In this document: piece by piece, positions 1 to 64,000 of the stretch
Position numbering within the stretch: the stretch's first letter is position 1
Layout of the letters: the number at the start of each line of letters is the position of its first letter
Assembly (NCBI GenBank): GCA_000146045.2
Contig: BK006948.2
Coordinates: forward strand, 320,001-384,000
Length of the DNA: 64,000 bases
DNA from: TPA_inf: Saccharomyces
Taxonomy: Eukaryota
Reading direction: 5' to 3'
Notes under the pieces: model-generated
What the model saw: the letters and a program-made list of their open reading frames with translations, nothing else
What the model was told of the DNA's origin: nothing
The model's database searches: none
Position numbers and translations under genes: made by a program

Positions 1-1548
1 TTTTCTATTTCTTTCGAAAAAATCGAAGAATCGTTGTACTCCCATAAGCAAAACGTGTCAGAATCTAGCGGATCTGACGATGGCAGTTCTATTGCATCAA
101 GGAAGAGGCCCTATCAACAAGAAATGAGTTTACTTGATATTTTACACAGGAGCAGATATCAAAAGCTAAAGCGTTCTAATGATGAAGATGGCAAAGTTCC
201 CCAGCTCTCTGAACCACCCGAAGAAGAACCTAATACCATTGAGGAGGAAGAGCTCATCGATGAAGAAGCTAAAAATCCGTGGCTAACTGGGAATTTAGTG
301 GAGGAAGCAAACTCTCAGGGTATTATCCAAAATCGCAGTATTTTTAATCTATTCGCTAATACGAATATTTACATATTTTTCCGTCATTGGACAACGATTT
401 ATGAGCGGCTTTTGGAAATTAAGCAAATGAATGAAAGGGTCACAAAGGAAATCAACACAAGGTCGACAGTTACTTTTGCCAAAGATCTAGATTTATTATC
501 GAGTCAACTTTCCGAAATGGGACTAGATTTTGTTGGTGAAGACGCGTACAAACAGGTTTTAAGACTGAGTAGAAGGTTGATTAATGGGGATCTTGAACAT
601 CAGTGGTTTGAAGAGAGTTTGCGGCAAGCTTACAATAACAAAGCGTTTAAACTCTATACAATTGATAAAGTCACCCAATCGTTGGTAAAGCATGCTCATA
701 CCTTGATGACTGACGCTAAAACTGCGGAAATAATGGCTTTGTTCGTTAAAGATAGAAATGCCTCCACCACGAGTGCGAAGGACCAAATTATCTATCGCTT
801 GCAGGTGCGCTCACATATGTCCAACACAGAAAATATGTTTAGAATAGAGTTTGATAAAAGAACTCTGCATGTTTCCATTCAATATATTGCACTTGATGAT
901 TTGACACTAAAGGAACCAAAGGCAGACGAAGATAAATGGAAATATTATGTAACATCGTATGCTCTGCCACATCCAACAGAAGGCATTCCGCACGAGAAAC
1001 TGAAGATACCATTTTTGGAAAGGCTCATCGAATTTGGACAAGATATTGATGGAACAGAGGTAGATGAGGAGTTTTCCCCCGAAGGCATCTCTGTATCGAC
1101 ATTGAAAATTAAGATCCAGCCTATAACCTACCAACTGCATATTGAAAACGGGTCTTACGATGTTTTTACCCGTAAGGCTACTAACAAATATCCTACTATT
1201 GCTAATGATAATACTCAAAAAGGAATGGTTTCTCAGAAGAAGGAGTTGATATCAAAATTTCTAGACTGTGCAGTTGGTTTGAGAAATAATTTAGATGAGG
1301 CTCAAAAATTAAGTATGCAAAAAAAATGGGAGAACCTAAAAGACAGCATAGCAAAGACGAGTGCTGGAAACCAGGGAATAGAGAGTGAAACCGAAAAAGG
1401 TAAAATTACGAAACAGGAGCAGTCGGATAATTTGGACAGCTCTACTGCAAGTGTACTGCCTGCATCCATTACTACTGTACCACAAGATGATAATATAGAA
1501 ACGACTGGGAATACTGAATCTTCAGACAAGGGGGCTAAGATTCAATAA
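1..1548 (+). CDS. SIN3: Sin3 transcriptional corepressor (Rpd3 HDAC scaffold), C-terminal portion; 5' end lies outside the window
   Basis: The frame is open from nt 1 to the stop at 1546-1548. The track ORF 34..1548 begins at a TTG, not a real start. The translated sequence is recognised as the Sin3 C-terminus. Its position upstream of PFA4/IZH2/PHO80 matches chr XV. Confidence 0.8.
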   Translation, partial: FSISFEKIEESLYSHKQNVSESSGSDDGSSIASRKRPYQQEMSLLDILHRSRYQKLKRSNDEDGKVPQLSEPPEEEPNTIEEEELIDEEAKNPWLTGNLVEEANSQGIIQNRSIFNLFANTNIYIFFRHWTTIYERLLEIKQMNERVTKEINTRSTVTFAKDLDLLSSQLSEMGLDFVGEDAYKQVLRLSRRLINGDLEHQWFEESLRQAYNNKAFKLYTIDKVTQSLVKHAHTLMTDAKTAEIMALFVKDRNASTTSAKDQIIYRLQVRSHMSNTENMFRIEFDKRTLHVSIQYIALDDLTLKEPKADEDKWKYYVTSYALPHPTEGIPHEKLKIPFLERLIEFGQDIDGTEVDEEFSPEGISVSTLKIKIQPITYQLHIENGSYDVFTRKATNKYPTIANDNTQKGMVSQKKELISKFLDCAVGLRNNLDEAQKLSMQKKWENLKDSIAKTSAGNQGIESETEKGKITKQEQSDNLDSSTASVLPASITTVPQDDNIETTGNTESSDKGAKIQ

Positions 1549-1857
1549 GTAGTTTTAACTAGATTTAGAACAAAAATCTTTAGTACGACAGGGTCTTTCT
1601 TCTGATGTGTACCTTTAATTAATGTCAACGATATAACATTGTAATTTTAAAATTCTAAGTGTTTTTGAAGCTTTTTAAGACACATCGATCTTTCCATAAA
1701 GGAAGAAGTGATAACATGCAGTGGTTATATTTGTGTACTCATACACTGGTGCATGAATCTTTTTACACGTCATTAGCATAGTATGTAATCGAAAGGACAC
1801 TATTTATAAGGGACAGTTTATACATACATATACTTGATATTCCCATGAATGAGTATT

Positions 1858-2994
1858 CTATTCCATATCAACATCCACTCCAAAATCGTCTAGTGATTCA
1901 CCCCAGTCGTTGTACCACTTCTCACGAGAAGCATGTCTGCCATTTTGAGGAAGTCTGGTCCTTATTAGCTGTTCGCCACTTTCATTACGCATCTCTATTG
2001 TTGAGCTGCCATGATTGAAGACGGTGTTTGTTTTACCTCCATCTGGTGGCCAGGGAAGTGAAAGGATGTGGTCTTCCAATGAGGAGTTAGCCTCATATTT
2101 TGAAATACCGTTTTTTGGAAAATTGTTCCCATCTCCCGTAGGAACACCATATGGCCATAACCATAAATGAATGGGACCAAGGTACAGTAATGCATTAGTG
2201 TACAAATCAAAATCGTAAGGGAAATTTACAAGTTCATCAAAACGTGGCCTTTTTTTTGTCAAGTGTTCCTCAGCATCCTTTTTATTTTGAAACGACCTCG
2301 ACTCTGGATATATTCTCCAAGTATTATCAATTAATTTCTGAGTTAATCTTCCGGAGTTGAACAAAGATTCTAGCCGATCCATATCCCACGACTCAATTTG
2401 AGATCTTCCATTCAAGATTTGATTGAATAAACATCGTAGGAAAAGAATTGTTATCGTTAGTAGGACAAAAGAATTTAAAGGACTCGATATTGTTAAGAAA
2501 ATCAGTTCTGATTTTTTGAAGAAGTAGCCAGGCAAGTGCCTTTGTTGCCAAATAAAATATATCCGCTTAGCTTGTATGCAAAATAAAACACTAGTCGTCA
2601 CTATGATCCAAAATAAGAATCTAAGGAAATGCGGATAGTTTGCAAAGCCGACGCAATTCATCGTCCACGGACAATGATGATCCATCATTAGGACGCATTG
2701 ATTGCAGGTTTTACAATGATGTGAACGTTCTGGCTTATAACTTTGGCACTTCTTACAGAAATTCCGCCAGATATCAGGGGGTGGTTTGTAGTTGGGCAAA
2801 GGCCTTCCTGGATTTGTGCAGATGGCCAAGTAATAGGAGAGCCATATCATTGACAAACAGAACTCAAATGTTATTTGTTTCGGAACTGACAAGAAATTGG
2901 ATAAAATAAAGTAGTGTGCACCATAGCCTATAAATGAAATCAGAAACGTTGGTATAGCAATTCCTAACCAAGGCCACCTTAACTTTACTGGCAT
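1858..2994 (-). CDS. PFA4: DHHC-CRD protein S-palmitoyltransferase (378 aa)
   Basis: ATG at 2992-2994 (minus strand). DHHC-CRD motif ...CKTCNQCVLMMDHHCPWTMNCVGFANY... plus multiple TM segments. The 378-aa length matches yeast Pfa4. Confidence 0.9.
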   Translation of the reverse strand: MPVKLRWPWLGIAIPTFLISFIGYGAHYFILSNFLSVPKQITFEFCLSMIWLSYYLAICTNPGRPLPNYKPPPDIWRNFCKKCQSYKPERSHHCKTCNQCVLMMDHHCPWTMNCVGFANYPHFLRFLFWIIVTTSVLFCIQAKRIYFIWQQRHLPGYFFKKSELIFLTISSPLNSFVLLTITILFLRCLFNQILNGRSQIESWDMDRLESLFNSGRLTQKLIDNTWRIYPESRSFQNKKDAEEHLTKKRPRFDELVNFPYDFDLYTNALLYLGPIHLWLWPYGVPTGDGNNFPKNGISKYEANSSLEDHILSLPWPPDGGKTNTVFNHGSSTIEMRNESGEQLIRTRLPQNGRHASREKWYNDWGESLDDFGVDVDME

Positions 2995-3410
2995 GGTTTA
3001 ACGATCAACTCAGTTTTTAAAATTCATGTTATACACCATCACCACAATGTAGGGACGATAATTATCGTATCTCAGATCCGCTATTTTTCATAAGCGCGTA
3101 GTAAGAGAGGTAGGTTTAACAGGATAATAAAAATATACATGAGACAGCCAATAAATAGTGGAAATAAGCCGTATTTTAAATTGAGAGCTCTTAGTAAGAA
3201 AAATGTTCCTCTGAGACGCTAAAGTCGTGTATATTTCATATGAGAAAGTGCACAAATCCTGCTTCCCTTCTATCTGGGAATTTCTTTTCTATATTTGAAC
3301 ATATTATTGTAAGGGCCTTTTTCTTTATTCTCTTCTCACATATAAGAACCATTTTATTATTTTAACTTTAAAACTACTTTCTATATAAATCCTACGTTTT
3401 TTCCAAATAT

Positions 3411-4364
3411 CTAGGAGACAATCCCGTTCTCCATCTTTATATGGACTAACTCATAACTATTTAATAAACCTCTCAAGTGGCACAATGCCGCAATAACAAC
3501 TAGAAAATGGAAAAGTTGGTGAGAATGACCCCAAATATCAAATTTACCGGGGCAAATCTTTTCAGGAAACCGCATTCCATAAAGAACAGCGCCAATTATA
3601 TATAGGACACCCCCAAGTAATACCCAAAAGAGCTGAATTTGGGTCCAAATTTCTGAAAAACTATAGCAGTAAAGGCCGCTGAATATTGGAATAATTGAGG
3701 ATAAACCAAAACAAACAAATAGCCCAGCTCTGTAAGGTCTCCACTCTCTTTTCCGAAACTTATCTTTTAGTGACACAATACTACACGCGATCCCAAAGCT
3801 AACGGTAATAAGCGCAAATAGGCAAAATAGGGAAAATTTCTCAAAATAGCCGTAGTACAAAATACTGACCATTGACGTAACAATCAATATACAAATACCA
3901 AGGTAGTCCAACTTATTTCCTAAGGTAGCAATTCTTAAGGAGTGACTCTTTAGACAATGAAAGGAGCTACTCAATATTAAACATGCAAACGCCCCCGAAT
4001 AAAAGAGGTCGATTACCATATGATCTAGCCATGTAGTTGTTGCAAACACTTTGATAGTAGATTTATCTAGCAACAGTACAGTGAAGAACCCGAGAGCAGG
4101 AATTAAATGTGAATAAATATTGACACTTTCATTATGCAAATAAAACAAACTTTTAAAAGTTTCAATGAAGCTACTAGTTTCTTTCACGTATCCATGTAAA
4201 ATAAAATCATTGTCTCTTTGCCATTCCGGAATTTCATCCCAACTATATAGCCTTCTTAGTACTTTTTTAGCTTTAGCGACCTCTGCGGGATTTGCGGATG
4301 TTTTCCCTGCAGCTCTCTTCTTCAGCTCTTGCACACTCTTAGTCCTTTCTAATAAAGTTGACAT
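3411..4364 (-). CDS. IZH2: PAQR-family (adiponectin-receptor-like) membrane protein, 317 aa
   Basis: The track ORF 3411..4394 has a non-ATG start; the first ATG at 4362-4364 gives 317 aa (MSTLLERTKS...). It has 7 TM segments and the HxxxH / PAQR motifs (HSHQLFH). Confidence 0.85.
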   Translation of the reverse strand: MSTLLERTKSVQELKKRAAGKTSANPAEVAKAKKVLRRLYSWDEIPEWQRDNDFILHGYVKETSSFIETFKSLFYLHNESVNIYSHLIPALGFFTVLLLDKSTIKVFATTTWLDHMVIDLFYSGAFACLILSSSFHCLKSHSLRIATLGNKLDYLGICILIVTSMVSILYYGYFEKFSLFCLFALITVSFGIACSIVSLKDKFRKREWRPYRAGLFVCFGLSSIIPIFSGLYCYSFSEIWTQIQLFWVLLGGVLYIIGAVLYGMRFPEKICPGKFDIWGHSHQLFHFLVVIAALCHLRGLLNSYELVHIKMENGIVS

Positions 4365-5248
4365 TTGGAATGATTCTTCTCCAACATGCAGCATAATTAA
4401 AACGACGGGAAATTTAGTACATTTGGCTCAAGGAACGCTGACATAAATACTATTTCTAATCTACTATTCGAAGAGATGTTGGATTTCTAAAAAAAAAAGA
4501 GCTCAACAACGGAAGACCGCCTATTAACCCCGAGTGTCTGTTTTTTAGTATACTCGAAGCAAACAAGAAAAGTTTGTTACTTAATTTCTGGCCTAAACAA
4601 GGTAGTGCTACCCTAGAGGAAGTACGATATCAGTACACTTTTGTATTTTTAACGAATTATGGTATTCTTTAAAATATTTAACATGCTATCGAGTTTTTCT
4701 TTCTAAAATGCGGTTTCAAAATTTGAGTCCGCTTTCTATGGAAAATATGAATGAGGCGAACGTGCTTGTACCATAGTCAGATTTTAACCCGTAGGTGAGA
4801 GCCTGAGGCTTCTGTAAACCACCTTGGAAACACATACGGGTTATAAGATTTTAACAAACAATCAGTCTCCATACTCATCCTAGGATCTCTTCTTCATTTG
4901 ATGAATAAAGGATTCAAACTTCAGAAAGTTATTCAGCGTATATTGGCTTTCCTTTAATCTAATGCCCCAAGCCATCATAAATAGCCATATTACTTTGAAA
5001 GTGCTCATCCGTATACACTGCAACTTTTCTTCTTTTCTCTTTAGCCGATTATAGCTCCTACCTGTTTTTTTTTTCTTCTTAAGATTATTTATATTCCAAT
5101 TTTATCATCCGTATTGTTTCCAATAGCGTTCCAGTGATCAGTTATATACTTCGAGAGGCAGATAACCTTTCTTTTTATAAGTGTTTATCAAATTTAAGTC
5201 TGCAAGCTATCATAAGACGAGGATATCCTTTGGAGACTCATAGAAATC

Positions 5249-6130
5249 ATGGAAAGCACATCAGGAGAACGTTCCGAAAATATACATGAGGATCAAGGGA
5301 TACCAAAAGTAATTCTGCCCGCTGATTTTAATAAATGCTCTAGAACTGACCTAGTGGTGCTCATATCACGAATGTTAGTATCGCTGATAGCAATCAATGA
5401 AAATTCAGCAACAAAGAAATCTGATGACCAAATTACTTTAACACGATACCATTCTAAGATTCCTCCAAACATATCAATCTTCAACTATTTCATACGACTG
5501 ACAAAGTTTTCCTCTTTAGAACATTGTGTGCTTATGACATCACTCTATTATATCGATTTATTGCAAACTGTGTATCCTGATTTTACGCTTAATTCGTTGA
5601 CTGCCCATAGGTTTTTATTAACAGCCACCACAGTCGCAACAAAAGGCTTATGTGATTCGTTCTCAACAAACGCCCATTATGCAAAAGTTGGAGGAGTACG
5701 ATGTCACGAATTGAATATACTGGAGAACGATTTTTTAAAGAGAGTAAACTACAGAATCATTCCGCGGGATCATAACATTACGTTATGTAGTATAGAGCAA
5801 AAACAGAAAAAGTTTGTCATAGATAAAAACGCATTAGGGTCTCTCGATTTGGATTCTTATTCTTACGTTAATCGTCCAAAAAGTGGATATAATGTTCTAG
5901 ATAAATACTATCGAAGAATAGTTCAGCTGGTGGGTTCCTTTAACGCTTCACCTGATAAGAGTAGAAAGGTTGATTATGTTCTCCCGCCAAATATTGATAT
6001 AGTGAGTGAAAGTGGCTCCCAAACTACTCAACTAAAGGGGTCGTCATCACCCAATTCTCACTCTTCACAAAAGCGATATTCTGAGGCAAAGGACGCACAT
6101 ATCTATAACAAGCGATCAAAGCCAGATTAA
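5249..6130 (+). CDS. PHO80: Pho85 cyclin (phosphate-pathway regulator), 293 aa
   Basis: ATG at 5249. Cyclin box and the whole 293-aa sequence recognised as Pho80. Confidence 0.9.
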   Translation: MESTSGERSENIHEDQGIPKVILPADFNKCSRTDLVVLISRMLVSLIAINENSATKKSDDQITLTRYHSKIPPNISIFNYFIRLTKFSSLEHCVLMTSLYYIDLLQTVYPDFTLNSLTAHRFLLTATTVATKGLCDSFSTNAHYAKVGGVRCHELNILENDFLKRVNYRIIPRDHNITLCSIEQKQKKFVIDKNALGSLDLDSYSYVNRPKSGYNVLDKYYRRIVQLVGSFNASPDKSRKVDYVLPPNIDIVSESGSQTTQLKGSSSPNSHSSQKRYSEAKDAHIYNKRSKPD

Positions 6131-6190
6131 TGATTTTTCGTGGGGTATTATGAAAGCAATCATGATTGAGCAAAATTAAAACTTTCCATT

Positions 6191-6195
<5 letters not shown>

Positions 6196-6221
<26 letters not shown>

Positions 6222-6230
6222 CTGTGTGTG
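6196..6230. repeat. (AT)13 followed by (TG)4 dinucleotide microsatellite in the PHO80 3' flank
   Basis: Read directly: acatatatatatatatatatatatatatctgtgtgtgtat. Confidence 0.9.
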
Positions 6231-6585
6231 TATAATAAGCAATTGGCCATCATTTGGCTAAAAAGTTCAAGATTTCAGGTAGTATATAAGAGAATAACTT
6301 CCCTCTTTTGCTAAAGAAGGATATGTTCTATTTCAGCCTTTTTGCATCATAAGAGCATAAGCGACAGAAAACACTTCGAGATGAGCTTGAGAACTCCATT
6401 TCAATTAACTTGATAAATACATGTAGATTCATATCATCACTGTTCTTTTCAGATACTAGTTTCAAAACTTCCTTGACAGAACCATTTCATGTTCAATAAT
6501 GAAAATTACTTTCACATGTTTTAGTGGAAAAATACTGAACAATGAAATTTCAATATCGCATATAATAATTTTTGTTATCAAATAT

Positions 6586-6702
6586 ATATTTTTCGGAAGT
6601 CATATACATTAAATAATTAAAACATTATTTTTAAAAATTAAAAAAATATATTTTAGCAAATAGTTTTTACTTTTTTTTAAATGCAAAATAAGTTCACGTG
6701 AT
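6586..6702 (-). other. CEN15: Point centromere CEN15: CDEIII (6586-6609), CDEII (6610-6694, about 85 bp and >90% A+T), CDEI (6695-6702), oriented on the minus strand
   Basis: The minus strand reads ATCACGTG (CDEI, RTCACRTG) at 6702-6695. It is followed by an ~85-bp stretch that is almost pure A+T. Then comes aaTGTATATGACTTCCGAAAAATAT, which matches the CDEIII consensus TGTTTATGNTTTCCGAAANNNAAAAA with the invariant CCG. It lies between PHO80 and RRP6, as known for CEN15. Confidence 0.85.
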
Positions 6703-6741
6703 ATTATTAATAATATTTTACCCAAAAATATGAGGGCATCG

Positions 6742-6751
6742 GAAAATTTTT
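6742..6751 (+). promoter_or_regulatory. RRPE-like element (GAAAATTTTT) in the RRP6 promoter, about 80 bp upstream of the ATG and about 40 bp from CDEI
   Basis: The motif ggaaaatttttc is read directly. RRPE (AAAAATTTT) is typical of ribosome-biogenesis promoters, and RRP6 is a ribosome-biogenesis/exosome gene. Confidence 0.5.
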
Positions 6752-6831
6752 CAGTAATGAATATTAATGTTCATCTGAAGATAGACGAAATAGGAACAAC
6801 AAACAGCTTATAAGCACCCAATAAGTGCGTT

Positions 6832-9033
6832 ATGACTTCTGAAAATCCGGATGTACTTTTATCTAGGGTGATAAATGTGGTGAGAGCAGCATCATCGTTA
6901 GCCAGTCAAGATGTAGACTTTTACAAGAATTTAGACAGGGGATTTAGTAAAGATCTGAAATCAAAAGCAGACAAACTTGCGGATATGGCGAATGAAATAA
7001 TCCTCTCTATTGATGAGCATCATGAATCATTTGAACTTAAAGAAGAGGACATTTCTGACTTGTGGAACAACTTTGGAAACATCATGGATAATTTGTTAGA
7101 AATGTCAGACCATTCGCTGGATAAGCTGAATTGTGCAATAAACTCAAAGTCAAGAGGTTCCGATCTTCAGTATTTAGGCGAATTTTCAGGAAAGAATTTT
7201 TCTCCCACCAAAAGAGTCGAAAAACCTCAGTTGAAATTTAAAAGTCCAATTGATAACAGCGAAAGTCATCCGTTCATACCTTTATTGAAGGAAAAACCAA
7301 ATGCTTTGAAGCCACTCTCTGAGAGTTTGAGGTTGGTTGATGATGATGAAAATAACCCCAGTCACTACCCCCATCCTTATGAATATGAGATTGATCATCA
7401 AGAGTATAGTCCAGAAATTCTCCAAATTAGAGAGGAGATTCCCTCAAAATCCTGGGATGATTCGGTACCAATTTGGGTAGATACAAGTACAGAACTCGAA
7501 TCAATGTTGGAGGACTTGAAAAATACGAAAGAGATTGCCGTTGATCTTGAGCATCACGATTATAGGTCATACTATGGTATTGTTTGCCTCATGCAAATTA
7601 GTACAAGGGAAAGGGATTATTTAGTTGATACTCTAAAACTTCGCGAAAATTTACATATTCTGAACGAAGTGTTTACGAACCCTTCAATTGTGAAAGTTTT
7701 TCACGGTGCATTCATGGATATTATTTGGCTTCAGCGAGATTTAGGTTTGTATGTCGTTGGTCTCTTCGATACTTACCATGCGTCTAAAGCAATCGGTCTT
7801 CCTAGACATAGTTTGGCCTATCTTTTGGAGAATTTTGCCAATTTTAAAACTTCAAAGAAATATCAGTTGGCTGACTGGCGTATAAGACCGCTTTCAAAAC
7901 CCATGACGGCATATGCTAGAGCAGATACTCACTTTTTACTAAATATATATGACCAGTTGAGAAACAAACTTATCGAGTCTAATAAGTTAGCAGGTGTTCT
8001 TTATGAATCAAGAAATGTCGCAAAAAGAAGGTTTGAATATTCAAAGTACAGACCACTGACACCTTCTTCAGAAGTTTATTCTCCAATCGAAAAAGAGAGT
8101 CCTTGGAAAATATTGATGTATCAGTACAACATACCACCTGAGAGGGAAGTATTAGTAAGAGAGCTATACCAATGGAGAGATCTTATTGCAAGAAGAGACG
8201 ATGAATCGCCACGATTTGTTATGCCAAACCAGTTATTGGCTGCACTTGTCGCATATACACCTACTGATGTCATAGGTGTTGTTTCTTTGACCAATGGCGT
8301 AACTGAACATGTCCGCCAGAATGCAAAACTATTAGCTAATTTGATAAGAGATGCATTACGAAACATCAAGAACACCAATGAGGAAGCTACTCCCATTCCA
8401 TCTTCCGAGACCAAAGCAGACGGAATATTGTTGGAGACTATAAGTGTTCCTCAAATCCGTGATGTTATGGAAAGGTTTTCGGTGTTGTGCAACAGCAATA
8501 TTTCCAAGAGCCGAGCCAAGCCTGTCACTAATTCTTCTATTCTGTTGGGTAAGATTTTACCACGTGAGGAGCATGATATTGCATATAGCAAAGACGGCTT
8601 GCCAAATAAAGTGAAGACGGAAGATATCAGGATCCGAGCACAAAATTTCAAGTCTGCCTTAGCAAACTTGGAGGATATCATATTCGAAATAGAGAAACCT
8701 CTCGTTGTTCCTGTCAAGCTAGAGGAGATTAAGACAGTAGACCCTGCGAGCGCACCTAATCACTCGCCTGAGATTGATAATCTTGATGATCTTGTTGTTT
8801 TAAAGAAGAAAAACATTCAAAAGAAACAACCAGCAAAGGAAAAAGGTGTAACGGAAAAAGATGCTGTGGATTATTCAAAAATTCCGAATATCTTATCTAA
8901 TAAGCCTGGCCAAAATAATAGACAACAAAAGAAAAGGAGATTCGACCCATCATCTAGCGATAGTAATGGACCAAGGGCAGCTAAAAAGAGGAGGCCTGCC
9001 GCCAAAGGTAAGAATCTGTCATTTAAAAGGTGA
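6832..9033 (+). CDS. RRP6: Nuclear exosome 3'-5' exoribonuclease (RNase D family: DEDDy exonuclease plus HRDC domain), 733 aa
   Basis: ATG at 6832. Exonuclease motifs (VDLEHHDYRSYYG...) and a lysine-rich C-terminal NLS. The 733-aa length matches Rrp6. Confidence 0.9.
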   Translation: MTSENPDVLLSRVINVVRAASSLASQDVDFYKNLDRGFSKDLKSKADKLADMANEIILSIDEHHESFELKEEDISDLWNNFGNIMDNLLEMSDHSLDKLNCAINSKSRGSDLQYLGEFSGKNFSPTKRVEKPQLKFKSPIDNSESHPFIPLLKEKPNALKPLSESLRLVDDDENNPSHYPHPYEYEIDHQEYSPEILQIREEIPSKSWDDSVPIWVDTSTELESMLEDLKNTKEIAVDLEHHDYRSYYGIVCLMQISTRERDYLVDTLKLRENLHILNEVFTNPSIVKVFHGAFMDIIWLQRDLGLYVVGLFDTYHASKAIGLPRHSLAYLLENFANFKTSKKYQLADWRIRPLSKPMTAYARADTHFLLNIYDQLRNKLIESNKLAGVLYESRNVAKRRFEYSKYRPLTPSSEVYSPIEKESPWKILMYQYNIPPEREVLVRELYQWRDLIARRDDESPRFVMPNQLLAALVAYTPTDVIGVVSLTNGVTEHVRQNAKLLANLIRDALRNIKNTNEEATPIPSSETKADGILLETISVPQIRDVMERFSVLCNSNISKSRAKPVTNSSILLGKILPREEHDIAYSKDGLPNKVKTEDIRIRAQNFKSALANLEDIIFEIEKPLVVPVKLEEIKTVDPASAPNHSPEIDNLDDLVVLKKKNIQKKQPAKEKGVTEKDAVDYSKIPNILSNKPGQNNRQQKKRRFDPSSSDSNGPRAAKKRRPAAKGKNLSFKR

Positions 9034-9416
9034 TTATGTAAAACAAGCGTATTTTTTTATTTATAAATTATGGTAATTTTCATTTAAGACCTCTAAATTC
9101 ATCTAATCGAATATCTGTGTCATGGAGTTATGGCTCCCCCATGCACACCATTTTCTCTTTTTTTGTTTCTGTGTTTCCCTTCATCTCCTTTATTATGAAA
9201 AGTACAAGTTTTATATAATTTCAACGTCGGAGGTTATCCGGAAATCTATAGTTGAATTTTTGCAGGATTATACTTCGCTCGAATATTGTGCGTGTTAAAT
9301 ACTCAGCGAGAACAATACTTCCAAGTTAGAAAAGGGATTTGCTCATGTTAAAGCAATGGCACTCCGAATGGACGGTGTCAGGAATTCTTTTCTTCACATC
9401 AGGCTTCGCATAGAAA

Positions 9417-11051
9417 ATGGCCATTGGCAAAAGGTTACTGGTGAACAAACCAGCAGAAGAATCATTTTATGCTTCTCCAATGTATGATTTTTTGTATCCG
9501 TTTAGGCCAGTGGGGAACCAATGGCTGCCAGAATATATTATCTTTGTATGTGCTGTAATACTGAGGTGCACAATTGGACTTGGTCCATATTCTGGGAAAG
9601 GCAGTCCACCGCTGTACGGCGATTTTGAGGCTCAGAGACATTGGATGGAAATTACGCAACATTTACCGCTTTCTAAGTGGTACTGGTATGATTTGCAATA
9701 CTGGGGATTGGACTATCCACCATTAACAGCATTTCATTCGTACCTTCTGGGCCTAATTGGATCTTTTTTCAATCCATCTTGGTTTGCACTAGAAAAGTCA
9801 CGTGGCTTTGAATCCCCCGATAATGGCCTGAAAACATATATGCGTTCTACTGTCATCATTAGCGACATATTGTTTTACTTTCCTGCAGTAATATACTTTA
9901 CTAAGTGGCTTGGTAGATATCGAAACCAGTCGCCCATAGGACAATCTATTGCGGCATCAGCGATTTTGTTCCAACCTTCATTAATGCTCATTGACCATGG
10001 GCACTTTCAATATAATTCAGTCATGCTTGGCCTTACTGCTTATGCCATAAATAACTTATTAGATGAGTATTATGCTATGGCGGCCGTTTGTTTTGTCCTA
10101 TCCATTTGTTTTAAACAAATGGCATTGTATTATGCACCGATTTTTTTTGCTTATCTATTAAGTCGATCATTGCTGTTCCCCAAATTTAACATAGCTAGAT
10201 TGACGGTTATTGCGTTTGCAACACTCGCAACTTTTGCTATAATATTTGCGCCATTATATTTCTTGGGAGGAGGATTAAAGAATATTCACCAATGTATTCA
10301 CAGGATATTCCCTTTTGCCAGGGGCATCTTCGAAGACAAGGTTGCTAACTTCTGGTGCGTTACGAACGTGTTTGTAAAATACAAGGAAAGATTCACTATA
10401 CAACAACTCCAGCTATATTCATTGATTGCCACCGTGATTGGTTTCTTACCAGCCATGATAATGACATTACTTCATCCCAAAAAGCATCTTCTCCCATACG
10501 TGTTAATCGCATGTTCGATGTCCTTTTTTCTTTTTAGCTTTCAAGTACATGAGAAAACTATCCTCATCCCACTTTTGCCTATTACACTACTCTACTCCTC
10601 TACTGATTGGAATGTTCTATCTCTTGTAAGTTGGATAAACAATGTGGCTTTGTTTACGCTATGGCCTTTGTTGAAAAAGGACGGTCTTCATTTACAGTAT
10701 GCCGTATCTTTCTTACTAAGCAATTGGCTGATTGGAAATTTCAGTTTTATTACACCAAGGTTCTTGCCAAAATCTTTAACTCCTGGCCCTTCTATCAGCA
10801 GCATCAATAGCGACTATAGAAGAAGAAGCTTACTGCCATATAATGTGGTTTGGAAAAGTTTTATCATAGGAACGTATATTGCTATGGGCTTTTATCATTT
10901 CTTAGATCAATTTGTAGCACCTCCATCGAAATATCCAGACTTGTGGGTGTTGTTGAACTGTGCTGTTGGGTTCATTTGCTTTAGCATATTTTGGCTATGG
11001 TCTTATTACAAGATATTCACTTCCGGTAGCAAATCCATGAAGGACTTGTAG
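9417..11051 (+). CDS. ALG6: Dol-P-Glc:Man9GlcNAc2-PP-Dol alpha-1,3-glucosyltransferase (ER, multi-TM), 544 aa
   Basis: ATG at 9417. Polytopic membrane protein with the ALG6/ALG8 family signature; 544 aa matches Alg6. Confidence 0.9.
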   Translation: MAIGKRLLVNKPAEESFYASPMYDFLYPFRPVGNQWLPEYIIFVCAVILRCTIGLGPYSGKGSPPLYGDFEAQRHWMEITQHLPLSKWYWYDLQYWGLDYPPLTAFHSYLLGLIGSFFNPSWFALEKSRGFESPDNGLKTYMRSTVIISDILFYFPAVIYFTKWLGRYRNQSPIGQSIAASAILFQPSLMLIDHGHFQYNSVMLGLTAYAINNLLDEYYAMAAVCFVLSICFKQMALYYAPIFFAYLLSRSLLFPKFNIARLTVIAFATLATFAIIFAPLYFLGGGLKNIHQCIHRIFPFARGIFEDKVANFWCVTNVFVKYKERFTIQQLQLYSLIATVIGFLPAMIMTLLHPKKHLLPYVLIACSMSFFLFSFQVHEKTILIPLLPITLLYSSTDWNVLSLVSWINNVALFTLWPLLKKDGLHLQYAVSFLLSNWLIGNFSFITPRFLPKSLTPGPSISSINSDYRRRSLLPYNVVWKSFIIGTYIAMGFYHFLDQFVAPPSKYPDLWVLLNCAVGFICFSIFWLWSYYKIFTSGSKSMKDL

Positions 11052-11260
11052 TTACATTTTAACTTATATAACTGTACAATGTCAGTCAGACGCAACTGAT
11101 ATAAAAGATGTGCTCTACAAGTAAAGATTATTTCAACTCTTAAAAATATTTGAAAAATGCACTATAATTTGATCTAAATAAGGTACAGATAATGGTAAGG
11201 CAAAACTACTACATTTGGCAGTGAGTATTGTTAGCTTTTCCGCTTATTTTCTCTCCTGGA

Positions 11261-11320
11261 GTAGCCACCGTTCGCGTCTTCCGAGCAATGGCGAATCTCG
11301 AATCTCGGAAGGGCGGCTAC
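11261..11320. promoter_or_regulatory. Imperfect inverted repeat containing two URS1-like cores (GTAGCCaCCG ... GGGCGGCTAC) about 140-190 bp upstream of YSP3
   Basis: Read directly: gtagccaccgttcgcgtcttccgag ... ctcggaagggcggctac. The arms are reverse-complementary over about 17 of 20 positions. Each arm resembles the Ume6 URS1 element TAGCCGCCGA. Confidence 0.4.
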
Positions 11321-11454
11321 TGATAACAGGCACTCATATATATATTATTAGATAAGAGTTTTTTTTGACTGAGTCCTTATAACACGTAACTTATCAAGTT
11401 GCTATATTGTAAGTTCAGGTTTCCAATCTGTTCAACCACTTTATATCTTTAAAC

Positions 11455-12891
11455 ATGAAATTCTCTACCATCTTACCTATACTTTGGGCAAATTGCTGTC
11501 TTTGTATGATCATCCCTGATTTCGACGGGATAGTTCGTTTTATTGAGAATATTGATGGTACTCGCAGTGTAAGAGCAGGAGAAGGTTTGGGACAGCATGA
11601 TCCTGGAAATTTTCACACTGAACATCAACATGTCGCTCATAAAACAGAGTTTCTTCCTTATCGGTATGTCATAGTCTTTAATGAAGATATTTCCCTCCAG
11701 CAGATTCAATCGCATATGCAAGTGGTACAGAAGGATCATAGTACCTCAGTAGGTAAGCTTACAGAAAATGACGCTTTTTGGAGGGTAATTTCTTCTTCAG
11801 TATCATCTAAATCTCAATTTGGAGGTATTGATAATTTTTTTGACATAAATGGTCTATTTCGAGGTTATACTGGCTATTTCACTGATGAAATCATTAAAAT
11901 AATCTCCCAGGACCCAATCATAAAGTTCGTAGAGCAAGAAACTACAGTAAAAATATCTAATTCGTCATTGCAGGAAGAAGCGCCTTGGGGTTTACATAGA
12001 GTTTCGCACAGGGAGAAACCAAAATATGGACAAGATTTGGAATATTTATATGAAGATGCCGCCGGAAAAGGTGTCACATCATATGTACTCGACACAGGAA
12101 TTGATACCGAGCACGAGGACTTTGAAGGGCGTGCTGAGTGGGGAGCCGTTATACCAGCAAACGATGAAGCTTCTGATTTGAATGGTCATGGAACTCACTG
12201 TGCGGGGATTATCGGATCGAAGCACTTTGGTGTAGCCAAAAATACAAAAATAGTAGCTGTCAAAGTTCTTCGTTCTAATGGGGAAGGGACGGTTTCAGAT
12301 GTTATTAAAGGTATAGAGTATGTTACTAAGGAGCATATAGAATCGTCGAAGAAAAAGAATAAAGAATTCAAAGGATCGACTGCCAATCTTTCTTTGGGAA
12401 GTAGCAAATCGCTAGCTATGGAAATGGCTGTAAATGCAGCTGTAGATAGCGGTGTCCATTTTGCTATTGCGGCAGGAAATGAGGATGAAGATGCTTGTCT
12501 CAGTTCACCAGCAGGAGCTGAAAAAAGTATTACGGTCGGTGCTTCGACATTTAGTGATGATAGAGCATTCTTTTCGAACTGGGGCACATGTGTTGATGTG
12601 TTTGCTCCCGGTATAAATATTATGTCCACCTATATTGGTTCAAGGAATGCAACTTTAAGTTTATCAGGTACTTCCATGGCGTCCCCGCACGTTGCTGGTA
12701 TTTTAAGTTACTTTTTATCATTACAGCCTGCACCAGACAGTGAATTTTTCAACGACGCTCCCTCACCTCAAGAATTGAAAGAAAAAGTCCTAAAATTTAG
12801 TACACAGGGAGTACTGGGTGATATCGGTGATGATACTCCTAACAAATTAATATATAATGGGGGAGGTAAGAAATTGGATGGTTTTTGGTAG
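11455..12891 (+). CDS. YSP3: Subtilisin-like serine protease (peptidase S8, Prb1 paralogue), 478 aa
   Basis: ATG at 11455. Catalytic D/H/S motifs: DTGID, HGTHCAG, GTSMASPHVAG. Signal peptide present. 478 aa. Confidence 0.85.
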   Translation: MKFSTILPILWANCCLCMIIPDFDGIVRFIENIDGTRSVRAGEGLGQHDPGNFHTEHQHVAHKTEFLPYRYVIVFNEDISLQQIQSHMQVVQKDHSTSVGKLTENDAFWRVISSSVSSKSQFGGIDNFFDINGLFRGYTGYFTDEIIKIISQDPIIKFVEQETTVKISNSSLQEEAPWGLHRVSHREKPKYGQDLEYLYEDAAGKGVTSYVLDTGIDTEHEDFEGRAEWGAVIPANDEASDLNGHGTHCAGIIGSKHFGVAKNTKIVAVKVLRSNGEGTVSDVIKGIEYVTKEHIESSKKKNKEFKGSTANLSLGSSKSLAMEMAVNAAVDSGVHFAIAAGNEDEDACLSSPAGAEKSITVGASTFSDDRAFFSNWGTCVDVFAPGINIMSTYIGSRNATLSLSGTSMASPHVAGILSYFLSLQPAPDSEFFNDAPSPQELKEKVLKFSTQGVLGDIGDDTPNKLIYNGGGKKLDGFW

Positions 12892-13462
12892 CTTTGATTT
12901 TGAATTTAGGAGCACCCAGGAGATTTTATTTTATTCTTTTCATACAGGTCAGCATAAGCCTAAGAAAGACGTTTGAAATCGCTAATCGGCTTTTTGTTCC
13001 TACGAGTAGGTTAAATTCTTTCAATAATATACATAATAAATTAGTAGTAAAGATAAACTTTTGTTCGCGATGCAGTTCTTTTGGTTGTGAATAGTTTTTT
13101 TACGAATTTATACTAGTCACTGCTAGATAAGGGTTAAGGAGGTAAATAAAATACGACAACCACTTTAAATAGGTTTCAAAACTATCCTTCAACAGATAAA
13201 AGGGTTTACCGTCAGAATCATTGAAATCTTTTAAAGGGTGTGAAACTATTTTTATCTTCCTCTGTCACCGTCCAAAGCAACCGAGCAATGCAGTGTTTTT
13301 CCTTTTAAAAACTACCTCAGATCATAGGTACAAGTTACAACTGAATGTCTACAATTGTGATCTCGGCTCGATAATGTATTCTATGTATGAGAGGCATCTT
13401 CTTGTTTTGATTATTTCTATCATTTACTAAGGAAAAAAAAAAAAATATACATGCGGTGCGAT

Positions 13463-13489
13463 GCGATGATCTTCGGGAAGAAAAATTTT
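13463..13489 (+). promoter_or_regulatory. PAC-like (GCGATGAT) plus perfect RRPE (GAAAAATTTT) ribosome-biogenesis promoter elements, 100-130 bp upstream of UTP23
   Basis: Read directly: gcgatgcgatgatcttcgggaagaaaaattttc. UTP23 is a small-subunit processome gene, so these elements are expected there. Confidence 0.55.
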
Positions 13490-13591
13490 CAAGATGTCAA
13501 TTAAACAATAGTATAATTATCGTGATGAGCAAGAAGGGAAGCAATCCAATAATAAAAACCAACTATTGTAAGCGCTCCCGATATACCTAAC

Positions 13592-14356
13592 ATGCGTCAA
13601 AAGAGGGCTAAGTCATATAGGAAACAACTTCTTGTTTACAGTCACACATTTAAGTTCCGTGAGCCATATCAAGTTTTGGTTGATAATCAGCTTGTTTTAG
13701 AATGTAATAATTCTAATTTTAATCTACCGAGTGGGTTGAAAAGAACGTTGCAAGCAGACGTAAAGGTCATGATCACACAGTGTTGCATACAAGCGTTATA
13801 TGAAACTAGAAATGATGGTGCAATTAATTTAGCGAAACAATTTGAGAGACGTCGTTGTAACCACTCTTTTAAAGATCCAAAGTCACCTGCGGAGTGCATC
13901 GAAAGCGTCGTTAATATTAGCGGTGCAAATAAACACAGGTATGTGGTTGCTTCTCAGGACATAGATTTGAGGAGGAAGCTGAGGACGGTTCCGGGTGTTC
14001 CATTAATCCATTTAACCAGGTCTGTTATGGTTATGGAACCTCTCAGTACGGCGAGTGCCAAGGCAAGCAAGATTACTGAAGAACAAAAATTGTATAAGGG
14101 TCTCAATGATCCTAATATTGAAAAACTTCAAGAAAGTGGTGATGGATCAGGAAAGGAATCTATCACTAAGAAAAGAAAGCTTGGTCCAAAGGCTCCTAAT
14201 CCTTTGAGCGTAAAGAAGAAGAAGAAAGTCAACTCGCCCAGCGATGAGGTGAAAGACAAAGAAGATACTTCTAAAGAAAAGAAAAAAAGAAGAAGAAGGA
14301 AACACAAAAGCAACACTAACGTCCCCGTTTCAAATGGGACCACAGCCGCGCAGTAA
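13592..14356 (+). CDS. UTP23: SSU processome component with PIN domain, lysine-rich C-terminus, 254 aa
   Basis: ATG at 13592. PIN-domain-like N-terminal region and a KKKKK-rich tail. 254 aa matches Utp23. Confidence 0.85.
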   Translation: MRQKRAKSYRKQLLVYSHTFKFREPYQVLVDNQLVLECNNSNFNLPSGLKRTLQADVKVMITQCCIQALYETRNDGAINLAKQFERRRCNHSFKDPKSPAECIESVVNISGANKHRYVVASQDIDLRRKLRTVPGVPLIHLTRSVMVMEPLSTASAKASKITEEQKLYKGLNDPNIEKLQESGDGSGKESITKKRKLGPKAPNPLSVKKKKKVNSPSDEVKDKEDTSKEKKKRRRRKHKSNTNVPVSNGTTAAQ

Positions 14357-14508
14357 ATTTTTTCCTTAAGTTAATTGACTGGCCAATCTTTTGAATATAA
14401 TTGCGCATCTTCCACTCTTATTGATAAACGTTACGGAAGTATTTAATGTACATATGTAGGATAGTATTAAATAAACTTCAAAAAATTAAGCCTCCGCAAA
14501 ACGCACCA

Positions 14509-17343
14509 TCAGTAGTTGACTACGGGGAAGTCTTCTTCAGGCACTTGACAGTTTTCATTAATAGAATGATCCACCCATTCAGGGGCAACGACCCTGGCTA
14601 TTTTCGGTATAGTATCAGAAGCCTTTATTTGTTCTTTTATTTTTTCGTGTACCTCATTCATGCAGTCTTTCCTCAAAATAGGATCAGTATATGGTATAAT
14701 TATTAAGTTACAAAGTGACTGTTGATCTGTTATTTTTCCACCAAACAACTTAATTTTCATTTCTATAATGTCATCTTCTGTGCTAATTTTGCGACGTGGT
14801 ACGTATGCAATCCTGTTGGAGAATAAAAATAATGGAAACCGCCGAACCTCAGAATCTATCTCGAGTTCCCCCATCGGTGGTAGACTTAGTTGTGATTTAT
14901 ACAATGATGACAGTTTGGTTTCCGAAATGTCATTTTCAAAACTATCACCCAAACAATCTACCCTTTTTTCAGCGACGGCTCTCATTTTTTGAGAGACGTT
15001 AAAGCAATAATTGGGCTCGATCAGGATGAGCCTCTTATATGCTATACAATCGAGTACCCAATTTGGGTGCAATATATCATATCCTCGATCTATTAAAGCC
15101 TTGCATTCCGTGGTAGTTTTACAGCTGATTAACCGAACGTCCCCAATTGAATGACGTTTTAAAATTACATTATATATCAGTTTACCACCATGTTCCACAA
15201 TAGTTTTTTCAAGTTCTGCCCGTGTAATCCGTATTCCAGTGTCCTCCGTGACATAGTCAGAGAGAACATAAAAAAGTAATCCGGCAAAGATGTTTGAAAT
15301 TGGCAGTTGTTTCCTGTTTTGGTGAAAGCTGTCTGAAATAAGTACTCTCTTTCTCTTTTTCCGTATCAATCCAAGCTGTGACCTTTCCGCTTGATAGCTG
15401 GGGTTAGATTTAACCGTCCTACTTTCGTATAAGTCGTTAAGTGTGTAACAATCTGTCCATTCTTTATCGTACCGTATTCTTTTACAATAGCCACCGTACA
15501 AAGTACAATTGGTAGCGTACTTCTGCATATTCGTTTCTGTGTTATCCAAAGACCGTGATTTTATTTCTAGAACAATTGATTCACTGGGGTCAATCCATTC
15601 GGCAGGTATTTTTGAGCCAAATTCTAAAATTGAAGCAGGGGGAGCAACTTCGGAGGTTCTTTTCCAATGTCCTCTCGTTTTGCGGTCGATTTCTTTGAAT
15701 TCTTCTTGAGATATACCGTTTGCGATAGAACAGAATGAAAGTATTTTTTTCACCCTTCTTCTTGAATTTTGTATGTGTTTTTCTTGGCTTGAGTGGTCTA
15801 CAATTTCAGAGGAGTCTCCTTGGTGCTTTTTATACTCTTCTTCATCTAGCACAAGTAACCCTAGCATAAAAGAATCTTTTTTCCCAGAATCTCTGCCTAT
15901 TACTATTAAGTCTAAATTCTCTCCAAATTCCTCCAAATATTCAGGTTTTACCTTGATCCAGTTGTTGTTTCGACTGGCGACATTATAACTTGAATTATAA
16001 TATTTCAAAACAACTCCTTCTGAACCCAGTGAGATTGCAACTTCTAAAGACTTTTTGATTGACTCCACACCATAACATCTAGAAGATCGTACTATTTCTA
16101 CAATATTTTTCAAGGGACTTAAAATGCTGTTCAGATATTGCTTCCTTTGATGAAGGGGTAATGGTGTCAACGAAGTCCCATTCAGGTATAACAGATCAAA
16201 CACCATATATAAGGGGTGAAAGTCAACATTATTTATACTATTAAAAGATAGCGCTTCCTTTGCACTTCCTTTAACAAGACCGAATGGAAGAATCACCCGT
16301 CTTTTTGCATCAAACGTCACCATTTCTCCATCTAAAACACATTCTTTAACACTATCTGTAAACCTCAAATGTTGAGATATAGTTCCTGATGATAAGCTCG
16401 CTCCGTACAAATAGGTATAGTCGATGCCCCGTCTACTAAAAAATTTTATGGATTCACCATAATTCATATAATGAACTTGAATTCGTTCTCCATCCATTTT
16501 TTCTTCTACCAAAAAATCATCATGTAGTGTACGGCATATTTTCTCATAAGAAAGATTCACTTTTTTGGCTAATTGGGGGGCGAATGCAAAGCCAACTTTT
16601 ATACTCAAATCATCATCCTTTAGACGAACTTTTGGATCATAAAGTTTTGAAGTTACCACCTTTAAATCAGATATCACGCTAAGATAATCCTGAGCATCAG
16701 GATGCCAGCAGTTTAGCAATTTGTGCTCTTGACCTCCTATTACTCTATTTTTAAGCACGATATCAAAGAAGTATTTTAATTCGACGAAACTCATATTCTC
16801 CACACAGTGCAGGAAAGGTTTGGACTTGACAAGACTCTTAAATCCTCGTCCGGAAGCGAACCTGTCTCCACTCAAACTATCCAGATAGTGATTGACGTTA
16901 TCAATTGTAATCGCTTTTGAGCTAGGTTCAGCCCTTCTTTTAGCAATTTCTTCCACAAGAAGAGAAGAAAGATTCCCACCTTTACCGACACGCTGTTTCC
17001 AATCTTTTAACCGCTGCTCTGTTGCAGAATTTTTTGGCAACTTCAAGTAAGAGCATATAGTTCTTATTAATACATAATCCTTAATATTATAGATTCGTCT
17101 ATCGCGGTAGGGAAGAGCAAGAACCAGTGCAGGATATATATTATTTCCCACGGTTTTTCTCCACATTTCGACGAAATTCGATATTATTTCATAGTACTTG
17201 AAAGACCTTGATTTGCCAGTGCCGGCCGTTCCATTAATTTGAACTTCATGTATCTTCACAAATAGCTCTTCACAAAGCCATTTGAAATCTGGACTAGGCG
17301 CAAAGTTTTGGGGCTCGGGTATAGAATCTAGTGCTGATATCAT
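14509..17343 (-). CDS. DNL4: ATP-dependent DNA ligase IV (NHEJ), 944 aa
   Basis: ATG at 17341-17343 (minus strand). Ligase active-site motif KxDGxR (EEKMDGERIQVH) and C-terminal tandem BRCT region. 944 aa. Confidence 0.95.
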   Translation of the reverse strand: MISALDSIPEPQNFAPSPDFKWLCEELFVKIHEVQINGTAGTGKSRSFKYYEIISNFVEMWRKTVGNNIYPALVLALPYRDRRIYNIKDYVLIRTICSYLKLPKNSATEQRLKDWKQRVGKGGNLSSLLVEEIAKRRAEPSSKAITIDNVNHYLDSLSGDRFASGRGFKSLVKSKPFLHCVENMSFVELKYFFDIVLKNRVIGGQEHKLLNCWHPDAQDYLSVISDLKVVTSKLYDPKVRLKDDDLSIKVGFAFAPQLAKKVNLSYEKICRTLHDDFLVEEKMDGERIQVHYMNYGESIKFFSRRGIDYTYLYGASLSSGTISQHLRFTDSVKECVLDGEMVTFDAKRRVILPFGLVKGSAKEALSFNSINNVDFHPLYMVFDLLYLNGTSLTPLPLHQRKQYLNSILSPLKNIVEIVRSSRCYGVESIKKSLEVAISLGSEGVVLKYYNSSYNVASRNNNWIKVKPEYLEEFGENLDLIVIGRDSGKKDSFMLGLLVLDEEEYKKHQGDSSEIVDHSSQEKHIQNSRRRVKKILSFCSIANGISQEEFKEIDRKTRGHWKRTSEVAPPASILEFGSKIPAEWIDPSESIVLEIKSRSLDNTETNMQKYATNCTLYGGYCKRIRYDKEWTDCYTLNDLYESRTVKSNPSYQAERSQLGLIRKKRKRVLISDSFHQNRKQLPISNIFAGLLFYVLSDYVTEDTGIRITRAELEKTIVEHGGKLIYNVILKRHSIGDVRLISCKTTTECKALIDRGYDILHPNWVLDCIAYKRLILIEPNYCFNVSQKMRAVAEKRVDCLGDSFENDISETKLSSLYKSQLSLPPMGELEIDSEVRRFPLFLFSNRIAYVPRRKISTEDDIIEMKIKLFGGKITDQQSLCNLIIIPYTDPILRKDCMNEVHEKIKEQIKASDTIPKIARVVAPEWVDHSINENCQVPEEDFPVVNY

Positions 17344-17679
17344 ACCTAAATAATCCGTTACTATTTCCTTCAGTTCTAGATTTTTATTTTAGTATTTATT
17401 TTCCACATATTAACATATGTTTAAAGGATTTTTTCATAGTTAGATTTGTTTAAAGATTTAATATGGTGACAAAAGGTAAAAAGAGAAAAATAACAAAAAA
17501 AAGGAAAAAAGAAGAAAATAAGGGATCGAAAACGATCTTAACTCTAGTACTGCACAAACAACGTAAGTGATGAAACCGATATTATTGATCTATACTCGGC
17601 GAATCTTACGATTTATATCACAATGTTACATGTACAACGTACGTAGTTACTAAACACTGATTTCAGCCTATTTAATCAC

Positions 17680-18621
17680 CTATCGAATTAAATTGCCTAA
17701 GGGGTCATAACTTAAAGGCTCTCCATTTTCTTTTGAACCACTTTCCTCGTCTTCTGATTCCTCAGATTGCGCTTCCCTGCTTTTCATGTTATCTATACGA
17801 ATAGCATTACCTAAAGAGTCATATTCAATACATTGATTATTGCCTTCCAAATCAGATTGTTCTGAGTTTTCCTCACTCTCTGATGTGTCAGATTGCGAAC
17901 CATTACCCCTTCTATTTATGTTACCCATCATCCATATATCTTCTTCTTTAGCTCGGGATTTTCGTTCTTGAGTTTCCTTTTCTAATTTTTGCAACCATTC
18001 CTCTTCAGCCCTCTTTACAGAGTCGCAGTCAGTGCACTGCTGATAGATTTCAAGCAATTCTTTGTTTAATTCTAAAAATCCCATTCCCCACGAGAAGTGT
18101 GATAACAATTCACTGGCCCAATCCATTCTCCCGACGATAGCAAAACAAGCCGCTAATGCCTCAACGCAATTGAGCCTCCATGGTCTCCCGTAATTTACTT
18201 GATTAGCGGCCACTAAATACGGCAGCAGCCTTTCGTGCTTACCGCCTATTTTATTGAAGGGTACCTCTTCTAAACGTGCCCAAGAACACTCGACCACCGA
18301 AGCGCCGTGTTGTTCGACAATTTCTAGATCATCAGGGCAAACAACACCTTTGCCGTTTGGCGAAACGACAATACCTTGAAATTTCTGTCCAACTCTCAAT
18401 GATTTAATTAAGCCCAACCTTTCAAGTTTTTTACCACTGCATCTCTTTGGATCGCAATGATCAAAATCCCACATAGCCAGTTTAACAGGAAACTTCATTT
18501 TTTCTGAATTATCGTACTTCATTTCCATGCGCCTATGGTTTTGCCTGGAACTGTGCCCATTAGCGCCTCTCTGTGGTCTTCCATTTTTGGGTTCGTGCAT
18601 CTTATTTTTACCTTTTCCCAT
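17680..18621 (-). CDS. TSR3: 18S rRNA acp-transferase (Tsr3/DUF367 family), acidic Ser/Glu-rich C-terminus, 313 aa
   Basis: ATG at 18619-18621 (minus strand). Sequence recognised as Tsr3. 313 aa. Confidence 0.85.
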   Translation of the reverse strand: MGKGKNKMHEPKNGRPQRGANGHSSRQNHRRMEMKYDNSEKMKFPVKLAMWDFDHCDPKRCSGKKLERLGLIKSLRVGQKFQGIVVSPNGKGVVCPDDLEIVEQHGASVVECSWARLEEVPFNKIGGKHERLLPYLVAANQVNYGRPWRLNCVEALAACFAIVGRMDWASELLSHFSWGMGFLELNKELLEIYQQCTDCDSVKRAEEEWLQKLEKETQERKSRAKEEDIWMMGNINRRGNGSQSDTSESEENSEQSDLEGNNQCIEYDSLGNAIRIDNMKSREAQSEESEDEESGSKENGEPLSYDPLGNLIR

Positions 18622-18715
18622 TGTTACTGCTTACTCAACTGTCTTACGCGAGAAGTTCTATACAGATTTACATAAAAAGCTTTTCGATAAAGTATTTCAA
18701 ATAGACATTTACTAG

Positions 18716-18746
18716 TAAAAATTTTTTTATGTAGTTTCTCATCACA
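18716..18746 (-). promoter_or_regulatory. RRPE (AAAAATTTTT) and PAC-like (GTGATGAG) elements in the TSR3 promoter
   Basis: The plus strand reads gtaaaaattttttt...tctcatcaca; on the TSR3 strand this reads ...TGTGATGAGA and AAAAAAATTTTTAC. TSR3 is a ribosome-biogenesis gene. Confidence 0.45.
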
Positions 18747-18937
18747 TTATATTTTCTAGTCTTCTCCGAAAATCGACGAATTTACCTGAAAAAAAGAAAA
18801 AGTAAACTACAGTCCCTATTTAAGTATTTCGCAAGTGATCTCAAAGTAAAAATAAAATTCCTGGTAACACTCATCCTAGATAGAGCTATATTTGTATCTA
18901 CATAACATGTATTGCATTAAAGGCTTATTTCAGTCCA

Positions 18938-19978
18938 CTATTGCTTGTTCTCATTGTCTGGTGTTTCATCTGTAGATTGGGCACCTGCTCCACCAAAAAG
19001 ATTGCCTGCCATGTTTCTGAGTGCTGGGTTATTCATCAAGTCAGACAAATTTGGAGTTCCTCCGCCTGAAGCAAAGCCTTCAGCCATCTGTCTGATACTT
19101 GGATCTTGCATCATTTTTTGAATATTCTGCATTGCACCTGGATTGCTCATCATTTTTTGCGCAGCCTGCATCAATTGTGGGTTGTTCATTAAACCTCCAA
19201 GACCACCTCCTAATAAAGAACCAAGATCTGGCAATCCACCCGCACTAGCACCCTGACTTGCATCGACATCAGCATCCCTTGACTGTTCTGGAACGGTTTT
19301 CTCCAGATTCAAAGATTGCTCAACCTTCTTCTTGGCACTTTCATAATCCCTTTTCATAGCTTCTGTTGCATTATCGCCCTCTATATCAAGAACCTTTTTG
19401 TATGCTTCAAGGGCTTCTTCGGGTTTACCTTGCGCATATTTAGCAAAACCCAATCTAGAGTAGCCTCTGAAATAAGATGGGTCAATAGAAATTGCAGATT
19501 CAGCGTCTTTGACCGCTTGATCATATTCTTTCAGGGATGAATGAGCAGCCGCTCTATTGGCGTAATAAATAGCATTCGTTGGTAAAACTTTAATGGCTTC
19601 AGTATATTTATTGATTGCCAGTTCGTAATCCTTGTTGGCCATTGCTTTATTACCTTGCATTTTCAAGTCCTCAGCTTTGGCTTTAGTTTCCGCATCATCT
19701 TCTGGAATATTAATCTCGACATTCTCAGCATCGTCTTTCTTATTCGATTCTGGAACTCTTGACGCAGAATTTAATATATCAGCAAGATGTTGACCCTTGA
19801 ATTCAGACTTGCCTAAAATGCCTGAAACAGCTTCTCTTTCAAAGCCAAAGGCTTCAGAGATACAGTCCATAGCAACATTTAAAGAATCGGCGCCATCTTC
19901 TGAAATTTCTTTCTTTTCCACAATGGAAGAAAAGTAGTTTACAATAAGGGCAGCAATTTCTTCTTTTGATGCTGACAT
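18938..19978 (-). CDS. SGT2: Small glutamine-rich TPR co-chaperone (GET pathway), 346 aa
   Basis: ATG at 19976-19978 (minus strand). Three TPR repeats in the middle and a Gln/Met-rich C-terminus (NPQLMQAAQKMMSNP...). 346 aa. Confidence 0.9.
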   Translation of the reverse strand: MSASKEEIAALIVNYFSSIVEKKEISEDGADSLNVAMDCISEAFGFEREAVSGILGKSEFKGQHLADILNSASRVPESNKKDDAENVEINIPEDDAETKAKAEDLKMQGNKAMANKDYELAINKYTEAIKVLPTNAIYYANRAAAHSSLKEYDQAVKDAESAISIDPSYFRGYSRLGFAKYAQGKPEEALEAYKKVLDIEGDNATEAMKRDYESAKKKVEQSLNLEKTVPEQSRDADVDASQGASAGGLPDLGSLLGGGLGGLMNNPQLMQAAQKMMSNPGAMQNIQKMMQDPSIRQMAEGFASGGGTPNLSDLMNNPALRNMAGNLFGGAGAQSTDETPDNENKQ

Positions 19979-20290
19979 CGTACAGTAGATTTGTATTAAT
20001 AAGATATCACTTGGTCAGAAGCTTCTATTCAGTTGTCCGATTATATCGCTCGTACTCATTTTATATGGTGGCAAAATTTGGGATTAAGCGTAGGGCAATA
20101 AAACCTTCTCGGATCTTCCATTTTTTTCGATTGGGAAAATTTTAAGACTTGAAAAAGTTTGGAAAAATACAAAAGAAGGGCTAAGTGTTGTGATTAGAAT
20201 GTCATGACAATAAGGTTAAAAGCAAATATTATGCCGCCTATAGCCCTTTAAAATAGCATAAAAGACCTTTGTAATTTCTATTCAATGTTA

Positions 20291-20298
20291 AAAAAAAT
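20291..20298 (-). terminator. Pol III terminator T-run (T7 on the tRNA strand) immediately 3' of tRNA-Arg
   Basis: The plus strand reads aaaaaaat directly after the tRNA 3' end. Confidence 0.7.
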
Positions 20299-20371
20299 CT
20301 TCCCCGCCAGGACTTGAACCTGGAATCTTCTGGTTCGTAGCCAGACGCCGTGACCATTGGGCCACGAGGAA
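20299..20371 (-). tRNA. tR(ACG): tRNA-Arg, anticodon ACG, 73 nt, no intron
   Basis: The minus strand reads TTCCTCGTGGCCCAATGGTCACGGCGTCTGGCTACGAACCAGAAGATTCCAGGTTCAAGTCCTGGCGGGGAAG. Cloverleaf folds by hand: anticodon stem TCTGG/CCAGA, loop CTACGAA. T-loop is GGTTCAAGTCC. Confidence 0.9.
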
Positions 20372-20549
20372 CAGATCTTGAGAAAATTAGAGATATTTAT
20401 CGATACACGTACTAAAAGCAAATTTCATAGTTTTATTTCCCAATAATGCCCATCATCCATTATTATTATATTCAAATTATTATGCCAGTGTGAAAAAAAT
20501 GGAATGATCATTCCCATACATATTGATGATTTTCGACATAATTATATGC

Positions 20550-20860
20550 AATGGTATACGCAATTGTGCAAACATGACAATTTTGTTTTGATTCTTTCAT
20601 TCCATTTTTTGTAAAGGAATAATATCCCTATATAATATGCCAGAGGTCTTTCCTCGAGGATACAGGAATCCGCAAAATGGAATCAAAATTTTACATCATA
20701 TATTATAATCACGTCTTCCTCCTTTTTCATGCATTACTACTCACGCATCCTATCACATAATCAATCCTTGCGCTTCAATTTCATTAGATTGAAGAAAATA
20801 TGAATATAAATTTATTAATCTCCTACTTTATATCGTCTTTCAACGCGGTATTTTTTTAAT
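20550..20860 (-). mobile_element. Degenerate solo LTR of Ty4 (tau)/Ty1-delta type, about 180-490 bp upstream of tRNA-Arg
   Basis: ...ttcctcgaggatacaggaatccgcaaaatggaatc... is the reverse complement of the conserved LTR core GATTCCATTTTGAGGATTCCTATATCCTCGAGGAG. ...atcaatccttgcgcttcaatttc... matches the LTR 5' half in reverse complement. Diverged and boundaries approximate. Confidence 0.5.
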
Positions 20861-21277
20861 AATTTCTAGTAAAGTGGTTATTGTCACTAGAAGATAATTA
20901 GCTATTAGTTTCATAACAATTTGTTATTTTGAAAATGTATAGTTTTATTAGGTGGTATTCATTTCAAAGAATTAACATGTTTAATGTTTGTTAAATCTAT
21001 GTAACTAAGTTAAGGTTGGTATTCAAATATATCATAAAAAAATTAATGAGTAGAAAAAAAAATAACTAATCTAATTTTGTTGTTCCTATTTAATGTTCCT
21101 CGTTACTTCCAGCTCTCCAGCTCTCAAATTCGAAATGTATGAATTTTTAGAGGATCATCATAATGTGAAAATGGAGATGATTTGGCAAAATGAAATCGGA
21201 AAAAGAAAAAATTAATGGGAAGGAACAAGACTTGCTTGGCAATAGTTTAAGAATATAATAATTTTTTTTGGGTTTCT

Positions 21278-22414
21278 TCAATCAGCTTCGTCTGGATTGA
21301 CCACTGTTAAAACGTTGTTTTTCCCTCCTGGTCCGCCATTTATGAATGTTCCGTTACTTATTCTCCTTGAGTCGTCGAAAGGGTTAATATCAGTTTGCCC
21401 TTTGGTGTGCTCCTCCTCGAAGCTACCTGAAGAGGGCCCGTGATTAGATGAAAATGAAGAGGCGTATAGTTTATCAGGGTACTCAACTGGTTTTATCGCC
21501 TCTTGGTATTCCTTTTCCATCCTGTCTTGTTCCCGCTTCATATTAATGTGTCTGACAATCAACAAGATACAAAGAGCAATGGCTACGGCTCCCACTACAC
21601 CACCTACAACGCCGCCTACAATTGCCCCTACATTGGCTTTCTTTTTATGAGTTTTACTTCCACTCGTAGAGTCAGATCCAGCTGTACCTGTGGCCGATCC
21701 TGAATTCTGTGCACTTGCCGTGATGGTGTTCGTGACAAAAATTGTGGAACCGCCCTCAGTGTGAAAAGTAGTGGAATAGATTATCGAAGTGGCGTCCTGT
21801 GATTGAGAGCTAGTACTGCTCGTTGCCAAAGTATCCGAAGTTAGCGAGCTTTCTGACGTTACAGTGCTCGAACTCTGTGACGTTGAAATAGAGGCAGCTG
21901 CTTGAGTTGACTCGGGGGAATTCTGTACTGTAGAGGAAGACGCCATTGATGATGTAGTTGATGATGTAGTCGATGATGTAGTTGATGTTGTGGAGGACGT
22001 TGTTGAAGAAGTTGTGGAAGACGACGCAGAAGTAGACTCCGTACTTGAATCTGAGCTGCTTATGCTATTGCTATTTGTGTCAGAGTCAAGTTGGTACACA
22101 GAATAGGCATCTTCACCACCACACATCTCACTGCTGTAACCAAAGCAATACGTATTACATGAAGAGGAAGTAGATTCCGAACCAGATGGATTAGTATCAC
22201 CACAATAACATTCTGAATGATTATAAAGGGCAAAGTAGCTTGCACCTTTTGCGCTACACTCACTGTTACAGTGTGAACTCGACTGCCAGTTATATGAATC
22301 GGCCTTTGAAAAGTCAGAGGGTAGTGAGCTAAAACAATTCACGTATTCATAGGCGTTCGCTTGCGATAAAATGGATAATAACGCCAGAAGCAGACTTGTT
22401 TTGTTCGGTCTCAT
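21278..22414 (-). CDS. SLG1: Cell-wall integrity sensor (WSC domain, Ser/Thr-rich stalk, single TM), 378 aa
   Basis: ATG at 22412-22414 (minus strand). Signal peptide, Cys-rich WSC domain, long S/T stretch and a TM segment (VGAIVGGVVGGVVGAVAIALCILLIV). 378 aa matches Slg1/Wsc1. Confidence 0.9.
   Translation of the reverse strand: MRPNKTSLLLALLSILSQANAYEYVNCFSSLPSDFSKADSYNWQSSSHCNSECSAKGASYFALYNHSECYCGDTNPSGSESTSSSCNTYCFGYSSEMCGGEDAYSVYQLDSDTNSNSISSSDSSTESTSASSSTTSSTTSSTTSTTSSTTSSTTSSMASSSTVQNSPESTQAAASISTSQSSSTVTSESSLTSDTLATSSTSSQSQDATSIIYSTTFHTEGGSTIFVTNTITASAQNSGSATGTAGSDSTSGSKTHKKKANVGAIVGGVVGGVVGAVAIALCILLIVRHINMKREQDRMEKEYQEAIKPVEYPDKLYASSFSSNHGPSSGSFEEEHTKGQTDINPFDDSRRISNGTFINGGPGGKNNVLTVVNPDEAD
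21945..22030. repeat. 12-bp coding tandem repeat (gatgatgtagtt-like, about 6 units) encoding the (SSTT)n stalk of SLG1
   Basis: Read directly: gatgatgtagttgatgatgtagtcgatgatgtagttgatgttgtggaggacgttgttgaagaagttgtggaagacgacgc. Confidence 0.7.
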
Positions 22415-23592
22415 TATTTAAATAGAATTTTTTATCCTGAGTACTAAATCAGCCAACGTACTATCCTGAATAAATGTGATGCAGATTCCTTTTTCTCCTC
22501 TTGGTTATCTCTCTTTTTCTCTCTCCTTATTAAAAAATTTACGGACAACGAGGAGCTTCTTTCTTGTTTACCTTGATTACCCTTTAAGCAATAACAATAT
22601 CAATACGAGATTTTCTGTAATGTTAGTGCCTGGTCGAGTTTACTGTATCGTCCAAGAAAACTACACTGCGTTAAATTCTTCCAAATGAGGCTATGATACG
22701 CCAAACACTTTTATTTTTCCCCTCCGTTTCTCTCGCTTTCGCTTCGAAAATTACATTATTTTCTTCCCCATGCAGCGTTATTTCCATCTTCAGAGAGGAA
22801 AGGCGGAGAAAATTTTTCTTGAGGAAGGAATTCTACGAAAGTAGTCAACTATATTACTAATCGTTTGACATAGAATGCCAAAGTTGCAGCTTTTCCACTA
22901 ACGTCAAATTTGCGTAACAAGCGCTGCTGTGTAAACTGTCTTGCTTTTTAATAGGACTGACAAAAATTATAAGCGGAGAGATAATATTTAATACTGCCAT
23001 TGACCTTAGTACCGGTACAGGACAATATGTTTGTATCCTTGGTGTCATAAAGAAGAGAAAAACAAGATAAGATCTCCACATTATTTTGCAGAAGGCGACT
23101 TTGGGGGCCGATGATATCTGCTTCCAGAAGTATGTAAAAAAATTACACACCATTAAGTTCTTATGTAAACCGAAGTCTGGAAGAGAGGTGGTGGAATTTC
23201 CAGTCTGCTACTAGGCAAAAAACTTGAAACACTTTCATATATGATGTTGTTTTGCCGAGCTATTACAAGACGATTTATCATAAACTACTTGCTTGAGCAG
23301 GAACGATTTCACAATCTGTTTAGCAGGTTGTTATGAAGTAGACACGATAAAGTTCTTGAAGAAAGATTGTGGATGGGTTTGCTGAAGCTTAGAACTAAGA
23401 AAAGAAACAAGCACGCGCAAGAAAACCGCTACGGCTAACTTCTAAGGTGAGGATATTGTGATTGTTTATGCCTCATATTTTGCGTTTTTATATGTTCTTC
23501 CTTCATACGGCGTGCAAATTATCCGCCGGCGAACAGGGTGCTATTCTAAAAGGAACTTTGAAACTGTAAACGCGGTGTACTGAAGGGGTCAT

Positions 23593-23600
23593 CTGAACGA
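23593..23600 (-). promoter_or_regulatory. Perfect AR1 anaerobic response element (TCGTTCAG, minus strand) overlapping an ATTGTTCG Rox1-like core, about 735 bp upstream of TIR4
   Basis: The plus strand reads atctgaacgaacaatatt; the minus strand reads AATATTGTTCGTTCAGAT. The AR1 consensus is TCGTTYAG (DAN/TIR promoters). Rox1 binds ATTGTT. Confidence 0.5.
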
Positions 23601-24101
23601 ACAATATTTTATGCTTTTGTTAGCCAAACGGTACTGATAAGGGACTGTGAAAAAAAAAAGACAATGTATGGGGTTCACGGTTTCCCAGATTCGTGTGTGT
23701 GTAATAATTCGTTTACGGCGCACGACAGACACTTCAGGAAATTTAAAGATCAGAATAGGCATACACTCCGCGCAAGGAAAACAAAAGTTGCTACCGTAAC
23801 CGGCTCGTACGGGGAAAGCAAGGTCATCTAGTGCTCACTTACGAACTGGCATAATCGAGTTGTGACTTCCAAACTTAACCGTACTCTCACAGCTGATGTG
23901 ATCCGAAGAAAACCCTGAAGATACAACAATGGCAACCAAAGGCAACTTAAAAAGGCAAACGAAGTACTTTTCAACAATAGCTTACACTGAAACTCGCGGA
24001 GAGGCGACGCTGCGCGCGAATTATCAGTAAAAATCTCGTAACAACCCATCTGCCACTTTTAGAAGGAATGGAAATTCTCAAAAAATGACGGAAAATAATA
24101 G

Positions 24102-24109
24102 AACAGGGT
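24102..24109 (-). promoter_or_regulatory. Perfect AR1 anaerobic response element (TCGTTTAG, minus strand), about 225 bp upstream of the TIR4 ATG
   Basis: The plus strand reads cctaaacgatgc; the reverse complement is gcaTCGTTTAGg. Confidence 0.5.
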
Positions 24110-24206
24110 TCCTAAACGATGCATTTCTAACAAGTAGGATAGTCCAAAAGGGAGGATGCAAATTCTTTGTTTTCCACGCAGTAAGATATGATCCCAAGCT
24201 TTCGAA

Positions 24207-24214
24207 TATAAAAA
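24207..24214 (+). promoter_or_regulatory. TATA box (TATAAAAA), about 120 bp upstream of the TIR4 ATG
   Basis: Read directly: cgaatataaaaaggg. Confidence 0.5.
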
Positions 24215-24334
24215 GGGAAGGATCGCTAGGACAGATCAGTTTTTAGCCCGTTTACTTATCTCGTTCCCTACTCTTGTTCTGATAGAAACCAGCAACAAAA
24301 ACCTATTCACTCGCTTATTAATACCATAAAAAAT

Positions 24335-25798
24335 ATGGCTTACTCTAAAATCACATTACTAGCCGCTCTTGCTGCTATTGCTTACGCTCAAACCCAAGCA
24401 CAAATCAACGAATTGAACGTTGTTTTAGATGATGTTAAGACCAACATTGCCGACTACATCACCCTATCCTACACTCCAAATTCAGGTTTTTCCTTGGACC
24501 AAATGCCAGCTGGTATTATGGATATTGCTGCGCAATTGGTTGCAAATCCAAGTGATGACTCCTACACCACTTTGTACTCTGAAGTGGACTTTTCTGCTGT
24601 TGAGCATATGTTGACTATGGTCCCATGGTACTCTTCTAGACTGCTTCCAGAATTAGAAGCAATGGATGCTTCTCTAACTACCTCAAGTTCTGCTGCCACA
24701 TCTTCAAGTGAAGTTGCTAGCTCTTCTATTGCTTCATCCACTAGCTCTTCTGTTGCACCATCCTCAAGTGAAGTTGTCAGCTCTTCCGTTGCACCATCCT
24801 CAAGTGAAGTTGTCAGCTCTTCCGTTGCACCATCCTCAAGTGAAGTTGTCAGCTCTTCCGTTGCTTCATCCTCAAGTGAAGTTGCCAGCTCCTCTGTTGC
24901 GCCATCCTCAAGTGAAGTTGTCAGCTCTTCCGTTGCTTCATCCTCAAGTGAAGTTGCCAGCTCCTCTGTTGCGCCATCCTCAAGTGAAGTTGTCAGCTCT
25001 TCCGTTGCACCATCCTCAAGTGAAGTTGTCAGCTCTTCCGTTGCTTCATCCTCAAGTGAAGTTGCCAGCTCCTCTGTTGCGCCATCCTCAAGTGAAGTTG
25101 TCAGCTCTTCCGTTGCTTCTTCTACAAGCGAAGCTACTAGTTCTTCTGCTGTCACATCTTCCTCCGCTGTTTCCTCTTCGACCGAGTCTGTTAGCTCTTC
25201 CTCTGTCAGTTCTTCCTCAGCCGTTTCCTCTTCTGAAGCTGTCAGTTCCTCTCCAGTTTCCTCAGTTGTTTCATCTTCGGCCGGACCTGCTAGCTCAAGC
25301 GTTGCTCCTTACAACTCAACCATTGCTAGCTCTTCTTCCACTGCCCAGACTTCTATCTCGACCATTGCTCCTTACAACTCCACAACCACCACCACCCCAG
25401 CTAGTTCTGCTTCCAGCGTTATTATCTCAACCAGAAACGGTACCACTGTTACTGAAACTGACAACACTCTTGTCACCAAAGAAACCACTGTCTGTGACTA
25501 CTCTTCAACATCTGCCGTTCCAGCTTCCACCACCGGTTACAACAATTCTACTAAGGTTTCAACCGCTACTATCTGCAGTACATGCAAAGAAGGTACCTCT
25601 ACTGCAACTGACTTCTCTACACTAAAGACTACAGTTACCGTATGTGACTCCGCCTGTCAAGCTAAGAAGTCTGCTACCGTTGTTAGCGTTCAATCTAAAA
25701 CTACCGGTATCGTTGAACAAACCGAAAACGGTGCTGCCAAGGCTGTTATCGGTATGGGTGCCGGTGCTTTAGCTGCTGTTGCCGCCATGCTACTATGA
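24335..25798 (+). CDS. TIR4: Srp1/Tip1-family (seripauperin-like) GPI cell-wall mannoprotein induced under anaerobiosis/cold, 487 aa
   Basis: ATG at 24335. Signal peptide, conserved N-terminal Tip1 domain (...YTTLYSEVDFSAV..MLTMVPWYSSRL..), long Ser-rich repeat region and a GPI-type hydrophobic C-terminus. 487 aa. Confidence 0.85.
   Translation: MAYSKITLLAALAAIAYAQTQAQINELNVVLDDVKTNIADYITLSYTPNSGFSLDQMPAGIMDIAAQLVANPSDDSYTTLYSEVDFSAVEHMLTMVPWYSSRLLPELEAMDASLTTSSSAATSSSEVASSSIASSTSSSVAPSSSEVVSSSVAPSSSEVVSSSVAPSSSEVVSSSVASSSSEVASSSVAPSSSEVVSSSVASSSSEVASSSVAPSSSEVVSSSVAPSSSEVVSSSVASSSSEVASSSVAPSSSEVVSSSVASSTSEATSSSAVTSSSAVSSSTESVSSSSVSSSSAVSSSEAVSSSPVSSVVSSSAGPASSSVAPYNSTIASSSSTAQTSISTIAPYNSTTTTTPASSASSVIISTRNGTTVTETDNTLVTKETTVCDYSSTSAVPASTTGYNNSTKVSTATICSTCKEGTSTATDFSTLKTTVTVCDSACQAKKSATVVSVQSKTTGIVEQTENGAAKAVIGMGAGALAAVAAMLL
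24725..25130. repeat. Coding minisatellite: about 10 near-identical tandem copies of a 36-bp unit (tcctcaagtgaagttgtcagctcttccgttgcacca, encoding PSSSEVVSSSVA) within TIR4
   Basis: Read directly. Units differ only by gca/gct or cca/tca and gtc/gcc substitutions. Confidence 0.9.
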
Positions 25799-26194
25799 TT
25801 TTAGTACGTGTCGAAAATGTTCGTTCCGCTTATGATTATATTATTATTTCAACTTACCAGTTAATGCTTAACTTTTAAACTGTCATATGTACTTCTCTGT
25901 ATTATATAAAAACTGACAACTGGCCTTTTCTATTGTTGATTTCTTTCATCCATCGTTAAATATTTTCAGAATGTGGGCAGGAAGACATGCATGTTTGAAG
26001 GTGCCTATCCTAGCATCATCATAAAAGAAAACGGTAAATCATTTCCGTTTTCAAAACGTACACTACAGCCTCCAGTTGATGAAATCAGTTCTCACAATAA
26101 TTCGAGGTTTAAAAGAAACAGTAAAATTTAAAAAAAACTATTCAATAGATAAATTGGTATATACGAACATTAAAAATTCCATTTAAAAATGAGA

Positions 26195-26950
26195 TTATAA
26201 TAACATGGCGGCAGCGGCCATGACACCAGCACCCATACCGATGACAGCCTTGGCAGCACCGTTTTCAGTTTGTTCGGAAACAGTGCTAGTGGCTTGAACT
26301 TGACCATCACTGATTTGAGAAATGGCGGAGGCTTTGGTGGAAGAAGCAACAGCTGAAGAAACAGCAGAGGAAGAAGCCTTAGTGGAAGAGGCAGCCTTGG
26401 TAGAGGAAGCGACGGTGGAAGAGGTAGCCTCACTGGAAGAAGCGACAGCAGAAGAAGTAGCAGCAGAAGAAGAAGCTTCACTGGAAGAAGCGACGGCAGA
26501 AGAAGTAGCTTCACTGGAGGAAGCGACGGCAGAAGAAGTAGTTTCACTGGAGGAAGCAACAGCGGAAGAAGTAGCAGCAGAAGAAGCTTCAGTAGAAGAG
26601 GCAGCGGTGGTAGAAGTTCCTAACAAGGATTCCAATTCTGGTAGAAGCCTGGAAGAATACCATGGAACCATGGTCAACATCTTGCTAACAGCAGCAAAGT
26701 CAACCTCAGAGTACAAAGTAGTGTAGGAGTCATCAGTGGCGGAAGCCAAAGCTAAACCGATGTCTAAAACACCAGATGGCAGACTGCTTAAGGAAAATCC
26801 AGATGAAGAATCTTCAGCCAAACTAATATATTCTTGCAAGTTGGACTTAACGTCATTCAAAATAACGTTCAATTCGTCAATTTCTTCCTGAGTTTGGGCA
26901 GAAGCCAAAGCAGCGATAGCAGCTAATAAAGCGATCTTGATGTAAGCCAT
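26195..26950 (-). CDS. TIR2: Srp1/Tip1-family GPI cell-wall mannoprotein (anaerobic/cold-shock induced), 251 aa
   Basis: ATG at 26948-26950 (minus strand). The N-terminal domain is paralogous to TIR4 (MAYIKIALLAAIAALASAQTQEEIDELNV...). Ser/Ala-rich repeats and a GPI-like C-terminus. 251 aa. Confidence 0.85.
   Translation of the reverse strand: MAYIKIALLAAIAALASAQTQEEIDELNVILNDVKSNLQEYISLAEDSSSGFSLSSLPSGVLDIGLALASATDDSYTTLYSEVDFAAVSKMLTMVPWYSSRLLPELESLLGTSTTAASSTEASSAATSSAVASSSETTSSAVASSSEATSSAVASSSEASSSAATSSAVASSSEATSSTVASSTKAASSTKASSSAVSSAVASSTKASAISQISDGQVQATSTVSEQTENGAAKAVIGMGAGVMAAAAMLL
26340..26620. repeat. Degenerate 36-bp-type Ser/Ala-rich coding repeats inside TIR2 (SSAVASSSEATS-like units)
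   Basis: Repetitive gaagaagtagc / ggaagaagcgacggcagaagaagtag units on the plus strand. These produce the spurious same-locus antisense ORFs in the track. Confidence 0.6.
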
Positions 26951-27043
26951 TTTTTTGTTATAGTTGAAGCGAGTGTACGAGTGTGTTTTGTATTATTGTG
27001 CTGATAATGGCTAAACTGGAAAAGAAGATGATATGTGAGAGCT

Positions 27044-27055
27044 CTCATTGTTCGA
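27044..27055 (+). promoter_or_regulatory. Rox1-type hypoxic operator match (CTCATTGTTCGA; consensus YYYATTGTTCTC), about 95 bp upstream of the TIR2 ATG
   Basis: Read directly. Additional ATTGT-containing copies lie at about 27640-27690 (ctctattgtgt, gctattgtgtg, ctttgttgttgg). Confidence 0.4.
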
Positions 27056-27129
27056 ATTTCGTTAACTACTTATATATTATTTTCCGTAGTTACGAAAGTT
27101 GAACATTACTTTGTTGTTTTCTTGCTTAC

Positions 27130-27137
27130 TCGTTTAC
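27130..27137 (+). promoter_or_regulatory. AR1-like element TCGTTTAC (one mismatch to TCGTTYAG) in the TIR2 upstream region
   Basis: Read directly: cttactcgtttactcac. Confidence 0.3.
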
Positions 27138-27718
27138 TCACATGATGCTCAGCTATTAAGATAGTTCAGTAGAACATCTTACACTAAACTTTGCACCACA
27201 ATGTTGATGGTTGCTTTGGGAGATCATTACGGAAAAAAAACTCTTGGCTTTCAAGGATTCCCTGCGACCTAACTCTGCACTCCTTCTGCAAGGTACTGTT
27301 TATTTTTTTCGTGTGTCCTTTACGAGGAACGAATAAAGGCTTGAAAGGTAGTTTTAAAGATGAACTTCTTCTTTTCTTTCTTTGCCTATGATTCCTCCAG
27401 GGTTTTCTTGCCTTCTACTTTTGGACAGAAATGTCTTTTTTGGGAAATGTGAGTCTCGTTTGGGAATCTTGGCCGGCCAAGATTTTATAAAGATGTTTCT
27501 GTAGGCAACGCGCTGCTCTAAGCACCGTGGGGAGGCCATGAAATATGATTGCGCGTAGTTCCCCAACGTTACGTTTATTTTTTTCTGGGCATAAAAAAAG
27601 CCAAGACATTCCCCACTGCTTTCCTACAGGCTCTCTATTGTGTATACTTTGCGCTATTGTGTGCTTTGTTGTTGGTCCGAAGATCGCATAAGAGGCACGC
27701 CTCTTATCAATTTCTTTA

Positions 27719-27733
27719 TAGGCGGCTACCGCC
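27719..27733. promoter_or_regulatory. URS1-like element embedded in a perfect palindrome GGCGGCTACCGCC (TAGGCGGCTA is a 9/10 match to the Ume6 URS1 TCGGCGGCTA)
   Basis: Read directly: ttataggcggctaccgccagtgg. The half-sites CGG-N3-CCG also fit a Zn-cluster factor site. Confidence 0.35.
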
Positions 27734-29678
27734 AGTGGAGTAAAATTCACGCCTTTTTTGTCCACTCCTTTTTCCGTAAATATTACATAATTAAATAGTC
27801 ACAGCTCTTACGCACCTGTTTGGCCGCACATGAGAGTTAAACGCAAACTCCGCCGAGGCGTCGTTTTTCTAGCTGCTGCTTCACGTTTTATGGAGTCATA
27901 TTCTGGTCTAAAAAAATTATACTAGGCAGGTAATGGATTGTTTTAAGTTTCTTGTTAACTCACATAGGATCTTTTTTGAGTACCTTGTGAAATGGTTAGA
28001 TTTGATACCTTATTTTTTTCCAACATTACATTATTTTAGTATCGTTCAAGTTCTCCTTTACTTTTAGAGATTACGCCTACATTATGTATGCCGAACTTAG
28101 TAGGAACTATTTGTACGCAAAACATGAATTGTTTGTCGTGTCTGCATACATTAGTGTTGACAGTCAGAGAACTTGATTTTAAAAATAAAAGTTTCTTGTT
28201 TACAAAAAAGTATGGTCACCCGGTGTCTTTGCTATAATGGGAACAGAAAACCATTTGCAAGACTACTAAAATACGATTTTGTAATTTGACGTTACAAATA
28301 TAGGGATAGTTGATAAATAGTTACGCGCAGTTAACTTTTCCTCACCAAAGGACAGTTATTTACCTACTGATTGAAAATGTTTTGGCACAGGATACCAGTT
28401 TTCAAATTTATTAATTAATTAAGGAGAAGTGAGAAATGATTAGAAAGCAATTAAGCGGTGAAGGTCTGCTTTTTATACTTACAAGAACGTATTATTAGCA
28501 GCCAACGCACTACAGTTGTTGACTAAGTTTTGTTTTAATTTGATTCGTAGTTGTTGGTCGAATTTTGTTTTGACTTGTTTTCAGTTTCTTTTTTTTTAAT
28601 GCCTGACGTTGAAGAGCACGCAGGCCTATGAAAAAAAAAAATTATACGAGTTACTTGGAATTCGCTCCCATTGCACCAATTTCAGGAAGCGATCAAAAAG
28701 AAAGCAATGTTATTCAACATAACTTTATTCATACTGTAGTAACAATAACTTCATATCAATTAGGATTCACTGTTCATTGACTTATCACTACAATATGGAG
28801 GAAACGTTGCGTAATCGTTGTCGCTATAGATATTGTCCCTCCCTTCCTCTGTGATAGTTCTTCTTTATATAACTTTCACAAAAGCTTCTGCCCTCATAGT
28901 TGCCCTCAATAAACGAAAGGCCAGATGCATACAGGTGCAGTAGTACATCCAAAGAAACATAGGGGCAAAAACCGTGTTCTAATATTAGACTGCATATATC
29001 CCCTTGTCATTAGCTTAAATCATATAGAGTAATATGTACATACAGGTTATTTTATTTGTAGCTTTCCTCCTCTTTATGGAGCAAAGTAAGCCATACGAAC
29101 GGTTTACAATAGAGAGCGTCGTTTGCTTACGTGATTGTCATGTGCCTTCGTAGGCAAAGGGGATTGCACACCTTTTTACTAAACAATAGAAAAGTGAGAA
29201 TTCTCTTATAGGCACTGCTGCTCCTCGTTTCTTTTTACGCGCTGTCGTTCCAGGTCCTTTTTTCGATTAACTACGGTAGTTTCAAAGAGAGTGCCTGAAG
29301 ATCACTCCATATACAGGCTAGATGAACTGTAAACGAGCTCATCAGCAGCGTCCCTTTCAGTGTCACTACAGCCACAGCAGCTTACCTCCTGTACGATGTG
29401 ACAGAGCAAAACACAAATGTGTGTCCTTTCTACTCTTATTTTCCAACTCGAATATAAAGACGGTGCCTTTGCCTTATTTCTAAGGCACTGAACAGTTCTA
29501 AAAGTAAAGTTTTCCCTAGCCTTAGTACCGTTTCTGTGAAGCAGTTATTGAATAGTTATTGGACATAAAAATCCATATTGAAAAAAAAAAAAACATACTT
29601 GAGAAGGCATTAGCTGAATAGTAAAGACTGCTGTAATTCATCTCTCAGTCCTTGCAGTCTGCTTTTTCTGGAATTAAT

Positions 29679-32600
29679 ATGTCAATTTCAAAGTACTTCA
29701 CTCCCGTTGCTGACGGGTCACTCACTTTCAATGGCGCGAACATTCAATTTGGCGCCGATGCTCAAGGCGAGTCAAAAAAGAGTTATGACGCTGAGGACAG
29801 CATGCCGAATCCGGCAAATCAACTAAATGACATAACCTTCCAAGCAGAGGCTGGTGAAATGGTTTTGGTTTTGGGTTATCCCACATCCACTCTATTTAAG
29901 ACTTTGTTTCATGGTAAAACTAGTTTGTCATACTCTCCTCCAGGCTCGATTAAATTTAAAAATAATGAGTTTAAGAGCTTTTCCGAAAAATGTCCCCACC
30001 AAATCATTTACAATAATGAACAAGATGTGCATTTCCCATTTCTAACGGTAGAACAAACAATTGATTTTGCCTTGAGTTGTAAGTTCGATATTCCAAAAGG
30101 TGAGCGCGATCAAATAAGAAATGAACTTCTAAGAGAATTCGGCCTGTCTCATGTATTGAAAACTATTGTAGGAAATGATTTTTTCCGTGGTGTTTCTGGT
30201 GGTGAGCGTAAACGTATTTCTATTATTGAAACGTTTATTGCTAATGGTTCCGTTTATCTATGGGATAATTCTACTAAAGGTTTAGATTCCGCCACAGCTC
30301 TCGATTTTTTGGAAATTCTTAGAAAAATGGCAAAAGCTACTCGTTCTGTAAACTTAGTCAGAATTTCCCAGGCAAGTGATAAAATTGTTGATAAGTTTGA
30401 CAAGATTCTTATGCTATCCGATTCCTACCAGCTTTTCTATGGTACGGTCGATGAGTGTTTGACTTATTTTCGTGACACTTTAGGTATTGAGAAAGATCCT
30501 AACGATTGTATTATTGAATATCTGACCTCTATCTTAAATTTTCAGTTCAAAAATAAAAATTTGGGGAATTTATCAAATTCATCATCTGCTAGCGTTCTCA
30601 AAACCGCAACAGGGGAAGTCACTAAGTATACTTATAATTCTGATTTCGATTTATATGATCAATGGAAACATTCTTCGTACTATAGAAATATAAAGCAGCA
30701 AATCCAGGGGTCTTCAATTGATGACTCCATTAAGGAAGTGGATCCCTCTGATGTCTCACCTATTTTTAATATTCCGTTGAAGAAACAATTATTATTTTGC
30801 ACAAAAAGAGCTTTTCAACGAAGTTTGGGTGATAAAGCTTATATGACGGCACAATTTATTTCTGTCGTTATTCAATCTTTGGTCATTGGTTCACTGTTTT
30901 ACGAAATTCCGTTGACTACCATTGGTTCATACTCAAGAGGTTCTTTAACCTTTTTCTCCATTCTTTTCTTCACTTTTCTTTCTCTTGCAGATATGCCTAT
31001 TGCCTTCCAAAGACAACCCGTCGTTAAAAAGCAATCCCAACTTCACTTCTATACTAACTGGGTTGAAACCCTTTCAACAACAGTGTTCGACTACTGCTTT
31101 AAACTTTGTTTGGTAATTGTATTCAGTATCATCCTATACTTCCTTGCTCACCTGCAATACAAGGCTGCAAGATTTTTCATTTTCCTCCTGTTCCTTTCCT
31201 TTTACAATTTCTGTATGGTGTCCTTATTCGCTTTGACGACACTAGTTGCTCCAACCATTTCAGTTGCAAATTTATTTGCAGGTATTCTGCTACTAGCTAT
31301 AGCAATGTATGCTTCTTACGTCATCTACCTGAAAAATATGCATCCTTGGTTTGTATGGATTGCTTATCTAAATCCTGCAATGTACGCTATGGAGGCAATA
31401 CTGTCTAATGAGCTTTACAATTTGAAGCTGGATTGTAGTGAGACAATTGTTCCAAGAGGTCCTACTTACAACGATGTTCCATTTTCCCATAAGGCCTGTG
31501 CTTGGCAAGGTGCTACTCTGGGTAATGATTACGTTAGAGGCCGTGATTACTTGAAGCAAGGTTTATCCTACACGTATCATCATGTGTGGAGAAACTTTGG
31601 TATTATCATTGGTTTCCTAGTATTCTTTATTGCCTGTACTCTGTTTGCATCTCAATATATTAAGCCTTATTTCAATAAGGATGAAATAGAGCGCAACAAT
31701 AGTCGTTTGACAAGATGGCTACCATTTTTGAATAAAAAGAGAGGTACCAGGTCCTCTGCAAGAAATGACAGTAAGTATGTTGGTATCCCAAAGTCGCACT
31801 CCGTTTCGTCTTCCTCGTCTAGCCTGTCGGCTGTTCCATATCAGATATCACCCTCAAATAAGGAAATGGCTCTAAACGATTATAACGAGCAACCTATCAC
31901 GGAAACAGTAGAGACTCAAAAGCATATCATCTCTTGGAAAAATATCAACTACACAGTTGGTACAAAGAAACTGATTAATAATGCATCCGGTTTCATCAGT
32001 TCTGGTTTGACCGCCTTAATGGGTGAGTCCGGTGCAGGTAAAACTACTTTGCTGAATGTCTTATCACAAAGAGTTGAGACAGGTGTTGTTAGCGGCGAAA
32101 TTTTGATCGATGGCCACCCATTGACAGATGAGGACGCGTTTAAGAGAAGTATTGGTTTTGTTCAACAACAGGATTTGCATCTAGATTTGCTGTCTGTGAA
32201 AGAATCTCTGGAAATATCATGTCTTTTGAGAGGTGATGGTGACAGGGCATACTTAGACACTGTTTCAAATTTACTGAAATTGCCATCTGACATTTTAGTC
32301 GCTGATTTAAACCCGACTCAAAGGAAGCTTTTATCTATCGGTGTTGAACTTGTTACTAAGCCTTCACTTTTATTATTCCTAGACGAACCAACCTCTGGGC
32401 TGGACGCTGAGGCTGCACTAACAATCGTCAAATTTTTAAAACAACTTTCTTTACAGGGTCAGGCTATTTTTTGTACCATTCATCAGCCTAGTAAAAGTGT
32501 CATCAGCCATTTTGACAATATTTTCTTATTGAAAAGGGGTGGTGAATGTGTCTTCTTTGGACCAATGGACGATGCCTGCGGCTATTTCATGTCTCATGAC

Positions 32601-33863
32601 AACACGCTCGTTTACGATAAAGAACATGATAACCCTGCAGATTTCGTCATTGATGCAGTAGGTAACAGTAACTCCTCGGCAGGGAAAGATACAGCGGAGG
32701 AAGCTCTTACTTTGAACAAAGAAGCCATAGATTGGAGTGCATTATGGGAATCTTCTGTAGAAAAGAAACTAGTTAAAAAAGAAACAGCTAGGTTAGAAGA
32801 TGATGCTCGTGCGTCTGGTGTTGATTACACAACCTCATTGTGGAAGCAGCCTTCCTACTTACAGCAATTAGCTCTTATTACAAGAAGACAATATATTTGT
32901 ACGAAAAGAGACATGACTTATGTCATGGCCAAGTACTGTTTGAATGGTGGCGCTGGTTTGTTTATCGGTTTCTCATTTTGGCACATTAAGCATAATATTA
33001 TCGGTTTGCAGGATAGTATCTTCTTCTGTTTCATGGCTCTTTGTGTTTCATCTCCATTGATCAATCAAATTCAGGACAAAGCCTTGAAAACAAAGGAAGT
33101 TTATGTTGCTAGGGAGGCGAGATCTAACACTTATCACTGGACTGTTCTTCTTTTGTCACAGTCAATTATTGAACTACCACTGGCACTTACAAGTTCCACA
33201 CTATTTTTCGTCTGTGCCTTTTTCTCTTGTGGATTTAACAACGCTGGCTGGAGTGCCGGTGTTTTCTTTTTAAACTATATGCTTTTCGCTGCTTATTACT
33301 CGACTCTTGGTTTATGGCTGATCTATACTGCTCCTAATCTACAAACTGCTGCTGTTTTTGTTGCGTTTATTTACAGTTTTACAGCATCATTCTGTGGTGT
33401 TATGCAACCATACTCTTTGTTTCCAACTTTTTGGAAATTCATGTACAGGGTTTCGCCATACACATATTTTGTGGAAACTTTTGTTAGTATTCTATTGCAT
33501 AACTGGGAAATCAAGTGTGACATGTCGGAGATGGTTCCTGGTCAACCTCTGACGGGGCAATCTTGTGGCCAATTTATGGAAGCTTTCATAGAAGAATACG
33601 GTGGCTATCTACATAATAAGAACACTTTCACAGTCTGCGCTTATTGTACGTACACTGTTGGCGATGACTTCCTGAAAAATGAGAATATGAGTTACGACCA
33701 CGTTTGGAGGAACTTTGGTATTGAATGGGCTTTTGTTGGTTTCAATTTCTTTGCGATGTTTGCTGGTTACTACTTAACTTACGTGGCAAGAATATGGCCA
33801 AAGGTCTTTAAAATTATCACCAAAGTAATTCCACACAGAGGGAAGAAGCCTGTACAGAACTAA
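29679..33863 (+). CDS. AUS1: Plasma-membrane ABC transporter (PDR/ABCG subfamily, two NBD plus two TMD) for anaerobic sterol uptake, 1394 aa
   Basis: The track ORF starts at TTG 29652; the first ATG is at 29679 (MSISKYFTPV...). Two ABC signature regions (VSGGERKRISI; Walker A GESGAGKTTLLN; LSGGQ-like TQRKLLSIGVE) and 12 predicted TM helices. The 1394-aa length matches Aus1. Confidence 0.9.
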   Translation: MSISKYFTPVADGSLTFNGANIQFGADAQGESKKSYDAEDSMPNPANQLNDITFQAEAGEMVLVLGYPTSTLFKTLFHGKTSLSYSPPGSIKFKNNEFKSFSEKCPHQIIYNNEQDVHFPFLTVEQTIDFALSCKFDIPKGERDQIRNELLREFGLSHVLKTIVGNDFFRGVSGGERKRISIIETFIANGSVYLWDNSTKGLDSATALDFLEILRKMAKATRSVNLVRISQASDKIVDKFDKILMLSDSYQLFYGTVDECLTYFRDTLGIEKDPNDCIIEYLTSILNFQFKNKNLGNLSNSSSASVLKTATGEVTKYTYNSDFDLYDQWKHSSYYRNIKQQIQGSSIDDSIKEVDPSDVSPIFNIPLKKQLLFCTKRAFQRSLGDKAYMTAQFISVVIQSLVIGSLFYEIPLTTIGSYSRGSLTFFSILFFTFLSLADMPIAFQRQPVVKKQSQLHFYTNWVETLSTTVFDYCFKLCLVIVFSIILYFLAHLQYKAARFFIFLLFLSFYNFCMVSLFALTTLVAPTISVANLFAGILLLAIAMYASYVIYLKNMHPWFVWIAYLNPAMYAMEAILSNELYNLKLDCSETIVPRGPTYNDVPFSHKACAWQGATLGNDYVRGRDYLKQGLSYTYHHVWRNFGIIIGFLVFFIACTLFASQYIKPYFNKDEIERNNSRLTRWLPFLNKKRGTRSSARNDSKYVGIPKSHSVSSSSSSLSAVPYQISPSNKEMALNDYNEQPITETVETQKHIISWKNINYTVGTKKLINNASGFISSGLTALMGESGAGKTTLLNVLSQRVETGVVSGEILIDGHPLTDEDAFKRSIGFVQQQDLHLDLLSVKESLEISCLLRGDGDRAYLDTVSNLLKLPSDILVADLNPTQRKLLSIGVELVTKPSLLLFLDEPTSGLDAEAALTIVKFLKQLSLQGQAIFCTIHQPSKSVISHFDNIFLLKRGGECVFFGPMDDACGYFMSHDNTLVYDKEHDNPADFVIDAVGNSNSSAGKDTAEEALTLNKEAIDWSALWESSVEKKLVKKETARLEDDARASGVDYTTSLWKQPSYLQQLALITRRQYICTKRDMTYVMAKYCLNGGAGLFIGFSFWHIKHNIIGLQDSIFFCFMALCVSSPLINQIQDKALKTKEVYVAREARSNTYHWTVLLLSQSIIELPLALTSSTLFFVCAFFSCGFNNAGWSAGVFFLNYMLFAAYYSTLGLWLIYTAPNLQTAAVFVAFIYSFTASFCGVMQPYSLFPTFWKFMYRVSPYTYFVETFVSILLHNWEIKCDMSEMVPGQPLTGQSCGQFMEAFIEEYGGYLHNKNTFTVCAYCTYTVGDDFLKNENMSYDHVWRNFGIEWAFVGFNFFAMFAGYYLTYVARIWPKVFKIITKVIPHRGKKPVQN

Positions 33864-34032
33864 TACCATTTTTAAATATATTTCTACTTTCTACTTAATA
33901 GCAATTTTAATTAATCTAATTATTTACAAGTCACCAATGACTGACTAAACAATTGAAAGAGTCCTTTGTACAACAAAAAAAAAGATACTTGTCGCTGACG
34001 CTCAAAAAATATTTATATAGCAAAAGTGCACG

Positions 34033-34040
34033 ACAAAAAA
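34033..34040 (-). terminator. Pol III terminator T-run (T6 on the tRNA strand), 3' of tRNA-Thr
   Basis: The plus strand reads gacaaaaaa immediately after the tRNA 3' end. Confidence 0.7.
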
Positions 34041-34113
34041 TGCTTCCAATCGGATTTGAACCGATGATCTCCACATTACTAGTGTGGCGCCTTACCAACT
34101 TGGCCATAGAAGC
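34041..34113 (-). tRNA. tT(AGU): tRNA-Thr, anticodon AGU, 73 nt, no intron
   Basis: The minus strand reads GCTTCTATGGCCAAGTTGGTAAGGCGCCACACTAGTAATGTGGAGATCATCGGTTCAAATCCGATTGGAAGCA. Anticodon stem CCACA/TGTGG, loop CTAGTAA. T-loop is GGTTCAAATCC. Confidence 0.9.
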
Positions 34114-34128
34114 AGTAAACCGTTATTT

Positions 34129-34467
34129 TGTTGTTTCTCAGAGTGGTACACGTCAGTATGACAATACATCATCCTAAAACGTTCATATGAAACAACCTTA
34201 TAACAAAACGAACAGAATGAGCAACATGACATATAACTTCGCCTCCCTTAGCTTAACCACCCAAACGTATAGACGCCTGAGCAATTAATTTAGATCCGAG
34301 GTTCGGCGCTTCCACCAATTAATATGATCCATATTTTATATAATATATAGGATAAGTAACATCCCATGAAAAGCTGATAATCCGTTCTGACAACTGGTTA
34401 CTTCCATTGACTGTTTATATTGGGATTTTCAAGACACCCCGGTATTACTCGTACCCGTAAAACAACA
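34129..34467 (+). mobile_element. Solo sigma element (Ty3 LTR), about 339 bp, beginning 16 bp upstream of the tRNA-Thr 5' end
   Basis: TGTTGTTTCTCAGAGTGGTACACGTCAGTATGACAATAC...CCTTATAACAAAACGAAC...TTAGATCCGAGGTTCGGCGCTTCCACCAATTAATATGATCCATATTTTATATAATATATAGGATAAGTAACA...ACTCGTACCCGTAAAACAACA matches the sigma consensus end to end, with its TGTTG...CAACA termini. The 16-bp distance from a Pol III gene is the Ty3 integration hallmark. Confidence 0.85.
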
Positions 34468-34681
34468 TACACTTCGTCATGACTGAGAAGAATATAGGAG
34501 TAAAAAGAATACCTGAACTAACAGATATAATCAGCATCATGTTTTTTAAGCGAGAATACAGAAATATTCAAATTAAGATAGGCAACAAGGATTAGTTTAA
34601 ATCTGAAAATCTTTTAAGATTAGGTACCTAATTTAGCTATATTGCTTTATGATTAGTTATAACGTCATTGGAGGAACAAAC

Positions 34682-35010
34682 TATTGGAATAAGAATCGAC
34701 TATAATCTACCGGCGAGTATTCATAAGCTATTATATTGTGGTAGACGGAGTAGAAAGATAAAAAAGGATTGAAAACAGTCATCTGATTTAATGGAAGCTG
34801 AAATGCAAGATTTAATAATGTAATAGGATAATGAATGACAACATAAAAAATAGAAGAAATAATAATAGTAACATTATGTGGAAATATGGGTTTCCTTGGC
34901 AGGTTCCTATATCCTTGAGAAAGAGCTTCTAATATATTTTGTATATTTAGTATTATAACTAAGCTGTTAGAAAATAAAATACCGCTAAATCAATTGAGGC
35001 GGTATTAAAT
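34682..35010 (+). mobile_element. Diverged solo LTR of Ty4 tau type (copia-like, related to Ty1 delta), about 330 bp
   Basis: Starts TATTGGAATAAGAATCGACTATAATCTACC (compare LTR terminus TGTTGGAATAAAAATC.ACTATC.TCTA). Internal GGAAGCTGAAATGCAAGATTTAATAATGTAATAGGATAATGAA and GGTTCCTATATCCTTGAGAAAGAGCTTCTAATATAT match the conserved tau/delta blocks (recalled consensus). The 3' boundary is uncertain. Confidence 0.5.
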
Positions 35011-35081
35011 ACCTGTACATTTGAATATTTGGAATGAGAAAGAAATATAGTTACATAATGTACAAAAAAGAAGCAAGAAAG

Positions 35082-35084
<3 letters not shown>

Positions 35085-35115
<31 letters not shown>
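35085..35115. repeat. (TA)15 dinucleotide microsatellite between the two LTR fragments, followed by (CT)5
   Basis: Read directly: ggaatatatatatatatatatatatatatatatatgtat ... atatctctctctcttcg. Confidence 0.9.
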
Positions 35116-35121
<6 letters not shown>

Positions 35122-35124
35122 TGT

Positions 35125-35250
35125 TATTTAGAATATCTCTCTCTCTTCGAGAATCTCTATATCCTCGAAAAGAACTTTTAGCATATTCACGATAGGTCGT
35201 ATTATCAATTAAATCAATTACGAAGTTCGGAAGTTATTGCCTACATAATA
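35125..35250 (+). mobile_element. Second partial LTR fragment (3' portion of a tau/delta-type LTR)
   Basis: GAGAATCTCTATATCCTCGAAAAGAACTTTTAGCATATTC parallels the LTR block GAGGATTCCTATATCCTCGAGGAGAACTTCTAGTATATTC a second time, about 240 bp downstream of the first copy. Nested or tandem LTR relics are typical of tRNA-proximal hotspots. Confidence 0.35.
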
Positions 35251-36542
35251 TGATGTCCTGTTCATAAAAATAGAGCCCTAAGAAGTGTTATTAAATTTAA
35301 CCAGCCTACAAATTAAATATAAAATGAGTGTTATTGTTCCACCGACTTGAATAATTGTACAACTTTAGCTAACATTTTAACTAATATTTTAACGCATCTT
35401 ATTATCAAGTATTGTAACAATACGTATCATCTTACTATCTCAATGGAAGCATTCTCTTATACATACTGAGTCAAATATCTTGAAGACTCATTATAATGTG
35501 TAATAAAAGGACAAAGCAGCGTAGAAGCCTTAAATAACTATGCACTTGGACACATGTCTTCTCACGACGTGTTCAAATATAATGATTTTTCAATCAGCTT
35601 TGAAGTTCAATACAAACTTCTTCACTAAAGGATAATAAGCAATCATTATTAATGGCAAAATCGGTTTTCAATTTCTTTCATTTTGAAATATTGGAGTATT
35701 TAAACCGTTTTGTGTATCATTCACAATACTTTCTTCCATACTACTGCTCTCTTGAAGTTCTTGGGAAGAGCCGAAAAAATTGGACATTTCAATATTGGTG
35801 CTTATACATTACTACTGACAAGAAGATAATAAAAAAGAAAGATTTCTATCACCGATAGTGAGCTCTTTAGAAAACTGAACGCAATAAATTTTATGCCTCA
35901 TAACGTCTTGGGGCGCGAGAATTTACTGACGTAAACAGATCCGGCTCAAAAAGTCGTCTTTACCTTTCTATCATCTCGTCGCATAATTATTAAATTAACT
36001 CACAATTTCTCACAATTTATATCATGCCTTTTTTGTCAGTTCGTGGCCTTGCCAGTGGAGATATAACAACTACTTCGTAAAGGGTCCCGAAAGAAATGAA
36101 AGAATTACTCATTTGATATAAAAATTTGCATGGTATAACAGAAGTGAAACGCGGGGACAACCATGATCTTTTTTGAGTAGGATAATTTTTTATGTCGGTT
36201 TGATATATTATAAAGCAAGTCATATATAATATCATACTGATTTTAACCAAACGATAATCAATCAGAAAAAGAAAATAAATAAAAAATCTAGCACATAGTA
36301 TTTCAGTACCCTTATGGTTCTGACCTCAGAAATTATTCAGCCGCTTGTTATCTTATAGTACGTTTTATATCGTAATTTTCCTGACATTTTGGGCAGAAAT
36401 CCTTTACTCCTGATATAATAAACGACGTTTTTTTTCCTGTGTTTTTTATGTTACTATAAGAAATGCAAAAAAAGAAACAATAGAAAAAGGCAGTGACAAA
36501 AATACTAATCAGAACGTTGAAAACAAATCAATAGTTTTGATA

Positions 36543-36956
36543 ATGGTAGCATCATCGATCAATGAAGAATCCTCTTTGGCGGTAAACTTGACAAGCGATG
36601 TAGAGAAGGCTTCGAAAACTTTGTTTAAGGCATTCGAAAAGTCATACGCAAATGACTACTTGATGAAAAAGTTCTTCCATATCCCAATCACTGAAAAAGT
36701 TTCAAGGGCAAGAATAAATGCAATGATACATTACTACACGACGTGCTACCATGACTTGGATGGTGAAATTGCTGAGGCAAATGATTTCGATGCAGTCGCA
36801 ATATGGAGCCGCCCTGGGTGCCACTTGCCTGCTACACTATCTGACGACGAGTCTTTCAATAAGATTTTTTTTTCACGACTTGACTGTGAGGAAGCACGAA
36901 GTCATGCCTCTGGGAATGGACTATTACTACCTTTATGCCATCGGAAAAGATCCTAG
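36543..36956 (+). CDS. YOR012W, uncharacterised 137-aa ORF; appears to be the N-terminal half of a longer gene (see pseudogene entry)
   Basis: The track ORF 36537..36956 begins at TTG; the first ATG is at 36543 (MVASSINEESS...), giving 137 aa. Confidence 0.6.
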   Translation: MVASSINEESSLAVNLTSDVEKASKTLFKAFEKSYANDYLMKKFFHIPITEKVSRARINAMIHYYTTCYHDLDGEIAEANDFDAVAIWSRPGCHLPATLSDDESFNKIFFSRLDCEEARSHASGNGLLLPLCHRKRS

Positions 36957-37221
36957 CCATCCCGAAATTAGAGGTTCAGTCAGAAAAATACTCGAAAAAT
37001 ATAAAACCAAAGCAGACAAGGCCAATTGCGCCCTTGCTCTCGAGGCTATTTCGGAGCACGCAAGATCTGTGTACGAATATTTCGGTTTCAAAACCTATTT
37101 GGTGTTTCAGTTCGGGGTTGGAGAAGTGAACTCCAAAGGAGAACCCGATCCGCAGGGGAAGGGATTCACGGCCTACTTGATGCTCTACCACAAAGATGCA
37201 GACACCATCTTTCACGCCTGA
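36751..37221 (+). pseudogene. 156-aa ORF (I believe annotated YOR013W/IRC11, a 'dubious' ORF) in the +1 frame overlapping the YOR012W 3' end; likely the frameshifted C-terminal half of the same ancestral gene (YDR391C-like)
   Basis: ORF1 (frame 0) and ORF2 (frame +1) overlap over 36751-36956 and both cross a T9-10 homopolymer at about 36865-36874. Downstream of the T-run, ORF2 encodes well-structured sequence (HDLTVRKHEVMPLGMDYYYLYAIGKDPSHPEIRG...). Upstream of it, ORF2 is low-complexity garbage (MTWMVKLLRQMISMQSQYG...). Confidence 0.5.
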
Positions 37222-37673
37222 TTTTCTTCTAAAAATTTTATAGACATTTATTGTATGTATGGAGCATATAGCAACAATAAAACTTAGACCAACATTTTTT
37301 GCCGGGTCACAACCCCCTATCCCGGCTGCGAGAAAGGAAAAAAAAAAGTATCAGACAATTGATTATCAAAGAGTATGTGAAACTACGCTTTGTTTTCCAC
37401 TTCAATTGGTAGGCATGTCAATACGTCTCGTTTCTTCATTGGAAAACTCTTCATTTCAAGGATAAACCATCGTCGCCGTAAGTATTTTGGGTTTCATTTC
37501 CTTCCCCCCTCGATTTTGCTTTTTTTTCCTTTTTTTGTTAGATAAAAATATAAACCCTTCTCCATATACCTGTTCACCTCAATACCGTCTTTAACTGGCT
37601 TTTTTATTTTGTATAAAAGTTCTACTTATTAAGATCAATAGGCACGTGCTATTTTCGAACATCCACTTTCAAT

Positions 37674-39947
37674 ATGATGCGTGGTTTCAAGCAAAGATTA
37701 ATAAAGAAGACCACCGGGTCTTCTTCTTCTTCAAGCAGTAAAAAGAAGGACAAAGAGAAGGAAAAAGAAAAAAGTTCCACTACCTCATCCACATCAAAGA
37801 AGCCCGCTTCGGCTAGTAGCTCTTCCCACGGGACTACTCACAGTTCTGCCAGCAGTACCGGATCAAAGTCTACAACTGAGAAGGGCAAGCAATCTGGTAG
37901 TGTTCCCTCGCAAGGGAAGCATCATAGTAGCTCTACATCAAAAACAAAAACAGCGACGACCCCTTCTTCCAGCAGCAGTAGCAGTAGAAGTTCAAGTGTC
38001 AGTCGCTCCGGTTCAAGCTCCACAAAGAAAACAAGTTCAAGAAAAGGACAAGAACAGTCCAAACAATCGCAACAGCCATCACAATCTCAAAAGCAAGGAT
38101 CTTCTTCATCATCTGCCGCTATAATGAACCCCACTCCAGTACTCACTGTTACTAAGGACGACAAAAGCACTTCTGGTGAAGATCATGCACATCCTACTTT
38201 GCTGGGGGCAGTATCCGCTGTTCCATCATCTCCCATTTCAAATGCTTCAGGTACAGCAGTTTCTTCTGATGTAGAAAATGGTAATAGTAATAATAACAAT
38301 ATGAATATTAATACTAGTAATACTCAGGATGCAAACCACGCCTCCTCACAAAGTATCGACATTCCGAGATCATCACACTCATTTGAGAGACTACCAACAC
38401 CCACAAAACTTAACCCTGACACAGATTTAGAGTTAATTAAGACTCCCCAACGTCATTCTTCATCTAGATTCGAGCCATCTAGATATACGCCATTAACGAA
38501 ATTGCCAAATTTTAATGAAGTTTCTCCTGAAGAAAGAATCCCTTTGTTCATTGCCAAAGTTGACCAGTGTAACACTATGTTTGACTTTAATGATCCAAGT
38601 TTTGACATTCAAGGTAAAGAGATTAAAAGAAGCACCTTAGATGAGCTAATAGAATTCCTTGTAACAAATAGGTTCACTTACACGAATGAGATGTACGCTC
38701 ATGTGGTGAACATGTTCAAAATCAATCTGTTTAGACCTATTCCACCACCAGTAAATCCAGTTGGTGACATTTATGACCCAGATGAAGATGAACCTGTTAA
38801 CGAACTAGCCTGGCCTCATATGCAAGCTGTTTACGAATTCTTTTTAAGGTTTGTGGAAAGTCCTGATTTCAATCATCAGATTGCTAAACAATATATTGAT
38901 CAGGACTTTATTTTAAAGTTACTGGAATTATTTGATAGCGAAGATATCAGAGAAAGAGACTGTTTGAAAACGACACTGCATAGAATATATGGGAAGTTCT
39001 TATCATTAAGAAGCTTTATTCGTCGGTCGATGAATAATATTTTTTTGCAATTTATTTATGAGACTGAGAAGTTTAACGGTGTGGCAGAATTGTTAGAAAT
39101 TTTGGGTTCCATAATTAATGGATTTGCACTTCCATTAAAGGAAGAGCACAAGGTTTTCTTGGTGAGGATATTGATACCATTACACAAGGTCCGTTGTTTA
39201 TCATTATACCACCCTCAGTTGGCTTACTGTATCGTTCAATTTCTCGAAAAAGATCCTTTATTAACCGAAGAGGTAGTTATGGGCTTACTGCGTTATTGGC
39301 CAAAAATAAATTCCACAAAAGAGATAATGTTTCTAAATGAAATCGAGGATATTTTTGAAGTGATCGAACCGCTGGAATTTATTAAAGTAGAAGTTCCGTT
39401 ATTTGTTCAATTAGCTAAGTGTATTTCTTCTCCACATTTCCAAGTGGCGGAAAAGGTTTTAAGTTATTGGAATAATGAATATTTCTTAAACTTATGTATC
39501 GAAAATGCCGAAGTCATCCTACCCATTATATTTCCTGCATTATATGAATTAACTTCTCAGTTAGAGCTAGATACAGCAAATGGCGAAGATAGCATTTCAG
39601 ACCCTTACATGCTTGTTGAGCAAGCAATCAATTCTGGTTCGTGGAATAGGGCAATTCATGCTATGGCATTCAAGGCATTGAAAATTTTTCTGGAAACAAA
39701 CCCAGTATTGTACGAAAACTGTAATGCATTGTACTTATCAAGTGTAAAAGAAACTCAACAGCGTAAGGTGCAACGTGAAGAAAATTGGAGCAAACTTGAA
39801 GAATATGTAAAAAATCTAAGGATTAACAATGATAAGGACCAATACACAATCAAAAACCCAGAATTAAGAAACAGTTTCAACACAGCAAGTGAGAATAACA
39901 CATTAAATGAAGAGAACGAAAATGATTGTGACAGCGAGATACAGTGA
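37674..39947 (+). CDS. RTS1: PP2A B' (B56) regulatory subunit, Ser-rich N-terminus, 757 aa
   Basis: ATG at 37674. The B56 conserved core (...[37 protein letters not shown]...) preceded by about 230 aa of poly-Ser/Thr low complexity. 757 aa. Confidence 0.9.
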
Positions 39948-40460
39948 AACAGCAATTCATTACAAGCTCGAAGAAGTGAGGAAGTTTAGGGCATGCCACA
40001 TTTCAAAAGAGCAGCAGTATATGAAGAGCAAAAAAGAACTGGTAAATGGGGTCAACTTGTTGAAGAAACCAAAGATAGAATCCCCGAATATTCGAACAAA
40101 ACTATAGCAAAGATAAGCCACTTGGACAATGGTTGTTTGTGGCCTGAGATAAAGGTCTCTTTTTCTCATCATTTGAGCATACTTCAATCGATGTGTCTTC
40201 ATTTTATTATTTCTATACTTTTCTCCAAATATATCTTCGTTTTTCTTTTCGCTTTCCTTCTTCCTTCTGCCTTTCCTCTATTTATTTTGCACTCCACTCT
40301 TTTCCGTAAACCTTGCCTATCTATTATTGGATTTTTGAAAACTAAAGTATAAAGGTATGTCATAAATAATTAAATAACAAAAAAAATAGGATCATGATAC
40401 AAAAAAGTGCCTTCCCCTTAGCACAGCTGATCCAACAATTTTAAGAGCTTGAAAAGCAAC

Positions 40461-41084
40461 CTATACGTAGTTTTTTTGGCGACTGGTAAAAAAGAACTGA
40501 ATAATTAATGCCTGCACTATACTGATACCAACCATTACCCCCATAATTAGTAATGAGAGCCATGTTAATCTTGACTCAGTAGAACTCACAGTATACATGT
40601 TTCTCCATTCTCTAGCCCTTAAATAATCCATTGTTTTGGTGATCTTATTCAGGTTCCTATCAATTTCCTCGATGGCGTTGTTTGCGATTATGTCCTCTTT
40701 GCTTTCATGGGAAGAAACAATTTCCTTTTCCTTTTCGAGGGTGATTTCAACTTTCTTTGGGGAAGTGCCGTAGTTATTACTCAAACAGAAAGTGTACTTA
40801 CCTATACCAAACGACTTCAGTAGAAAATCAGAATGCTTCTTTTGTCTTTCAGTGACGATAACAGAGCCATCAGGGGCGGTAATATCGAAGTCTATCTCGA
40901 AATTCCCACCTGTCAAAACTTGGTAACTGACCACAAGGACATCTTTATCAGAGGATAAATCATAGTAAAGACATTCTTTGGTAAAAGCAGGTAATGATAT
41001 GCCTACAGGAGCATAATTAGAGGAGAATGCATGTGTTAACAAAGATGAACTAAACAAAATCGCAATCAAAGTAAAAACGCGCAT
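40461..41084 (-). CDS. ERP4: p24 (emp24/GOLD domain) ER-Golgi cargo receptor family member, 207 aa
   Basis: ATG at 41082-41084 (minus strand). Signal peptide, GOLD domain, coiled coil and a C-terminal TM with a short tail. 207 aa. Confidence 0.85.
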   Translation of the reverse strand: MRVFTLIAILFSSSLLTHAFSSNYAPVGISLPAFTKECLYYDLSSDKDVLVVSYQVLTGGNFEIDFDITAPDGSVIVTERQKKHSDFLLKSFGIGKYTFCLSNNYGTSPKKVEITLEKEKEIVSSHESKEDIIANNAIEEIDRNLNKITKTMDYLRAREWRNMYTVSSTESRLTWLSLLIMGVMVGISIVQALIIQFFFTSRQKNYV

Positions 41085-41411
41085 AATTCCTAGCGATGAT
41101 TGGGAATATATATTTATGAAAAAACTTCACTAGCGCTCGTGAAACTACTTCAAAGGCAGCTGGGAAATAAATGTCTTCAAAGCAGAGAAGAGTTCCCAAA
41201 TAGAATTCTCAGATCGTCAATCGCTCATCTTTGAGTATATCACGTCAAAAAACAGGAAACAGTGAAAAAAAAGTAGTCCATAATAAAGCGCGTTTCCGTC
41301 AATGCCGTTGGTTAATAAAGAAACAAATATGTAAAAATATAATATAAACAGGGCACTTGAGAGAGCACAAAAAAGAGCCAAACGCTACCTGATACTTTTA
41401 TAGTTTTGATA

Positions 41412-43814
41412 ATGGGGTTCTACAACTGTAGATTCCTGTCCAGACGTCTATCTGTTGAGCCTTGCAGAATAGGTAGCGCCGCTAAAAGCTATCAACAGCG
41501 ATCGATTTATCACTTTGGCGCTGCTCTCACAAATGCCCCTAGTGGAAGAGAAACACCAGACAAGCTACGTTCTGACCTGCATAGTGCTTTAGAGATGGTC
41601 GATGAAATATATGACACAAATTCGACTGTAGAGGACATTGGAAACAAGGAAAAGGGAGGTCGACAAAAATATACGGAAGAAATGGACAAGGCGATTAATC
41701 TACTGAAAACAAATATAAAGAAGGAGTATAGACATGATAAGTATTTGGAGCGGACAAAGGTAGGAACGTATCCTGGTAGAAGAACATATCCTGGTAGGAG
41801 AACATATCCCGCTAGGAGAACATATCCCGCTAGCAGAACATATTCAGATAGCAATTCATACACTTTTCGGATAAATGTCCAGAAGATTAGGCACGCATTA
41901 GTACGTTACAATCAAGATGGTGTTCAAAAACACAACCAAAAGCCTCCTAGGATTGGTCATGGATTAACGAGAGTGTTATACCAACCGTTGTCGCTACAAA
42001 AATTGAGAGATAATAGGAGCAGAATGTATAATTTTGACCCTGCAGTGGAAAATATTAATCCAGAGTATTTGGAAAAGAAAAGTGAAAAAGATGTGAACAC
42101 AGACTCCTCTGGAGAAGGACAAAGCAAGCCAATATTCATCACACCCCACAAAGATGAATCTCTGTTAAAGGTTGCCAAAGAACATAGAAAAAAGTACATA
42201 TCTTCATCAAGTTCCATGACATCAGTACTTTCTCAGTTGCACTATTTATTATCCAATTTCAGAAGATTGAATATCATTGATTCCTCGATATCGAAAAATT
42301 TTCCTCAAAAAAACTGCAATTATTCAGAAAGTGCATATTTTCCGTCAGCAGTCATTCTGAGAAAGAAGAGAAATGGCATTTGTTCTATTGATTCAGATAG
42401 AAGTCTGGATAGGGAGATTGTGCTTTCTGTACTAGGTCATTATCTTGAAGACTTTTTAACGGAAAAGTCCCTGAAGAATAGTTCAAAAAGTGAAAATTAT
42501 CACTATTCTAGTATAGATGAATTCATTGTGAGATCTCAATTGGACGCGTACGACCCAAATCTACCTGGAACGGGTGTATTTGATCTGAAGACAAGAGCAG
42601 TTTCTGCCATAAGATACGATTTATCACATGTAGAGAGTAATAACAACCAAACTGGATATGAGATAGATAAAGTTTATGGGGAATTTGAGTCTTTGGAAAG
42701 AGAATATTTTGAACTAATCAGGTCTGCCCTTCTAAAGTATTCTTTGCAAGCTAGAATTGGCAAAATGGACGGTATTTTCGTTGCATACCACAATATTTCT
42801 AAGATGTTTGGATTCCAATATCTACCTTTGGACGAATTAGATTATATAATCCATTCTTCGTATAACAGCAAATTCGACAGTTTGTTAAAGGAGAAGAATG
42901 ATATCACAAAAGGGATATATGGTGAGGAGGACTACATTCTACACTATGACAGGGACGATAGGAAAATTGCTTGCTTGGTGGCTAATAGGGAATTTAAGAT
43001 GTCTATGAATCTGTTCAGTAATATTTTGAAACACGTTGAGCAGTTACTTAACTCAAGTAATACGAAATGGGAAAAATGCAAAATAATGCTTAAAACCGAA
43101 GTTGAAGAAAAACGATCCAAAAGTGGCCGCTTCTTTAACGAACCGGTGCTAAATATTGTAGCCCTGCCGTTGTCACCTGAGTACGAGGATAAATCTTTAT
43201 TGGTAAAGGATACTTCGAACGAACAATTAACAGAGGAGCTACTAAACCTCCGCTCATATAACGAAAATCTTTTGGAGGAACACCTGAATTCCTTAGTTGG
43301 ATTTAAAGTAAATGTCAAGCATTTCTATCACCATCATCCTAATACTACACATCTACCTGATTTTGCTTTAAAAAAGAACGATATTCTCGACACCGAATCC
43401 CGTAAATATATTTCTGACATGATGAAACGAGACTGGTACAAAGATATACCATCTACACAGACTCCAAACTTTTTCCACGCTTCCGATGTTTCCACTTGGG
43501 AGGTGAACTCTACTTTTACAGATATCAATGACAAACAAATTTTACGAAAACTATACTTTAAATATTTGGATGTTAAATTAAACGCATTGAAAAATCAAGT
43601 AATCACACGTCAGGAACCTGATATGTCTAAAAAGGATGAAATTATGAATCGAATCAAATCACTACAAGCCCGCAATGATCACCGCGATAATGGAAGTAAC
43701 AAAAGATATTCTAATTTTGGCCCTACCCGACTGCAAACTAAACTGCGCGCATATGCTAAAAAAGGTGCCCTTCGAAGAAAACTATTAGAAAGGAGTAACA
43801 AGTTCCATATCTAG
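41412..43814 (+). CDS. PET127: Mitochondrial mRNA 5'-end processing/turnover factor (PD-(D/E)XK nuclease-like), 800 aa
   Basis: The track ORF starts at TTG 41406; the first ATG is at 41412 (MGFYNCRFLSRR..., an N-terminal mitochondrial presequence). 800 aa matches Pet127. Confidence 0.85.
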   Translation: MGFYNCRFLSRRLSVEPCRIGSAAKSYQQRSIYHFGAALTNAPSGRETPDKLRSDLHSALEMVDEIYDTNSTVEDIGNKEKGGRQKYTEEMDKAINLLKTNIKKEYRHDKYLERTKVGTYPGRRTYPGRRTYPARRTYPASRTYSDSNSYTFRINVQKIRHALVRYNQDGVQKHNQKPPRIGHGLTRVLYQPLSLQKLRDNRSRMYNFDPAVENINPEYLEKKSEKDVNTDSSGEGQSKPIFITPHKDESLLKVAKEHRKKYISSSSSMTSVLSQLHYLLSNFRRLNIIDSSISKNFPQKNCNYSESAYFPSAVILRKKRNGICSIDSDRSLDREIVLSVLGHYLEDFLTEKSLKNSSKSENYHYSSIDEFIVRSQLDAYDPNLPGTGVFDLKTRAVSAIRYDLSHVESNNNQTGYEIDKVYGEFESLEREYFELIRSALLKYSLQARIGKMDGIFVAYHNISKMFGFQYLPLDELDYIIHSSYNSKFDSLLKEKNDITKGIYGEEDYILHYDRDDRKIACLVANREFKMSMNLFSNILKHVEQLLNSSNTKWEKCKIMLKTEVEEKRSKSGRFFNEPVLNIVALPLSPEYEDKSLLVKDTSNEQLTEELLNLRSYNENLLEEHLNSLVGFKVNVKHFYHHHPNTTHLPDFALKKNDILDTESRKYISDMMKRDWYKDIPSTQTPNFFHASDVSTWEVNSTFTDINDKQILRKLYFKYLDVKLNALKNQVITRQEPDMSKKDEIMNRIKSLQARNDHRDNGSNKRYSNFGPTRLQTKLRAYAKKGALRRKLLERSNKFHI
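41766..41845 (+). repeat. In-frame 18-bp tandem repeat x4 (acatatcctggtaggaga-like) encoding (TYPGRR/TYPARR)4 inside PET127
   Basis: Read directly: gtatcctggtagaagaacatatcctggtaggagaacatatcccgctaggagaacatatcccgctagcagaacatat. Confidence 0.85.
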
Positions 43815-44368
43815 AAGACAGTAGTCAGCGTTGGGCAATCTAATGTTATAGGTGAAGTTTTACTACTTTAATGTATTCACTCACAACTTTCGACCTTATG
43901 TAATTATTCTATGTATTTTTAGATATGTCCATACAATGCATTATTCTTGTAATTATAACACATATTAATTAAACAATGGGTCAAAAAGAGTCGAGTCCCT
44001 TGGTACATATTATGTTACATTACTGATTAAGTTGAATAAAAGCATCTAACTTTAAGGAATCTGCTTTATTTTGAAGACCGAAAACTACGAGTAAAAATAG
44101 GAGTTTTAATGCGGATGAATGTCTAACCCCAGAGATGGGTTCTCCGATAAAAACTGAGAAGCTTCCTGTTCACAGTTTTTATAAATTATTTTGTATGGCT
44201 GGGCTCTTGCAATTTTCAGCGTTTTTTTATTAAGCGAAAAAAACAGAACAGGGGTCCCCTATTCAAATATAGACGTCAAAAAGATGCAGATCTAAAACTA
44301 ATTAACAACCATACAGAAATCAACGCGATTTCATCACACCATTCGCTTCTCTTCCTCCATAAGTAATA

Positions 44369-46882
44369 ATGTTTTCATCATCATCTCGACCTTCAAAAGA
44401 GCCATTACTATTTGACATCAGACTTAGAAATTTGGACAATGATGTTTTACTGATAAAAGGCCCCCCTGATGAGGCATCTTCTGTCCTACTATCTGGAACT
44501 ATAGTATTGTCAATTACTGAGCCAATTCAAATCAAGTCTTTGGCTTTGAGACTTTTTGGTAGGTTGAGACTAAATATTCCAACGGTTTTACAAACTGTTC
44601 ATGGGCCGCATAAGCGATACTCAAAGTTTGAGAGAAACATATATTCTCATTTTTGGGATGATTTTAATATAAAAAGTTATTTCCAAAACTTGTACGATAA
44701 TCATAATAATGGTAAAATAACAATTTCTAGTAAATCCTCAACAAATTTAGCAGCATTGCCAAAGAGAAAAAGAGCCCTTTCTACTGCATCATTGATATCA
44801 AGTAATGGGCAGACAAGCGCAAGCAAAAACTATCACACCTTAGTAAAAGGTAACTACGAATTCCCTTTCAGCGCGATTATTCCTGGGTCATTAGTGGAAA
44901 GTGTAGAAGGCCTACCAAATGCTGCCGTCACTTATGCTCTGGAAGCTACTATCGAGAGACCTAAGCAGCCCGACTTGATCTGTAAAAAACATCTAAGAGT
45001 TATTCGAACGTTAGCTATAGATGCAGTCGAGTTATCTGAAACAGTATCAGTGGATAACTCATGGCCTGAAAAAGTCGATTATACGATCTCCATTCCAACT
45101 AAGGCAATTGCCATTGGCTCTTCCACCATGATCAATATTTTAATTGTTCCTATATTAAAAGGATTGAAGTTAGGCCCTGTTAGGATCAGTTTGGTGGAAA
45201 ATTCCCAGTATTGTGGTAGCTATGGAGGGGTTATCAACCAAGAAAGAATGGTGGCTAAATTAAAACTAAAAGATCCCCTGAAGCACGTTGCCCAAATAAA
45301 GAAGAAGAGGAGCCTAAATGAAGCTGCCGACGAAGGGGTTGATACGGACACAGGGGAATTTCAAGATAAATGGGAAGTTCGAGCTTTATTAAACATACCT
45401 GCAAGCCTGACTAAATGCTCCCAAGACTGTCGCATTTTATCTAATATCAAAGTCCGTCATAAGATCAAGTTCACTATAAGTTTACTCAATCCGGACGGTC
45501 ATATTTCAGAATTGCGTGCGGCACTGCCTGTCCAATTATTCATTTCACCGTTTGTTCCAGTCAATGTAAAGACCTCCGATGTTATTGAAAGAACGCTCAA
45601 AACGTTTGGACCCTCATATCAAGTAACAAGTCAGCACGATAATTCATTCAGCAGCAAAAACTTTGTAGACGATAGTGAAGAAGATGTGATTTTTCAAAGA
45701 TCTGCTTCTGCGTTACAATTGTCTTCAATGCCAACCATAGTATCTGGCTCTACTTTAAATATCAATAGTACTGATGCAGAGGCTACCGCAGTCGCTGACA
45801 CAACTATGGTAACTAGTTTGATGGTACCTCCCAACTACGGCAATCACGTTTACGATCGAGTGTATGGCGAGGTAACTAATGAAGACGAAACTTCAGCATC
45901 AGCTTCTTCAAGTGCCGTCGAATCACAGGCAATTCACAATATTCAAAACCTATATATATCGGATAGTAACAATAGCAATAATCCTATTTTGGCACCAAAT
46001 CCTCAAATCAAGATTGAAGATGATAGCCTAAATAATTGTGACTCTCGAGGGGACAGCGTTAACAATAGTAACCTGAATCTGGTTAATAGTAATCTAACAA
46101 TTAGTGAAAATTGGAACAATAACTCTCCTTCTGCAAATAGATATAATAACATCATTAATGCTGGATTGAATAGTCCTTCACTGACACCAAGCTTTGCACA
46201 TTTATCTAGGCGTAACTCATATAGTCGCCAAACATCTTCTACATCGCTGAAGAACGATTTGGAACTGACAGATTTAAGCAGAGTTCCCTCGTATGATAAA
46301 GCAATGAAATCTGATATGATTGGTGAGGATCTTCCACCGGCTTATCCCGAGGAAGAACTTGGAGTTCAAGAAAATAAAAAAATTGAACTAGAAAGGCCAC
46401 AAATTCTTCATCACAAGTCTACATCCTCTTTGTTGCCACTTCCAGGCTCGAGCAAGAGTTCCAATAATCTGAAAAGATCGTCTAGTAGGACACATTTATC
46501 CCACTCTCCATTACCAAGGAATAATAGCGGATCCTCAGTATCATTGCAGCAGTTGGCGAGAAACAACACAGATAGTTCATTTAATCTAAATCTCTCTTTC
46601 ACTTCAGCAAAAAGCAGCACAGGAAGCAGACATTTTCCGTTTAATATGACAACATCTTTCACTAGTAATTCAAGTTCCAAGAACAATTCACATTTTGATA
46701 AAACTGATTCTACATCTGACGCTAATAAGCCAAGAGAAGAGGAAAACTATACGAGCGCAACCCACAATCGAAGGTCACGCTCATCGTCAGTTCGGAGCAA
46801 CAATAGCAACTCACCATTAAGACAAGGAACAGGTTCATTTGCTAATTTAATGGAGATGTTCACAAAACGGGATCGCTCATAG
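44369..46882 (+). CDS. ROD1: Alpha-arrestin (ART family) Rsp5 adaptor with PPxY motifs, 837 aa
   Basis: ATG at 44369. Arrestin N/C domains followed by a Ser/Asn-rich tail containing PPAY (..GEDLPPAYPEE..) and PPNY motifs. 837 aa. Confidence 0.85.
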   Translation: MFSSSSRPSKEPLLFDIRLRNLDNDVLLIKGPPDEASSVLLSGTIVLSITEPIQIKSLALRLFGRLRLNIPTVLQTVHGPHKRYSKFERNIYSHFWDDFNIKSYFQNLYDNHNNGKITISSKSSTNLAALPKRKRALSTASLISSNGQTSASKNYHTLVKGNYEFPFSAIIPGSLVESVEGLPNAAVTYALEATIERPKQPDLICKKHLRVIRTLAIDAVELSETVSVDNSWPEKVDYTISIPTKAIAIGSSTMINILIVPILKGLKLGPVRISLVENSQYCGSYGGVINQERMVAKLKLKDPLKHVAQIKKKRSLNEAADEGVDTDTGEFQDKWEVRALLNIPASLTKCSQDCRILSNIKVRHKIKFTISLLNPDGHISELRAALPVQLFISPFVPVNVKTSDVIERTLKTFGPSYQVTSQHDNSFSSKNFVDDSEEDVIFQRSASALQLSSMPTIVSGSTLNINSTDAEATAVADTTMVTSLMVPPNYGNHVYDRVYGEVTNEDETSASASSSAVESQAIHNIQNLYISDSNNSNNPILAPNPQIKIEDDSLNNCDSRGDSVNNSNLNLVNSNLTISENWNNNSPSANRYNNIINAGLNSPSLTPSFAHLSRRNSYSRQTSSTSLKNDLELTDLSRVPSYDKAMKSDMIGEDLPPAYPEEELGVQENKKIELERPQILHHKSTSSLLPLPGSSKSSNNLKRSSSRTHLSHSPLPRNNSGSSVSLQQLARNNTDSSFNLNLSFTSAKSSTGSRHFPFNMTTSFTSNSSSKNNSHFDKTDSTSDANKPREEENYTSATHNRRSRSSSVRSNNSNSPLRQGTGSFANLMEMFTKRDRS

Positions 46883-47842
46883 ACTGCTTTATTTTTTGTC
46901 TTCGAAATTTCGACAAAAAGATATGAGCAATACTTCATACACGTTTGTACAGTTAAGCATATATACTTTGATAGAGTACTTTCATACCTCATACCACTTG
47001 AAAAATGATAATATAATGTTATAATACTACCTCATAATTGCTATAAAGTAAAACAATTCGGCGTTGTAGTTTATGCTTCTATAATCACAAAAAAATTTCA
47101 CTGAAGTTGTCAGATTCTGCCGCAAGGCTTCTCATAGATTTTGTTAAGTGGTCTTACTCGGTTTTATGGCTTGAAGGTTAACATAATTATGAAAACTTAT
47201 TGATATCCTCCCCACCCCTAACGTTTTAAAAATGATCTCGTCCAATATGTTTGAGGTGAATAATATCGGACCAGTTCTTGTTTTTAAAAGATAAGAATTG
47301 CTCATATTTCCCATACTTGTTGGAAAATTTCTCTCAACAATTGTATGAAGGCAAAATCCCTCAATTGAAACATTAAAATAGTGATTAGAAAAACAGGATT
47401 AATCAGTTATACGAACGTATTTTTGAGAGAATATAATGAGAATACAATGAGCTTCAGAAGATCTGTTTTTCTTTACTTGGCACTTCTTCCTCAACAATTA
47501 TTGGCACTACAAAATTTTCTAATTAAATGTTAAAGATCCCACAGACATCATTCGTATATATCCTCCCATTTTATACGGTTAGCCAACTTTGCGATCCTAC
47601 GGAAATTGCTATTTTTATAGTCAACTCATTGATCTCGAGCACAGCTGCTCTTTTCTCTCAATGAATTACGTTATATGTTAATCACACAAGCATCAGTTTT
47701 TCATCGCAAAAGAAAATATTTAGAGTTCTTGCAATTCAGATGTACCTCAATTAATAACTCAATCACCTCCTATGTTCTTGCTGGTAGTACTGCTTTTGTC
47801 TTAATTACTGCTGAATCAGCCTTCTAGAAGACCGTTCTGTTT

Positions 47843-47900
47843 CAGCCGCTCGCCCCTTTTCAAAGCTTGCGCGGCTGAGTTTTATGAGGGGCGGCTTTTT
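47843..47900. promoter_or_regulatory. GC-rich palindromic cluster with three GCGGCTG/T copies and two inverted STRE cores (CCCCT / AGGGG), about 230-280 bp upstream of YOR019W
   Basis: Read directly: ttCAGCCGCtcgCCCCTtttcaaagcttGCGCGGCTGagttttatgAGGGGCGGCTtttttg. CAGCCGC at 47843-47849 is reverse-complementary to GCGGCTG at 47871-47877, and AGCCGCTCGCCCCT is reverse-complementary to GAGGGGCGGCT. Confidence 0.4.
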
Positions 47901-48126
47901 TGTGAATGGCAATCTACCATTATTAGTAGCAATATGATTTGCAGATAGATACATATATATCCTTCTGGGTTCATGTCTCGTTACCATCCACACTAATGCA
48001 TAGGACCAGAAAGAAAGGACATCGAATCCAACACGTATTAAAATAAGGACTCCTCATTAAAAAGGCTTTTAATATTCAACTTGCTATAGATCACGCACCC
48101 TTTTGGCAAGTCAACCTTAAATTATT

Positions 48127-50319
48127 ATGATTTCTGTTTGCCCACAAAATGACTTGCAAAAATGCTACAGAAGCCTCACATTCGATGTTCCAGGACAACA
48201 ATTCGAAGAGAGAAATGAACAAAACCTTAAAAAACGGGCCAAAAAGAAAGGCAGTTTCCAACCATCTGTTGCCTTTGACACAGTGCCTTCCACCGCTGGT
48301 TATTCTTCTATAGACGACAGCAGGGAAGGATTCAAAGGTGTACCTGTTCCCAACTATTACACGATGGAAGAGTGCTATGACGATGAAACAGACTCTTTTT
48401 CGCCAAATTTGCAATATTATTTGAGAGATACATTCCAATCATCACCTTTTCTGAATACTAGAAAAGAGAACAAATCTGAATCCAGTAGTTTTCCAATGAG
48501 ATCCTCAAAGTTGTTGGAAAAGAATTCTGACATCAAAAAATATTTCTTGGTATCCAAGAATGGAAAAATAGTGAGGAGAGACTATCCAAGCACGCCAGTA
48601 ATTGTCAACGAAACGTTGATGATAAACAGGTTTGAAAAGAACTGGATAAAGTTATGGCGCCAAAGAAAACTACAAATAAATGAAAGGCTGAATGACAAAA
48701 AAAAATGGTTTACTTACCCAGAACTTATCTTCTCTGAAGAGCGTATTAAACCGTTATATAGAGGAGATGATAGTGCACCATGTACAAAAGAACAAAAAAG
48801 AAAGCATAAAATACTTCAACAAAAGGTCGGATATCCCAATAACCCTAAGACAATAGTTTGTCACATTAACGGAAAAAAACATACGTGGGTTGCCCTAGAC
48901 TGGACAGTCTACAAGTTTGCACGAAATCTTGATCACATTGTTGTCATAACTACACTGCCAAAAATGATTTCTAACAGGAAAAAAACTGCAAAAGATGATA
49001 CAGAATGGGCACCGGGATATCAAAAAGAAGTAATAGATCAAAAATTAAACGACATTTTTGATTATATTTTACAGCTAGTAAAAGTGGTCAAAATATCCGT
49101 CAAAATTACTTTAGAAATAATTGTAGGCAAAATTAAAAAAAGTCTGGTAGATGTCATTAATGTCCATACTCCAGATTTCTTAGTTCTTGCTACTTTAAAG
49201 CACGAGCGAAATGAGAATCTTATTACATATAAATCCAAAAAGCTGACAGATGTCTTTCCTGTTAGTTATCCGATTCCCACATTTGTTGTTCCCTCGAAAC
49301 GAATGTATTCGTTCGAACTGAATCTACAAAGAGAAGTAAATGAACATTATGTCTCAAAAAATCATATGAAGCACGAACACACTGACGTTGAGAGCATGAG
49401 CAGTTCAATGTTCAAAAAAAATACAATATCAGATATTTCTTCACATATTTCCGTAGATTCGTACGCCGAAGATTTCAAAAGGCAAGGCTACATCAAAAAG
49501 CAGTTCAACACCTCTAATGATTCCATTCCAAGAAAATTGACCGGTCTCGCCCAGCATTCAAGAAGGAAGATCACGGGTGATATAGAAAAATTACAAGACG
49601 ATGAGAAAGATAGAGAATGTACTAAGGAAAAACTTTTGTTGAAGAAAATTGATATCATAATTAGAGAGTCATTGAAGTCTTCTTTAGCGATAGAGACGTT
49701 GCCTGGTAAAAATGTATCGCAGTCCAGTCACGGTGACCAAATTTCCAGCTTTAAGAATGCTTTGATAGGCAATGGGTCGAAAAACACAAAGTTTAGAAAA
49801 TCTTTAATACCATATTCTTCCTCAGAGGAACAAAATACCACAACAACTATTAAACTCAGTAGCTCGCCTACGTCCCAAATCAAGTTTGCAACCTCTGTAA
49901 AACACAAAGATGGAAGAGCCGCCCTTGGCAAAGCCAGAAATCTGCCTGATATAAGGCACAGTATTTCCTTCGACAAAGAAAATTCCTTTGATCCATCTGA
50001 TAAAAGCAGTAGTGTTGATAATAGCATTCCTTTGAGGAAAGTTAAAAGTGCCGGTGCGTTAAGAAAAGTCAAAACTAATGACTCCTCAAGTAGTGCAGGG
50101 TCAAAGAAAAGCTCGTCTAGTTTTAGTACTGTGAACACCTTCACTGGGGGTGGAGTTGGGATTTTTAAGGTGTTTAAAAGTGGAAGTTCCTCTGGAAATA
50201 AATCATCCAGTAGAAGGAATAGTAGCAGTGGCGATGTTTTTGAAAGTGATGATCGTAACGACAAGAAAAAGAAGAAGAAAAAAAAGAAGAAATCATTGTT
50301 CTTATTCGGCAAAATATGA
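48127..50319 (+). CDS. YOR019W, uncharacterised 730-aa protein with a Ser-rich C-terminal region ending in a poly-Lys tract
   Basis: ATG at 48127. The long ORF has yeast-like codon usage; the systematic name is recalled from the chr XV gene order. Confidence 0.7.
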   Translation: MISVCPQNDLQKCYRSLTFDVPGQQFEERNEQNLKKRAKKKGSFQPSVAFDTVPSTAGYSSIDDSREGFKGVPVPNYYTMEECYDDETDSFSPNLQYYLRDTFQSSPFLNTRKENKSESSSFPMRSSKLLEKNSDIKKYFLVSKNGKIVRRDYPSTPVIVNETLMINRFEKNWIKLWRQRKLQINERLNDKKKWFTYPELIFSEERIKPLYRGDDSAPCTKEQKRKHKILQQKVGYPNNPKTIVCHINGKKHTWVALDWTVYKFARNLDHIVVITTLPKMISNRKKTAKDDTEWAPGYQKEVIDQKLNDIFDYILQLVKVVKISVKITLEIIVGKIKKSLVDVINVHTPDFLVLATLKHERNENLITYKSKKLTDVFPVSYPIPTFVVPSKRMYSFELNLQREVNEHYVSKNHMKHEHTDVESMSSSMFKKNTISDISSHISVDSYAEDFKRQGYIKKQFNTSNDSIPRKLTGLAQHSRRKITGDIEKLQDDEKDRECTKEKLLLKKIDIIIRESLKSSLAIETLPGKNVSQSSHGDQISSFKNALIGNGSKNTKFRKSLIPYSSSEEQNTTTTIKLSSSPTSQIKFATSVKHKDGRAALGKARNLPDIRHSISFDKENSFDPSDKSSSVDNSIPLRKVKSAGALRKVKTNDSSSSAGSKKSSSSFSTVNTFTGGGVGIFKVFKSGSSSGNKSSSRRNSSSGDVFESDDRNDKKKKKKKKKKSLFLFGKI

Positions 50320-50523
50320 GCGGATAGTTTGTACACATAGTGTCCCTAAAATTCCTATTGATGAATAGATCAATTTTATTAGCAGACAATTGGGGGCAGC
50401 AACTGAATAGCAGAAGAAATTTGAGTTCAATTATTTTTTTTTCCTGTCATACATAATGGCCTATTTACAGGTACATACATATAGAGTATGTATATAAAAT
50501 CTCTGTTGAAGAAGACATCATTC

Positions 50524-50844
50524 TTAGTCCTTGGCAATCTTAGCCAGGATTTCAGCGTCCCTGAAAAGAATAACTTCATCGTCGTTACCCAATTTAATGG
50601 TAGAACCACCAAACTGTGGAATCAAAACTTGGTCACCAACTTTAACTTGAGGAACAACCTTATTACCATTAGCATCAGTAAAGCCCGGGCCTACGGCAAC
50701 AACTTCAGCTTGGTTTAACTTCTCCACGTTCTTTTCAGGTAAATACAACCCGGATGCTGTCTTTGCTTGTGCCTTGATTCTTTGGACAAGGACACGGTCC
50801 ATCAATGGAACGATAGATTTAGCAGACTTCAAAAGGGTGGACAT
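50524..50844 (-). CDS. HSP10: Mitochondrial chaperonin-10 (GroES homologue), 106 aa
   Basis: ATG at 50842-50844 (minus strand). GroES fold motifs (RVLVQRIKAQAKTASGLYLPEK...VGPG). 106 aa. Confidence 0.95.
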   Translation of the reverse strand: MSTLLKSAKSIVPLMDRVLVQRIKAQAKTASGLYLPEKNVEKLNQAEVVAVGPGFTDANGNKVVPQVKVGDQVLIPQFGGSTIKLGNDDEVILFRDAEILAKIAKD

Positions 50845-50980
50845 TCTTTTTTTTCTGTAGATTCAATATATTTTCGATCAATGGCTTCTATCAGAAATTA
50901 TTTTAAACCTAGCACATAATAAGTTTGTACTGTATAAGCGTTTTGACTAATTTTATACATAATCAAGCTTCTTTTTCCCA

Positions 50981-51004
50981 TTCCTTCAAGATTCTAGAAA
51001 TTTC
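50981..51004. promoter_or_regulatory. Heat-shock element: alternating nGAAn/nTTCn repeats TTCcttCAAgaTTCtaGAAatTTC, about 140-160 bp upstream of HSP10 (divergent with YOR020W-A)
   Basis: Read directly. TTCtaGAAatTTC is a perfect three-unit HSE, with further flanking units. Confidence 0.7.
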
Positions 51005-51684
51005 TATCATTGATGACGGGCATTACCCCGTTAATGACCTTCACACGAATGAGAATTGGGCGGCTAATGAGAGAACTTCGAGAGGTGCAATAAGTGAGAA
51101 ATAACAACTTTAGAACTCATTATGATTGCTTCCAATACCTAATCCTACGTATGTACTAAATTAAAAAGACAGACATGCATTATTGAATATTGACATTTTG
51201 AGAGTAACTTTTTATTATGAGTGGCATAATAAGATAATCGACGCAAGCCACAATTTATACAATAAAAAATGCTACCATCGCTGCTACATATGAACGAAAA
51301 TAATACAACTATCGTTACGGCCTTTGCTGAACCGTAATAAAATAAAATTCCTTGTTACATTTTTTTAGCCAGCTGCCTCAGAAAGAGGCGTTTACTATTT
51401 AATGGAGAAAGAAAGCAAAGAAAAATAAAAGGTATTTTCTTTACGGAAAGCCTTCGAGCAATCCAGGAGAAAGTGGACCTTTTTTTCCCAATGAAGAGAT
51501 CATAGGAGTATGGATTGAAAATATAATAGAACTTCGGGTAACGAGGTGTAATTTCACAGTCCATAATACAGAGCTAACGGTTTAAGGGTAAATAGTTATC
51601 TAAGTCAAGTTTTGAAGGAACAAGTAAGAAAGGTCGCTACTGTTTCTAAACATAAGATATACAAAAATAAATATAGCTATCTCA

Positions 51685-51957
51685 ATGGGTGCTGCATACA
51701 AAGTATTTGGGAAGACGGTTCAACCTCACGTATTGGCTATATCTACGTTTATCGCTACTGCTGCAGTGGCATCTTACTTTACCACGAAACCAAAAACCAA
51801 AAATGAAGGCAAGAATAGTTCTGCCTTGAGCCAACAAAAAAGCGGTGAAAGTTCAAACTCAGATGCTATGGGAAAGGACGATGATGTCGTAAAGAGTATT
51901 GAAGGATTTTTAAATGATTTAGAGAAAGATACGAGGCAGGATACGAAAGCCAACTGA
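51685..51957 (+). CDS. YOR020W-A, 90-aa mitochondrial single-TM protein (I believe named MCO10, ATP-synthase associated)
   Basis: ATG at 51685. N-terminal hydrophobic helix (HVLAISTFIATAAVASYF) and a charged C-terminus. Confidence 0.65.
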   Translation: MGAAYKVFGKTVQPHVLAISTFIATAAVASYFTTKPKTKNEGKNSSALSQQKSGESSNSDAMGKDDDVVKSIEGFLNDLEKDTRQDTKAN

Positions 51958-52797
51958 TTATGTATAAAAATTTCTGAAATGGTGGTGTTCTTCATCGTTC
52001 AGTGAAGGGATGCACTGATTTCTATAAACTTGAAGCACTTTTTGAAACTACTGTTCTATAACGAAAATTAGCGTCCTTCTTTCTATTAAGTATGCATTAT
52101 ACATATAATTCAATATATTCTGAATAGCAAAACGGCAATGAAAAAAAAAAAACACTGAAAATACTTGCCTTAGGCCATTGTGCATGATACGAATATGCAC
52201 AAAACTTGCCTCTTTTTACTTTACGGATCAATGACAACACTCAGGTGTAAGTGATAGTTGATGGCCTTTCAATATTTGAAAGGCTGGAAGATAATTATAA
52301 AAAATCGAACTAATTGCCTATGATTGTTTCATTACTGAGACTATTTTTTCACCTCAAGGGGGTCGTCTGAATTAGCAAAGCCATGGCAACTAGTGCAGTG
52401 CTTGAAGTCACCAGCTCGTTTGGTTTTAGATGCAAGTAATGTAAAGAAATTAATTTAAATAAAATAATAAAAGTTTCTACTTTTTTTTTCAATTAAAAAG
52501 CATAATACAACCAATCAATTTTATCCTATTTGGCCTGACAATGATGATATCATAAAAGTAAACGGTTCCTTGTTTTTATTTTTCTTGCATGCACTTTTCA
52601 GAAGTCTTGGTAGCGCTACTAACGCAAAATACGAAATATTCATTGGCTAATAAACTTGATTTTTTCATTGAATGTCGTTTTTGAACTATATACAATATAA
52701 TTAATGCTACGACCCTAAACTTTTCAACTAACTCTTTGACAAGGAAGCATCATCACTTATTACAACCATAGAATGTTACTTAAAGGACTGTTCTCAT

Positions 52798-53439
52798 CTA
52801 CATCAACAGATCGTCCAAACTTTGAGCAGAATCCTTCTTGATCAAATCCAACATCCCTTCAGGCAAAATAGGTTTACCTTCTTTATCTAAAACGTATCTA
52901 AATGGCATTTCCGTGGCCTCATTTTTATTGAACCTAAATTCAGGGTAGTCAATGAACTTGATGTCTTCAAATGCAATCCTGTCTTTGATAATCAACTGTG
53001 TTGTTCTTATGGCAGTATCCGTAGTCATTTGTTTATCACCTAGTCTTCTGCTAATTAAAAGATTCGGATAGGCAGTCTTTAGTTCTTTGGTACGATCTCT
53101 TGGAGGATGATCACCCAATATGCCACCAAATACGAAATAGTCGAATTTCGTAGCATCCTCCGGCTGTAAATCGATTGTAGCCCTAGGGTCCAATAGACAG
53201 ACTCTGCCATCTTTTAACAGTTCCAAATCCTTGAAATCTTCGTTAATGCCCTTCAAATCCTTTGTAGTCCATCTTAAACCAAGTTTTAGTAGCCTTTGAG
53301 GGATGTCCTTTTCCGTGGTACTCTCTGGTAACGATGATAAAATCAAGTTTTCAGCTCCTACTTCTCTCAGGATTTGGCTATACTCTAAAATGACCCATTC
53401 ACTAAACCCTTCCTCCATATGCTCAATAATGTACTTCAT
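52798..53439 (-). CDS. SFM1: SPOUT-family protein arginine methyltransferase, 213 aa
   Basis: The track ORF has a GTG start at 53463; the first ATG at 53437-53439 gives 213 aa (MKYIIEHMEEGFSEWV...). Confidence 0.8.
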   Translation of the reverse strand: MKYIIEHMEEGFSEWVILEYSQILREVGAENLILSSLPESTTEKDIPQRLLKLGLRWTTKDLKGINEDFKDLELLKDGRVCLLDPRATIDLQPEDATKFDYFVFGGILGDHPPRDRTKELKTAYPNLLISRRLGDKQMTTDTAIRTTQLIIKDRIAFEDIKFIDYPEFRFNKNEATEMPFRYVLDKEGKPILPEGMLDLIKKDSAQSLDDLLM

Positions 53440-53709
53440 CGTATATCTAGAAATAATCTCCACAGCTGTATCAATCTATATTAACAATAGATATGCCCCT
53501 CAACATCTAATAAGCAAAGGGCATTGCTCTTTTACAATACTCGATGAGCTTACCGAAAATTTCTAATCCAAAATAACGGAAAAAATTGAAAAGGTGTCAA
53601 TCCTGTTACCCGCAAGTTGAAGTACGGAAAGAATACAACCTTACACAGTGGAACTATAATAGACAGTAAAGAAAAAAGTTAAAAAAAACTTGTGCCTTGC
53701 GTTTACTGA

Positions 53710-55857
53710 TCAACCAGTCTTTCTTTTTACATATATTTCTGATGCATTTTCATGTTTACTTAAAATTTCTTTTAGGATAAACGCTGCAATATCCGGTTCT
53801 TCGAAATAAGAAACATGTGATTTTATAGCTGATATAAAATCCACTTCTAGCAGACTTGGAGACATAGCATAATCTAGACGTCCGGTGTAATTCAAACCTG
53901 TAAGCATTCTCGTAAGATTTTCTGATAACTTGACCTCTTTTTTTTCTGGAGAAGTTTTTTTGGACTGCAAATTATTTTCATCAGTACCTGGCAAATCTTT
54001 CCATATGTTTTCGCCAAATTCCAAAACTTTAGAAGTTAGTCCATAAGCTTCACTACAATGTGGTAAATAAGTTTGTTCGTAATGAGCCATTTCTTTACTA
54101 ACAAGAGGTTCCATCCTATAAGAAATGGGATCACAGACGTGGTAAACATTATAAATGTCCTTACATTGCGGTCTCTGTACGGTTAATTTTCTCTCCAAGT
54201 CATTGGGAAATTCGGGACGGTCACCAATTTTTGTTCTTTGAATTAACTTTAACAATCCAATTGGTGAGCCAATAAAGAACAGGTTGTCTACTTGAAATTC
54301 TAATTCATATTTTTTTTGTTTGGATAGAATATCAAATAATATCATACTACCCAACGAATGGCCCACTAAATGGACTTTCCCATCAAACTCTGGATTAAAT
54401 TCTTTAAAAATCCGATATGTTTTGTTCAATTGAGAGGTTACTTGTTGTAGAATCATATCTTGGTAGTATGGTTCGACATACAACAAAATATCTAGTAGAC
54501 CGTCAGCCAGTAGCTTCCTCAAGGGTAACACTCCATTTACTGTGACTTGTGACAAAGTCGGTAGGTCAGGATTTTCTATATTTTCCTCCTTAGCATCCGT
54601 TTGGAAACTTATCGAGTGCCTCCAGGTGATGGGTAGCACTTGAACGTTACAGTTGCTTTTATAATCAGGTGCTGTGTTTAATGATTGTAGTTTCTCAGAA
54701 TTATTGTAGATTTTTTTCATATTAGACCTAAGTAGATTTACCGTGTGTGCGAAATTTACGTATTCGTACTTCTTACCCAAAGTCTGACCTATACCGTGAA
54801 CGCATAGTATCAAGTTATCCACATCTCTTCTGTTACTTCTAATTTGTCTATCGCTTGCGCCCGAATTTTTGCCATCTTCTATTTTGCTACTAGCATTAGC
54901 GCCTTGACTGTTATCTGCATTGTTATAGTCTGTTTCCATTTGCTTTTCCAAGCTCTGTGCATCATCTTGATCTTTACTAGCATTACCATTGAACAACTGT
55001 AAAAAGTCCGATAAATTGAAGAGGTTTGAAACTTTCTTTTCTAACTTTGTTTCAATGCTCCTCGATTTGGAACTGTTACTACCATCTGCTACTTCCGTTT
55101 GAGGCGTTTTTGCTGCCTTAAAAGATGTGGATGTCTGTTTAGTAGTTGCGGAGGATGAATATTTGTATGATCTTGTAATCATTGTAGCATTAATCGGTAA
55201 GGATTGAGCCAGATTAGACCTTAGAAAGGCTAATTGCAGTTTTCCTCCATCTAAATCCGATAGTAAAAATGCAGTTTGTTTATTGGCAAACAAAATAAAC
55301 TTGAAAGTAGATTCGTTCTCATCTTTATTGCTGGATCCATTTTTTTGCTCTCCTTCGTTTTCTTTATCGACTGGGTATTTACCTTTGAGCCTAAATATAT
55401 CTTGCGATTCTGCAGGAGGTGTCGTGGTCGGATCATCATTACTGTCGTCGAATTTGAGCTGCTTATACAACCCTTCAATTTCGGAGGTAAGATCACTGGA
55501 CAAAGGTTGATTTGAAGAGTCGAACCACACACCTCTTCGTACTTGATAAGTAGGGCCTTCCCAATAGGTAGGGGACAATTCCATGTGAGAGAGGTCGACT
55601 TTAAACAGGTAATCTTCGTTGACTAAAACAGGCCTGCGTTCTTGACGCTTACTGGCCTTTTCCAAACGATTAGAATCATCAACGGAGAACGGCTTAAACT
55701 TTTTGGGTGAGTGTAAAGTTTGATATGTGGGTAAATAGGGTTTGGAGTTGGGTACGTCTATGGCATAGAACCATGGTACATAAATGTGATTTAACCTTAC
55801 GAAAATGTTTCTAAAACGAGTGCTGGAGGGAAGGCCTCGATGAGTAAACCGTAGCAT
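53710..55857 (-). CDS. DDL1: DDHD-domain phospholipase A1 (mitochondrial), 715 aa
   Basis: The track ORF 53710..55926 has a non-ATG start; the ATG at 55855-55857 (MLRFTHRG...) gives 715 aa. Lipase GHSLG motif (VHLVGHSLGSMILFD) and C-terminal DDHD region. Confidence 0.8.
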   Translation of the reverse strand: MLRFTHRGLPSSTRFRNIFVRLNHIYVPWFYAIDVPNSKPYLPTYQTLHSPKKFKPFSVDDSNRLEKASKRQERRPVLVNEDYLFKVDLSHMELSPTYWEGPTYQVRRGVWFDSSNQPLSSDLTSEIEGLYKQLKFDDSNDDPTTTPPAESQDIFRLKGKYPVDKENEGEQKNGSSNKDENESTFKFILFANKQTAFLLSDLDGGKLQLAFLRSNLAQSLPINATMITRSYKYSSSATTKQTSTSFKAAKTPQTEVADGSNSSKSRSIETKLEKKVSNLFNLSDFLQLFNGNASKDQDDAQSLEKQMETDYNNADNSQGANASSKIEDGKNSGASDRQIRSNRRDVDNLILCVHGIGQTLGKKYEYVNFAHTVNLLRSNMKKIYNNSEKLQSLNTAPDYKSNCNVQVLPITWRHSISFQTDAKEENIENPDLPTLSQVTVNGVLPLRKLLADGLLDILLYVEPYYQDMILQQVTSQLNKTYRIFKEFNPEFDGKVHLVGHSLGSMILFDILSKQKKYELEFQVDNLFFIGSPIGLLKLIQRTKIGDRPEFPNDLERKLTVQRPQCKDIYNVYHVCDPISYRMEPLVSKEMAHYEQTYLPHCSEAYGLTSKVLEFGENIWKDLPGTDENNLQSKKTSPEKKEVKLSENLTRMLTGLNYTGRLDYAMSPSLLEVDFISAIKSHVSYFEEPDIAAFILKEILSKHENASEIYVKRKTG

Positions 55858-56011
55858 TTCAAGTAATTGTTCACTGTGAGTATATTCAGTGATCTTCAAT
55901 ATTAGGGAATATGCAAAAAAATACAATCCACTTTTTCTTCCAAAGCGACAAATTAGGTCAGAAAACCAACAGAATATTATATTACGTAATTTACTTATTT
56001 ATATGTGTGTA

Positions 56012-57712
56012 CTATGTATGAGAACCACGCAGTCTTGATTTCGACCTTAGATTGTAATAAGATGATGATTTTGCTGCAGGATCAGGACCCTCAAGTTCAT
56101 TAGTCAAAAGGGCCGCTTTTCTTGGTTTCTTGTCAGTGGGATTTGCTCTCAACCTTTCTCTTAAAGGTAAATCTTCCATGGGAGTAGAGCTATTCAAGCT
56201 CAGTTTTCTCTTACGCAGCAATTTTCTTTGTAAGGAGGAGGATAGCACTGGCGGAGAGGGTGGGTCCGTAGTCGTTGTTGTTGTAGCCGTTGCTGAGAGA
56301 GACGGTGATGGGACGTAAGAAGCTTCGTCATCAGATTTGGAAGATTCCTCTTCTTGCTCCTTTTGATATCTTAATTGAATTTCACGTTGCTTCAAATATT
56401 CATTCAAATCATCCGGAGTTTCATTAACCATGTCAATCAGTTTTTTGAAGTCTTCTTTATTTTGGTATAGTTTTTCTAAATGAGGAGTGTTCTTGACAGT
56501 CTTTGGAGCCCGCGTATGGTTCTCGGAGTGGTTGATTGGTGATTGTGGTTTTGGGATTGCAATGTCAGAGGGTAGGTAGTCTTTGTTTGGGTCCAAATTT
56601 AGTTTCTTGAACTTAGATAAAATTTCCGGATCCTGCTTATCATTAGGAAGTAGTTTTTGGTTGTTTAAAACTGCCAATGGTTGGCTTGAATATAGTTTAG
56701 AATGTTTTAGTCGAGTATGGTTCACGATACCTTGCGCGGAAGTGAAACCGGAACGGTCACATTTGGAGCACGTAATTATAACCAAAATGCCGTCATATCT
56801 TCTAAAAATGGGCTCATTATTTTCAGTCTTACCGATGATACCGCTATTGCTCGTCAAACAAGTGCTACTGTAATTACGTCTGTGGTTAAGATGCATCTGA
56901 CTTGGTTTAAAAGGGAGTATCTGGAACCCCGGCTGCTCGTCTAAGGGGGAGATTGAGGAGGAACGAGGTGAAGAAATGCCATCCGAATTAGAGTGAGGAA
57001 GCGAGACGGGAGTGGGCTTGGTTATGGCTTCTGATAGAGATTTAGAACCTGTTAGCCTGTAATCAATTATATTCGAATTTGCCGGACGGAGGGCAGAAGG
57101 TTCTAGCAAAAGCCCGTTACTCTTGCTTCTAGTATGATAATGGTGGTGTGGTATGCGTGTTGTTGACAGATTTCTGTTGCTGCTCGAAGACAAAGGCTGA
57201 CAGTTGATGTTATAATCCGATAGAACCGGGTATGACAGGTTATAATTTGATGCGTTCGTATTTTCCGTAGCCGTACTGTCGTGAAAGTGGCCGCCGAGCA
57301 CGCTATGCTGCTGATGTTGTTTTATTTTGAGTTGATACGTCCGTTCGATTTTGTTCAATAGACCAGTATCCTTATGCAGGGTTTCCAAGAGAGCTAGTTT
57401 TGCGTTAACCTTTTGAACATTTCTTCGTAAGTGCCTAACATGCTTGTGGTTTAGCATTATATGTAGGTTCAAAACATTCTGTATTTCCCCTTTGGCACAT
57501 TCGTACTTCAACCGCTGGGTATTTTCGCTATCCTTGTCCGGATTACTGGTGGCGGTGTCCATTTTGAAGGGCTCATCCATGTTGTTTTCCAAATCCTGAG
57601 GAGACTTTGGCGTGGTAACCTGATAAACGTTCGTCATCTTAGAGGATGACGATGAGGAAGAATTAGGATTATGATGCTGGTGCTGCAGTTTATCTTGGGC
57701 GGGACTCATCAT
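56012..57712 (-). CDS. AHC1: Ada histone acetyltransferase complex subunit, 566 aa
   Basis: ATG at 57710-57712 (minus strand). The Ser/Asn-rich 566-aa sequence is recognised as Ahc1. Confidence 0.8.
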
Positions 57713-58218
57713 GAGGAGATGGACATATACACAAAGTGTTGGATGAGAAGCGTGAGCCCGAAGAGTAGTGAAATGCCGAAGATCAGGGTGTTTATATGAA
57801 CGAACACTAGCTTACAAATGTGGAAACGGGATCCTTCAGAGGTAAAATGCGCCTTCAGTGGCCAAAGTTCATCACCTTCCTTAGCACGGGTTCTTGCTGT
57901 CTGCTCTTCCTGCTTCTTCCCTGTTCGTTTTTCCCTCTTCCTACGGCTATGCACAGTGGCAAATGCACTGCATGTGTTTCTGTGGCGGGTATCCCTCAAT
58001 TGCGGGTAACAATAAGTAACTCAACATCACGAACGACGTTTATGTTTGCTGTTACCACAAAGGGTAAAACGTCAATAAAAGCAAGCAATGTTATTCGTGC
58101 CAGAGAACTATATCTGGCGTACGTCTTATATATAACACAAGCAAGGGCAAATACGTGGTTAGTGGTGTAAAAACTGAAGGGATTAATTTACATACAACTA
58201 GATCCATCTTTCTCAAAA

Positions 58219-59562
58219 ATGACTTCAGTATCGCCCTCGCCACCTGCCAGTCGATCGGGCTCAATGTGCTCCGACTTACCGTCCTCTTTGCAGACTGAGA
58301 AACTGGCACATATTATAGGTCTTGATGCCGACGATGAAGTTCTCCGGCGCGTAACCAAGCAGTTGAGCAGATCTAGGAGAATTGCTTGTCTGACTGGGGC
58401 AGGCATTTCGTGCAACGCGGGCATTCCTGACTTTCGCTCTTCTGATGGGCTCTACGACCTAGTGAAAAAGGATTGTTCACAGTATTGGTCTATCAAGTCC
58501 GGCAGGGAAATGTTTGATATTTCGCTATTTAGAGATGACTTCAAAATATCCATTTTTGCTAAATTTATGGAGAGGCTCTATTCAAATGTTCAATTGGCAA
58601 AGCCGACTAAGACGCACAAGTTCATTGCGCATCTAAAAGATAGGAACAAACTGCTGCGCTGTTACACGCAAAACATCGATGGGCTCGAAGAAAGCATAGG
58701 ACTTACTTTATCAAATAGGAAATTACCGCTTACCTCATTTAGTTCACATTGGAAAAATCTGGATGTCGTTCAGTTGCACGGCGACCTGAAAACTCTTTCG
58801 TGTACAAAGTGCTTCCAGACTTTTCCCTGGAGCAGGTACTGGTCTCGTTGTCTAAGAAGAGGTGAGTTACCATTGTGTCCGGATTGCGAAGCACTTATCA
58901 ACAAGAGATTGAATGAAGGAAAGCGAACTCTTGGTTCTAATGTGGGTATTCTAAGACCTAATATCGTCCTGTATGGTGAAAACCATCCATCCTGTGAAAT
59001 TATTACGCAAGGCCTAAATCTTGACATAATTAAAGGCAATCCTGATTTTTTGATCATCATGGGTACAAGTTTGAAAGTTGATGGTGTGAAACAACTGGTA
59101 AAAAAATTAAGTAAGAAAATTCACGATCGTGGCGGCCTGATCATTCTCGTAAACAAGACACCCATTGGCGAATCCTCTTGGCACGGCATTATAGACTACC
59201 AAATCCACTCAGATTGTGATAATTGGGTCACATTTCTTGAATCCCAAATACCAGATTTCTTCAAGACGCAAGATCAAATTAAGAAGTTAAGACAGTTAAA
59301 AAGGGAGGCGAGCGACTTGAGAAAGCAAATGAAGGCCCAAAAAGACTCAATCGGAACCCCCCCAACAACCCCTCTACGAACTGCCCAGGGGATTGATATT
59401 CAAGGAAACAACGAATTGAATACAAAAATAAAGTCGTTAAACACAGTTAAGAGAAAAATACTGTCACCAGAAAACTCCAGTGAGGAAGACGAAGAGGAAA
59501 ACTTGGATACAAGAAAACGCGCTAAGATACGACCAACTTTCGGTGACAACCAAGCCTCATAA
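58219..59562 (+). CDS. HST3: Sirtuin NAD-dependent histone H3K56 deacetylase, 447 aa
   Basis: ATG at 58219. Sirtuin catalytic core motifs (GAGISCNAGIPDFRS; QNIDGLEE; Zn-ribbon CxxC...CxxC). 447 aa. Confidence 0.9.
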   Translation: MTSVSPSPPASRSGSMCSDLPSSLQTEKLAHIIGLDADDEVLRRVTKQLSRSRRIACLTGAGISCNAGIPDFRSSDGLYDLVKKDCSQYWSIKSGREMFDISLFRDDFKISIFAKFMERLYSNVQLAKPTKTHKFIAHLKDRNKLLRCYTQNIDGLEESIGLTLSNRKLPLTSFSSHWKNLDVVQLHGDLKTLSCTKCFQTFPWSRYWSRCLRRGELPLCPDCEALINKRLNEGKRTLGSNVGILRPNIVLYGENHPSCEIITQGLNLDIIKGNPDFLIIMGTSLKVDGVKQLVKKLSKKIHDRGGLIILVNKTPIGESSWHGIIDYQIHSDCDNWVTFLESQIPDFFKTQDQIKKLRQLKREASDLRKQMKAQKDSIGTPPTTPLRTAQGIDIQGNNELNTKIKSLNTVKRKILSPENSSEEDEEENLDTRKRAKIRPTFGDNQAS

Positions 59563-59780
59563 ACTTAACTATTAAAATTGAGTTAACGATAAATAATCGA
59601 GGCAGACACCCCTTTGCATAATATATCATCCGTTTAATTTATCTTCCATTTATATACTCATACATATACCAACGGAGATCTGCATGTCCGAGAATACAAA
59701 AAATAGTGAACGAAAAAAATATCACATCGCGAAAGAAAAGCTATCTGATATCTGCAACACGAAAACACAACAGTCGCGGC

Positions 59781-60806
59781 ATGCAGATAGTACAAATTGA
59801 GCAGGCCCCAAAAGACTACATAAGCGACATCAAAATAATCCCTTCCAAGTCACTGCTTTTGATTACGTCTTGGGATGGCTCTTTAACAGTCTACAAATTC
59901 GACATTCAAGCAAAGAATGTTGACCTTTTACAATCGCTACGATATAAACATCCGTTATTGTGCTGCAATTTCATCGACAATACCGATCTGCAAATATACG
60001 TGGGAACTGTACAGGGTGAAATTCTAAAAGTTGATTTGATAGGTAGTCCCAGCTTCCAAGCTTTGACGAACAATGAAGCCAATTTGGGTATTTGCCGAAT
60101 ATGCAAATATGGAGACGATAAACTCATTGCCGCGTCATGGGATGGCCTGATAGAGGTTATCGACCCTCGCAATTATGGTGATGGAGTTATTGCTGTTAAA
60201 AATTTGAACTCTAATAACACAAAGGTGAAGAATAAGATATTTACTATGGATACAAACTCCTCTCGATTGATCGTTGGTATGAACAATAGTCAGGTTCAAT
60301 GGTTTCGCCTGCCACTCTGTGAGGATGATAACGGAACAATTGAAGAATCAGGACTGAAGTACCAAATAAGAGATGTCGCTCTTTTACCGAAAGAACAAGA
60401 AGGTTATGCATGTAGCAGCATTGACGGGCGAGTTGCTGTGGAGTTTTTCGATGATCAGGGCGATGATTACAACTCAAGCAAAAGATTTGCATTTAGATGC
60501 CACCGTTTGAATTTAAAAGATACAAACTTAGCGTATCCAGTAAATTCTATTGAATTTTCCCCCCGTCATAAGTTCCTATACACGGCTGGCTCTGATGGCA
60601 TAATTTCATGCTGGAACCTACAAACCCGCAAGAAAATAAAAAATTTCGCCAAATTTAACGAAGACAGCGTGGTTAAAATTGCTTGTTCGGACAATATTCT
60701 ATGTCTGGCAACTTCTGATGATACTTTCAAGACAAACGCCGCAATTGACCAAACTATTGAACTAAACGCAAGTTCAATATACATAATATTTGACTATGAG
60801 AACTGA
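59781..60806 (+). CDS. BUB3: WD40 spindle-assembly-checkpoint protein, 341 aa
   Basis: The track ORF starts upstream at a non-ATG; the first ATG at 59781 (MQIVQIEQAPKDYISDIKII...) gives 341 aa. WD repeats throughout. Confidence 0.9.
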   Translation: MQIVQIEQAPKDYISDIKIIPSKSLLLITSWDGSLTVYKFDIQAKNVDLLQSLRYKHPLLCCNFIDNTDLQIYVGTVQGEILKVDLIGSPSFQALTNNEANLGICRICKYGDDKLIAASWDGLIEVIDPRNYGDGVIAVKNLNSNNTKVKNKIFTMDTNSSRLIVGMNNSQVQWFRLPLCEDDNGTIEESGLKYQIRDVALLPKEQEGYACSSIDGRVAVEFFDDQGDDYNSSKRFAFRCHRLNLKDTNLAYPVNSIEFSPRHKFLYTAGSDGIISCWNLQTRKKIKNFAKFNEDSVVKIACSDNILCLATSDDTFKTNAAIDQTIELNASSIYIIFDYEN

Positions 60807-61052
60807 TATCTTCGTGAAGATTCGTGTAGTATGATAGAACATTCCAGAAAAAAAATTCAGATTCATCGCTCTCTCTTCGCTTCTCCTCCTTTAAGGAATA
60901 AAGAAAAAATCACATACATAGATTAAGTAAATAGGATCTGCTAGAAAAATTATATATAGATCAATCATCTTATTAAGGTATCTTGTTTAAGCCCAAAAGT
61001 CTGCTCCCAAATTCCTCACTGTAGCTACTAAAACAACCTATACGCAAGAAAG

Positions 61053-62822
61053 ATGTCATTGACAGCCGATGAATACAAACAACAAGGTAACGCTGCATTT
61101 ACCGCTAAGGATTACGATAAAGCGATAGAGCTCTTCACTAAAGCTATTGAAGTTTCTGAAACTCCAAACCATGTTTTATATTCTAACAGGTCCGCCTGTT
61201 ATACTTCTTTAAAGAAATTTAGTGACGCATTGAATGATGCTAATGAATGTGTCAAAATCAATCCATCTTGGTCTAAGGGTTATAATAGACTCGGTGCCGC
61301 CCACTTAGGTCTTGGCGATCTCGACGAAGCTGAAAGCAACTACAAAAAAGCCTTGGAGTTGGATGCCAGTAACAAGGCCGCCAAAGAAGGATTGGATCAG
61401 GTTCATCGTACCCAACAGGCAAGACAGGCACAGCCTGATTTAGGGTTGACACAGTTGTTTGCTGACCCAAATTTAATTGAAAATTTAAAGAAGAACCCAA
61501 AAACTAGCGAAATGATGAAGGACCCTCAATTAGTGGCTAAACTGATTGGGTACAAACAAAATCCGCAAGCTATTGGCCAAGATCTGTTTACTGATCCAAG
61601 ATTAATGACCATCATGGCTACATTGATGGGGGTTGATTTAAACATGGATGATATAAACCAATCAAACTCCATGCCAAAGGAACCGGAAACCAGTAAAAGC
61701 ACTGAACAAAAGAAAGATGCTGAACCACAAAGCGATTCCACTACGAGCAAGGAAAATTCCTCTAAAGCACCACAGAAAGAAGAAAGTAAGGAATCCGAGC
61801 CAATGGAAGTTGATGAAGATGACTCTAAAATTGAGGCCGACAAGGAAAAGGCCGAAGGTAACAAGTTTTACAAGGCACGTCAATTCGATGAAGCTATAGA
61901 GCACTACAACAAGGCGTGGGAACTGCATAAAGATATTACCTATTTAAACAACCGTGCTGCTGCTGAATACGAAAAAGGCGAATACGAGACAGCTATTTCT
62001 ACCTTGAATGATGCTGTTGAGCAAGGTAGAGAAATGAGAGCGGATTACAAGGTCATTTCCAAATCATTTGCGCGTATTGGTAATGCCTATCACAAATTGG
62101 GTGACTTGAAGAAAACTATAGAATACTACCAAAAATCATTGACCGAACATCGTACTGCTGACATTTTGACCAAGTTAAGGAATGCTGAAAAAGAATTGAA
62201 GAAAGCTGAGGCGGAGGCGTATGTTAACCCTGAAAAGGCGGAGGAAGCCCGTCTTGAAGGTAAGGAATATTTTACCAAGAGTGATTGGCCGAATGCTGTT
62301 AAGGCTTACACTGAAATGATCAAAAGGGCACCTGAAGATGCTAGAGGATATTCTAATAGAGCTGCTGCACTAGCGAAGTTAATGTCTTTCCCTGAAGCTA
62401 TCGCAGATTGTAACAAAGCCATTGAAAAAGATCCAAATTTCGTGAGAGCTTATATCAGAAAGGCCACCGCACAAATTGCTGTTAAAGAATATGCTTCCGC
62501 TTTGGAAACACTAGATGCGGCCAGAACCAAAGATGCTGAAGTGAATAATGGTTCTAGTGCAAGGGAAATTGATCAACTGTACTACAAGGCAAGCCAACAA
62601 AGATTCCAACCTGGTACCAGTAACGAAACCCCAGAAGAAACCTATCAAAGGGCCATGAAAGATCCTGAAGTGGCTGCGATCATGCAAGATCCTGTTATGC
62701 AAAGTATTTTGCAGCAGGCCCAACAGAATCCCGCTGCTTTACAAGAACACATGAAAAATCCAGAAGTATTCAAAAAGATTCAGACGTTGATCGCTGCTGG
62801 TATCATCCGGACTGGCCGCTAA
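61053..62822 (+). CDS. STI1: Hsp70/Hsp90 organising co-chaperone (HOP): TPR1, DP1, TPR2A, TPR2B, DP2; 589 aa
   Basis: ATG at 61053. Nine TPR motifs in three clusters plus the DP repeats. 589 aa. Confidence 0.95.
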   Translation: MSLTADEYKQQGNAAFTAKDYDKAIELFTKAIEVSETPNHVLYSNRSACYTSLKKFSDALNDANECVKINPSWSKGYNRLGAAHLGLGDLDEAESNYKKALELDASNKAAKEGLDQVHRTQQARQAQPDLGLTQLFADPNLIENLKKNPKTSEMMKDPQLVAKLIGYKQNPQAIGQDLFTDPRLMTIMATLMGVDLNMDDINQSNSMPKEPETSKSTEQKKDAEPQSDSTTSKENSSKAPQKEESKESEPMEVDEDDSKIEADKEKAEGNKFYKARQFDEAIEHYNKAWELHKDITYLNNRAAAEYEKGEYETAISTLNDAVEQGREMRADYKVISKSFARIGNAYHKLGDLKKTIEYYQKSLTEHRTADILTKLRNAEKELKKAEAEAYVNPEKAEEARLEGKEYFTKSDWPNAVKAYTEMIKRAPEDARGYSNRAAALAKLMSFPEAIADCNKAIEKDPNFVRAYIRKATAQIAVKEYASALETLDAARTKDAEVNNGSSAREIDQLYYKASQQRFQPGTSNETPEETYQRAMKDPEVAAIMQDPVMQSILQQAQQNPAALQEHMKNPEVFKKIQTLIAAGIIRTGR

Positions 62823-63532
62823 AAATAATACGAAATATAACTTTATTATCTTGAATTCTTTTTTTACTGCTTTTTCATACATACGTACATATAATGATCT
62901 TCTCACTTAGTATACTAAATTTGTTTCATGCTATGGTTGATATTTGAGAAATCGGAACTTGAAGATAATAAGTTTCTTGGGCGAGGGAAAAAAACATCGG
63001 ACCATCTTTCCTGTCGTTCTCCGGATCAGCCCTAGGAAATTTCTGGCCGGAACTCTCCTTAGAAACAAAAAAAATTACGTAATTGGCACAACTTTACGTC
63101 AACAATATTCATTACATCAGAATGCGAAAAAAAAAAAGCGAGAATATCTAAGCTCCATGACAACATTCGCTAAGCTGAAAAAATTAGGGAAATAAACTTT
63201 TCAAATTGCTATGATATAATTTCGTTTCTTACTATGTATTTTCTACGTATATTTTTACACTCTTGACTCTTTCCTTTTTAGTAATGTGCCTGCCATAAAA
63301 AAAGGGAGATGAAGGAAAGAAAATAAAAATGGTGAAAATTAAGCTTTGTTGATTACCTAATACAAGCTGCCTGAAACTAGAAACCATAAATTGTTTCCTA
63401 TCTCGTAATATTTTCGCCACCTTAGGCATCAATTTTCTTTGGAGAAGGGGGGTTGCATCCCCCTGAAGAAGTGCTTGCCATGTGCTTTGAAAACTTTTAA
63501 GATGTTACTAGTACTAATAATTATTCATTATT

Positions 63533-64000
63533 TTATTCTTTTAATTTCGACTTTAATGATTCAATCATTTTTTTCAATTCACTGTTTTCTTTCATCAAGC
63601 CATCGAATAGTTTTGATTTTTCTTCGAGATTTTTGATGTATTTCTCACGACGCTGCCTAAACGCCTTTTGTGCGCTTCGATTTTGGGCAGCTCTCTTAGT
63701 ATTTCTTAAAGGTTTGCCTGTTTTACCGATCAACTGGCCATCATTGTTATATCTTTCGCCTTCGTTAAAAACCTGCTCTGAAAGAGAAACGGAAACTCGA
63801 CGTCTTTCCTCTGAAGGAAGGTTAGTCGTGGCACTATTTTTTCTCGTAGCTGGGGTACTATTTGAGGGAAAATATGAAGCTGCCGGTTGGCTAGTAAATG
63901 TAGATGCAGTAGTGTAGGAAGATTCAAATGGTGCGTGTGATGCAGTGGTGTATGGATTAGAATTGAAGTGACAGTTTAAATGAGTATCTGATAGTTGCGG
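63533..64000 (-). CDS. CIN5: bZIP (Yap-family) transcription factor, C-terminal part; 5' end lies beyond the window end
   Basis: Stop (TAA) at 63533-63535 (minus strand). Basic region plus leucine zipper NTKRAAQNRSAQKAFRQRREKYIKNLEEKSKLFDGLMKENSELKKMIESLKSKLKE; the QNRxAQxAFR motif is Yap-specific. The frame stays open upstream to position 64000. The track start at 63733 is a TTG, not a real start. Confidence 0.75.
   Translation of the reverse strand, partial: PQLSDTHLNCHFNSNPYTTASHAPFESSYTTASTFTSQPAASYFPSNSTPATRKNSATTNLPSEERRRVSVSLSEQVFNEGERYNNDGQLIGKTGKPLRNTKRAAQNRSAQKAFRQRREKYIKNLEEKSKLFDGLMKENSELKKMIESLKSKLKE

Follow-up and report, generated by a model that had tools for sequence, protein, structure and literature searches.

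The stretch of DNA analysed here, referred to as the window, comprises 64,000 nucleotides and corresponds to sacCer3 chrXV:320,001-384,000. Near its start lie a PHO80-type cyclin gene and RRP6, the gene for a nuclease of the nuclear exosome, with the point centromere CEN15 between them (Table 1). The product of the RRP6 ORF shows 99% identity with S. cerevisiae Rrp6 and contains the PMC2NT, 3'-5' exonuclease (DNA_pol_A_exo1) and HRDC domains, as in Rrp6. CEN15 is oriented on the minus strand, so that CDEI points towards RRP6 and CDEIII towards PHO80. The distance from the end of CDEI to the RRP6 ATG is 129 bp, in good agreement with the predicted value of about 130 bp, and the PHO80 stop codon is found 453 bp away from CDEIII.

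Table 1. Positions of the genes, centromere elements and promoter elements at the PHO80-CEN15-RRP6 locus, numbered within the window.
Feature	Positions	Strand	Remarks
PHO80-type cyclin gene	5249-6130	plus	cyclin domain; transcribed towards CDEIII
CEN15 point centromere	6584-6702	minus	already annotated; CDEI-CDEII-CDEIII
CDEIII, CBF3-binding element, TGTATATGACTTCCGAAAAATATAT	6584-6608	minus	about 25 bp, essential CCG
CDEII	6609-6694	minus	86 bp, 90.7% A+T; DNA wrapping the single Cse4 nucleosome
CDEI, Cbf1 site, ATCACGTG	6695-6702	minus	8 bp, fits RTCACRTG, faces RRP6
Spacer between CDEI and regulatory block	6703-6728		fast-evolving; identity 0.35, 1/26 positions invariant
RRP6 promoter block	6729-6754	minus	identity 0.83, 16/26 positions invariant
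PAC-like CGATG core within GGGCATCG	6734-6741	minus	directly adjoins RRPE
RRPE TGAAAAATTTT	6743-6753	minus	exact consensus TGAAAAWTTTY, 11/11
RRP6 core promoter and 5' leader	6755-6831	plus	
RRP6 (YOR001W) CDS	6832-9033	plus	transcribed away from the centromere

The element between both genes is CEN15, which serves chromosome XV of S. cerevisiae as its functional point centromere (sacCer3 chrXV:326,584-326,702). Three capture probes published for CEN15 have exact matches in the window, all with a constant offset of 320,000, and the element is identical base for base to annotated S. cerevisiae CEN15, which descends from the ancestral centromere Anc_CEN6. Functional characterisation exists for all S. 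cerevisiae centromeres (Gordon et al.). The original prediction of a complete minus-strand CEN15 directly upstream of RRP6 was thus confirmed by the exact probe match and by the CDEIII score given below. The predicted extent of 6586-6702 located the centromere correctly; its start, however, falls 2 bp inside the element.

CDEIII was scored with a leave-one-out weight matrix, for which only the remaining 15 S. cerevisiae centromeres were used. With this matrix the CDEIII of CEN15 reaches 24.0 bits, within the training range of true centromeres (21.6-28.1 bits), and it leads by 11 bits over the second-ranked site, which scores 12.6 bits among the approximately 128,000 positions of the window. 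The tripartite pattern TCACRTG-N70-95-TGNNTTCCGAA has a single match in the window and none in 100 shuffles. A fortuitous match to the CDE consensus at a site that is no centromere might be suggested by two results, as CDEI by itself is not enriched in the window (4 matches against 5.5 expected) and a strict CDEIII consensus of 26 nt gave no match even with 3 mismatches permitted. The strict consensus missed CEN15 because its CDEIII deviates at weakly conserved positions. With the combined pattern found in 0/100 shuffles, a CDEIII score inside the range of true centromeres, the exact published CEN15 coordinates, and position and orientation kept in 11 of 12 species, a chance resemblance is refuted and its probability is practically negligible.

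The anatomy of the element follows the prediction closely. CDEII had been described as about 85 bp with more than 90% A+T, to be compared with the measured values in Table 1; it has the highest A+T content among all 63,915 86-mers of the window, contains eight A or T runs of at least 4, and its length and composition are covered by the values for all 16 centromeres (78-87 bp, 86-97.6% A+T). In one sampled strain an A-run in the CDEII of CEN15 is 1 bp shorter. The invariant CCG announced for CDEIII is present at 6594-6596, where the plus strand reads CGG. The suggested comparison with the 16 CEN sequences was run as well, and CEN15 falls within their range for CDEII length, A+T content and CDEIII score.

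One further candidate that came up around CDEIII was discarded. It is a 14/15 inverted repeat between 6590-6604 in CDEIII and 6831-6845 at the RRP6 start codon, where the start-codon site is also the fourth-ranked CDEIII-like site of the window (8.7 bits). The repeat is attributed to chance, as 55 of 200 shuffles gave an equal or better one and the start-codon site scores between -4.5 and 14.5 bits in the other species and has no consistent CCG.

The locus was compared in 12 species, namely seven Saccharomyces species together with E. gossypii, N. bracarensis, Z. rouxii, L. thermotolerans and K. lactis. The cyclin gene neighbours RRP6 in all 12, and the centromere lies between them in 11. In the seven Saccharomyces species it occupies the same place in the same orientation, with a gap of 127-147 bp between CDEI and the ATG, and it is also found at the locus in E. 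gossypii, N. bracarensis, Z. rouxii and L. thermotolerans. The gap amounts to 277-360 bp in Z. rouxii, E. gossypii and N. bracarensis, the three distant species in which it was measured. In K. lactis no centromere was detected in the intergenic region between the cyclin gene and RRP6. The orientation of CEN15 and the presence or loss of the centromere across species agree with the published ancestral map, which lists Anc_CEN6 as 13+/15- in S. cerevisiae and as lost in K. lactis. The adjacency of centromere and RRP6 therefore predates the whole-genome duplication. Two apparent exceptions were traced to the procedure: a strict regular expression missed the centromere of S. mikatae, which is present with CTCACGTG at CDEI, and in S. 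uvarum and S. eubayanus the annotated start codons precede the conserved ATG by 54 nt, which made gaps of 147 bp appear as 93 bp.

The three centromere elements evolve differently among the seven Saccharomyces species. CDEI has 7/8 invariant positions, including the CACGTGA core, and a mean pairwise identity of 0.96, and for CDEIII these values are 16/25 and 0.81. In CDEII only 4/86 positions are invariant and the mean pairwise identity is 0.47; its length and composition are kept but not its sequence.

Between CDEI and the RRP6 start codon a conserved promoter block is found. The prediction had placed an 'RRPE-like GAAAATTTTT' there, and this motif proved to be a full consensus RRPE. It is the sole exact match in the window, yet at least one match occurs in 38 of 100 shuffles; RRPE is not rare by itself, and support was therefore taken from conservation. 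The exact motif is present in S. cerevisiae, S. paradoxus, S. mikatae and S. kudriavzevii; in the other three Saccharomyces species there is no exact match, and the aligned AAAAATTTTC core is retained. The CGATG core next to RRPE in Saccharomyces fits about 7/10 of the PAC consensus (GCGATGAGMT) by eye. None of the seven Saccharomyces species has GATGAG anywhere from CDEI to the ATG, and true PAC cores are found in N. bracarensis, K. lactis and Z. rouxii. No usable TATA box was found in the RRP6 core promoter (6755-6831), and upstream ATGs occur at 6730, 6757 and 6767. According to published long reads, RRP6 transcripts start less than 100 bp from CEN15, i.e., at or before 6802 (Hedouin et al., 2022).

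The position of the block is tied to the gene. Its distance to the ATG stays at 89-100 bp in all Saccharomyces species. In 11 of the 12 species, among them the centromere-less K. lactis, RRPE or PAC lies between -89 and -125 relative to the ATG; Z. rouxii has the PAC core only, at -54. Across species, RRPE/PAC and CDEI are separated by about 30 to about 270 bp, and already among Saccharomyces the distance from CDEI to the block differs (about 30-50 bp). In the Saccharomyces alignment indels pile up in the spacer between CDEI and the block and are absent from the stretch between the block and the ATG.

These data indicate that centromere and RRP6 promoter form separate modules, which are probably neighbours by happenstance. 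The promoter is short and TATA-less and would be of the RiBi type, with its block of RRPE and CGATG core fixed about 90-100 bp before the ATG, and this block would sit in the nucleosome-free linker that is present beside each yeast kinetochore. In the published general spacing, about 200-250 bp separate the midpoint of CDEII from those of the flanking nucleosomes, and judged by this spacing the first phased nucleosome on the RRP6 side would cover the start codon. The nucleosome positions, like the exact RRP6 transcription start site, are what we infer for this locus.

How RRP6 transcription coexists with the kinetochore can be understood from its direction and from a roadblock on the CDEI side. 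RRP6 is transcribed away from the centromere and therefore little conflict with the kinetochore is expected. The tension between both that had been proposed needs revision, as RRP6 transcription does not pass through the CDEs, and the gene that actually points at the centromere is not RRP6 but PHO80 on the CDEIII side, whose transcription would terminate within the gap of 453 bp. Polymerases arriving from the opposite direction, for example on antisense transcripts from RRP6, would be stopped by Cbf1 on CDEI and the assembled kinetochore. Cbf1 on CDEI is known as a transcriptional roadblock to incoming polymerase (PMC9371891). The question of coexistence was addressed experimentally by a long-read study that charted the transcripts around each of the 16 centromeres, with CEN15 among them, and assigned the divergent transcripts at CEN11, CEN15 and CEN16 to expression of the adjacent gene, which is RRP6 for CEN15 (Hedouin et al., 2022). 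In row XV of Table 1 of that study, the RNAs that enter via CDEI originate antisense within the neighbouring gene, and those that enter via CDEIII originate at the adjacent NDR. Identity, anatomy, conservation and independence of the modules come from our own analysis, and the roadblock and the transcript origins were taken from the literature. Taken jointly, we hold CEN15 identity, independent modules and coexistence by orientation and roadblock to be very probably the correct explanation. The arrangement of CEN15 beside RRP6 is real, ancient, already published and largely explained, and there is nothing new in it as such.

A kinetochore that sterically restricts RRP6 expression, or that couples RRP6 to the cell cycle, would be a different outcome of the same proximity, as pre-initiation complexes would need to assemble approximately 30-100 bp from CDEI. 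Divergent transcripts close to centromeres do become more abundant in S phase, and likewise in cbf1-delta cells (Hedouin et al., 2022). However, cenRNA levels are uncorrelated with the expression of neighbouring genes in G1 or S (PMC9371891), and the narrow gap between CDEI and the ATG is kept genus-wide. In addition, a plasmid-borne fragment with RRP6 and CEN15 yields functional expression in the 2013 paper, in which CEN6 was deleted from the vector and the fragment 6374-9382 provided the low-copy RRP6 plasmid with its only centromere. In effect, the plasmid test of the CEN15 fragment was already performed in this work. Such interference is clearly unlikely in our view, and the same low probability applies to its cell-cycle form, in which, for example, RRP6 initiation would increase during the brief disassembly of the kinetochore in S phase.

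The function of RRP6 could also suggest that the gene is kept beside the centromere by selection, with centromere transcription and RRP6 expression feeding back on each other. Degradation of cenRNAs by TRAMP and the nuclear exosome has been reported, and the adjacency is old. On the other hand, gene order is conserved around ancestral centromeres generally, which makes special selection unneeded, and K. lactis has no centromere at the locus, yet PHO80-RRP6 and the promoter motifs are intact. No copy of RRP6 lies beside the sister centromere CEN13, there is no known mechanism, and the paper on cenRNA degradation does not name Rrp6. A selected linkage is thus very improbable, and adjacency of two independent modules remains the preferred explanation.

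Independent modules alone, however, do not account for the GRF site that is missing from every Saccharomyces RRP6 promoter. RiBi promoters typically carry a site for Abf1, Reb1, Tbf1 or Rap1 about 25 bp upstream of RRPE, and such a site is conserved in about 80% of them. Between CDEI and the ATG no consensus for any of these four factors was found in the seven Saccharomyces species, and CDEI is found instead 30-50 bp upstream of the RRPE block. A TTACCCA at 6717-6723, which fits the Reb1 core at 6/7 positions, was considered as a decayed Reb1 site that would mark the ancestral position; it occurs in S. cerevisiae only and is probably due to chance. A perfect Reb1 site (TTACCCGG) lies just upstream of RRPE/PAC in L. 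thermotolerans (-113), E. gossypii (-113) and K. lactis (-153), where it is the sole TTACCCG per 8.2-kb locus, with about 0.006 expected in the zone.

It is possible, if rather doubtful, that in Saccharomyces the CDEI-bound Cbf1 or the nucleosome-free linker made by the kinetochore replaces the GRF (Reb1) at the RRP6 promoter. The ancestral Reb1 site would then have been lost while the promoter shrank, and CDEI/Cbf1 or the linker would have taken over opening and insulation, a course of events for which we see only a modest chance. The centromere would thereby be a working part of the RRP6 promoter that keeps it open and insulated, which we put forward with the same reserve. The difference in gap length between Saccharomyces and the three distant species fits such a takeover, as does the finding that a Reb1 site partly substitutes CDEI at CEN8 (PMC9371891), which makes the factors partly interchangeable. 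However, the drift of the distance between CDEI and the block (30-49 bp) at a fixed distance between block and ATG argues against a spacing-dependent unit, and a conserved GRF site is in any case lacking from about 20% of RiBi promoters. CDEI-side divergent transcripts rise in cbf1-delta cells, so that Cbf1 looks repressive (Hedouin et al., 2022), and the RRP6 promoters of N. bracarensis and Z. rouxii contain no consensus GRF site either, their long gaps notwithstanding. In addition, this comparison is based on a sample of 12 species only.

For practical work the close arrangement matters in two ways. RRP6 cloned with its own promoter brings along a working centromere and makes a CEN vector dicentric, as was noted in 2013, and deletion or tagging at the 5' end of RRP6 means working within about 130 bp of CEN15. 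As one of three natural abutments of a Pol II promoter and a kinetochore (CEN11, CEN15 and CEN16), CEN15 is a convenient site for the study of insulation. A modest comparative addition is that the RRP6 regulatory block follows the gene rather than the centromere, and the ancestral Reb1 site missing in Saccharomyces, where CDEI occupies its position, is a small new lead. If this reflected a real functional takeover, a centromere element would have been reused as a promoter element, and one 8-bp element would serve both chromosome segregation and the expression of a neighbouring gene.

Like the other 15 point centromeres of S. cerevisiae, CEN15 has the layout CDEI-CDEII-CDEIII, a CDEIII with TG..TTCCGAA and a CDEII of 78-87 bp with at least 86% A+T. 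It differs from the majority at weakly conserved positions of CDEIII (TGTATATGAC against TGTTTTTGTT) and in the end of CDEIII, which is ATATAT instead of an A-run, and the A+T content of its CDEII lies towards the bottom of the range. At CEN11 and CEN16, as at CEN15, transcripts of the neighbouring gene start within 100 bp, which makes three of the 16 centromeres in all. With RiBi promoters that carry RRPE/PAC, the RRP6 promoter shares the short, TATA-less form and the exact conserved RRPE at about -90, and the full Reb1-RRPE/PAC layout is seen in its distant orthologues. The Saccharomyces RRP6 promoter differs from them in that it has neither a consensus PAC nor a GRF site and carries CDEI at that position.

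All three elements of a point centromere are found on the minus strand at 6584-6702, in the orientation that the original prediction gave and from 2 bp before its start at 6586, and the coordinates are collected in the table below. The measured length and A+T content of CDEII agree with the predicted values of about 85 bp and >90%, and the RRP6 ATG lies 129 bp beyond the end of CDEI, where about 130 bp had been claimed. RRP6 is YOR001W, a name that denotes the first ORF right of the chromosome XV centromere. On the other side CDEIII is located 453 bp past the stop codon of the PHO80-type cyclin gene. A (TA)12 microsatellite at 6197-6220, 67 bp past this stop codon, may be part of the terminator halting PHO80 transcription ahead of CDEIII.

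Elements of CEN15, neighbouring genes and tRNA genes in the window
Feature	Position	Strand	Description or evidence
HlyIII-family protein gene	3411-4394	-	domain identification
PHO80-type cyclin gene	5249-6130	+	domain identification
CDEIII	6584-6608	-	TGTATATGACTTCCGAAAAATATAT
CDEII	6609-6694	-	86 bp, 90.7% A+T, eight A or T runs of at least 4
CDEI	6695-6702	-	ATCACGTG
RRP6 (Rrp6)	6832-9033	+	PMC2NT, 3'-5' exonuclease and HRDC domains
Alg6 gene	9417-11051	+	domain identification
tRNA-Arg(ACG)	20299-20371	-	ARAGORN and Rfam
tRNA-Thr(AGT)	34040-34114	-	ARAGORN and Rfam

Elsewhere in the window a 36-bp tandem repeat with about 11 copies at least (24671-25233) is present inside ORF 24335-25798, and 15/18-nt repeats (26340-26600) inside ORF 26195-26950 (-). 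Both look like genes of repeat-rich secreted or cell-wall proteins.

The feature is the annotated CEN15, since three published CEN15 probes (chrXV:326456-326574, 326579-326698 and 326706-326825, all minus) agree with the window base for base, each shifted by 320,000, so that the window corresponds to sacCer3 chrXV:320,001-384,000. The identification was therefore correct. For comparison with the other centromeres, 16 core-centromere sequences were drawn from the probes tabulated by Hedouin et al. (2022), and a CDEIII weight matrix built from the 15 centromeres other than CEN15 was used to scan both strands of the window. The CDEIII of CEN15 scores 24.0 bits at 6608(-), within the 21.6-28.1 bits of the training centromeres (n=15), and the next best window position reaches 12.6. 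Among the 16 centromeres CDEII spans 78-87 bp and 86-97.6% A+T, and that of CEN15 fits both ranges; it is also the most AT-rich 86-mer in the window (63,915 compared). CDEI alone is not significant, with 4 matches in the window versus 5.5 expected; a search for both motifs combined, TCACRTG-N70-95-TGNNTTCCGAA, gives one hit in the window and none in 100 shuffles. A second perfect CDEI/Cbf1-type site, GTCACGTG, is found at 9797-9804 inside the ALG6 coding sequence, where CDEII and CDEIII are absent nearby. A 14/15 inverted repeat between the CDEIII core (6590-6604, TATGACTTCCGAAAA) and the RRP6 start codon (6831-6845, TATGACTTCTGAAAA) is at chance level (55/200 shuffles) and not conserved.

As to how RRP6 transcription coexists with kinetochore assembly, RRP6 is transcribed away from CEN15, so that no CDE lies in the path of its mRNA. 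Full-length transcripts have been mapped around all 16 centromeres (Hedouin et al., 2022). On chromosome XV, RNAs entering via CDEI originate antisense within the neighbouring gene, here RRP6, and those entering via CDEIII at the adjacent nucleosome-depleted region, here the PHO80 3' end, while CDEI-bound Cbf1 acts as a roadblock that excludes the polymerase from the centromere outside S phase (Hedouin et al., 2022). According to the supplementary note of the same study, outward transcripts starting ≤100 bp from CEN11, CEN15 and CEN16 'correspond to adjacent gene expression', so at least some RRP6 starts lie at or before 6802. Upstream ATGs at 6730, 6757 and 6767, between CDEI and the RRP6 start and each followed by a stop codon, would make short uORFs in transcripts starting near the centromere, and this suggests a main RRP6 TSS downstream of ~6770. 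Midpoints of the flanking nucleosomes are ~200-250 bp from the CDEII midpoint. From these general spacing values, we infer that the first RRP6-side nucleosome would be at about 6852-6902, covering the start codon, and that a linker would span ~6703-6780.

The CEN15 annotation and its adjacency to the RRP6 promoter had already been published, and how the two coexist has been the subject of direct study. Feigenbutz et al. deleted CEN6 from their RRP6 vector to avoid two centromeres on one plasmid. By its primers and the genomic EcoRI site the insert maps to window 6374-9382, including the whole of CEN15. The construct served as a low-copy centromeric RRP6 plasmid, with no stability figure given, and this use comes close to the proposed plasmid test of a CEN15 fragment.

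The RRPE-like motif claimed between centromere and ATG (6743-6753, minus strand) fits the RRPE consensus TGAAAAWTTTY at every position and is placed within the putative linker. It is directly adjoined by a conserved GGGCATCG at 6734-6741, and together they form the most conserved intergenic block outside the CDEs. The orthologous locus was compared in six further Saccharomyces species and five more distant yeasts. An RRPE or PAC core is located at -89 to -125 from the ATG in 11/12 species (-89 to -101 in ten); in N. bracarensis RRPE is found at -125 and is followed by PAC cores at -98 and -90, whereas in Z. rouxii a PAC core at -54 is all that is present. The PAC cores at -100 and -95 are kept in K. 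lactis, which has no centromere at this locus. CDEI and the motif are ~30 to ~270 bp apart, depending on the species, and indels in Saccharomyces have built up on the CDEI side of the block and not on its ATG side. Because the spacing to the ATG is fixed whereas that to CDEI is variable, sequence comparison assigns the regulatory block to RRP6 and not to CEN15.

RiBi promoters usually carry an Abf1, Reb1, Tbf1 or Rap1 site ~25 bp upstream of RRPE. A perfect Reb1 site, TTACCCGG, is present just upstream of RRPE/PAC in L. thermotolerans (-113; locus position L014:2889), E. gossypii (-113; L011:2888) and K. lactis (-153; L012:2848), all pre-duplication yeasts. TTACCCG is single in the 8.2-kb locus of each of the three, with ~0.006 expected in that zone. 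None of these four consensus sites was found in 7/7 Saccharomyces RRP6 promoters (S. cerevisiae: 6703-6831), where CDEI holds the position of the general regulatory factor and precedes the RRPE block by 30-50 bp. The role of a lost Reb1 site might have passed to Cbf1/CDEI or to a kinetochore-made linker, and CDEI is partly replaceable by a Reb1 site (Hedouin et al., 2022). We nevertheless regard such a takeover as unlikely, as the CDEI-to-block spacing drifts, ~20% of RiBi promoters have no such factor site, two distant species also lack the consensus, and CDEI-side divergent transcription goes up in cbf1-delta cells (Hedouin et al., 2022). The Reb1/CDEI contrast is one small new lead. TTACCCA at 6717-6723 matches the Reb1 core at 6/7 positions and lies ~-113 from the ATG like the true sites; as it occurs in S. 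cerevisiae only, it is probably due to chance.

The cyclin gene and RRP6 are adjacent in every species compared, and the centromere is present in 7/7 Saccharomyces species in the same orientation, with CDEI toward RRP6. CDEI and the conserved ATG are separated by 127 bp in S. paradoxus, 129 bp in S. cerevisiae, 135 bp in S. mikatae, 139 bp in S. kudriavzevii and S. arboricola, and 147 bp in S. uvarum and S. eubayanus. A strict RTCACRTG search missed the S. mikatae centromere (L006:2752-2865; CDEII 82 bp), because its CDEI, CTCACGTG, has C at the degenerate first position. S. uvarum (745 aa) and S. eubayanus (747 aa) have Rrp6 annotated from an in-frame ATG that precedes the one shared by all seven species by 54 nt (L009/L010, 3001 vs 3055) and occurs in these two only; a 727-aa annotation of S. 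uvarum starts at the shared ATG. E. gossypii and N. bracarensis also have clear centromeres of this orientation, with gaps of 318 and 360 bp, and Z. rouxii and L. thermotolerans show good CDEIII matches beside an AT-rich stretch in the same place. This pattern of presence and loss is consistent with Table 1 of Gordon et al. (2011), in which Anc_CEN6 gave rise to S. cerevisiae '13+' and '15-', is assigned to chromosome 3 for Z. rouxii, A. gossypii and L. thermotolerans, and is listed as lost for K. lactis.

Among five S. cerevisiae genomes the 280 bp of centromere and promoter are identical except for 1 bp, a CDEII A-run 1 bp shorter in SRR6228822 (equivalent to window 6640-6646). Between the seven Saccharomyces species, mean pairwise identity per segment is 0.32 for the left flank, 0.81 for CDEIII, 0.47 for CDEII, 0.96 for CDEI, 0.35 for the spacer, 0.83 for the promoter block (6729-6754) and 0.55 for the remaining promoter. 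Constraint thus forms three islands with fast-evolving DNA between them. CEN15 follows the usual pattern of point centromeres, in which constraint acts on the sequence of CDEI and CDEIII but only on the length and composition of CDEII.

What the first reader, a model, noticed from the sequence alone, without database searches (positions are those of the whole stretch)
22415..33863. Compact anaerobic gene cluster TIR4, TIR2, AUS1 with unusually long promoters
Three adjacent genes are induced under anaerobiosis/sterol limitation: two Srp1/Tip1-family cell-wall mannoproteins (TIR4, TIR2) and the sterol importer AUS1. They carry 1.9-kb (TIR4) and a shared 2.7-kb divergent (TIR2/AUS1) ORF-free upstream regions; typical yeast promoters are under 0.6 kb. 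TIR2 and AUS1 are divergently transcribed, so the 2.7-kb region could act as a bidirectional hypoxia-controlled unit (Rox1/Mot3 repression, Upc2 activation). Perfect AR1 elements (TCGTTCAG at 23593-23600; TCGTTTAG at 24102-24109), multiple ATTGTT Rox1-type cores and AR1-like sites are visible. The cluster is internal (about 17-27 kb from CEN15), whereas most DAN/TIR/PAU genes are subtelomeric.
Basis: partly seen in the sequence, partly recalled or inferred. Interest (0 to 1): 0.5.

Follow-up and report, generated by a model that had tools for sequence, protein, structure and literature searches.

The report
Known yeast anaerobic genes, padded promoters
These are the well-known yeast anaerobic genes TIR4, TIR2 and AUS1; the long gaps upstream of them are real, but each consists of ordinary-to-longish promoters (0.7-0.9 kb) plus fast-evolving filler DNA, not one giant shared control region.

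Summary
The window is S. cerevisiae chromosome XV. The three genes are TIR4, TIR2 and AUS1, 17.7-27.2 kb from the centromere.

The gaps are 1,920 bp (SLG1-TIR4) and 2,728 bp (TIR2-AUS1), against a window median of about 416 bp. Similar lengths hold in five Saccharomyces species.

Published work already shows that all three genes are anaerobic "signature" transcripts, activated by Upc2 and repressed by Mot3/Rox1.

Alignment of five species splits each gap into parts:
- Conserved zones next to each start codon: TIR4 about 920 bp, TIR2 about 700 bp, AUS1 about 730 bp, SLG1 about 400 bp.
- Poorly conserved spacers at 22816-23414 and 27651-28950.

Every Upc2-core, Mot3-like and ATTGTT site conserved in all five species lies within about 630 bp of its gene. 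No conserved element lies in the middle of the TIR2-AUS1 gap, so the idea of a 2.7-kb bidirectional unit is not supported.

Two details need correcting. One AR1 coordinate is off by 10 (correct: 24112-24119). The "ORF-free" TIR4 gap holds a 98-aa ORF found only in S. cerevisiae.

Side result: pairing of a mannoprotein gene with the sterol importer gene predates the whole-genome duplication.

Verdict: ordinary and already known.

The parts
22415..22815 (-). Conserved promoter zone next to SLG1, the divergent neighbour that shares the 1.9-kb gap with TIR4
   Evidence: Bases 22615-22814 are 57-74% invariant across five species. Identity to S. paradoxus is 0.90 and to S. eubayanus 0.71. SLG1 is the WSC-domain ORF at 21278-22414(-).
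22816..23414 (.). Poorly conserved spacer in the SLG1-TIR4 gap. It contains an S. cerevisiae-specific 98-aa ORF at 22857-23153(-).
   Evidence: 13-25% invariant per 100 bp. Identity is 0.73 to S. paradoxus and 0.49 to S. eubayanus. The ORF is interrupted by stops in three other species. Ten strain annotations call a 74-aa gene here. Polymorphism is 6.7 sites per kb, against 2.5-3.3 per kb in the flanking zones.
23415..24334 (+). Conserved TIR4 promoter zone, about 920 bp. Its sites are:
- AR1 at 23593-23600(-)
- Upc2 core TCGTTTA at 23709-23715(+)
- Mot3-like AAGGCA at 23939-23944 and 23952-23957
- AACAATAG (RACAATAG, with an ATTGTT core) at 23973-23980
- AR1 TCGTTTAG at 24112-24119(-)
- TATAAAAA at 24207-24214
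   Evidence: 32-66% invariant per 100 bp. The sites at 23709, 23939, 23952, 23973 and 24113 are kept in all five species; the TATA at 24207 was checked only in the four-species alignment and is kept in all four. The AR1 at 23593 is kept only in S. paradoxus and S. kudriavzevii. AR1 count is 2 against 0.08 expected.
24335..25798 (+). TIR4 ORF, 487 aa: signal peptide, SRP1/TIP1 domain, Ser-rich array of 36-nt repeats (24671-25233), and a GPI-type C-terminus
   Evidence: Pfam PF00660, E = 2.8e-30. Repeats. Translation. Protein length varies from 415 to 522 aa among strains.
26195..26950 (-). TIR2 ORF, 251 aa: an inverted paralogue of TIR4
   Evidence: Pfam PF00660 and PIR. 100% identical to Tir2p. 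Inverted-repeat arms 24329-24445 / 26840-26956 and 25715-25783 / 26207-26275. Translation.
26951..27650 (-). Conserved TIR2 promoter zone, about 700 bp. Its sites are:
- TATATAAG at 27069-27076(-)
- Upc2 core TCGTTTA at 27130-27136
- paired TCGT cores (TACGAGGAACGA) near 27320-27335
- invariant blocks at 27455-27465 (CTCGTTTGGGA) and 27472-27481 (GCCGGCCAAG)
   Evidence: 31-47% invariant per 100 bp. Alignment shown. The core at 27130 is kept in all five species. Identity is 0.86 to S. paradoxus and 0.72 to S. eubayanus.
27651..28950 (.). Fast-evolving central spacer of the TIR2-AUS1 gap, about 1.3 kb. It holds a TCGTATA at 28643-28649(-) that is shared only with S. paradoxus.
   Evidence: 1-25% invariant per 100 bp. 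Identity is 0.77 to S. paradoxus with 12% gaps, and 0.54 to S. eubayanus with 26% gaps. Polymorphism is 13.8 segregating sites per kb, against 4.3 and 6.9 in the flanks. No Rfam match, no 11/11 ARS consensus, no gene relic.
28951..29678 (+). Conserved AUS1 promoter zone, about 730 bp. Its sites are:
- Mot3-like TGCCT/AGGCA at 29143-29148, 29151-29156, 29292-29297 and 29464-29469
- ATTGTT at 29182-29187(-)
- Upc2 cores TCGTTTA at 29330-29336(-) and TCGTACA at 29390-29396(-)
- TATA-like AATATAAAGA at 29451-29460
   Evidence: The 100-bp windows from 29051 to 29650 are 37-56% invariant; the two edge windows (28951-29050 and 29651-29678) are 25% and 21%. The listed Upc2, Mot3-like and ATTGTT sites are kept in all five species, and the TATA-like sequence 29451-29460 is an invariant block in all five. 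AGGCA count is 8 against 1.4 expected, P < 0.002.
29679..33863 (+). AUS1 ORF, 1394 aa: PDR-type ABC sterol importer
   Evidence: Two ABC_tran, two ABC2_membrane and PDR_CDR domains. Exact match to S288C NP_014654 'ATP-binding cassette sterol transporter AUS1'.
34040..34114 (-). tRNA-Thr(AGU), 177 bp past the AUS1 stop codon. The same tRNA in the same orientation follows the importer locus in three other loci.
   Evidence: ARAGORN and Rfam. A tRNA-Thr(AGU) on the minus strand follows PDR11-MNT3 in L005, and follows the ABC gene and MNT3-like gene in Z. mrakii (L007) and T. globosa (L008).

Best explanation
TIR4, TIR2 and AUS1 are three independently promoted members of the known Upc2-activated, Mot3/Rox1 (Tup1-Cyc8)-repressed anaerobic and sterol-depletion regulon.

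Each gene has its own promoter, longer than average but not extraordinary: about 0.9 kb for TIR4, 0.7 kb for TIR2 and 0.73 kb for AUS1. Each holds a TATA element, one to three Upc2 cores (TCGTTTA / TCGTACA / AR1) and, for AUS1 and TIR4, Mot3-like AGGCA sites and an ATTGTT core.

When oxygen, heme and sterol fall, Rox1/Mot3 repression lapses and sterol-free Upc2 enters the nucleus and binds these cores. All three genes therefore rise together because they share trans-acting factors, not because they share DNA.

The rest of each gap (22816-23414 and 27651-28950) is weakly constrained or unconstrained spacer.

The cluster exists because a mannoprotein gene and the sterol importer gene were already neighbours before the whole-genome duplication. 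A copy of that arrangement came to lie between SLG1 and RTS1 before Saccharomyces and Nakaseomyces split.

What is shown here: gene identities, gap lengths, the conservation pattern, site enrichment and synteny. What is taken from the literature: induction and regulator dependence. What is inferred: that the conserved sites are the functional ones and that the spacer is dispensable.
For: Identities.

Co-induction and regulators: PMC2292174 Table 3, PMC2767370, PMC5412356, PMC7397035.

Footprints:
- Conserved zones are 31-66% invariant per 100 bp, against 1-25% in the spacers.
- Promoter zones are 0.86-0.90 identical to S. paradoxus and 0.68-0.72 to S. eubayanus. The spacers are 0.73-0.77 and 0.49-0.54. 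Ordinary neighbouring intergenic regions are 0.75-0.82 and 0.54-0.66.
- Every site conserved in all five species lies within about 630 bp of its start codon.

Enrichment against dinucleotide shuffles:
- AR1: 2 against 0.08.
- TCGTWYA: 7 against 1.24.
- AGGCA in the AUS1-proximal zone: 8 against 1.4.

Polymorphism among ten strains plus the window's own S288C sequence is 2-3 times higher in the spacers.

The paralogous TIR3-PDR11 divergent pair manages with 1.29 kb, and the T. globosa pair with 0.51 kb.

In N. bracarensis the gap is 5.37 kb. Upc2 cores again sit near the two ends, 329 bp from the TIR gene's start codon and 838-1317 bp from the AUS1 start codon, with none in between.
Against: - Gap length is maintained: 2,496-2,956 bp for TIR2-AUS1 and 1,920-1,956 bp for SLG1-TIR4 in five species, and 2,725-2,729 bp in ten S. 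cerevisiae strains. This could reflect selection on spacing.
- Alignment-based footprinting misses binding-site turnover. S. cerevisiae and S. paradoxus have a TCGTATA at about -1,037 from AUS1, and S. eubayanus has a TCGTWTA at -1,345. The centre has 3 TCGTWYA against 0.67 expected (P about 0.03).
- No expression, ChIP or deletion data for this particular gap could be examined here.
Confidence: 0.78

Rival explanations
1. One reading: the whole 2.7-kb TIR2-AUS1 gap is one bidirectional hypoxia-controlled unit, in which shared or distal Upc2, Rox1 and Mot3 sites drive both genes.
For: - The genes are divergent and both are induced anaerobically.
- The gap as a whole is enriched for TCGTWYA (7 against 1.24) and HAGGYA (19 against 7.9).
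- A perfect SRE, TCGTATA, sits mid-gap at 28643-28649.
- The gap length is kept across species.
Against: - The centre is essentially unconserved, at 1-25% invariant, and is more polymorphic than the flanks.
- The mid-gap SRE is absent from S. kudriavzevii, S. arboricola and S. eubayanus at the aligned position.
- The enrichment is carried mainly by the two proximal zones.
- TIR3-PDR11 and the non-WGD pairs show that 0.5-1.3 kb is enough for this kind of gene pair.
Confidence: 0.1
2. The spacer has a function that does not depend on its sequence. It might insulate weakly expressed TIR2 from AUS1, phase a repressive Tup1-Cyc8 nucleosome array, or host an unannotated regulatory non-coding transcript. 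Under this view its length is selected rather than its sequence.
For: - Length is kept within about ±8% (TIR2-AUS1) and ±1% (SLG1-TIR4) in five species despite sequence turnover.
- Length is unchanged in ten strains.
- The gap is even larger (5.37 kb) and free of long ORFs in Nakaseomyces.
- TIR2 is reported to be expressed 50-fold lower than TIR1 anaerobically (PMC9551191), so neighbouring genes are not expressed equally.
Against: - There is no Rfam hit.
- No conserved block of 9 nt or more lies in the centre.
- The gap differs 10-fold among loci with the same gene pair: 0.5, 1.2, 1.3, 2.7 and 5.4 kb.
- Length stability over this time span is also expected under neutrality when large indels are rare.
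Confidence: 0.12
3. An explanation of origin, compatible with the best explanation: the spacer is what remains of a lost gene. The ancestral order was TIR1-like, TIR3-like, ABC importer, MNT3, tRNA-Thr. In the AUS1 copy, the TIR3-like gene (between TIR2 and AUS1) and MNT3 were lost and decayed.
For: - T. globosa has the order TIR1-like(-), TIR3-like(-), ABC(+), MNT3(-), tRNA-Thr(-). The gene next to the ABC gene is most similar to TIR3 (54%), and the distal gene is most similar to TIR1/TIR2 (48% / 45%).
- TIR2 is 83% identical to TIR1 in the N-terminal domain.
- A tRNA-Thr(AGU) on the minus strand directly follows AUS1.
- One source annotation calls AUS1 an 'ohnolog of YIL013C PDR11'.
Against: - tblastn with TIR, MNT3 and RraA proteins against the gaps of six species finds nothing better than E = 0.58.
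- Gordon et al. 2009 class AUS1, PDR11, TIR2 and TIR4 as gained genes.
- Seret et al. 2009 found no evidence that the AUS1/PDR11 pair came from the WGD.
- tRNA-Thr(AGU) is a multi-copy gene family.
Confidence: 0.25

Closest known systems
DAN/TIR/PAU anaerobic cell-wall mannoprotein regulon plus the sterol importers AUS1 and PDR11 (Upc2/Ecm22 activation through AR1/SRE sites; Rox1, Mot3 and Tup1-Cyc8 repression)
   Same: - The genes are the same.
- AR1 / TCGTTTA cores are conserved in all three promoters.
- Mot3-like sites are enriched at AUS1.
- The RACAATAG motif reported to co-occur with the Upc2 motif is present and conserved at TIR4.
   Different: Nothing differs in kind. The only addition here is a base-level map showing which parts of the long gaps are conserved.
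TIR3-PDR11 divergent pair on S. cerevisiae chromosome IX
   Same: A Srp1/Tip1 mannoprotein gene is divergent from the paralogous sterol importer gene. Upc2 cores and many AGGCA sites lie in the gap, and a tRNA-Thr(AGU) lies downstream.
   Different: The gap is only 1.29 kb, with no spacer. MNT3 is retained between the importer and the tRNA. The mannoprotein belongs to the TIR3 subfamily rather than the TIR1 subfamily.
Shared bidirectional promoters such as GAL1-GAL10
   Same: Divergent, co-induced genes.
   Different: GAL1-GAL10 shares one central UAS in a short gap (from my own knowledge). Here the centre is unconserved and the conserved sites sit next to each gene.
Very long, fully used yeast promoters (FLO11, HO, IME1; from my own knowledge)
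   Same: More than 2 kb of gene-free upstream DNA before a tightly regulated, TATA-containing gene.
   Different: In those cases regulatory elements are spread over 2-3 kb. Here conservation stops at about 0.7-0.9 kb.

Membership tests
Srp1/Tip1 (DAN/TIR) anaerobic mannoproteins | N-terminal signal peptide plus SRP1_TIP1 domain | tested here: met
   PF00660, E = 2.8e-30 for TIR4 and 2e-35 for TIR2. Translations.
Srp1/Tip1 (DAN/TIR) anaerobic mannoproteins | Ser/Thr-rich repeat region and a GPI-type hydrophobic C-terminus | tested here: met
   36-nt and 33-nt repeat arrays. C-terminus ...ENGAAKAVIGMGAG..AAMLL.
Srp1/Tip1 (DAN/TIR) anaerobic mannoproteins | Upc2 (AR1 / TCGTTTA) site in the promoter | tested here: met
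   TIR4: 24112-24119 and 23709-23715. TIR2: 27130-27136. All are kept in five species.
Srp1/Tip1 (DAN/TIR) anaerobic mannoproteins | Anaerobic induction | not testable with these tools
   From the literature only: PMC2292174 Table 3 and PMC2767370 cluster 14.
AUS1/PDR11 sterol-import ABC transporters | Full-size NBD-TMD-NBD-TMD PDR architecture and sequence identity to Aus1 | tested here: met
   Pfam domains. Exact match to NP_014654. 68% identical to PDR11.
AUS1/PDR11 sterol-import ABC transporters | Control by Upc2 and Mot3 | tested here: inconclusive
   Upc2 cores at 29330 and 29390 and four AGGCA sites are conserved, and AGGCA is enriched. Actual binding and regulator dependence come only from the literature.
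Shared bidirectional promoter (one control region serving both divergent genes) | Divergent orientation with co-regulation | tested here: met
   Orientation. Co-induction from the literature.
Shared bidirectional promoter (one control region serving both divergent genes) | A common, centrally placed regulatory element under constraint | tested here: not met
   The centre, 27651-28950, is 1-25% invariant with no conserved block or site. It is also more polymorphic than the flanks.
Very long functional promoter (more than 2 kb of regulatory DNA) | Constrained elements spread across the whole upstream region | tested here: not met
   Conservation is confined to about 920 bp (TIR4), 700 bp (TIR2) and 730 bp (AUS1).
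Conserved functional gene cluster (like the DAL or GAL clusters) | Adjacency of functionally linked, non-homologous genes kept across species | tested here: met
   TIR and ABC importer genes are adjacent in:
- five Saccharomyces species and N. bracarensis
- S. cerevisiae TIR3-PDR11
- T. globosa and Z. mrakii
- T. phaffii, judged by consecutive locus tags
(tags). They are not adjacent in N. dairenensis or K. naganishii.
Conserved functional gene cluster (like the DAL or GAL clusters) | Selection for linkage as such | not testable with these tools
   This would need a phylogeny-wide test of how often linkage is retained compared with random gene pairs.

The most novel reading that the evidence does not exclude
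The cell-wall mannoprotein gene and the ABC sterol importer gene form an ancient two-gene sterol-uptake module that predates the WGD. Its ancestral order was TIR1-like, TIR3-like, ABC, MNT3, tRNA-Thr(AGU). The module has been inherited or copied as a block at least twice. On this reading AUS1-TIR2/TIR4 is the second surviving copy, and the 2.7-kb gap marks where the TIR3-like member was lost. The papers read here (Krause & Hittinger 2022; Seret et al. 2009; Gordon et al. 2009) do not state this linkage. It would give a genomic argument that Tir proteins and Aus1/Pdr11 work together physically in sterol import.
Probability: 0.35. Interest if true: 0.4.

Novelty: already known. Interest (0 to 1): 0.18.

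Why it matters
For the finding as written, it matters little. The genes, their anaerobic induction and their regulators are textbook yeast biology, and the internal location has been discussed in print.

There are two practical gains:
- A base-level map of which parts of the two long gaps are under constraint. It tells anyone building hypoxia-responsive reporters or editing this locus that about 0.7-0.9 kb per gene should be enough, and that 27651-28950 and 22816-23414 are probably safe to alter.
- The observation that mannoprotein-importer adjacency, with a trailing tRNA-Thr, predates the whole-genome duplication. This bears modestly on the open question of how Tir/Dan proteins cooperate with Aus1/Pdr11 in sterol uptake.

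Tried and rejected
- Rfam scan of 19000-38000 at E ≤ 1: only the two tRNAs and one spurious antisense hit. Nothing in either gap.
- ARS consensus WTTTAYRTTTW: no 11/11 match in either gap, so there is no support for a replication origin explaining the spacer.
- Repeat search: no similarity between the TIR4 and TIR2 promoters. The paralogy stops 6 bp upstream of the start codons. No LTR-like repeat is shared with the tRNA-proximal AUS1-RTS1 gap.
- Gene-relic search: tblastn with TIR1-4, non-WGD TIR, MNT3 and RraA proteins against the gaps of six species and against the AUS1-RTS1 gap. Best E = 0.58, so nothing was found.
- The 98-aa ORF at 22857-23153 as a real conserved gene: rejected, because it is broken by stops in three species.
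- Rox1 full consensus YYYATTGTTCTC: no match anywhere in the window.
- Abramova et al. 2001 (PMC1461566) could not be read because it is not held. The AR1 definitions were taken from later papers instead.
- A first strain alignment of the left gap was spoiled by the huge TIR4 repeat array in L020. It was redone on anchored coordinates.


Full report
**What is there**

The region holds four genes:
- 21278-22414(-): a 378-aa WSC-domain protein, SLG1.
- 24335-25798(+): a 487-aa SRP1/TIP1-family protein.
- 26195-26950(-): a 251-aa SRP1/TIP1 + PIR protein.
- 29679-33863(+): a 1394-aa full-size PDR-type ABC transporter.

The ABC protein matches S. cerevisiae S288C Aus1 (NP_014654) exactly. The 251-aa protein is 100% identical to proteins deposited as Tir2p. 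The 487-aa neighbour is therefore TIR4, since TIR2 and TIR4 are described as adjacent (PMC9551191). Both Tir proteins have a signal peptide, Ser-rich tandem repeats and a GPI-type C-terminus.

A perfect centromere CDEIII match at 6592-6608 places the cluster 17.7-27.2 kb from the centromere.

**The gaps**

The gaps are 1,920 bp (22415-24334) and 2,728 bp (26951-29678). From the ORF list, I tally the median gap between neighbouring genes in this window at about 416 bp. These two gaps are 4.6 and 6.6 times that. Only the AUS1-RTS1 gap, which carries a tRNA, is longer.

Three corrections apply:
- The first gap is shared with the divergent SLG1, so it is not all TIR4 upstream DNA.
- It contains a 98-aa ATG ORF at 22857-23153(-). 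Public strain annotations call a 74-aa gene there, but the ORF is interrupted by stops in S. paradoxus, S. kudriavzevii and S. eubayanus.
- The second perfect AR1 is at 24112-24119, not 24102-24109. There is no perfect AR1 in the TIR2-AUS1 gap.

**Is the motif content more than chance?**

I compared counts with 500 dinucleotide-preserving shuffles.
- TIR4-proximal 920 bp: 2 perfect AR1 sites against 0.08 expected (P about 0.002), and 4 ATTGTT against 0.94 (P about 0.016).
- TIR2-AUS1 gap: 7 TCGTWYA Upc2-type cores against 1.24 (none of 500 shuffles reached this), and 19 Mot3-type HAGGYA against 7.9.
- AUS1-proximal 728 bp alone: 8 AGGCA/TGCCT against 1.4.
- ATTGTT is not enriched in the TIR2-AUS1 gap (5 against 3.3).
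- The full Rox1 consensus is absent from the window.

**What is already known**

- AUS1, TIR2 and TIR4 are three of the 12 listed up-regulated "signature" transcripts for anaerobiosis (PMC2292174).
- They fall in one expression cluster with DAN1-4, TIR1-4, UPC2 and ERG genes. Promoters in that cluster are enriched for BTAWACGA (the Upc2 site) and RACAATAG (PMC2767370).
- Reviews state that Upc2 acts through sites in DAN/TIR, AUS1 and PDR11 promoters. Upc2 binds TAAACGA (AR1b) and TATACGA (AR1c/SRE) with similar affinity. Mot3 represses AUS1 and PDR11 in normoxia, and Rox1/Mot3/Tup1-Cyc8 repress anaerobic genes (PMC5412356, PMC7397035).
- Gordon et al. [quoted passage not shown]

The coordinated induction, the regulators and the unusual internal location are therefore all in print.

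**Testing the "long promoter / bidirectional unit" idea**

I fetched the orthologous loci of S. paradoxus (L001), S. eubayanus (L002/L003), S. kudriavzevii (L004) and S. arboricola (L012). Gene order and orientation are identical in all of them.

Gap lengths are kept:
- SLG1-TIR4: 1920, 1950, 1956, 1921, 1929 bp.
- TIR2-AUS1: 2728, 2678, 2496, 2956, 2836 bp.

Sequence conservation, however, is sharply zoned. The table gives the fraction of S. cerevisiae bases invariant in all five species, per 100 bp.

| Zone | Coordinates | Invariant fraction |
|---|---|---|
| SLG1 promoter core | 22615-22815 | 0.57-0.74 |
| Spacer, gap A | 22815-23415 | 0.13-0.25 |
| TIR4 promoter | 23415-24334 | 0.32-0.66 |
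| TIR2 promoter | 26951-27650 | 0.31-0.47 |
| Spacer, gap B | 27651-28950 | 0.01-0.25 |
| AUS1 promoter | 29051-29678 | 0.37-0.56 |

Pairwise identity tells the same story.

| Region | Identity to S. paradoxus | Identity to S. eubayanus |
|---|---|---|
| Promoter zones | 0.86-0.90 | 0.68-0.72 |
| Two spacers | 0.73-0.77 | 0.49-0.54 (19-26% gaps) |
| Ordinary neighbouring intergenic regions | 0.75-0.82 | 0.54-0.66 |

Among ten S. cerevisiae strains plus the window's own S288C sequence, the spacers also carry more segregating sites:
- Gap B centre: 13.8 per kb, against 4.3 and 6.9 in the flanks.
- Gap A spacer: 6.7 per kb, against 2.5 and 3.3 in the flanks.

**Where the conserved sites are**

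Sites kept in all five species:
- TIR4: Upc2 cores at 23709-23715 and 24113-24119, two AAGGCA at 23939 and 23952, and AACAATAG at 23973-23980. The TATAAAAA at 24207 was checked only in the four-species alignment and is kept in all four.
- TIR2: TCGTTTA at 27130-27136, plus invariant blocks at 27455-27465 and 27472-27481. A paired TCGT element lies near 27320-27335.
- AUS1: TCGTTTA at 29330-29336, TCGTACA at 29390-29396, ATTGTT at 29182-29187, and AGGCA/TGCCT at 29143, 29151, 29292 and 29464. The TATA-like AATATAAAGA at 29451-29460 is an invariant block in all five species.

All lie within about 630 bp of the relevant start codon. The mid-gap TCGTATA (28643-28649) is kept only in S. paradoxus.

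**Other checks on the spacers**

- No Rfam family matches either gap.
- There is no full ARS consensus match.
- No repeat is shared with other parts of the locus.
- No relic of a TIR, MNT3 or RraA gene is detectable.

**Most likely mechanism**

The three genes are co-induced because each has its own set of Upc2 activator sites and Mot3/Rox1 repressor sites. They do not share a giant control region. The functional promoters are longish (0.7-0.9 kb), as expected for TATA-containing, combinatorially regulated stress genes. The remaining 0.6 kb and 1.3 kb behave as weakly constrained or unconstrained spacer.

Caveats:
- Footprinting cannot see binding-site turnover. A distal Upc2-type core exists at about -1.04 kb from AUS1 in S. 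cerevisiae and S. paradoxus, and at -1.35 kb in S. eubayanus.
- Length conservation could reflect selection on spacing.
- I could not examine expression or ChIP data for this gap.

I put about 0.78 on the separate-promoters-plus-spacer model, about 0.1 on a true bidirectional unit, and about 0.12 on a sequence-independent spacer function.

**Where the cluster comes from (side result)**

- In S. cerevisiae, the paralogous importer gene PDR11 is also divergent from a mannoprotein gene, TIR3. The gap is 1.29 kb, and MNT3 and a tRNA-Thr(AGU) on the minus strand follow.
- In the non-WGD yeast Torulaspora globosa the order is RraA-like, TIR1-like(-), TIR3-like(-), ABC(+), MNT3(-), tRNA-Thr(-), with only 513 bp between the TIR gene and the ABC gene.
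- Zygotorulaspora mrakii has TIR(+), ABC(+), MNT3(-), tRNA-Thr(-).
- In the window, a tRNA-Thr(AGU) on the minus strand lies 177 bp past AUS1.
- Nakaseomyces bracarensis has TIR(+), TIR(-), a 5.37-kb gap with no ORF longer than 96 aa, AUS1(+), RTS1 and PET127. This is syntenic with the window.
- In Tetrapisispora phaffii the two families carry consecutive locus tags.
- The linkage is absent in N. dairenensis and K. naganishii.

So the mannoprotein-importer pairing predates the whole-genome duplication, and the chromosome XV arrangement predates the Saccharomyces/Nakaseomyces split. The gap may mark a lost TIR3-like gene, but no relic is detectable. The papers I read name an ancestral mannoprotein locus, or discuss AUS1/PDR11 neighbourhoods, without stating this linkage.

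**Verdict**

The biology is already known. The one new mechanistic suggestion, a 2.7-kb bidirectional unit, is not supported by comparative evidence. Interest is low.

Noticed in passing
window 34040-34114(-); L005 14624-14696(-); L007 16172-16244(-); L008 16185-16257(-): A tRNA-Thr(AGU) on the strand opposite the importer gene lies just downstream of the AUS1/PDR11-type gene in four loci. In the window it directly follows AUS1. In the PDR11 locus and in the two non-WGD species it follows MNT3. This suggests the AUS1 block was copied together with the tRNA and later lost MNT3.
   Followed up: partly
L005 5863-8000; L008 7628-10000; L007 8122-10000; L006 1-8000: A Srp1/Tip1 mannoprotein gene sits next to the sterol importer gene in several loci: S. 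cerevisiae TIR3-PDR11 (divergent, 1.29 kb), T. globosa (two TIR genes, 0.51 kb), Z. mrakii (tandem, 1.18 kb) and N. bracarensis (5.37 kb). In T. globosa the gene next to the importer is TIR3-like and the distal one is TIR1-like.
   Followed up: partly
window 24671-25233; L020 1-3454: The TIR4 36-nt Ser-rich repeat array varies in copy number between strains, giving proteins of 415-522 aa in nine strains. In assembly GCA_905220315.1 the array is at least 3.45 kb (about 95 units) and runs off the fetched locus, where an ORF of at least 1831 aa is called.
   Followed up: partly
window 24329-24445 vs 26840-26956; 25715-25783 vs 26207-26275: TIR4 and TIR2 are tail-to-tail inverted paralogues. Their similarity is 77-86% at the N- and C-terminal coding ends and stops 6 bp upstream of the start codons, so the two promoters share no detectable similarity.
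   Followed up: yes
window 22857-23153(-): A 98-aa ATG ORF lies here, and ten public strain annotations call a 74-aa gene from it. It sits in the least conserved part of the SLG1-TIR4 gap and is broken by stops and frameshifts in three other Saccharomyces species. It is likely a species-specific or spurious ORF.
   Followed up: yes
window 22415-24334 and orthologous gaps in L001, L002, L004, L012: The SLG1-TIR4 gap length is almost constant across five species (1920-1956 bp), even though its central 600 bp is only 13-25% invariant. I have no explanation for this.
   Followed up: no
window 33864-37673: The 3.8-kb AUS1-RTS1 gap aligns poorly even with S. paradoxus (0.46 identity). It contains a (TA)n tract at 35083-35130 and small ORFs at 36537-37221. 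Gene calls in this gap differ between strains: 68-aa, 204-aa and 225-aa genes. This may reflect turnover linked to the nearby tRNA.
   Followed up: no
window 6592-6608(-): A perfect CDEIII-type centromere motif (TGTATATGACTTCCGAA) occurs here. It is the only match in the window, against 0.06 expected.
   Followed up: partly
L006 2627-8000: In Nakaseomyces bracarensis the TIR-AUS1 gap is 5.37 kb, 32% GC, with no ORF above 96 aa. Upc2-type cores lie only near its ends: 329 bp from the TIR gene's start codon, and 838-1317 bp from the AUS1 start codon.
   Followed up: partly

What the first reader, a model, noticed from the sequence alone, without database searches (positions are those of the whole stretch)
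36543..37221. YOR012W and the overlapping +1-frame ORF look like one gene split by a homopolymer frameshift
Two ORFs in frames 0 and +1 overlap for about 200 bp, and both cross a T9-10 run at about 36865-36874. Upstream of the T-run only frame 0 encodes plausible protein; downstream only frame +1 does (HDLTVRKHEVMPLGMDYYYLYAIGKDPSHPEIRGSVRKILEKYK...). Joining them at the T-run gives a protein of about 225-232 aa, which fits the length of the YOR012W paralogue YDR391C (recalled as 232 aa). The reference therefore probably carries a +1 insertion (T8 to T9) relative to the intact allele. I believe S288C annotates the second half separately as the 'dubious' ORF YOR013W/IRC11. Both the printed T count and the ORF-track frames should be rechecked: I count 10 T in the text, but the track frames imply 9.
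Basis: partly seen in the sequence, partly recalled or inferred. Interest (0 to 1): 0.6.

Follow-up and report, generated by a model that had tools for sequence, protein, structure and literature searches.

The report
Acetyltransferase gene split by one extra T
The two overlapping yeast reading frames YOR012W and IRC11/YOR013W are the two halves of one acetyltransferase gene, a sister of the melatonin-pathway gene IAT4, broken in the laboratory reference strain by one extra T in a run of Ts; most other strains carry the intact gene, so this is an ordinary strain-specific frameshift and not a new mechanism.

Summary
The run is 9 T (36865-36873), not 10. A frame-0 ORF (36543-36956, 137 aa, YOR012W) and a +1-frame ORF (36751-37221, 156 aa, IRC11) overlap by 206 bp across it.

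Removing one T gives a 225-aa protein identical to a protein annotated in hundreds of S. cerevisiae contigs. It is 84-88% identical to the uninterrupted S. eubayanus and S. kudriavzevii orthologues. It aligns colinearly with YDR391C/Iat4 (49% identity, no gap at the junction).

Both halves are under strong purifying selection in the joined frame (dN/dS 0.03-0.10). The AlphaFold model (pLDDT 94.6) is a GNAT acetyltransferase. The shift falls before strand β4, so the 137-aa product lacks the part of the fold that binds acetyl-CoA in GNAT enzymes.

The run is polymorphic in the species: T8 is intact and the commonest, T9 gives 137 aa, T7 gives 112 aa and T10 gives 113 aa. T9 lies on at least three haplotypes, and none of these alleles carries a second lesion. 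These are recent, probably recurrent slippage mutations.

Programmed frameshifting is very unlikely. This is a new example of a known kind, of low to moderate interest.

The parts
36543..36864 (+). N-terminal part of the single GNAT gene, frame 0: codons 1-107 plus the first base (A) of codon 108 (ATT). Codons 108-110 (ATT TTT TTT, 36864-36872) run into the T-run. In the model this part holds β1, α1, α2, a further helix, β2, β3 and the start of helix 103-120.
   Evidence: It matches YDR391C and the orthologues only in this frame. dN/dS is 0.06-0.10.
36865..36873 (+). T9 homopolymer: the lesion. The intact allele has T8, so one T here is an insertion. In the repaired gene the run encodes part of Ile108-Phe109-Phe110.
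   Evidence: length. T8 in 21 fetched loci, T9 in 8, T7 in 7, T10 in 3; five more T9 loci and one more T8. S. kudriavzevii and S. eubayanus have TTC in the middle and therefore no run.
36874..37221 (+). C-terminal half of the same gene, frame +1: codons 111-225 plus the stop at 37219-37221. In the model it holds the rest of helix 103-120, β4, the RGSVR loop, α3, β5, α4, β6 and β7, which is the part that binds acetyl-CoA in GNAT enzymes.
   Evidence: 18 of the 24 invariant family columns lie here. dN/dS is 0.03-0.08.
36543..36956 (+). The annotated YOR012W ORF of the T9 allele (137 aa): 110 genuine residues plus a 27-residue out-of-frame tail (SRLDCEEARSHASGNGLLLPLCHRKRS, 36873-36953) and a premature stop.
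   Evidence: P0069 is named YOR012W. The tail has no real match to YDR391C.
36751..37221 (+). The annotated IRC11/YOR013W ORF (156 aa): 38 out-of-frame residues that overlap YOR012W, then residues 108-225 of the real protein.
   Evidence: P0023 is named Irc11. Homology to YDR391C starts at its residue 40.

Best explanation
Window 36543-37221 is one protein-coding gene of 225 codons. It encodes a GNAT-fold N-acetyltransferase and is the paralogue of YDR391C/IAT4. In this window, which is the S288C-type allele, it is inactivated by a 1-bp insertion (T8 to T9) in a coding homopolymer.

Shown: the ancestral state is in frame. The S. cerevisiae lineage turned Ile-Phe-Phe (ATT TTC TTT) into ATT TTT TTT through a synonymous C-to-T change, which created an 8-T run.

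Inferred from established knowledge of mononucleotide runs: replication slippage in this run then produced length variants.

Shown: T9, T7 and T10 frameshift alleles all exist in the species on different haplotypes, and none carries a second lesion. They are therefore recent, and T9 is probably recurrent.

Shown: in the T9 allele translation leaves the true frame after residue 110 and stops 27 codons later.

Inferred: the 137-aa product lacks β4-α3-β5-α4-β6-β7, the part of the fold that binds acetyl-CoA in GNAT enzymes, and cannot be an active acetyltransferase. 'IRC11' is simply the still-open C-terminal half read from a fortuitous upstream ATG.

Inferred, not tested: the intact protein acetylates small amines as Iat4 does, and a small fraction of full-length protein may still arise from the T9 allele through transcriptional or ribosomal slippage on the run.
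For: The run length and the two frames are read directly.

The repaired protein is identical to P0054. That protein is seen on 425 contigs and in 654 index blocks, and includes AWRI1631 and the S. cerevisiae part of VIN7. The D81N variant P0055 (Kyokai 7) is seen on 235 contigs and in 330 blocks. The 137-aa P0069 is seen on 55 contigs and in 83 blocks.

The DNA of 50 fetched loci shows T8 wherever the ORF is intact. T9, T7 and T10 occur exactly where the 137-, 112- and 113-aa products are called.

S. eubayanus and S. kudriavzevii have uninterrupted 225-codon ORFs without the run.

The alignment to S. cerevisiae YDR391C is colinear, whereas each fragment alone matches only its own side of the run.

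dN/dS is 0.03-0.10 in both halves in the joined frame.

With the run set to T8, every T7, T9 and T10 allele except one low-quality draft gives a complete ORF with 0-5 nucleotide differences.

T9 lies on the S288C-type, wine-type (L028) and D81N (L045-L048) haplotypes.

The AlphaFold model has pLDDT 94.6. Foldseek returns GNAT enzymes, led by puromycin N-acetyltransferase at E 4.6e-10, with arylalkylamine and polyamine N-acetyltransferases further down. A profile search gives the same top hit.

Purified Iat4 (YDR391C) has been shown to be an indolamine N-acetyltransferase (PMC12063518).
Against: Nothing here contradicts the single-gene reading. The following qualify the claim of inactivation.

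A yor012w/yor013w double deletion lowered fitness in CEN.PK (PMC2895221), but the CEN.PK T-run length is unknown to me.

A 2-DE/MALDI study lists an 'Irc11p' spot in BY4741 (PMC6723583). I consider this identification weak, because the methods text cites a rat database.

Allele counts come from a redundant, non-random collection, so the frequencies are rough. Some long-read or 454 assemblies carry obvious indel errors (L022 and L050). However, T7, T9 and T10 are each also seen in short-read Logan contigs.

Pfam gives no hit, so the GNAT assignment rests on the paralogue and on the predicted fold.
Confidence: 0.93

Rival explanations
1. Programmed recoding. The T9 allele is expressed as the full-length protein by evolved +1 (or -2) ribosomal frameshifting, or by RNA polymerase slippage on the U/T run, so the split is regulatory and not a lesion.
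For: UUU UUU U allows tRNA-Phe to re-pair perfectly in the +1 frame, and a slowly decoded CGA codon lies two codons downstream (sequence). Long A/T runs are known slippage sites, and low-level 'compensatory' frameshifting at homopolymer indels is documented elsewhere (PMC5009743). The T9 alleles carry no second lesion. There is one weak report of an Irc11p spot in BY4741.
Against: The shift site is not conserved. Most S. cerevisiae alleles and both sister species have an uninterrupted ORF, and the sister species have no run at all. T7 and T10 alleles, which would need a different shift, also segregate. None of the known yeast +1 heptamers (CUU_AGG_C, CUU_AGU_U, GCG_AGU_U, GCG_UGA_C) occurs in the frame-0 ORF. 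The lack of second lesions is equally well explained by recency.
Confidence: 0.03
2. Two separate genes. In T9 strains YOR012W (137 aa) and IRC11 (156 aa, or a 105-aa product starting at Met121) are independently functional, possibly reassembling as a split GNAT.
For: Deletion phenotypes have been reported for the locus: the IRC11 name itself, with increased Rad52 foci (from my own knowledge), and the CEN.PK fitness loss. Gene callers predict a 105-aa C-terminal ORF in T7, T9 and T10 loci.
Against: The out-of-frame parts of both ORFs have no homologues. Selection acts on the joined frame in both halves. The break lies inside a helix of a single compact domain. The deletions also sit about 450 bp upstream of the RTS1 start at 37674, so a neighbouring-gene effect could explain the phenotypes; this last point is inference.
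Confidence: 0.03
3. Sequencing or assembly artefact. The extra T is a homopolymer miscall in this window.
For: Homopolymers are classic error sites. Some assemblies fetched here clearly contain indel errors (L022 and L050).
Against: T9 is present in several independent assemblies that are 100% identical to the window over 3.6 kb, including short-read Logan contigs (L023, L026, L027). It is also present in unrelated haplotypes from short-read data (L028, L029, L047, L048).
Confidence: 0.01

Closest known systems
YDR391C / IAT4 (S. cerevisiae indolamine N-acetyltransferase; PMC12063518)
   Same: A homologue with a colinear alignment: 49% identity over about 210 residues. The length is similar (232 vs 225 aa) and the predicted fold is the same GNAT fold. 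Family-invariant residues are shared. By my own recollection, not tested here, the two are whole-genome-duplication paralogues.
   Different: IAT4 is intact in S288C and its activity has been measured. The gene in the window is frameshifted in S288C and no activity has been measured for any allele. The IAT4 paper does not mention YOR012W.
Strain-specific split or frameshifted ORFs of the S288C reference (adjacent ORFs that form one gene in other strains or species)
   Same: There is a 1-bp indel in a coding homopolymer. The two resulting ORFs are annotated separately. Other strains and sister species have an intact single ORF, and there are no further lesions.
   Different: At least three different frameshift lengths (T7, T9, T10) segregate at the same run, and T9 lies on several haplotypes. 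I found no explicit description of this case in the searchable literature. Wood et al. 2001 (PMC2447204) is indexed for both ORF names, but its body could not be read.
Programmed +1 frameshift genes of yeast (Ty1, ABP140, EST3, OAZ1)
   Same: Two overlapping ORFs in frames 0 and +1 that together encode one protein.
   Different: There is no conserved shift heptamer, no conservation of the split among orthologues or among most strains, and the 'shift site' itself varies in length.
Bacterial phase-variable (contingency) genes with coding homopolymers
   Same: On/off alleles are generated by length changes of a coding mononucleotide run.
   Different: The run is young: it is absent in S. kudriavzevii and S. 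eubayanus. The in-frame length predominates, and no evidence for rapid reversible switching or for selection on the run was obtained.

Membership tests
Iat4/YDR391C family of fungal GNAT N-acetyltransferases | Full-length, colinear sequence homology to YDR391C | tested here: met
   BLASTP of the repaired protein against S. cerevisiae YDR391C (P0088): 49% identity, residues 13-223 against 23-230, E 1e-73, no gap at the junction. In the family alignment of 43 sequences, the repaired protein carries all 24 invariant residues.
Iat4/YDR391C family of fungal GNAT N-acetyltransferases | GNAT fold (β1-α1-α2-β2-β3-β4-α3-β5-α4-β6-β7) | tested here: met
   AlphaFold2 model with pLDDT 94.6 and pTM 0.88, with this order of elements plus extra helices. 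The top Foldseek PDB hits are all GNAT enzymes: 7k09 at E 4.6e-10, and 171 hits at E <= 0.001.
Iat4/YDR391C family of fungal GNAT N-acetyltransferases | Canonical acetyl-CoA motif A (Q/R-x-x-G-x-G/A) between β4 and α3 | tested here: inconclusive
   The loop at that position reads E-I-R-G-S-V-R-K (141-148). G144 is invariant and S145 and R147 are nearly invariant. It does not fit the canonical spacing exactly. Pfam acetyltransferase models give no hit.
Iat4/YDR391C family of fungal GNAT N-acetyltransferases | Acetyl-CoA-dependent N-acetylation of indolamines or other amines | not testable with these tools
   Measured only for Iat4 (PMC12063518). No assay of any YOR012W allele was found.
Strain-specific frameshift (pseudogene) allele at a coding homopolymer | Conspecific and sister-species alleles are uninterrupted, and differ at the break only by the run length | tested here: met
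   T8 alleles L006 and L011 differ from the window ORF by one synonymous SNP plus one T. The S. kudriavzevii and S. eubayanus ORFs have 225 codons.
Strain-specific frameshift (pseudogene) allele at a coding homopolymer | The indel is real, not an assembly error | tested here: met
   Independent long-read and short-read assemblies share T9.
Programmed +1 ribosomal frameshift genes of yeast | The shift site and the two-ORF arrangement are conserved among orthologues | tested here: not met
   Orthologues and most S. cerevisiae alleles are single ORFs. The run is absent in the sister species.
Programmed +1 ribosomal frameshift genes of yeast | A known shift heptamer (CUU_AGG_C, CUU_AGU_U, GCG_AGU_U, GCG_UGA_C) at the frame junction | tested here: not met
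   None occurs in 36543-36956. The heptamers are taken from PMC5009743.
Programmed +1 ribosomal frameshift genes of yeast | A trans-frame protein is made at a substantial level | not testable with these tools
   No ribosome-profiling or peptide data were available. The only hint is a weak 2-DE spot assignment.
Phase-variable contingency locus | Frequent reversible switching within lineages and long-term maintenance of the repeat | tested here: inconclusive
   Several run lengths on several haplotypes fit recurrent mutation. However, the run is not conserved beyond S. cerevisiae, and switching rates were not measurable.

The most novel reading that the evidence does not exclude
The T-run may act as a recurrent on/off switch for a second indolamine/arylamine N-acetyltransferase in S. 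cerevisiae. Loss-of-function lengths (T7, T9, T10) would arise repeatedly and be favoured in some domesticated or laboratory lineages. In line with this, knocking out YOR012W improved stress tolerance in an industrial strain (PMC8783499). The T9 allele might also stay slightly leaky through slippage. If so, S288C-based work on melatonin and N-acetylserotonin synthesis is being done in a natural mutant of the IAT4 paralogue, and wine, sake and wild strains have two such enzymes.
Probability: 0.12. Interest if true: 0.5.

Novelty: new member of a known kind. Interest (0 to 1): 0.3.

Why it matters
Three practical consequences follow.

1. Annotation. IRC11/YOR013W and the 137-aa YOR012W should be read as one disrupted gene. 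Phenotypes attributed to either ORF need re-interpretation in the light of strain genotype and of the RTS1 gene about 450 bp downstream. These include Rad52 foci, anaerobic fitness in CEN.PK and stress tolerance in KF-7.

2. Function. The only close paralogue of the newly characterised indolamine N-acetyltransferase Iat4 is broken in the S288C/BY background used to study it, but is intact in most other strains. This could make a second enzyme for N-acetylserotonin and melatonin formation directly testable.

3. Population genetics. Three independent frameshift lengths at one young coding homopolymer make a neat small example of how a synonymous change (TTC to TTT) creates a mutational hotspot.

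None of this is mechanistically new.

Tried and rejected
- Pfam scan of the repaired protein and of both fragments: no hit even at E <= 1. The family was assigned through homologues and the predicted fold instead.
- Wood et al. 2001 (PMC2447204) is indexed for both ORF names, but only the abstract and references are held and there are no supplements. I could not establish whether the frameshift was already noted there.
- A literature search combining S288C, frameshift, homopolymer, natural isolates and loss-of-function returned nothing.
- I looked for the anaerobic-response AR1 motif (TCGTTYAG) upstream of the gene, to explain its anaerobic induction. There is none in 36000-36543, and the six window-wide matches are not above chance.
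- The first MAFFT run on the haplotypes timed out. It was repeated with fast settings.
- I considered and rejected a sequencing artefact, programmed +1 frameshifting and two independent genes (see the rival explanations).
- I could not determine the S. paradoxus or S. mikatae state, or the T-run length in CEN.PK, KF-7 or E-158. No tool maps assembly accessions to strains, and those orthologues did not appear as separate clusters.

Full report
**What is in the sequence**

The region 36300-37500 was read directly and the ORFs were listed. A script shows a single long homopolymer in the region, 9 T at 36865-36873.

The frame-0 ORF from ATG 36543 ends at 36956 (137 aa). A +1-frame ORF runs from 36751 to 37221 (156 aa). 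They overlap by 206 bp and both cross the run.

The 137-aa product is identical to the protein that NCBI calls YOR012W of S. cerevisiae S288C. [quoted passage not shown] The next ORF, 37674-39947 (757 aa), carries the B56 phosphatase-subunit domain in the related loci. From my own knowledge this is RTS1.

Deleting one T gives a 678-nt ORF of 225 aa.

**One gene or two**

A search of the 5.8-billion-protein collection with the repaired protein returned several kinds of hit:
- 225-aa proteins from S. cerevisiae itself.
- The S. eubayanus (225 aa, 84% identity) and S. kudriavzevii (88%) orthologues.
- About 45 more relatives from other budding-yeast genera. Many are annotated 'N-acetyltransferase domain-containing' or 'Iat4p'.

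A second search retrieved S. cerevisiae YDR391C itself (P0088, 232 aa). BLASTP of the repaired protein against it is colinear from residue 13 to 223 (49% identity, E 1e-73). There is no gap where the frames are joined: FNKIFFHDLTVRKHEVMP aligns with FNKDFIDDLNARVKQVIP.

YOR012W alone matches only up to about residue 110. IRC11 alone matches only from its residue 40, exactly at 'FFHDL'. The 27-residue tail of YOR012W and the 38-residue head of IRC11 are therefore out-of-frame translation.

**Other strains and species**

Cluster look-ups and contig look-ups fetched 50 loci.

- P0054, a 225-aa protein identical to the repaired window protein, is recorded on 425 contigs and in 654 index blocks. 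These include AWRI1631 and the S. cerevisiae half of VIN7.
- The D81N variant P0055 (Kyokai 7) is on 235 contigs and in 330 blocks.
- The 137-aa S288C form is on 55 contigs and in 83 blocks.

Measuring the run in the DNA gave these results:

| Run length | Loci | Product |
|---|---|---|
| T8 | L001-L011, L035-L044, L050 (every locus with an intact ORF) | 225 aa |
| T9 | L022-L029, L045-L049 | 137 aa |
| T7 | L012-L018, including Lalvin QA23 | 112 aa, ending ...IFFTT* |
| T10 | L019-L021 | 113 aa, ending ...IFFFTT* |

Each frameshift length is also seen in short-read Logan assemblies. They are therefore not merely long-read or 454 homopolymer errors, although such errors do exist in some assemblies (L022 and L050).

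S. kudriavzevii reads ATA TTC TTT GAC and S. eubayanus reads ATT TTC TTT GAC. The in-frame state is therefore ancestral. The T8 run was created in the S. cerevisiae lineage by a synonymous TTC-to-TTT change.

**Age and recurrence of the lesions**

With the run set to T8, every T7, T9 and T10 allele gives a complete 225-codon ORF. The one exception is a low-quality draft. These ORFs differ from the window by 0-5 nucleotides and by at most one residue. The T8 alleles L006 and L011 differ from the window ORF by one synonymous SNP plus the one T. The frameshifts are therefore recent.

SNP haplotypes over 2.8 kb, together with the extra loci, give this picture:
- T7 lies on one haplotype, next to a T8 haplotype (L005).
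- T10 lies on one clade.
- T9 lies on at least three backgrounds: the S288C type, a wine-type core (L028), and the D81N type (L045-L048).

A single origin of T9 would need very short conversion tracts around the run. Independent slippage events are the simpler reading. Mononucleotide runs are known mutational hotspots and are selected against in yeast coding DNA (PMC1378130). The window matches L023, L026 and L027 at 100% over 3.6 kb, which excludes a reference error.

**Selection**

Nei-Gojobori dN/dS values between S. cerevisiae (repaired), S. kudriavzevii and S. eubayanus are 0.06-0.10 for codons 1-110 and 0.03-0.08 for codons 111-225. Both halves have been kept as one reading frame. Within S. 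cerevisiae almost all ORF SNPs are synonymous.

**What the gene encodes**

Pfam gives no hit. A profile of 43 family members weakly hits puromycin N-acetyltransferase (E 0.0065).

An AlphaFold2 model built on that alignment is confident (pLDDT 94.6, pTM 0.88). It has the GNAT order of elements. Foldseek against the PDB returns only GNAT enzymes at the top. Puromycin N-acetyltransferase leads at E 4.6e-10, and insect arylalkylamine and polyamine/agmatine N-acetyltransferases follow.

The paralogue YDR391C was named IAT4 in 2025, and the purified protein was shown to acetylate serotonin, tryptamine and 5-methoxytryptamine (PMC12063518). That paper does not mention YOR012W, and it used BY4743, which is S288C-derived.

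The frame break after residue 110 lies inside helix 103-120. It is upstream of β4 (127-135), the conserved RGSVR loop (143-147), α3, β5, α4, β6 and β7. Of the 24 invariant family columns, 18 lie downstream of the break. I infer that the 137-aa product cannot bind acetyl-CoA or catalyse acetyl transfer.

**Rivals**

*Programmed +1 frameshifting.* This is contradicted on three counts:
- The split is not conserved.
- The length polymorphism includes T7 and T10, which would need a different shift.
- None of the known yeast +1 heptamers is present.

Low-level, unprogrammed restoration by transcriptional or ribosomal slippage on U9 is plausible from general knowledge (PMC5009743) but was not tested.

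*Two independent genes.* This is contradicted by the lack of homology in the out-of-frame parts and by selection on the joined frame.

*Reported phenotypes.* These were obtained without knowledge of the allele state. They are reduced fitness of a yor012w/yor013w deletion in CEN.PK (PMC2895221), improved stress tolerance of a YOR012W knockout in the industrial strain KF-7 (PMC8783499), and the IRC name. In S288C-type strains they may reflect effects on RTS1, about 450 bp downstream; this is inference. A 2-DE/MALDI table lists Irc11p in BY4741 (PMC6723583), but I consider that identification weak.

**Novelty and verdict**

This is an ordinary kind of feature: a strain-polymorphic frameshift at a coding homopolymer that makes a reference annotation show two ORFs for one gene.

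The intact 225-aa protein has long been present in databases under names such as 'YOR012W-like protein'. I found no explicit description of the split in the searchable literature. Wood et al. 2001 is indexed for both names but could not be read.

What this check adds:
- The exact lesion (T8 to T9).
- The multi-allelic T7-T10 series and the recurrence of T9.
- The structural consequence for the truncated product.
- The link to the newly characterised IAT4.

Interest is low to moderate (0.3). Confidence in the single-gene frameshift explanation is 0.93.

Noticed in passing
L050 2501-5678 (assembly GCA_030035935.1, strain code CIC); equivalent to window 37017 and 37107: This T8 allele carries a compensating -1/+1 indel pair, which puts about 30 codons out of frame (protein P0003). 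In the same locus the neighbouring B56/RTS1 gene is called in two pieces (600 + 112 aa). Both look like indel errors of a long-read assembly rather than biology, which is a caution for allele counts drawn from such assemblies.
   Followed up: partly
window 36480-36545; protein P0060 (strain code HN1) and S. kudriavzevii P0002: The frame upstream of ATG 36543 stays open. One S. cerevisiae strain is annotated with a 246-aa product that starts 21 codons upstream. It begins MEKGS where the window reads ATA GAA AAA..., so ATA has presumably become ATG there. The S. kudriavzevii protein is annotated with a 44-residue N-terminal extension. The true start codon has not been verified experimentally.
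   Followed up: no
proteins P0073, P0072, P0063: Further aberrant products of this gene exist in single assemblies. One is a 136-aa 'LOW QUALITY PROTEIN' whose sequence implies a T6 run. Two others have frameshifts elsewhere in the C-terminal half. They may be additional rare loss-of-function alleles or assembly errors.
   Followed up: no
window about 35652-35858 (+); e.g. L002 1610-1816: A 68-aa ORF about 700 bp upstream of the gene is called in most S. cerevisiae assemblies, with no Pfam hit. Another 68-aa ORF lies at 37259-37465, between this gene and the B56/RTS1 ORF. Neither was examined.
   Followed up: no
window 48697 (A9), 49414 and 50278 (A8), all in the ORF 48127-50319 (+): One long ORF in the window contains three coding A-runs of 8-9 bases. 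The A9 is the only other coding homopolymer of 9 or more in ORFs of at least 150 aa in the window. It is a possible second site of strain-level frameshift polymorphism.
   Followed up: no
L044 3632-5678 (RTS1 homologue): The B56/RTS1 product is called as 741 aa in one strain, against 757 aa elsewhere. This may be length variation in its serine-rich N-terminal region.
   Followed up: no
PMC6723583, protein table: A 2-DE/MALDI study of BY4741 lists 'Irc11p' (17.98 kDa) among identified spots. If genuine, the C-terminal half is translated in an S288C-background strain. However, the paper's database description is inconsistent: it cites a rat IPI database.
   Followed up: partly
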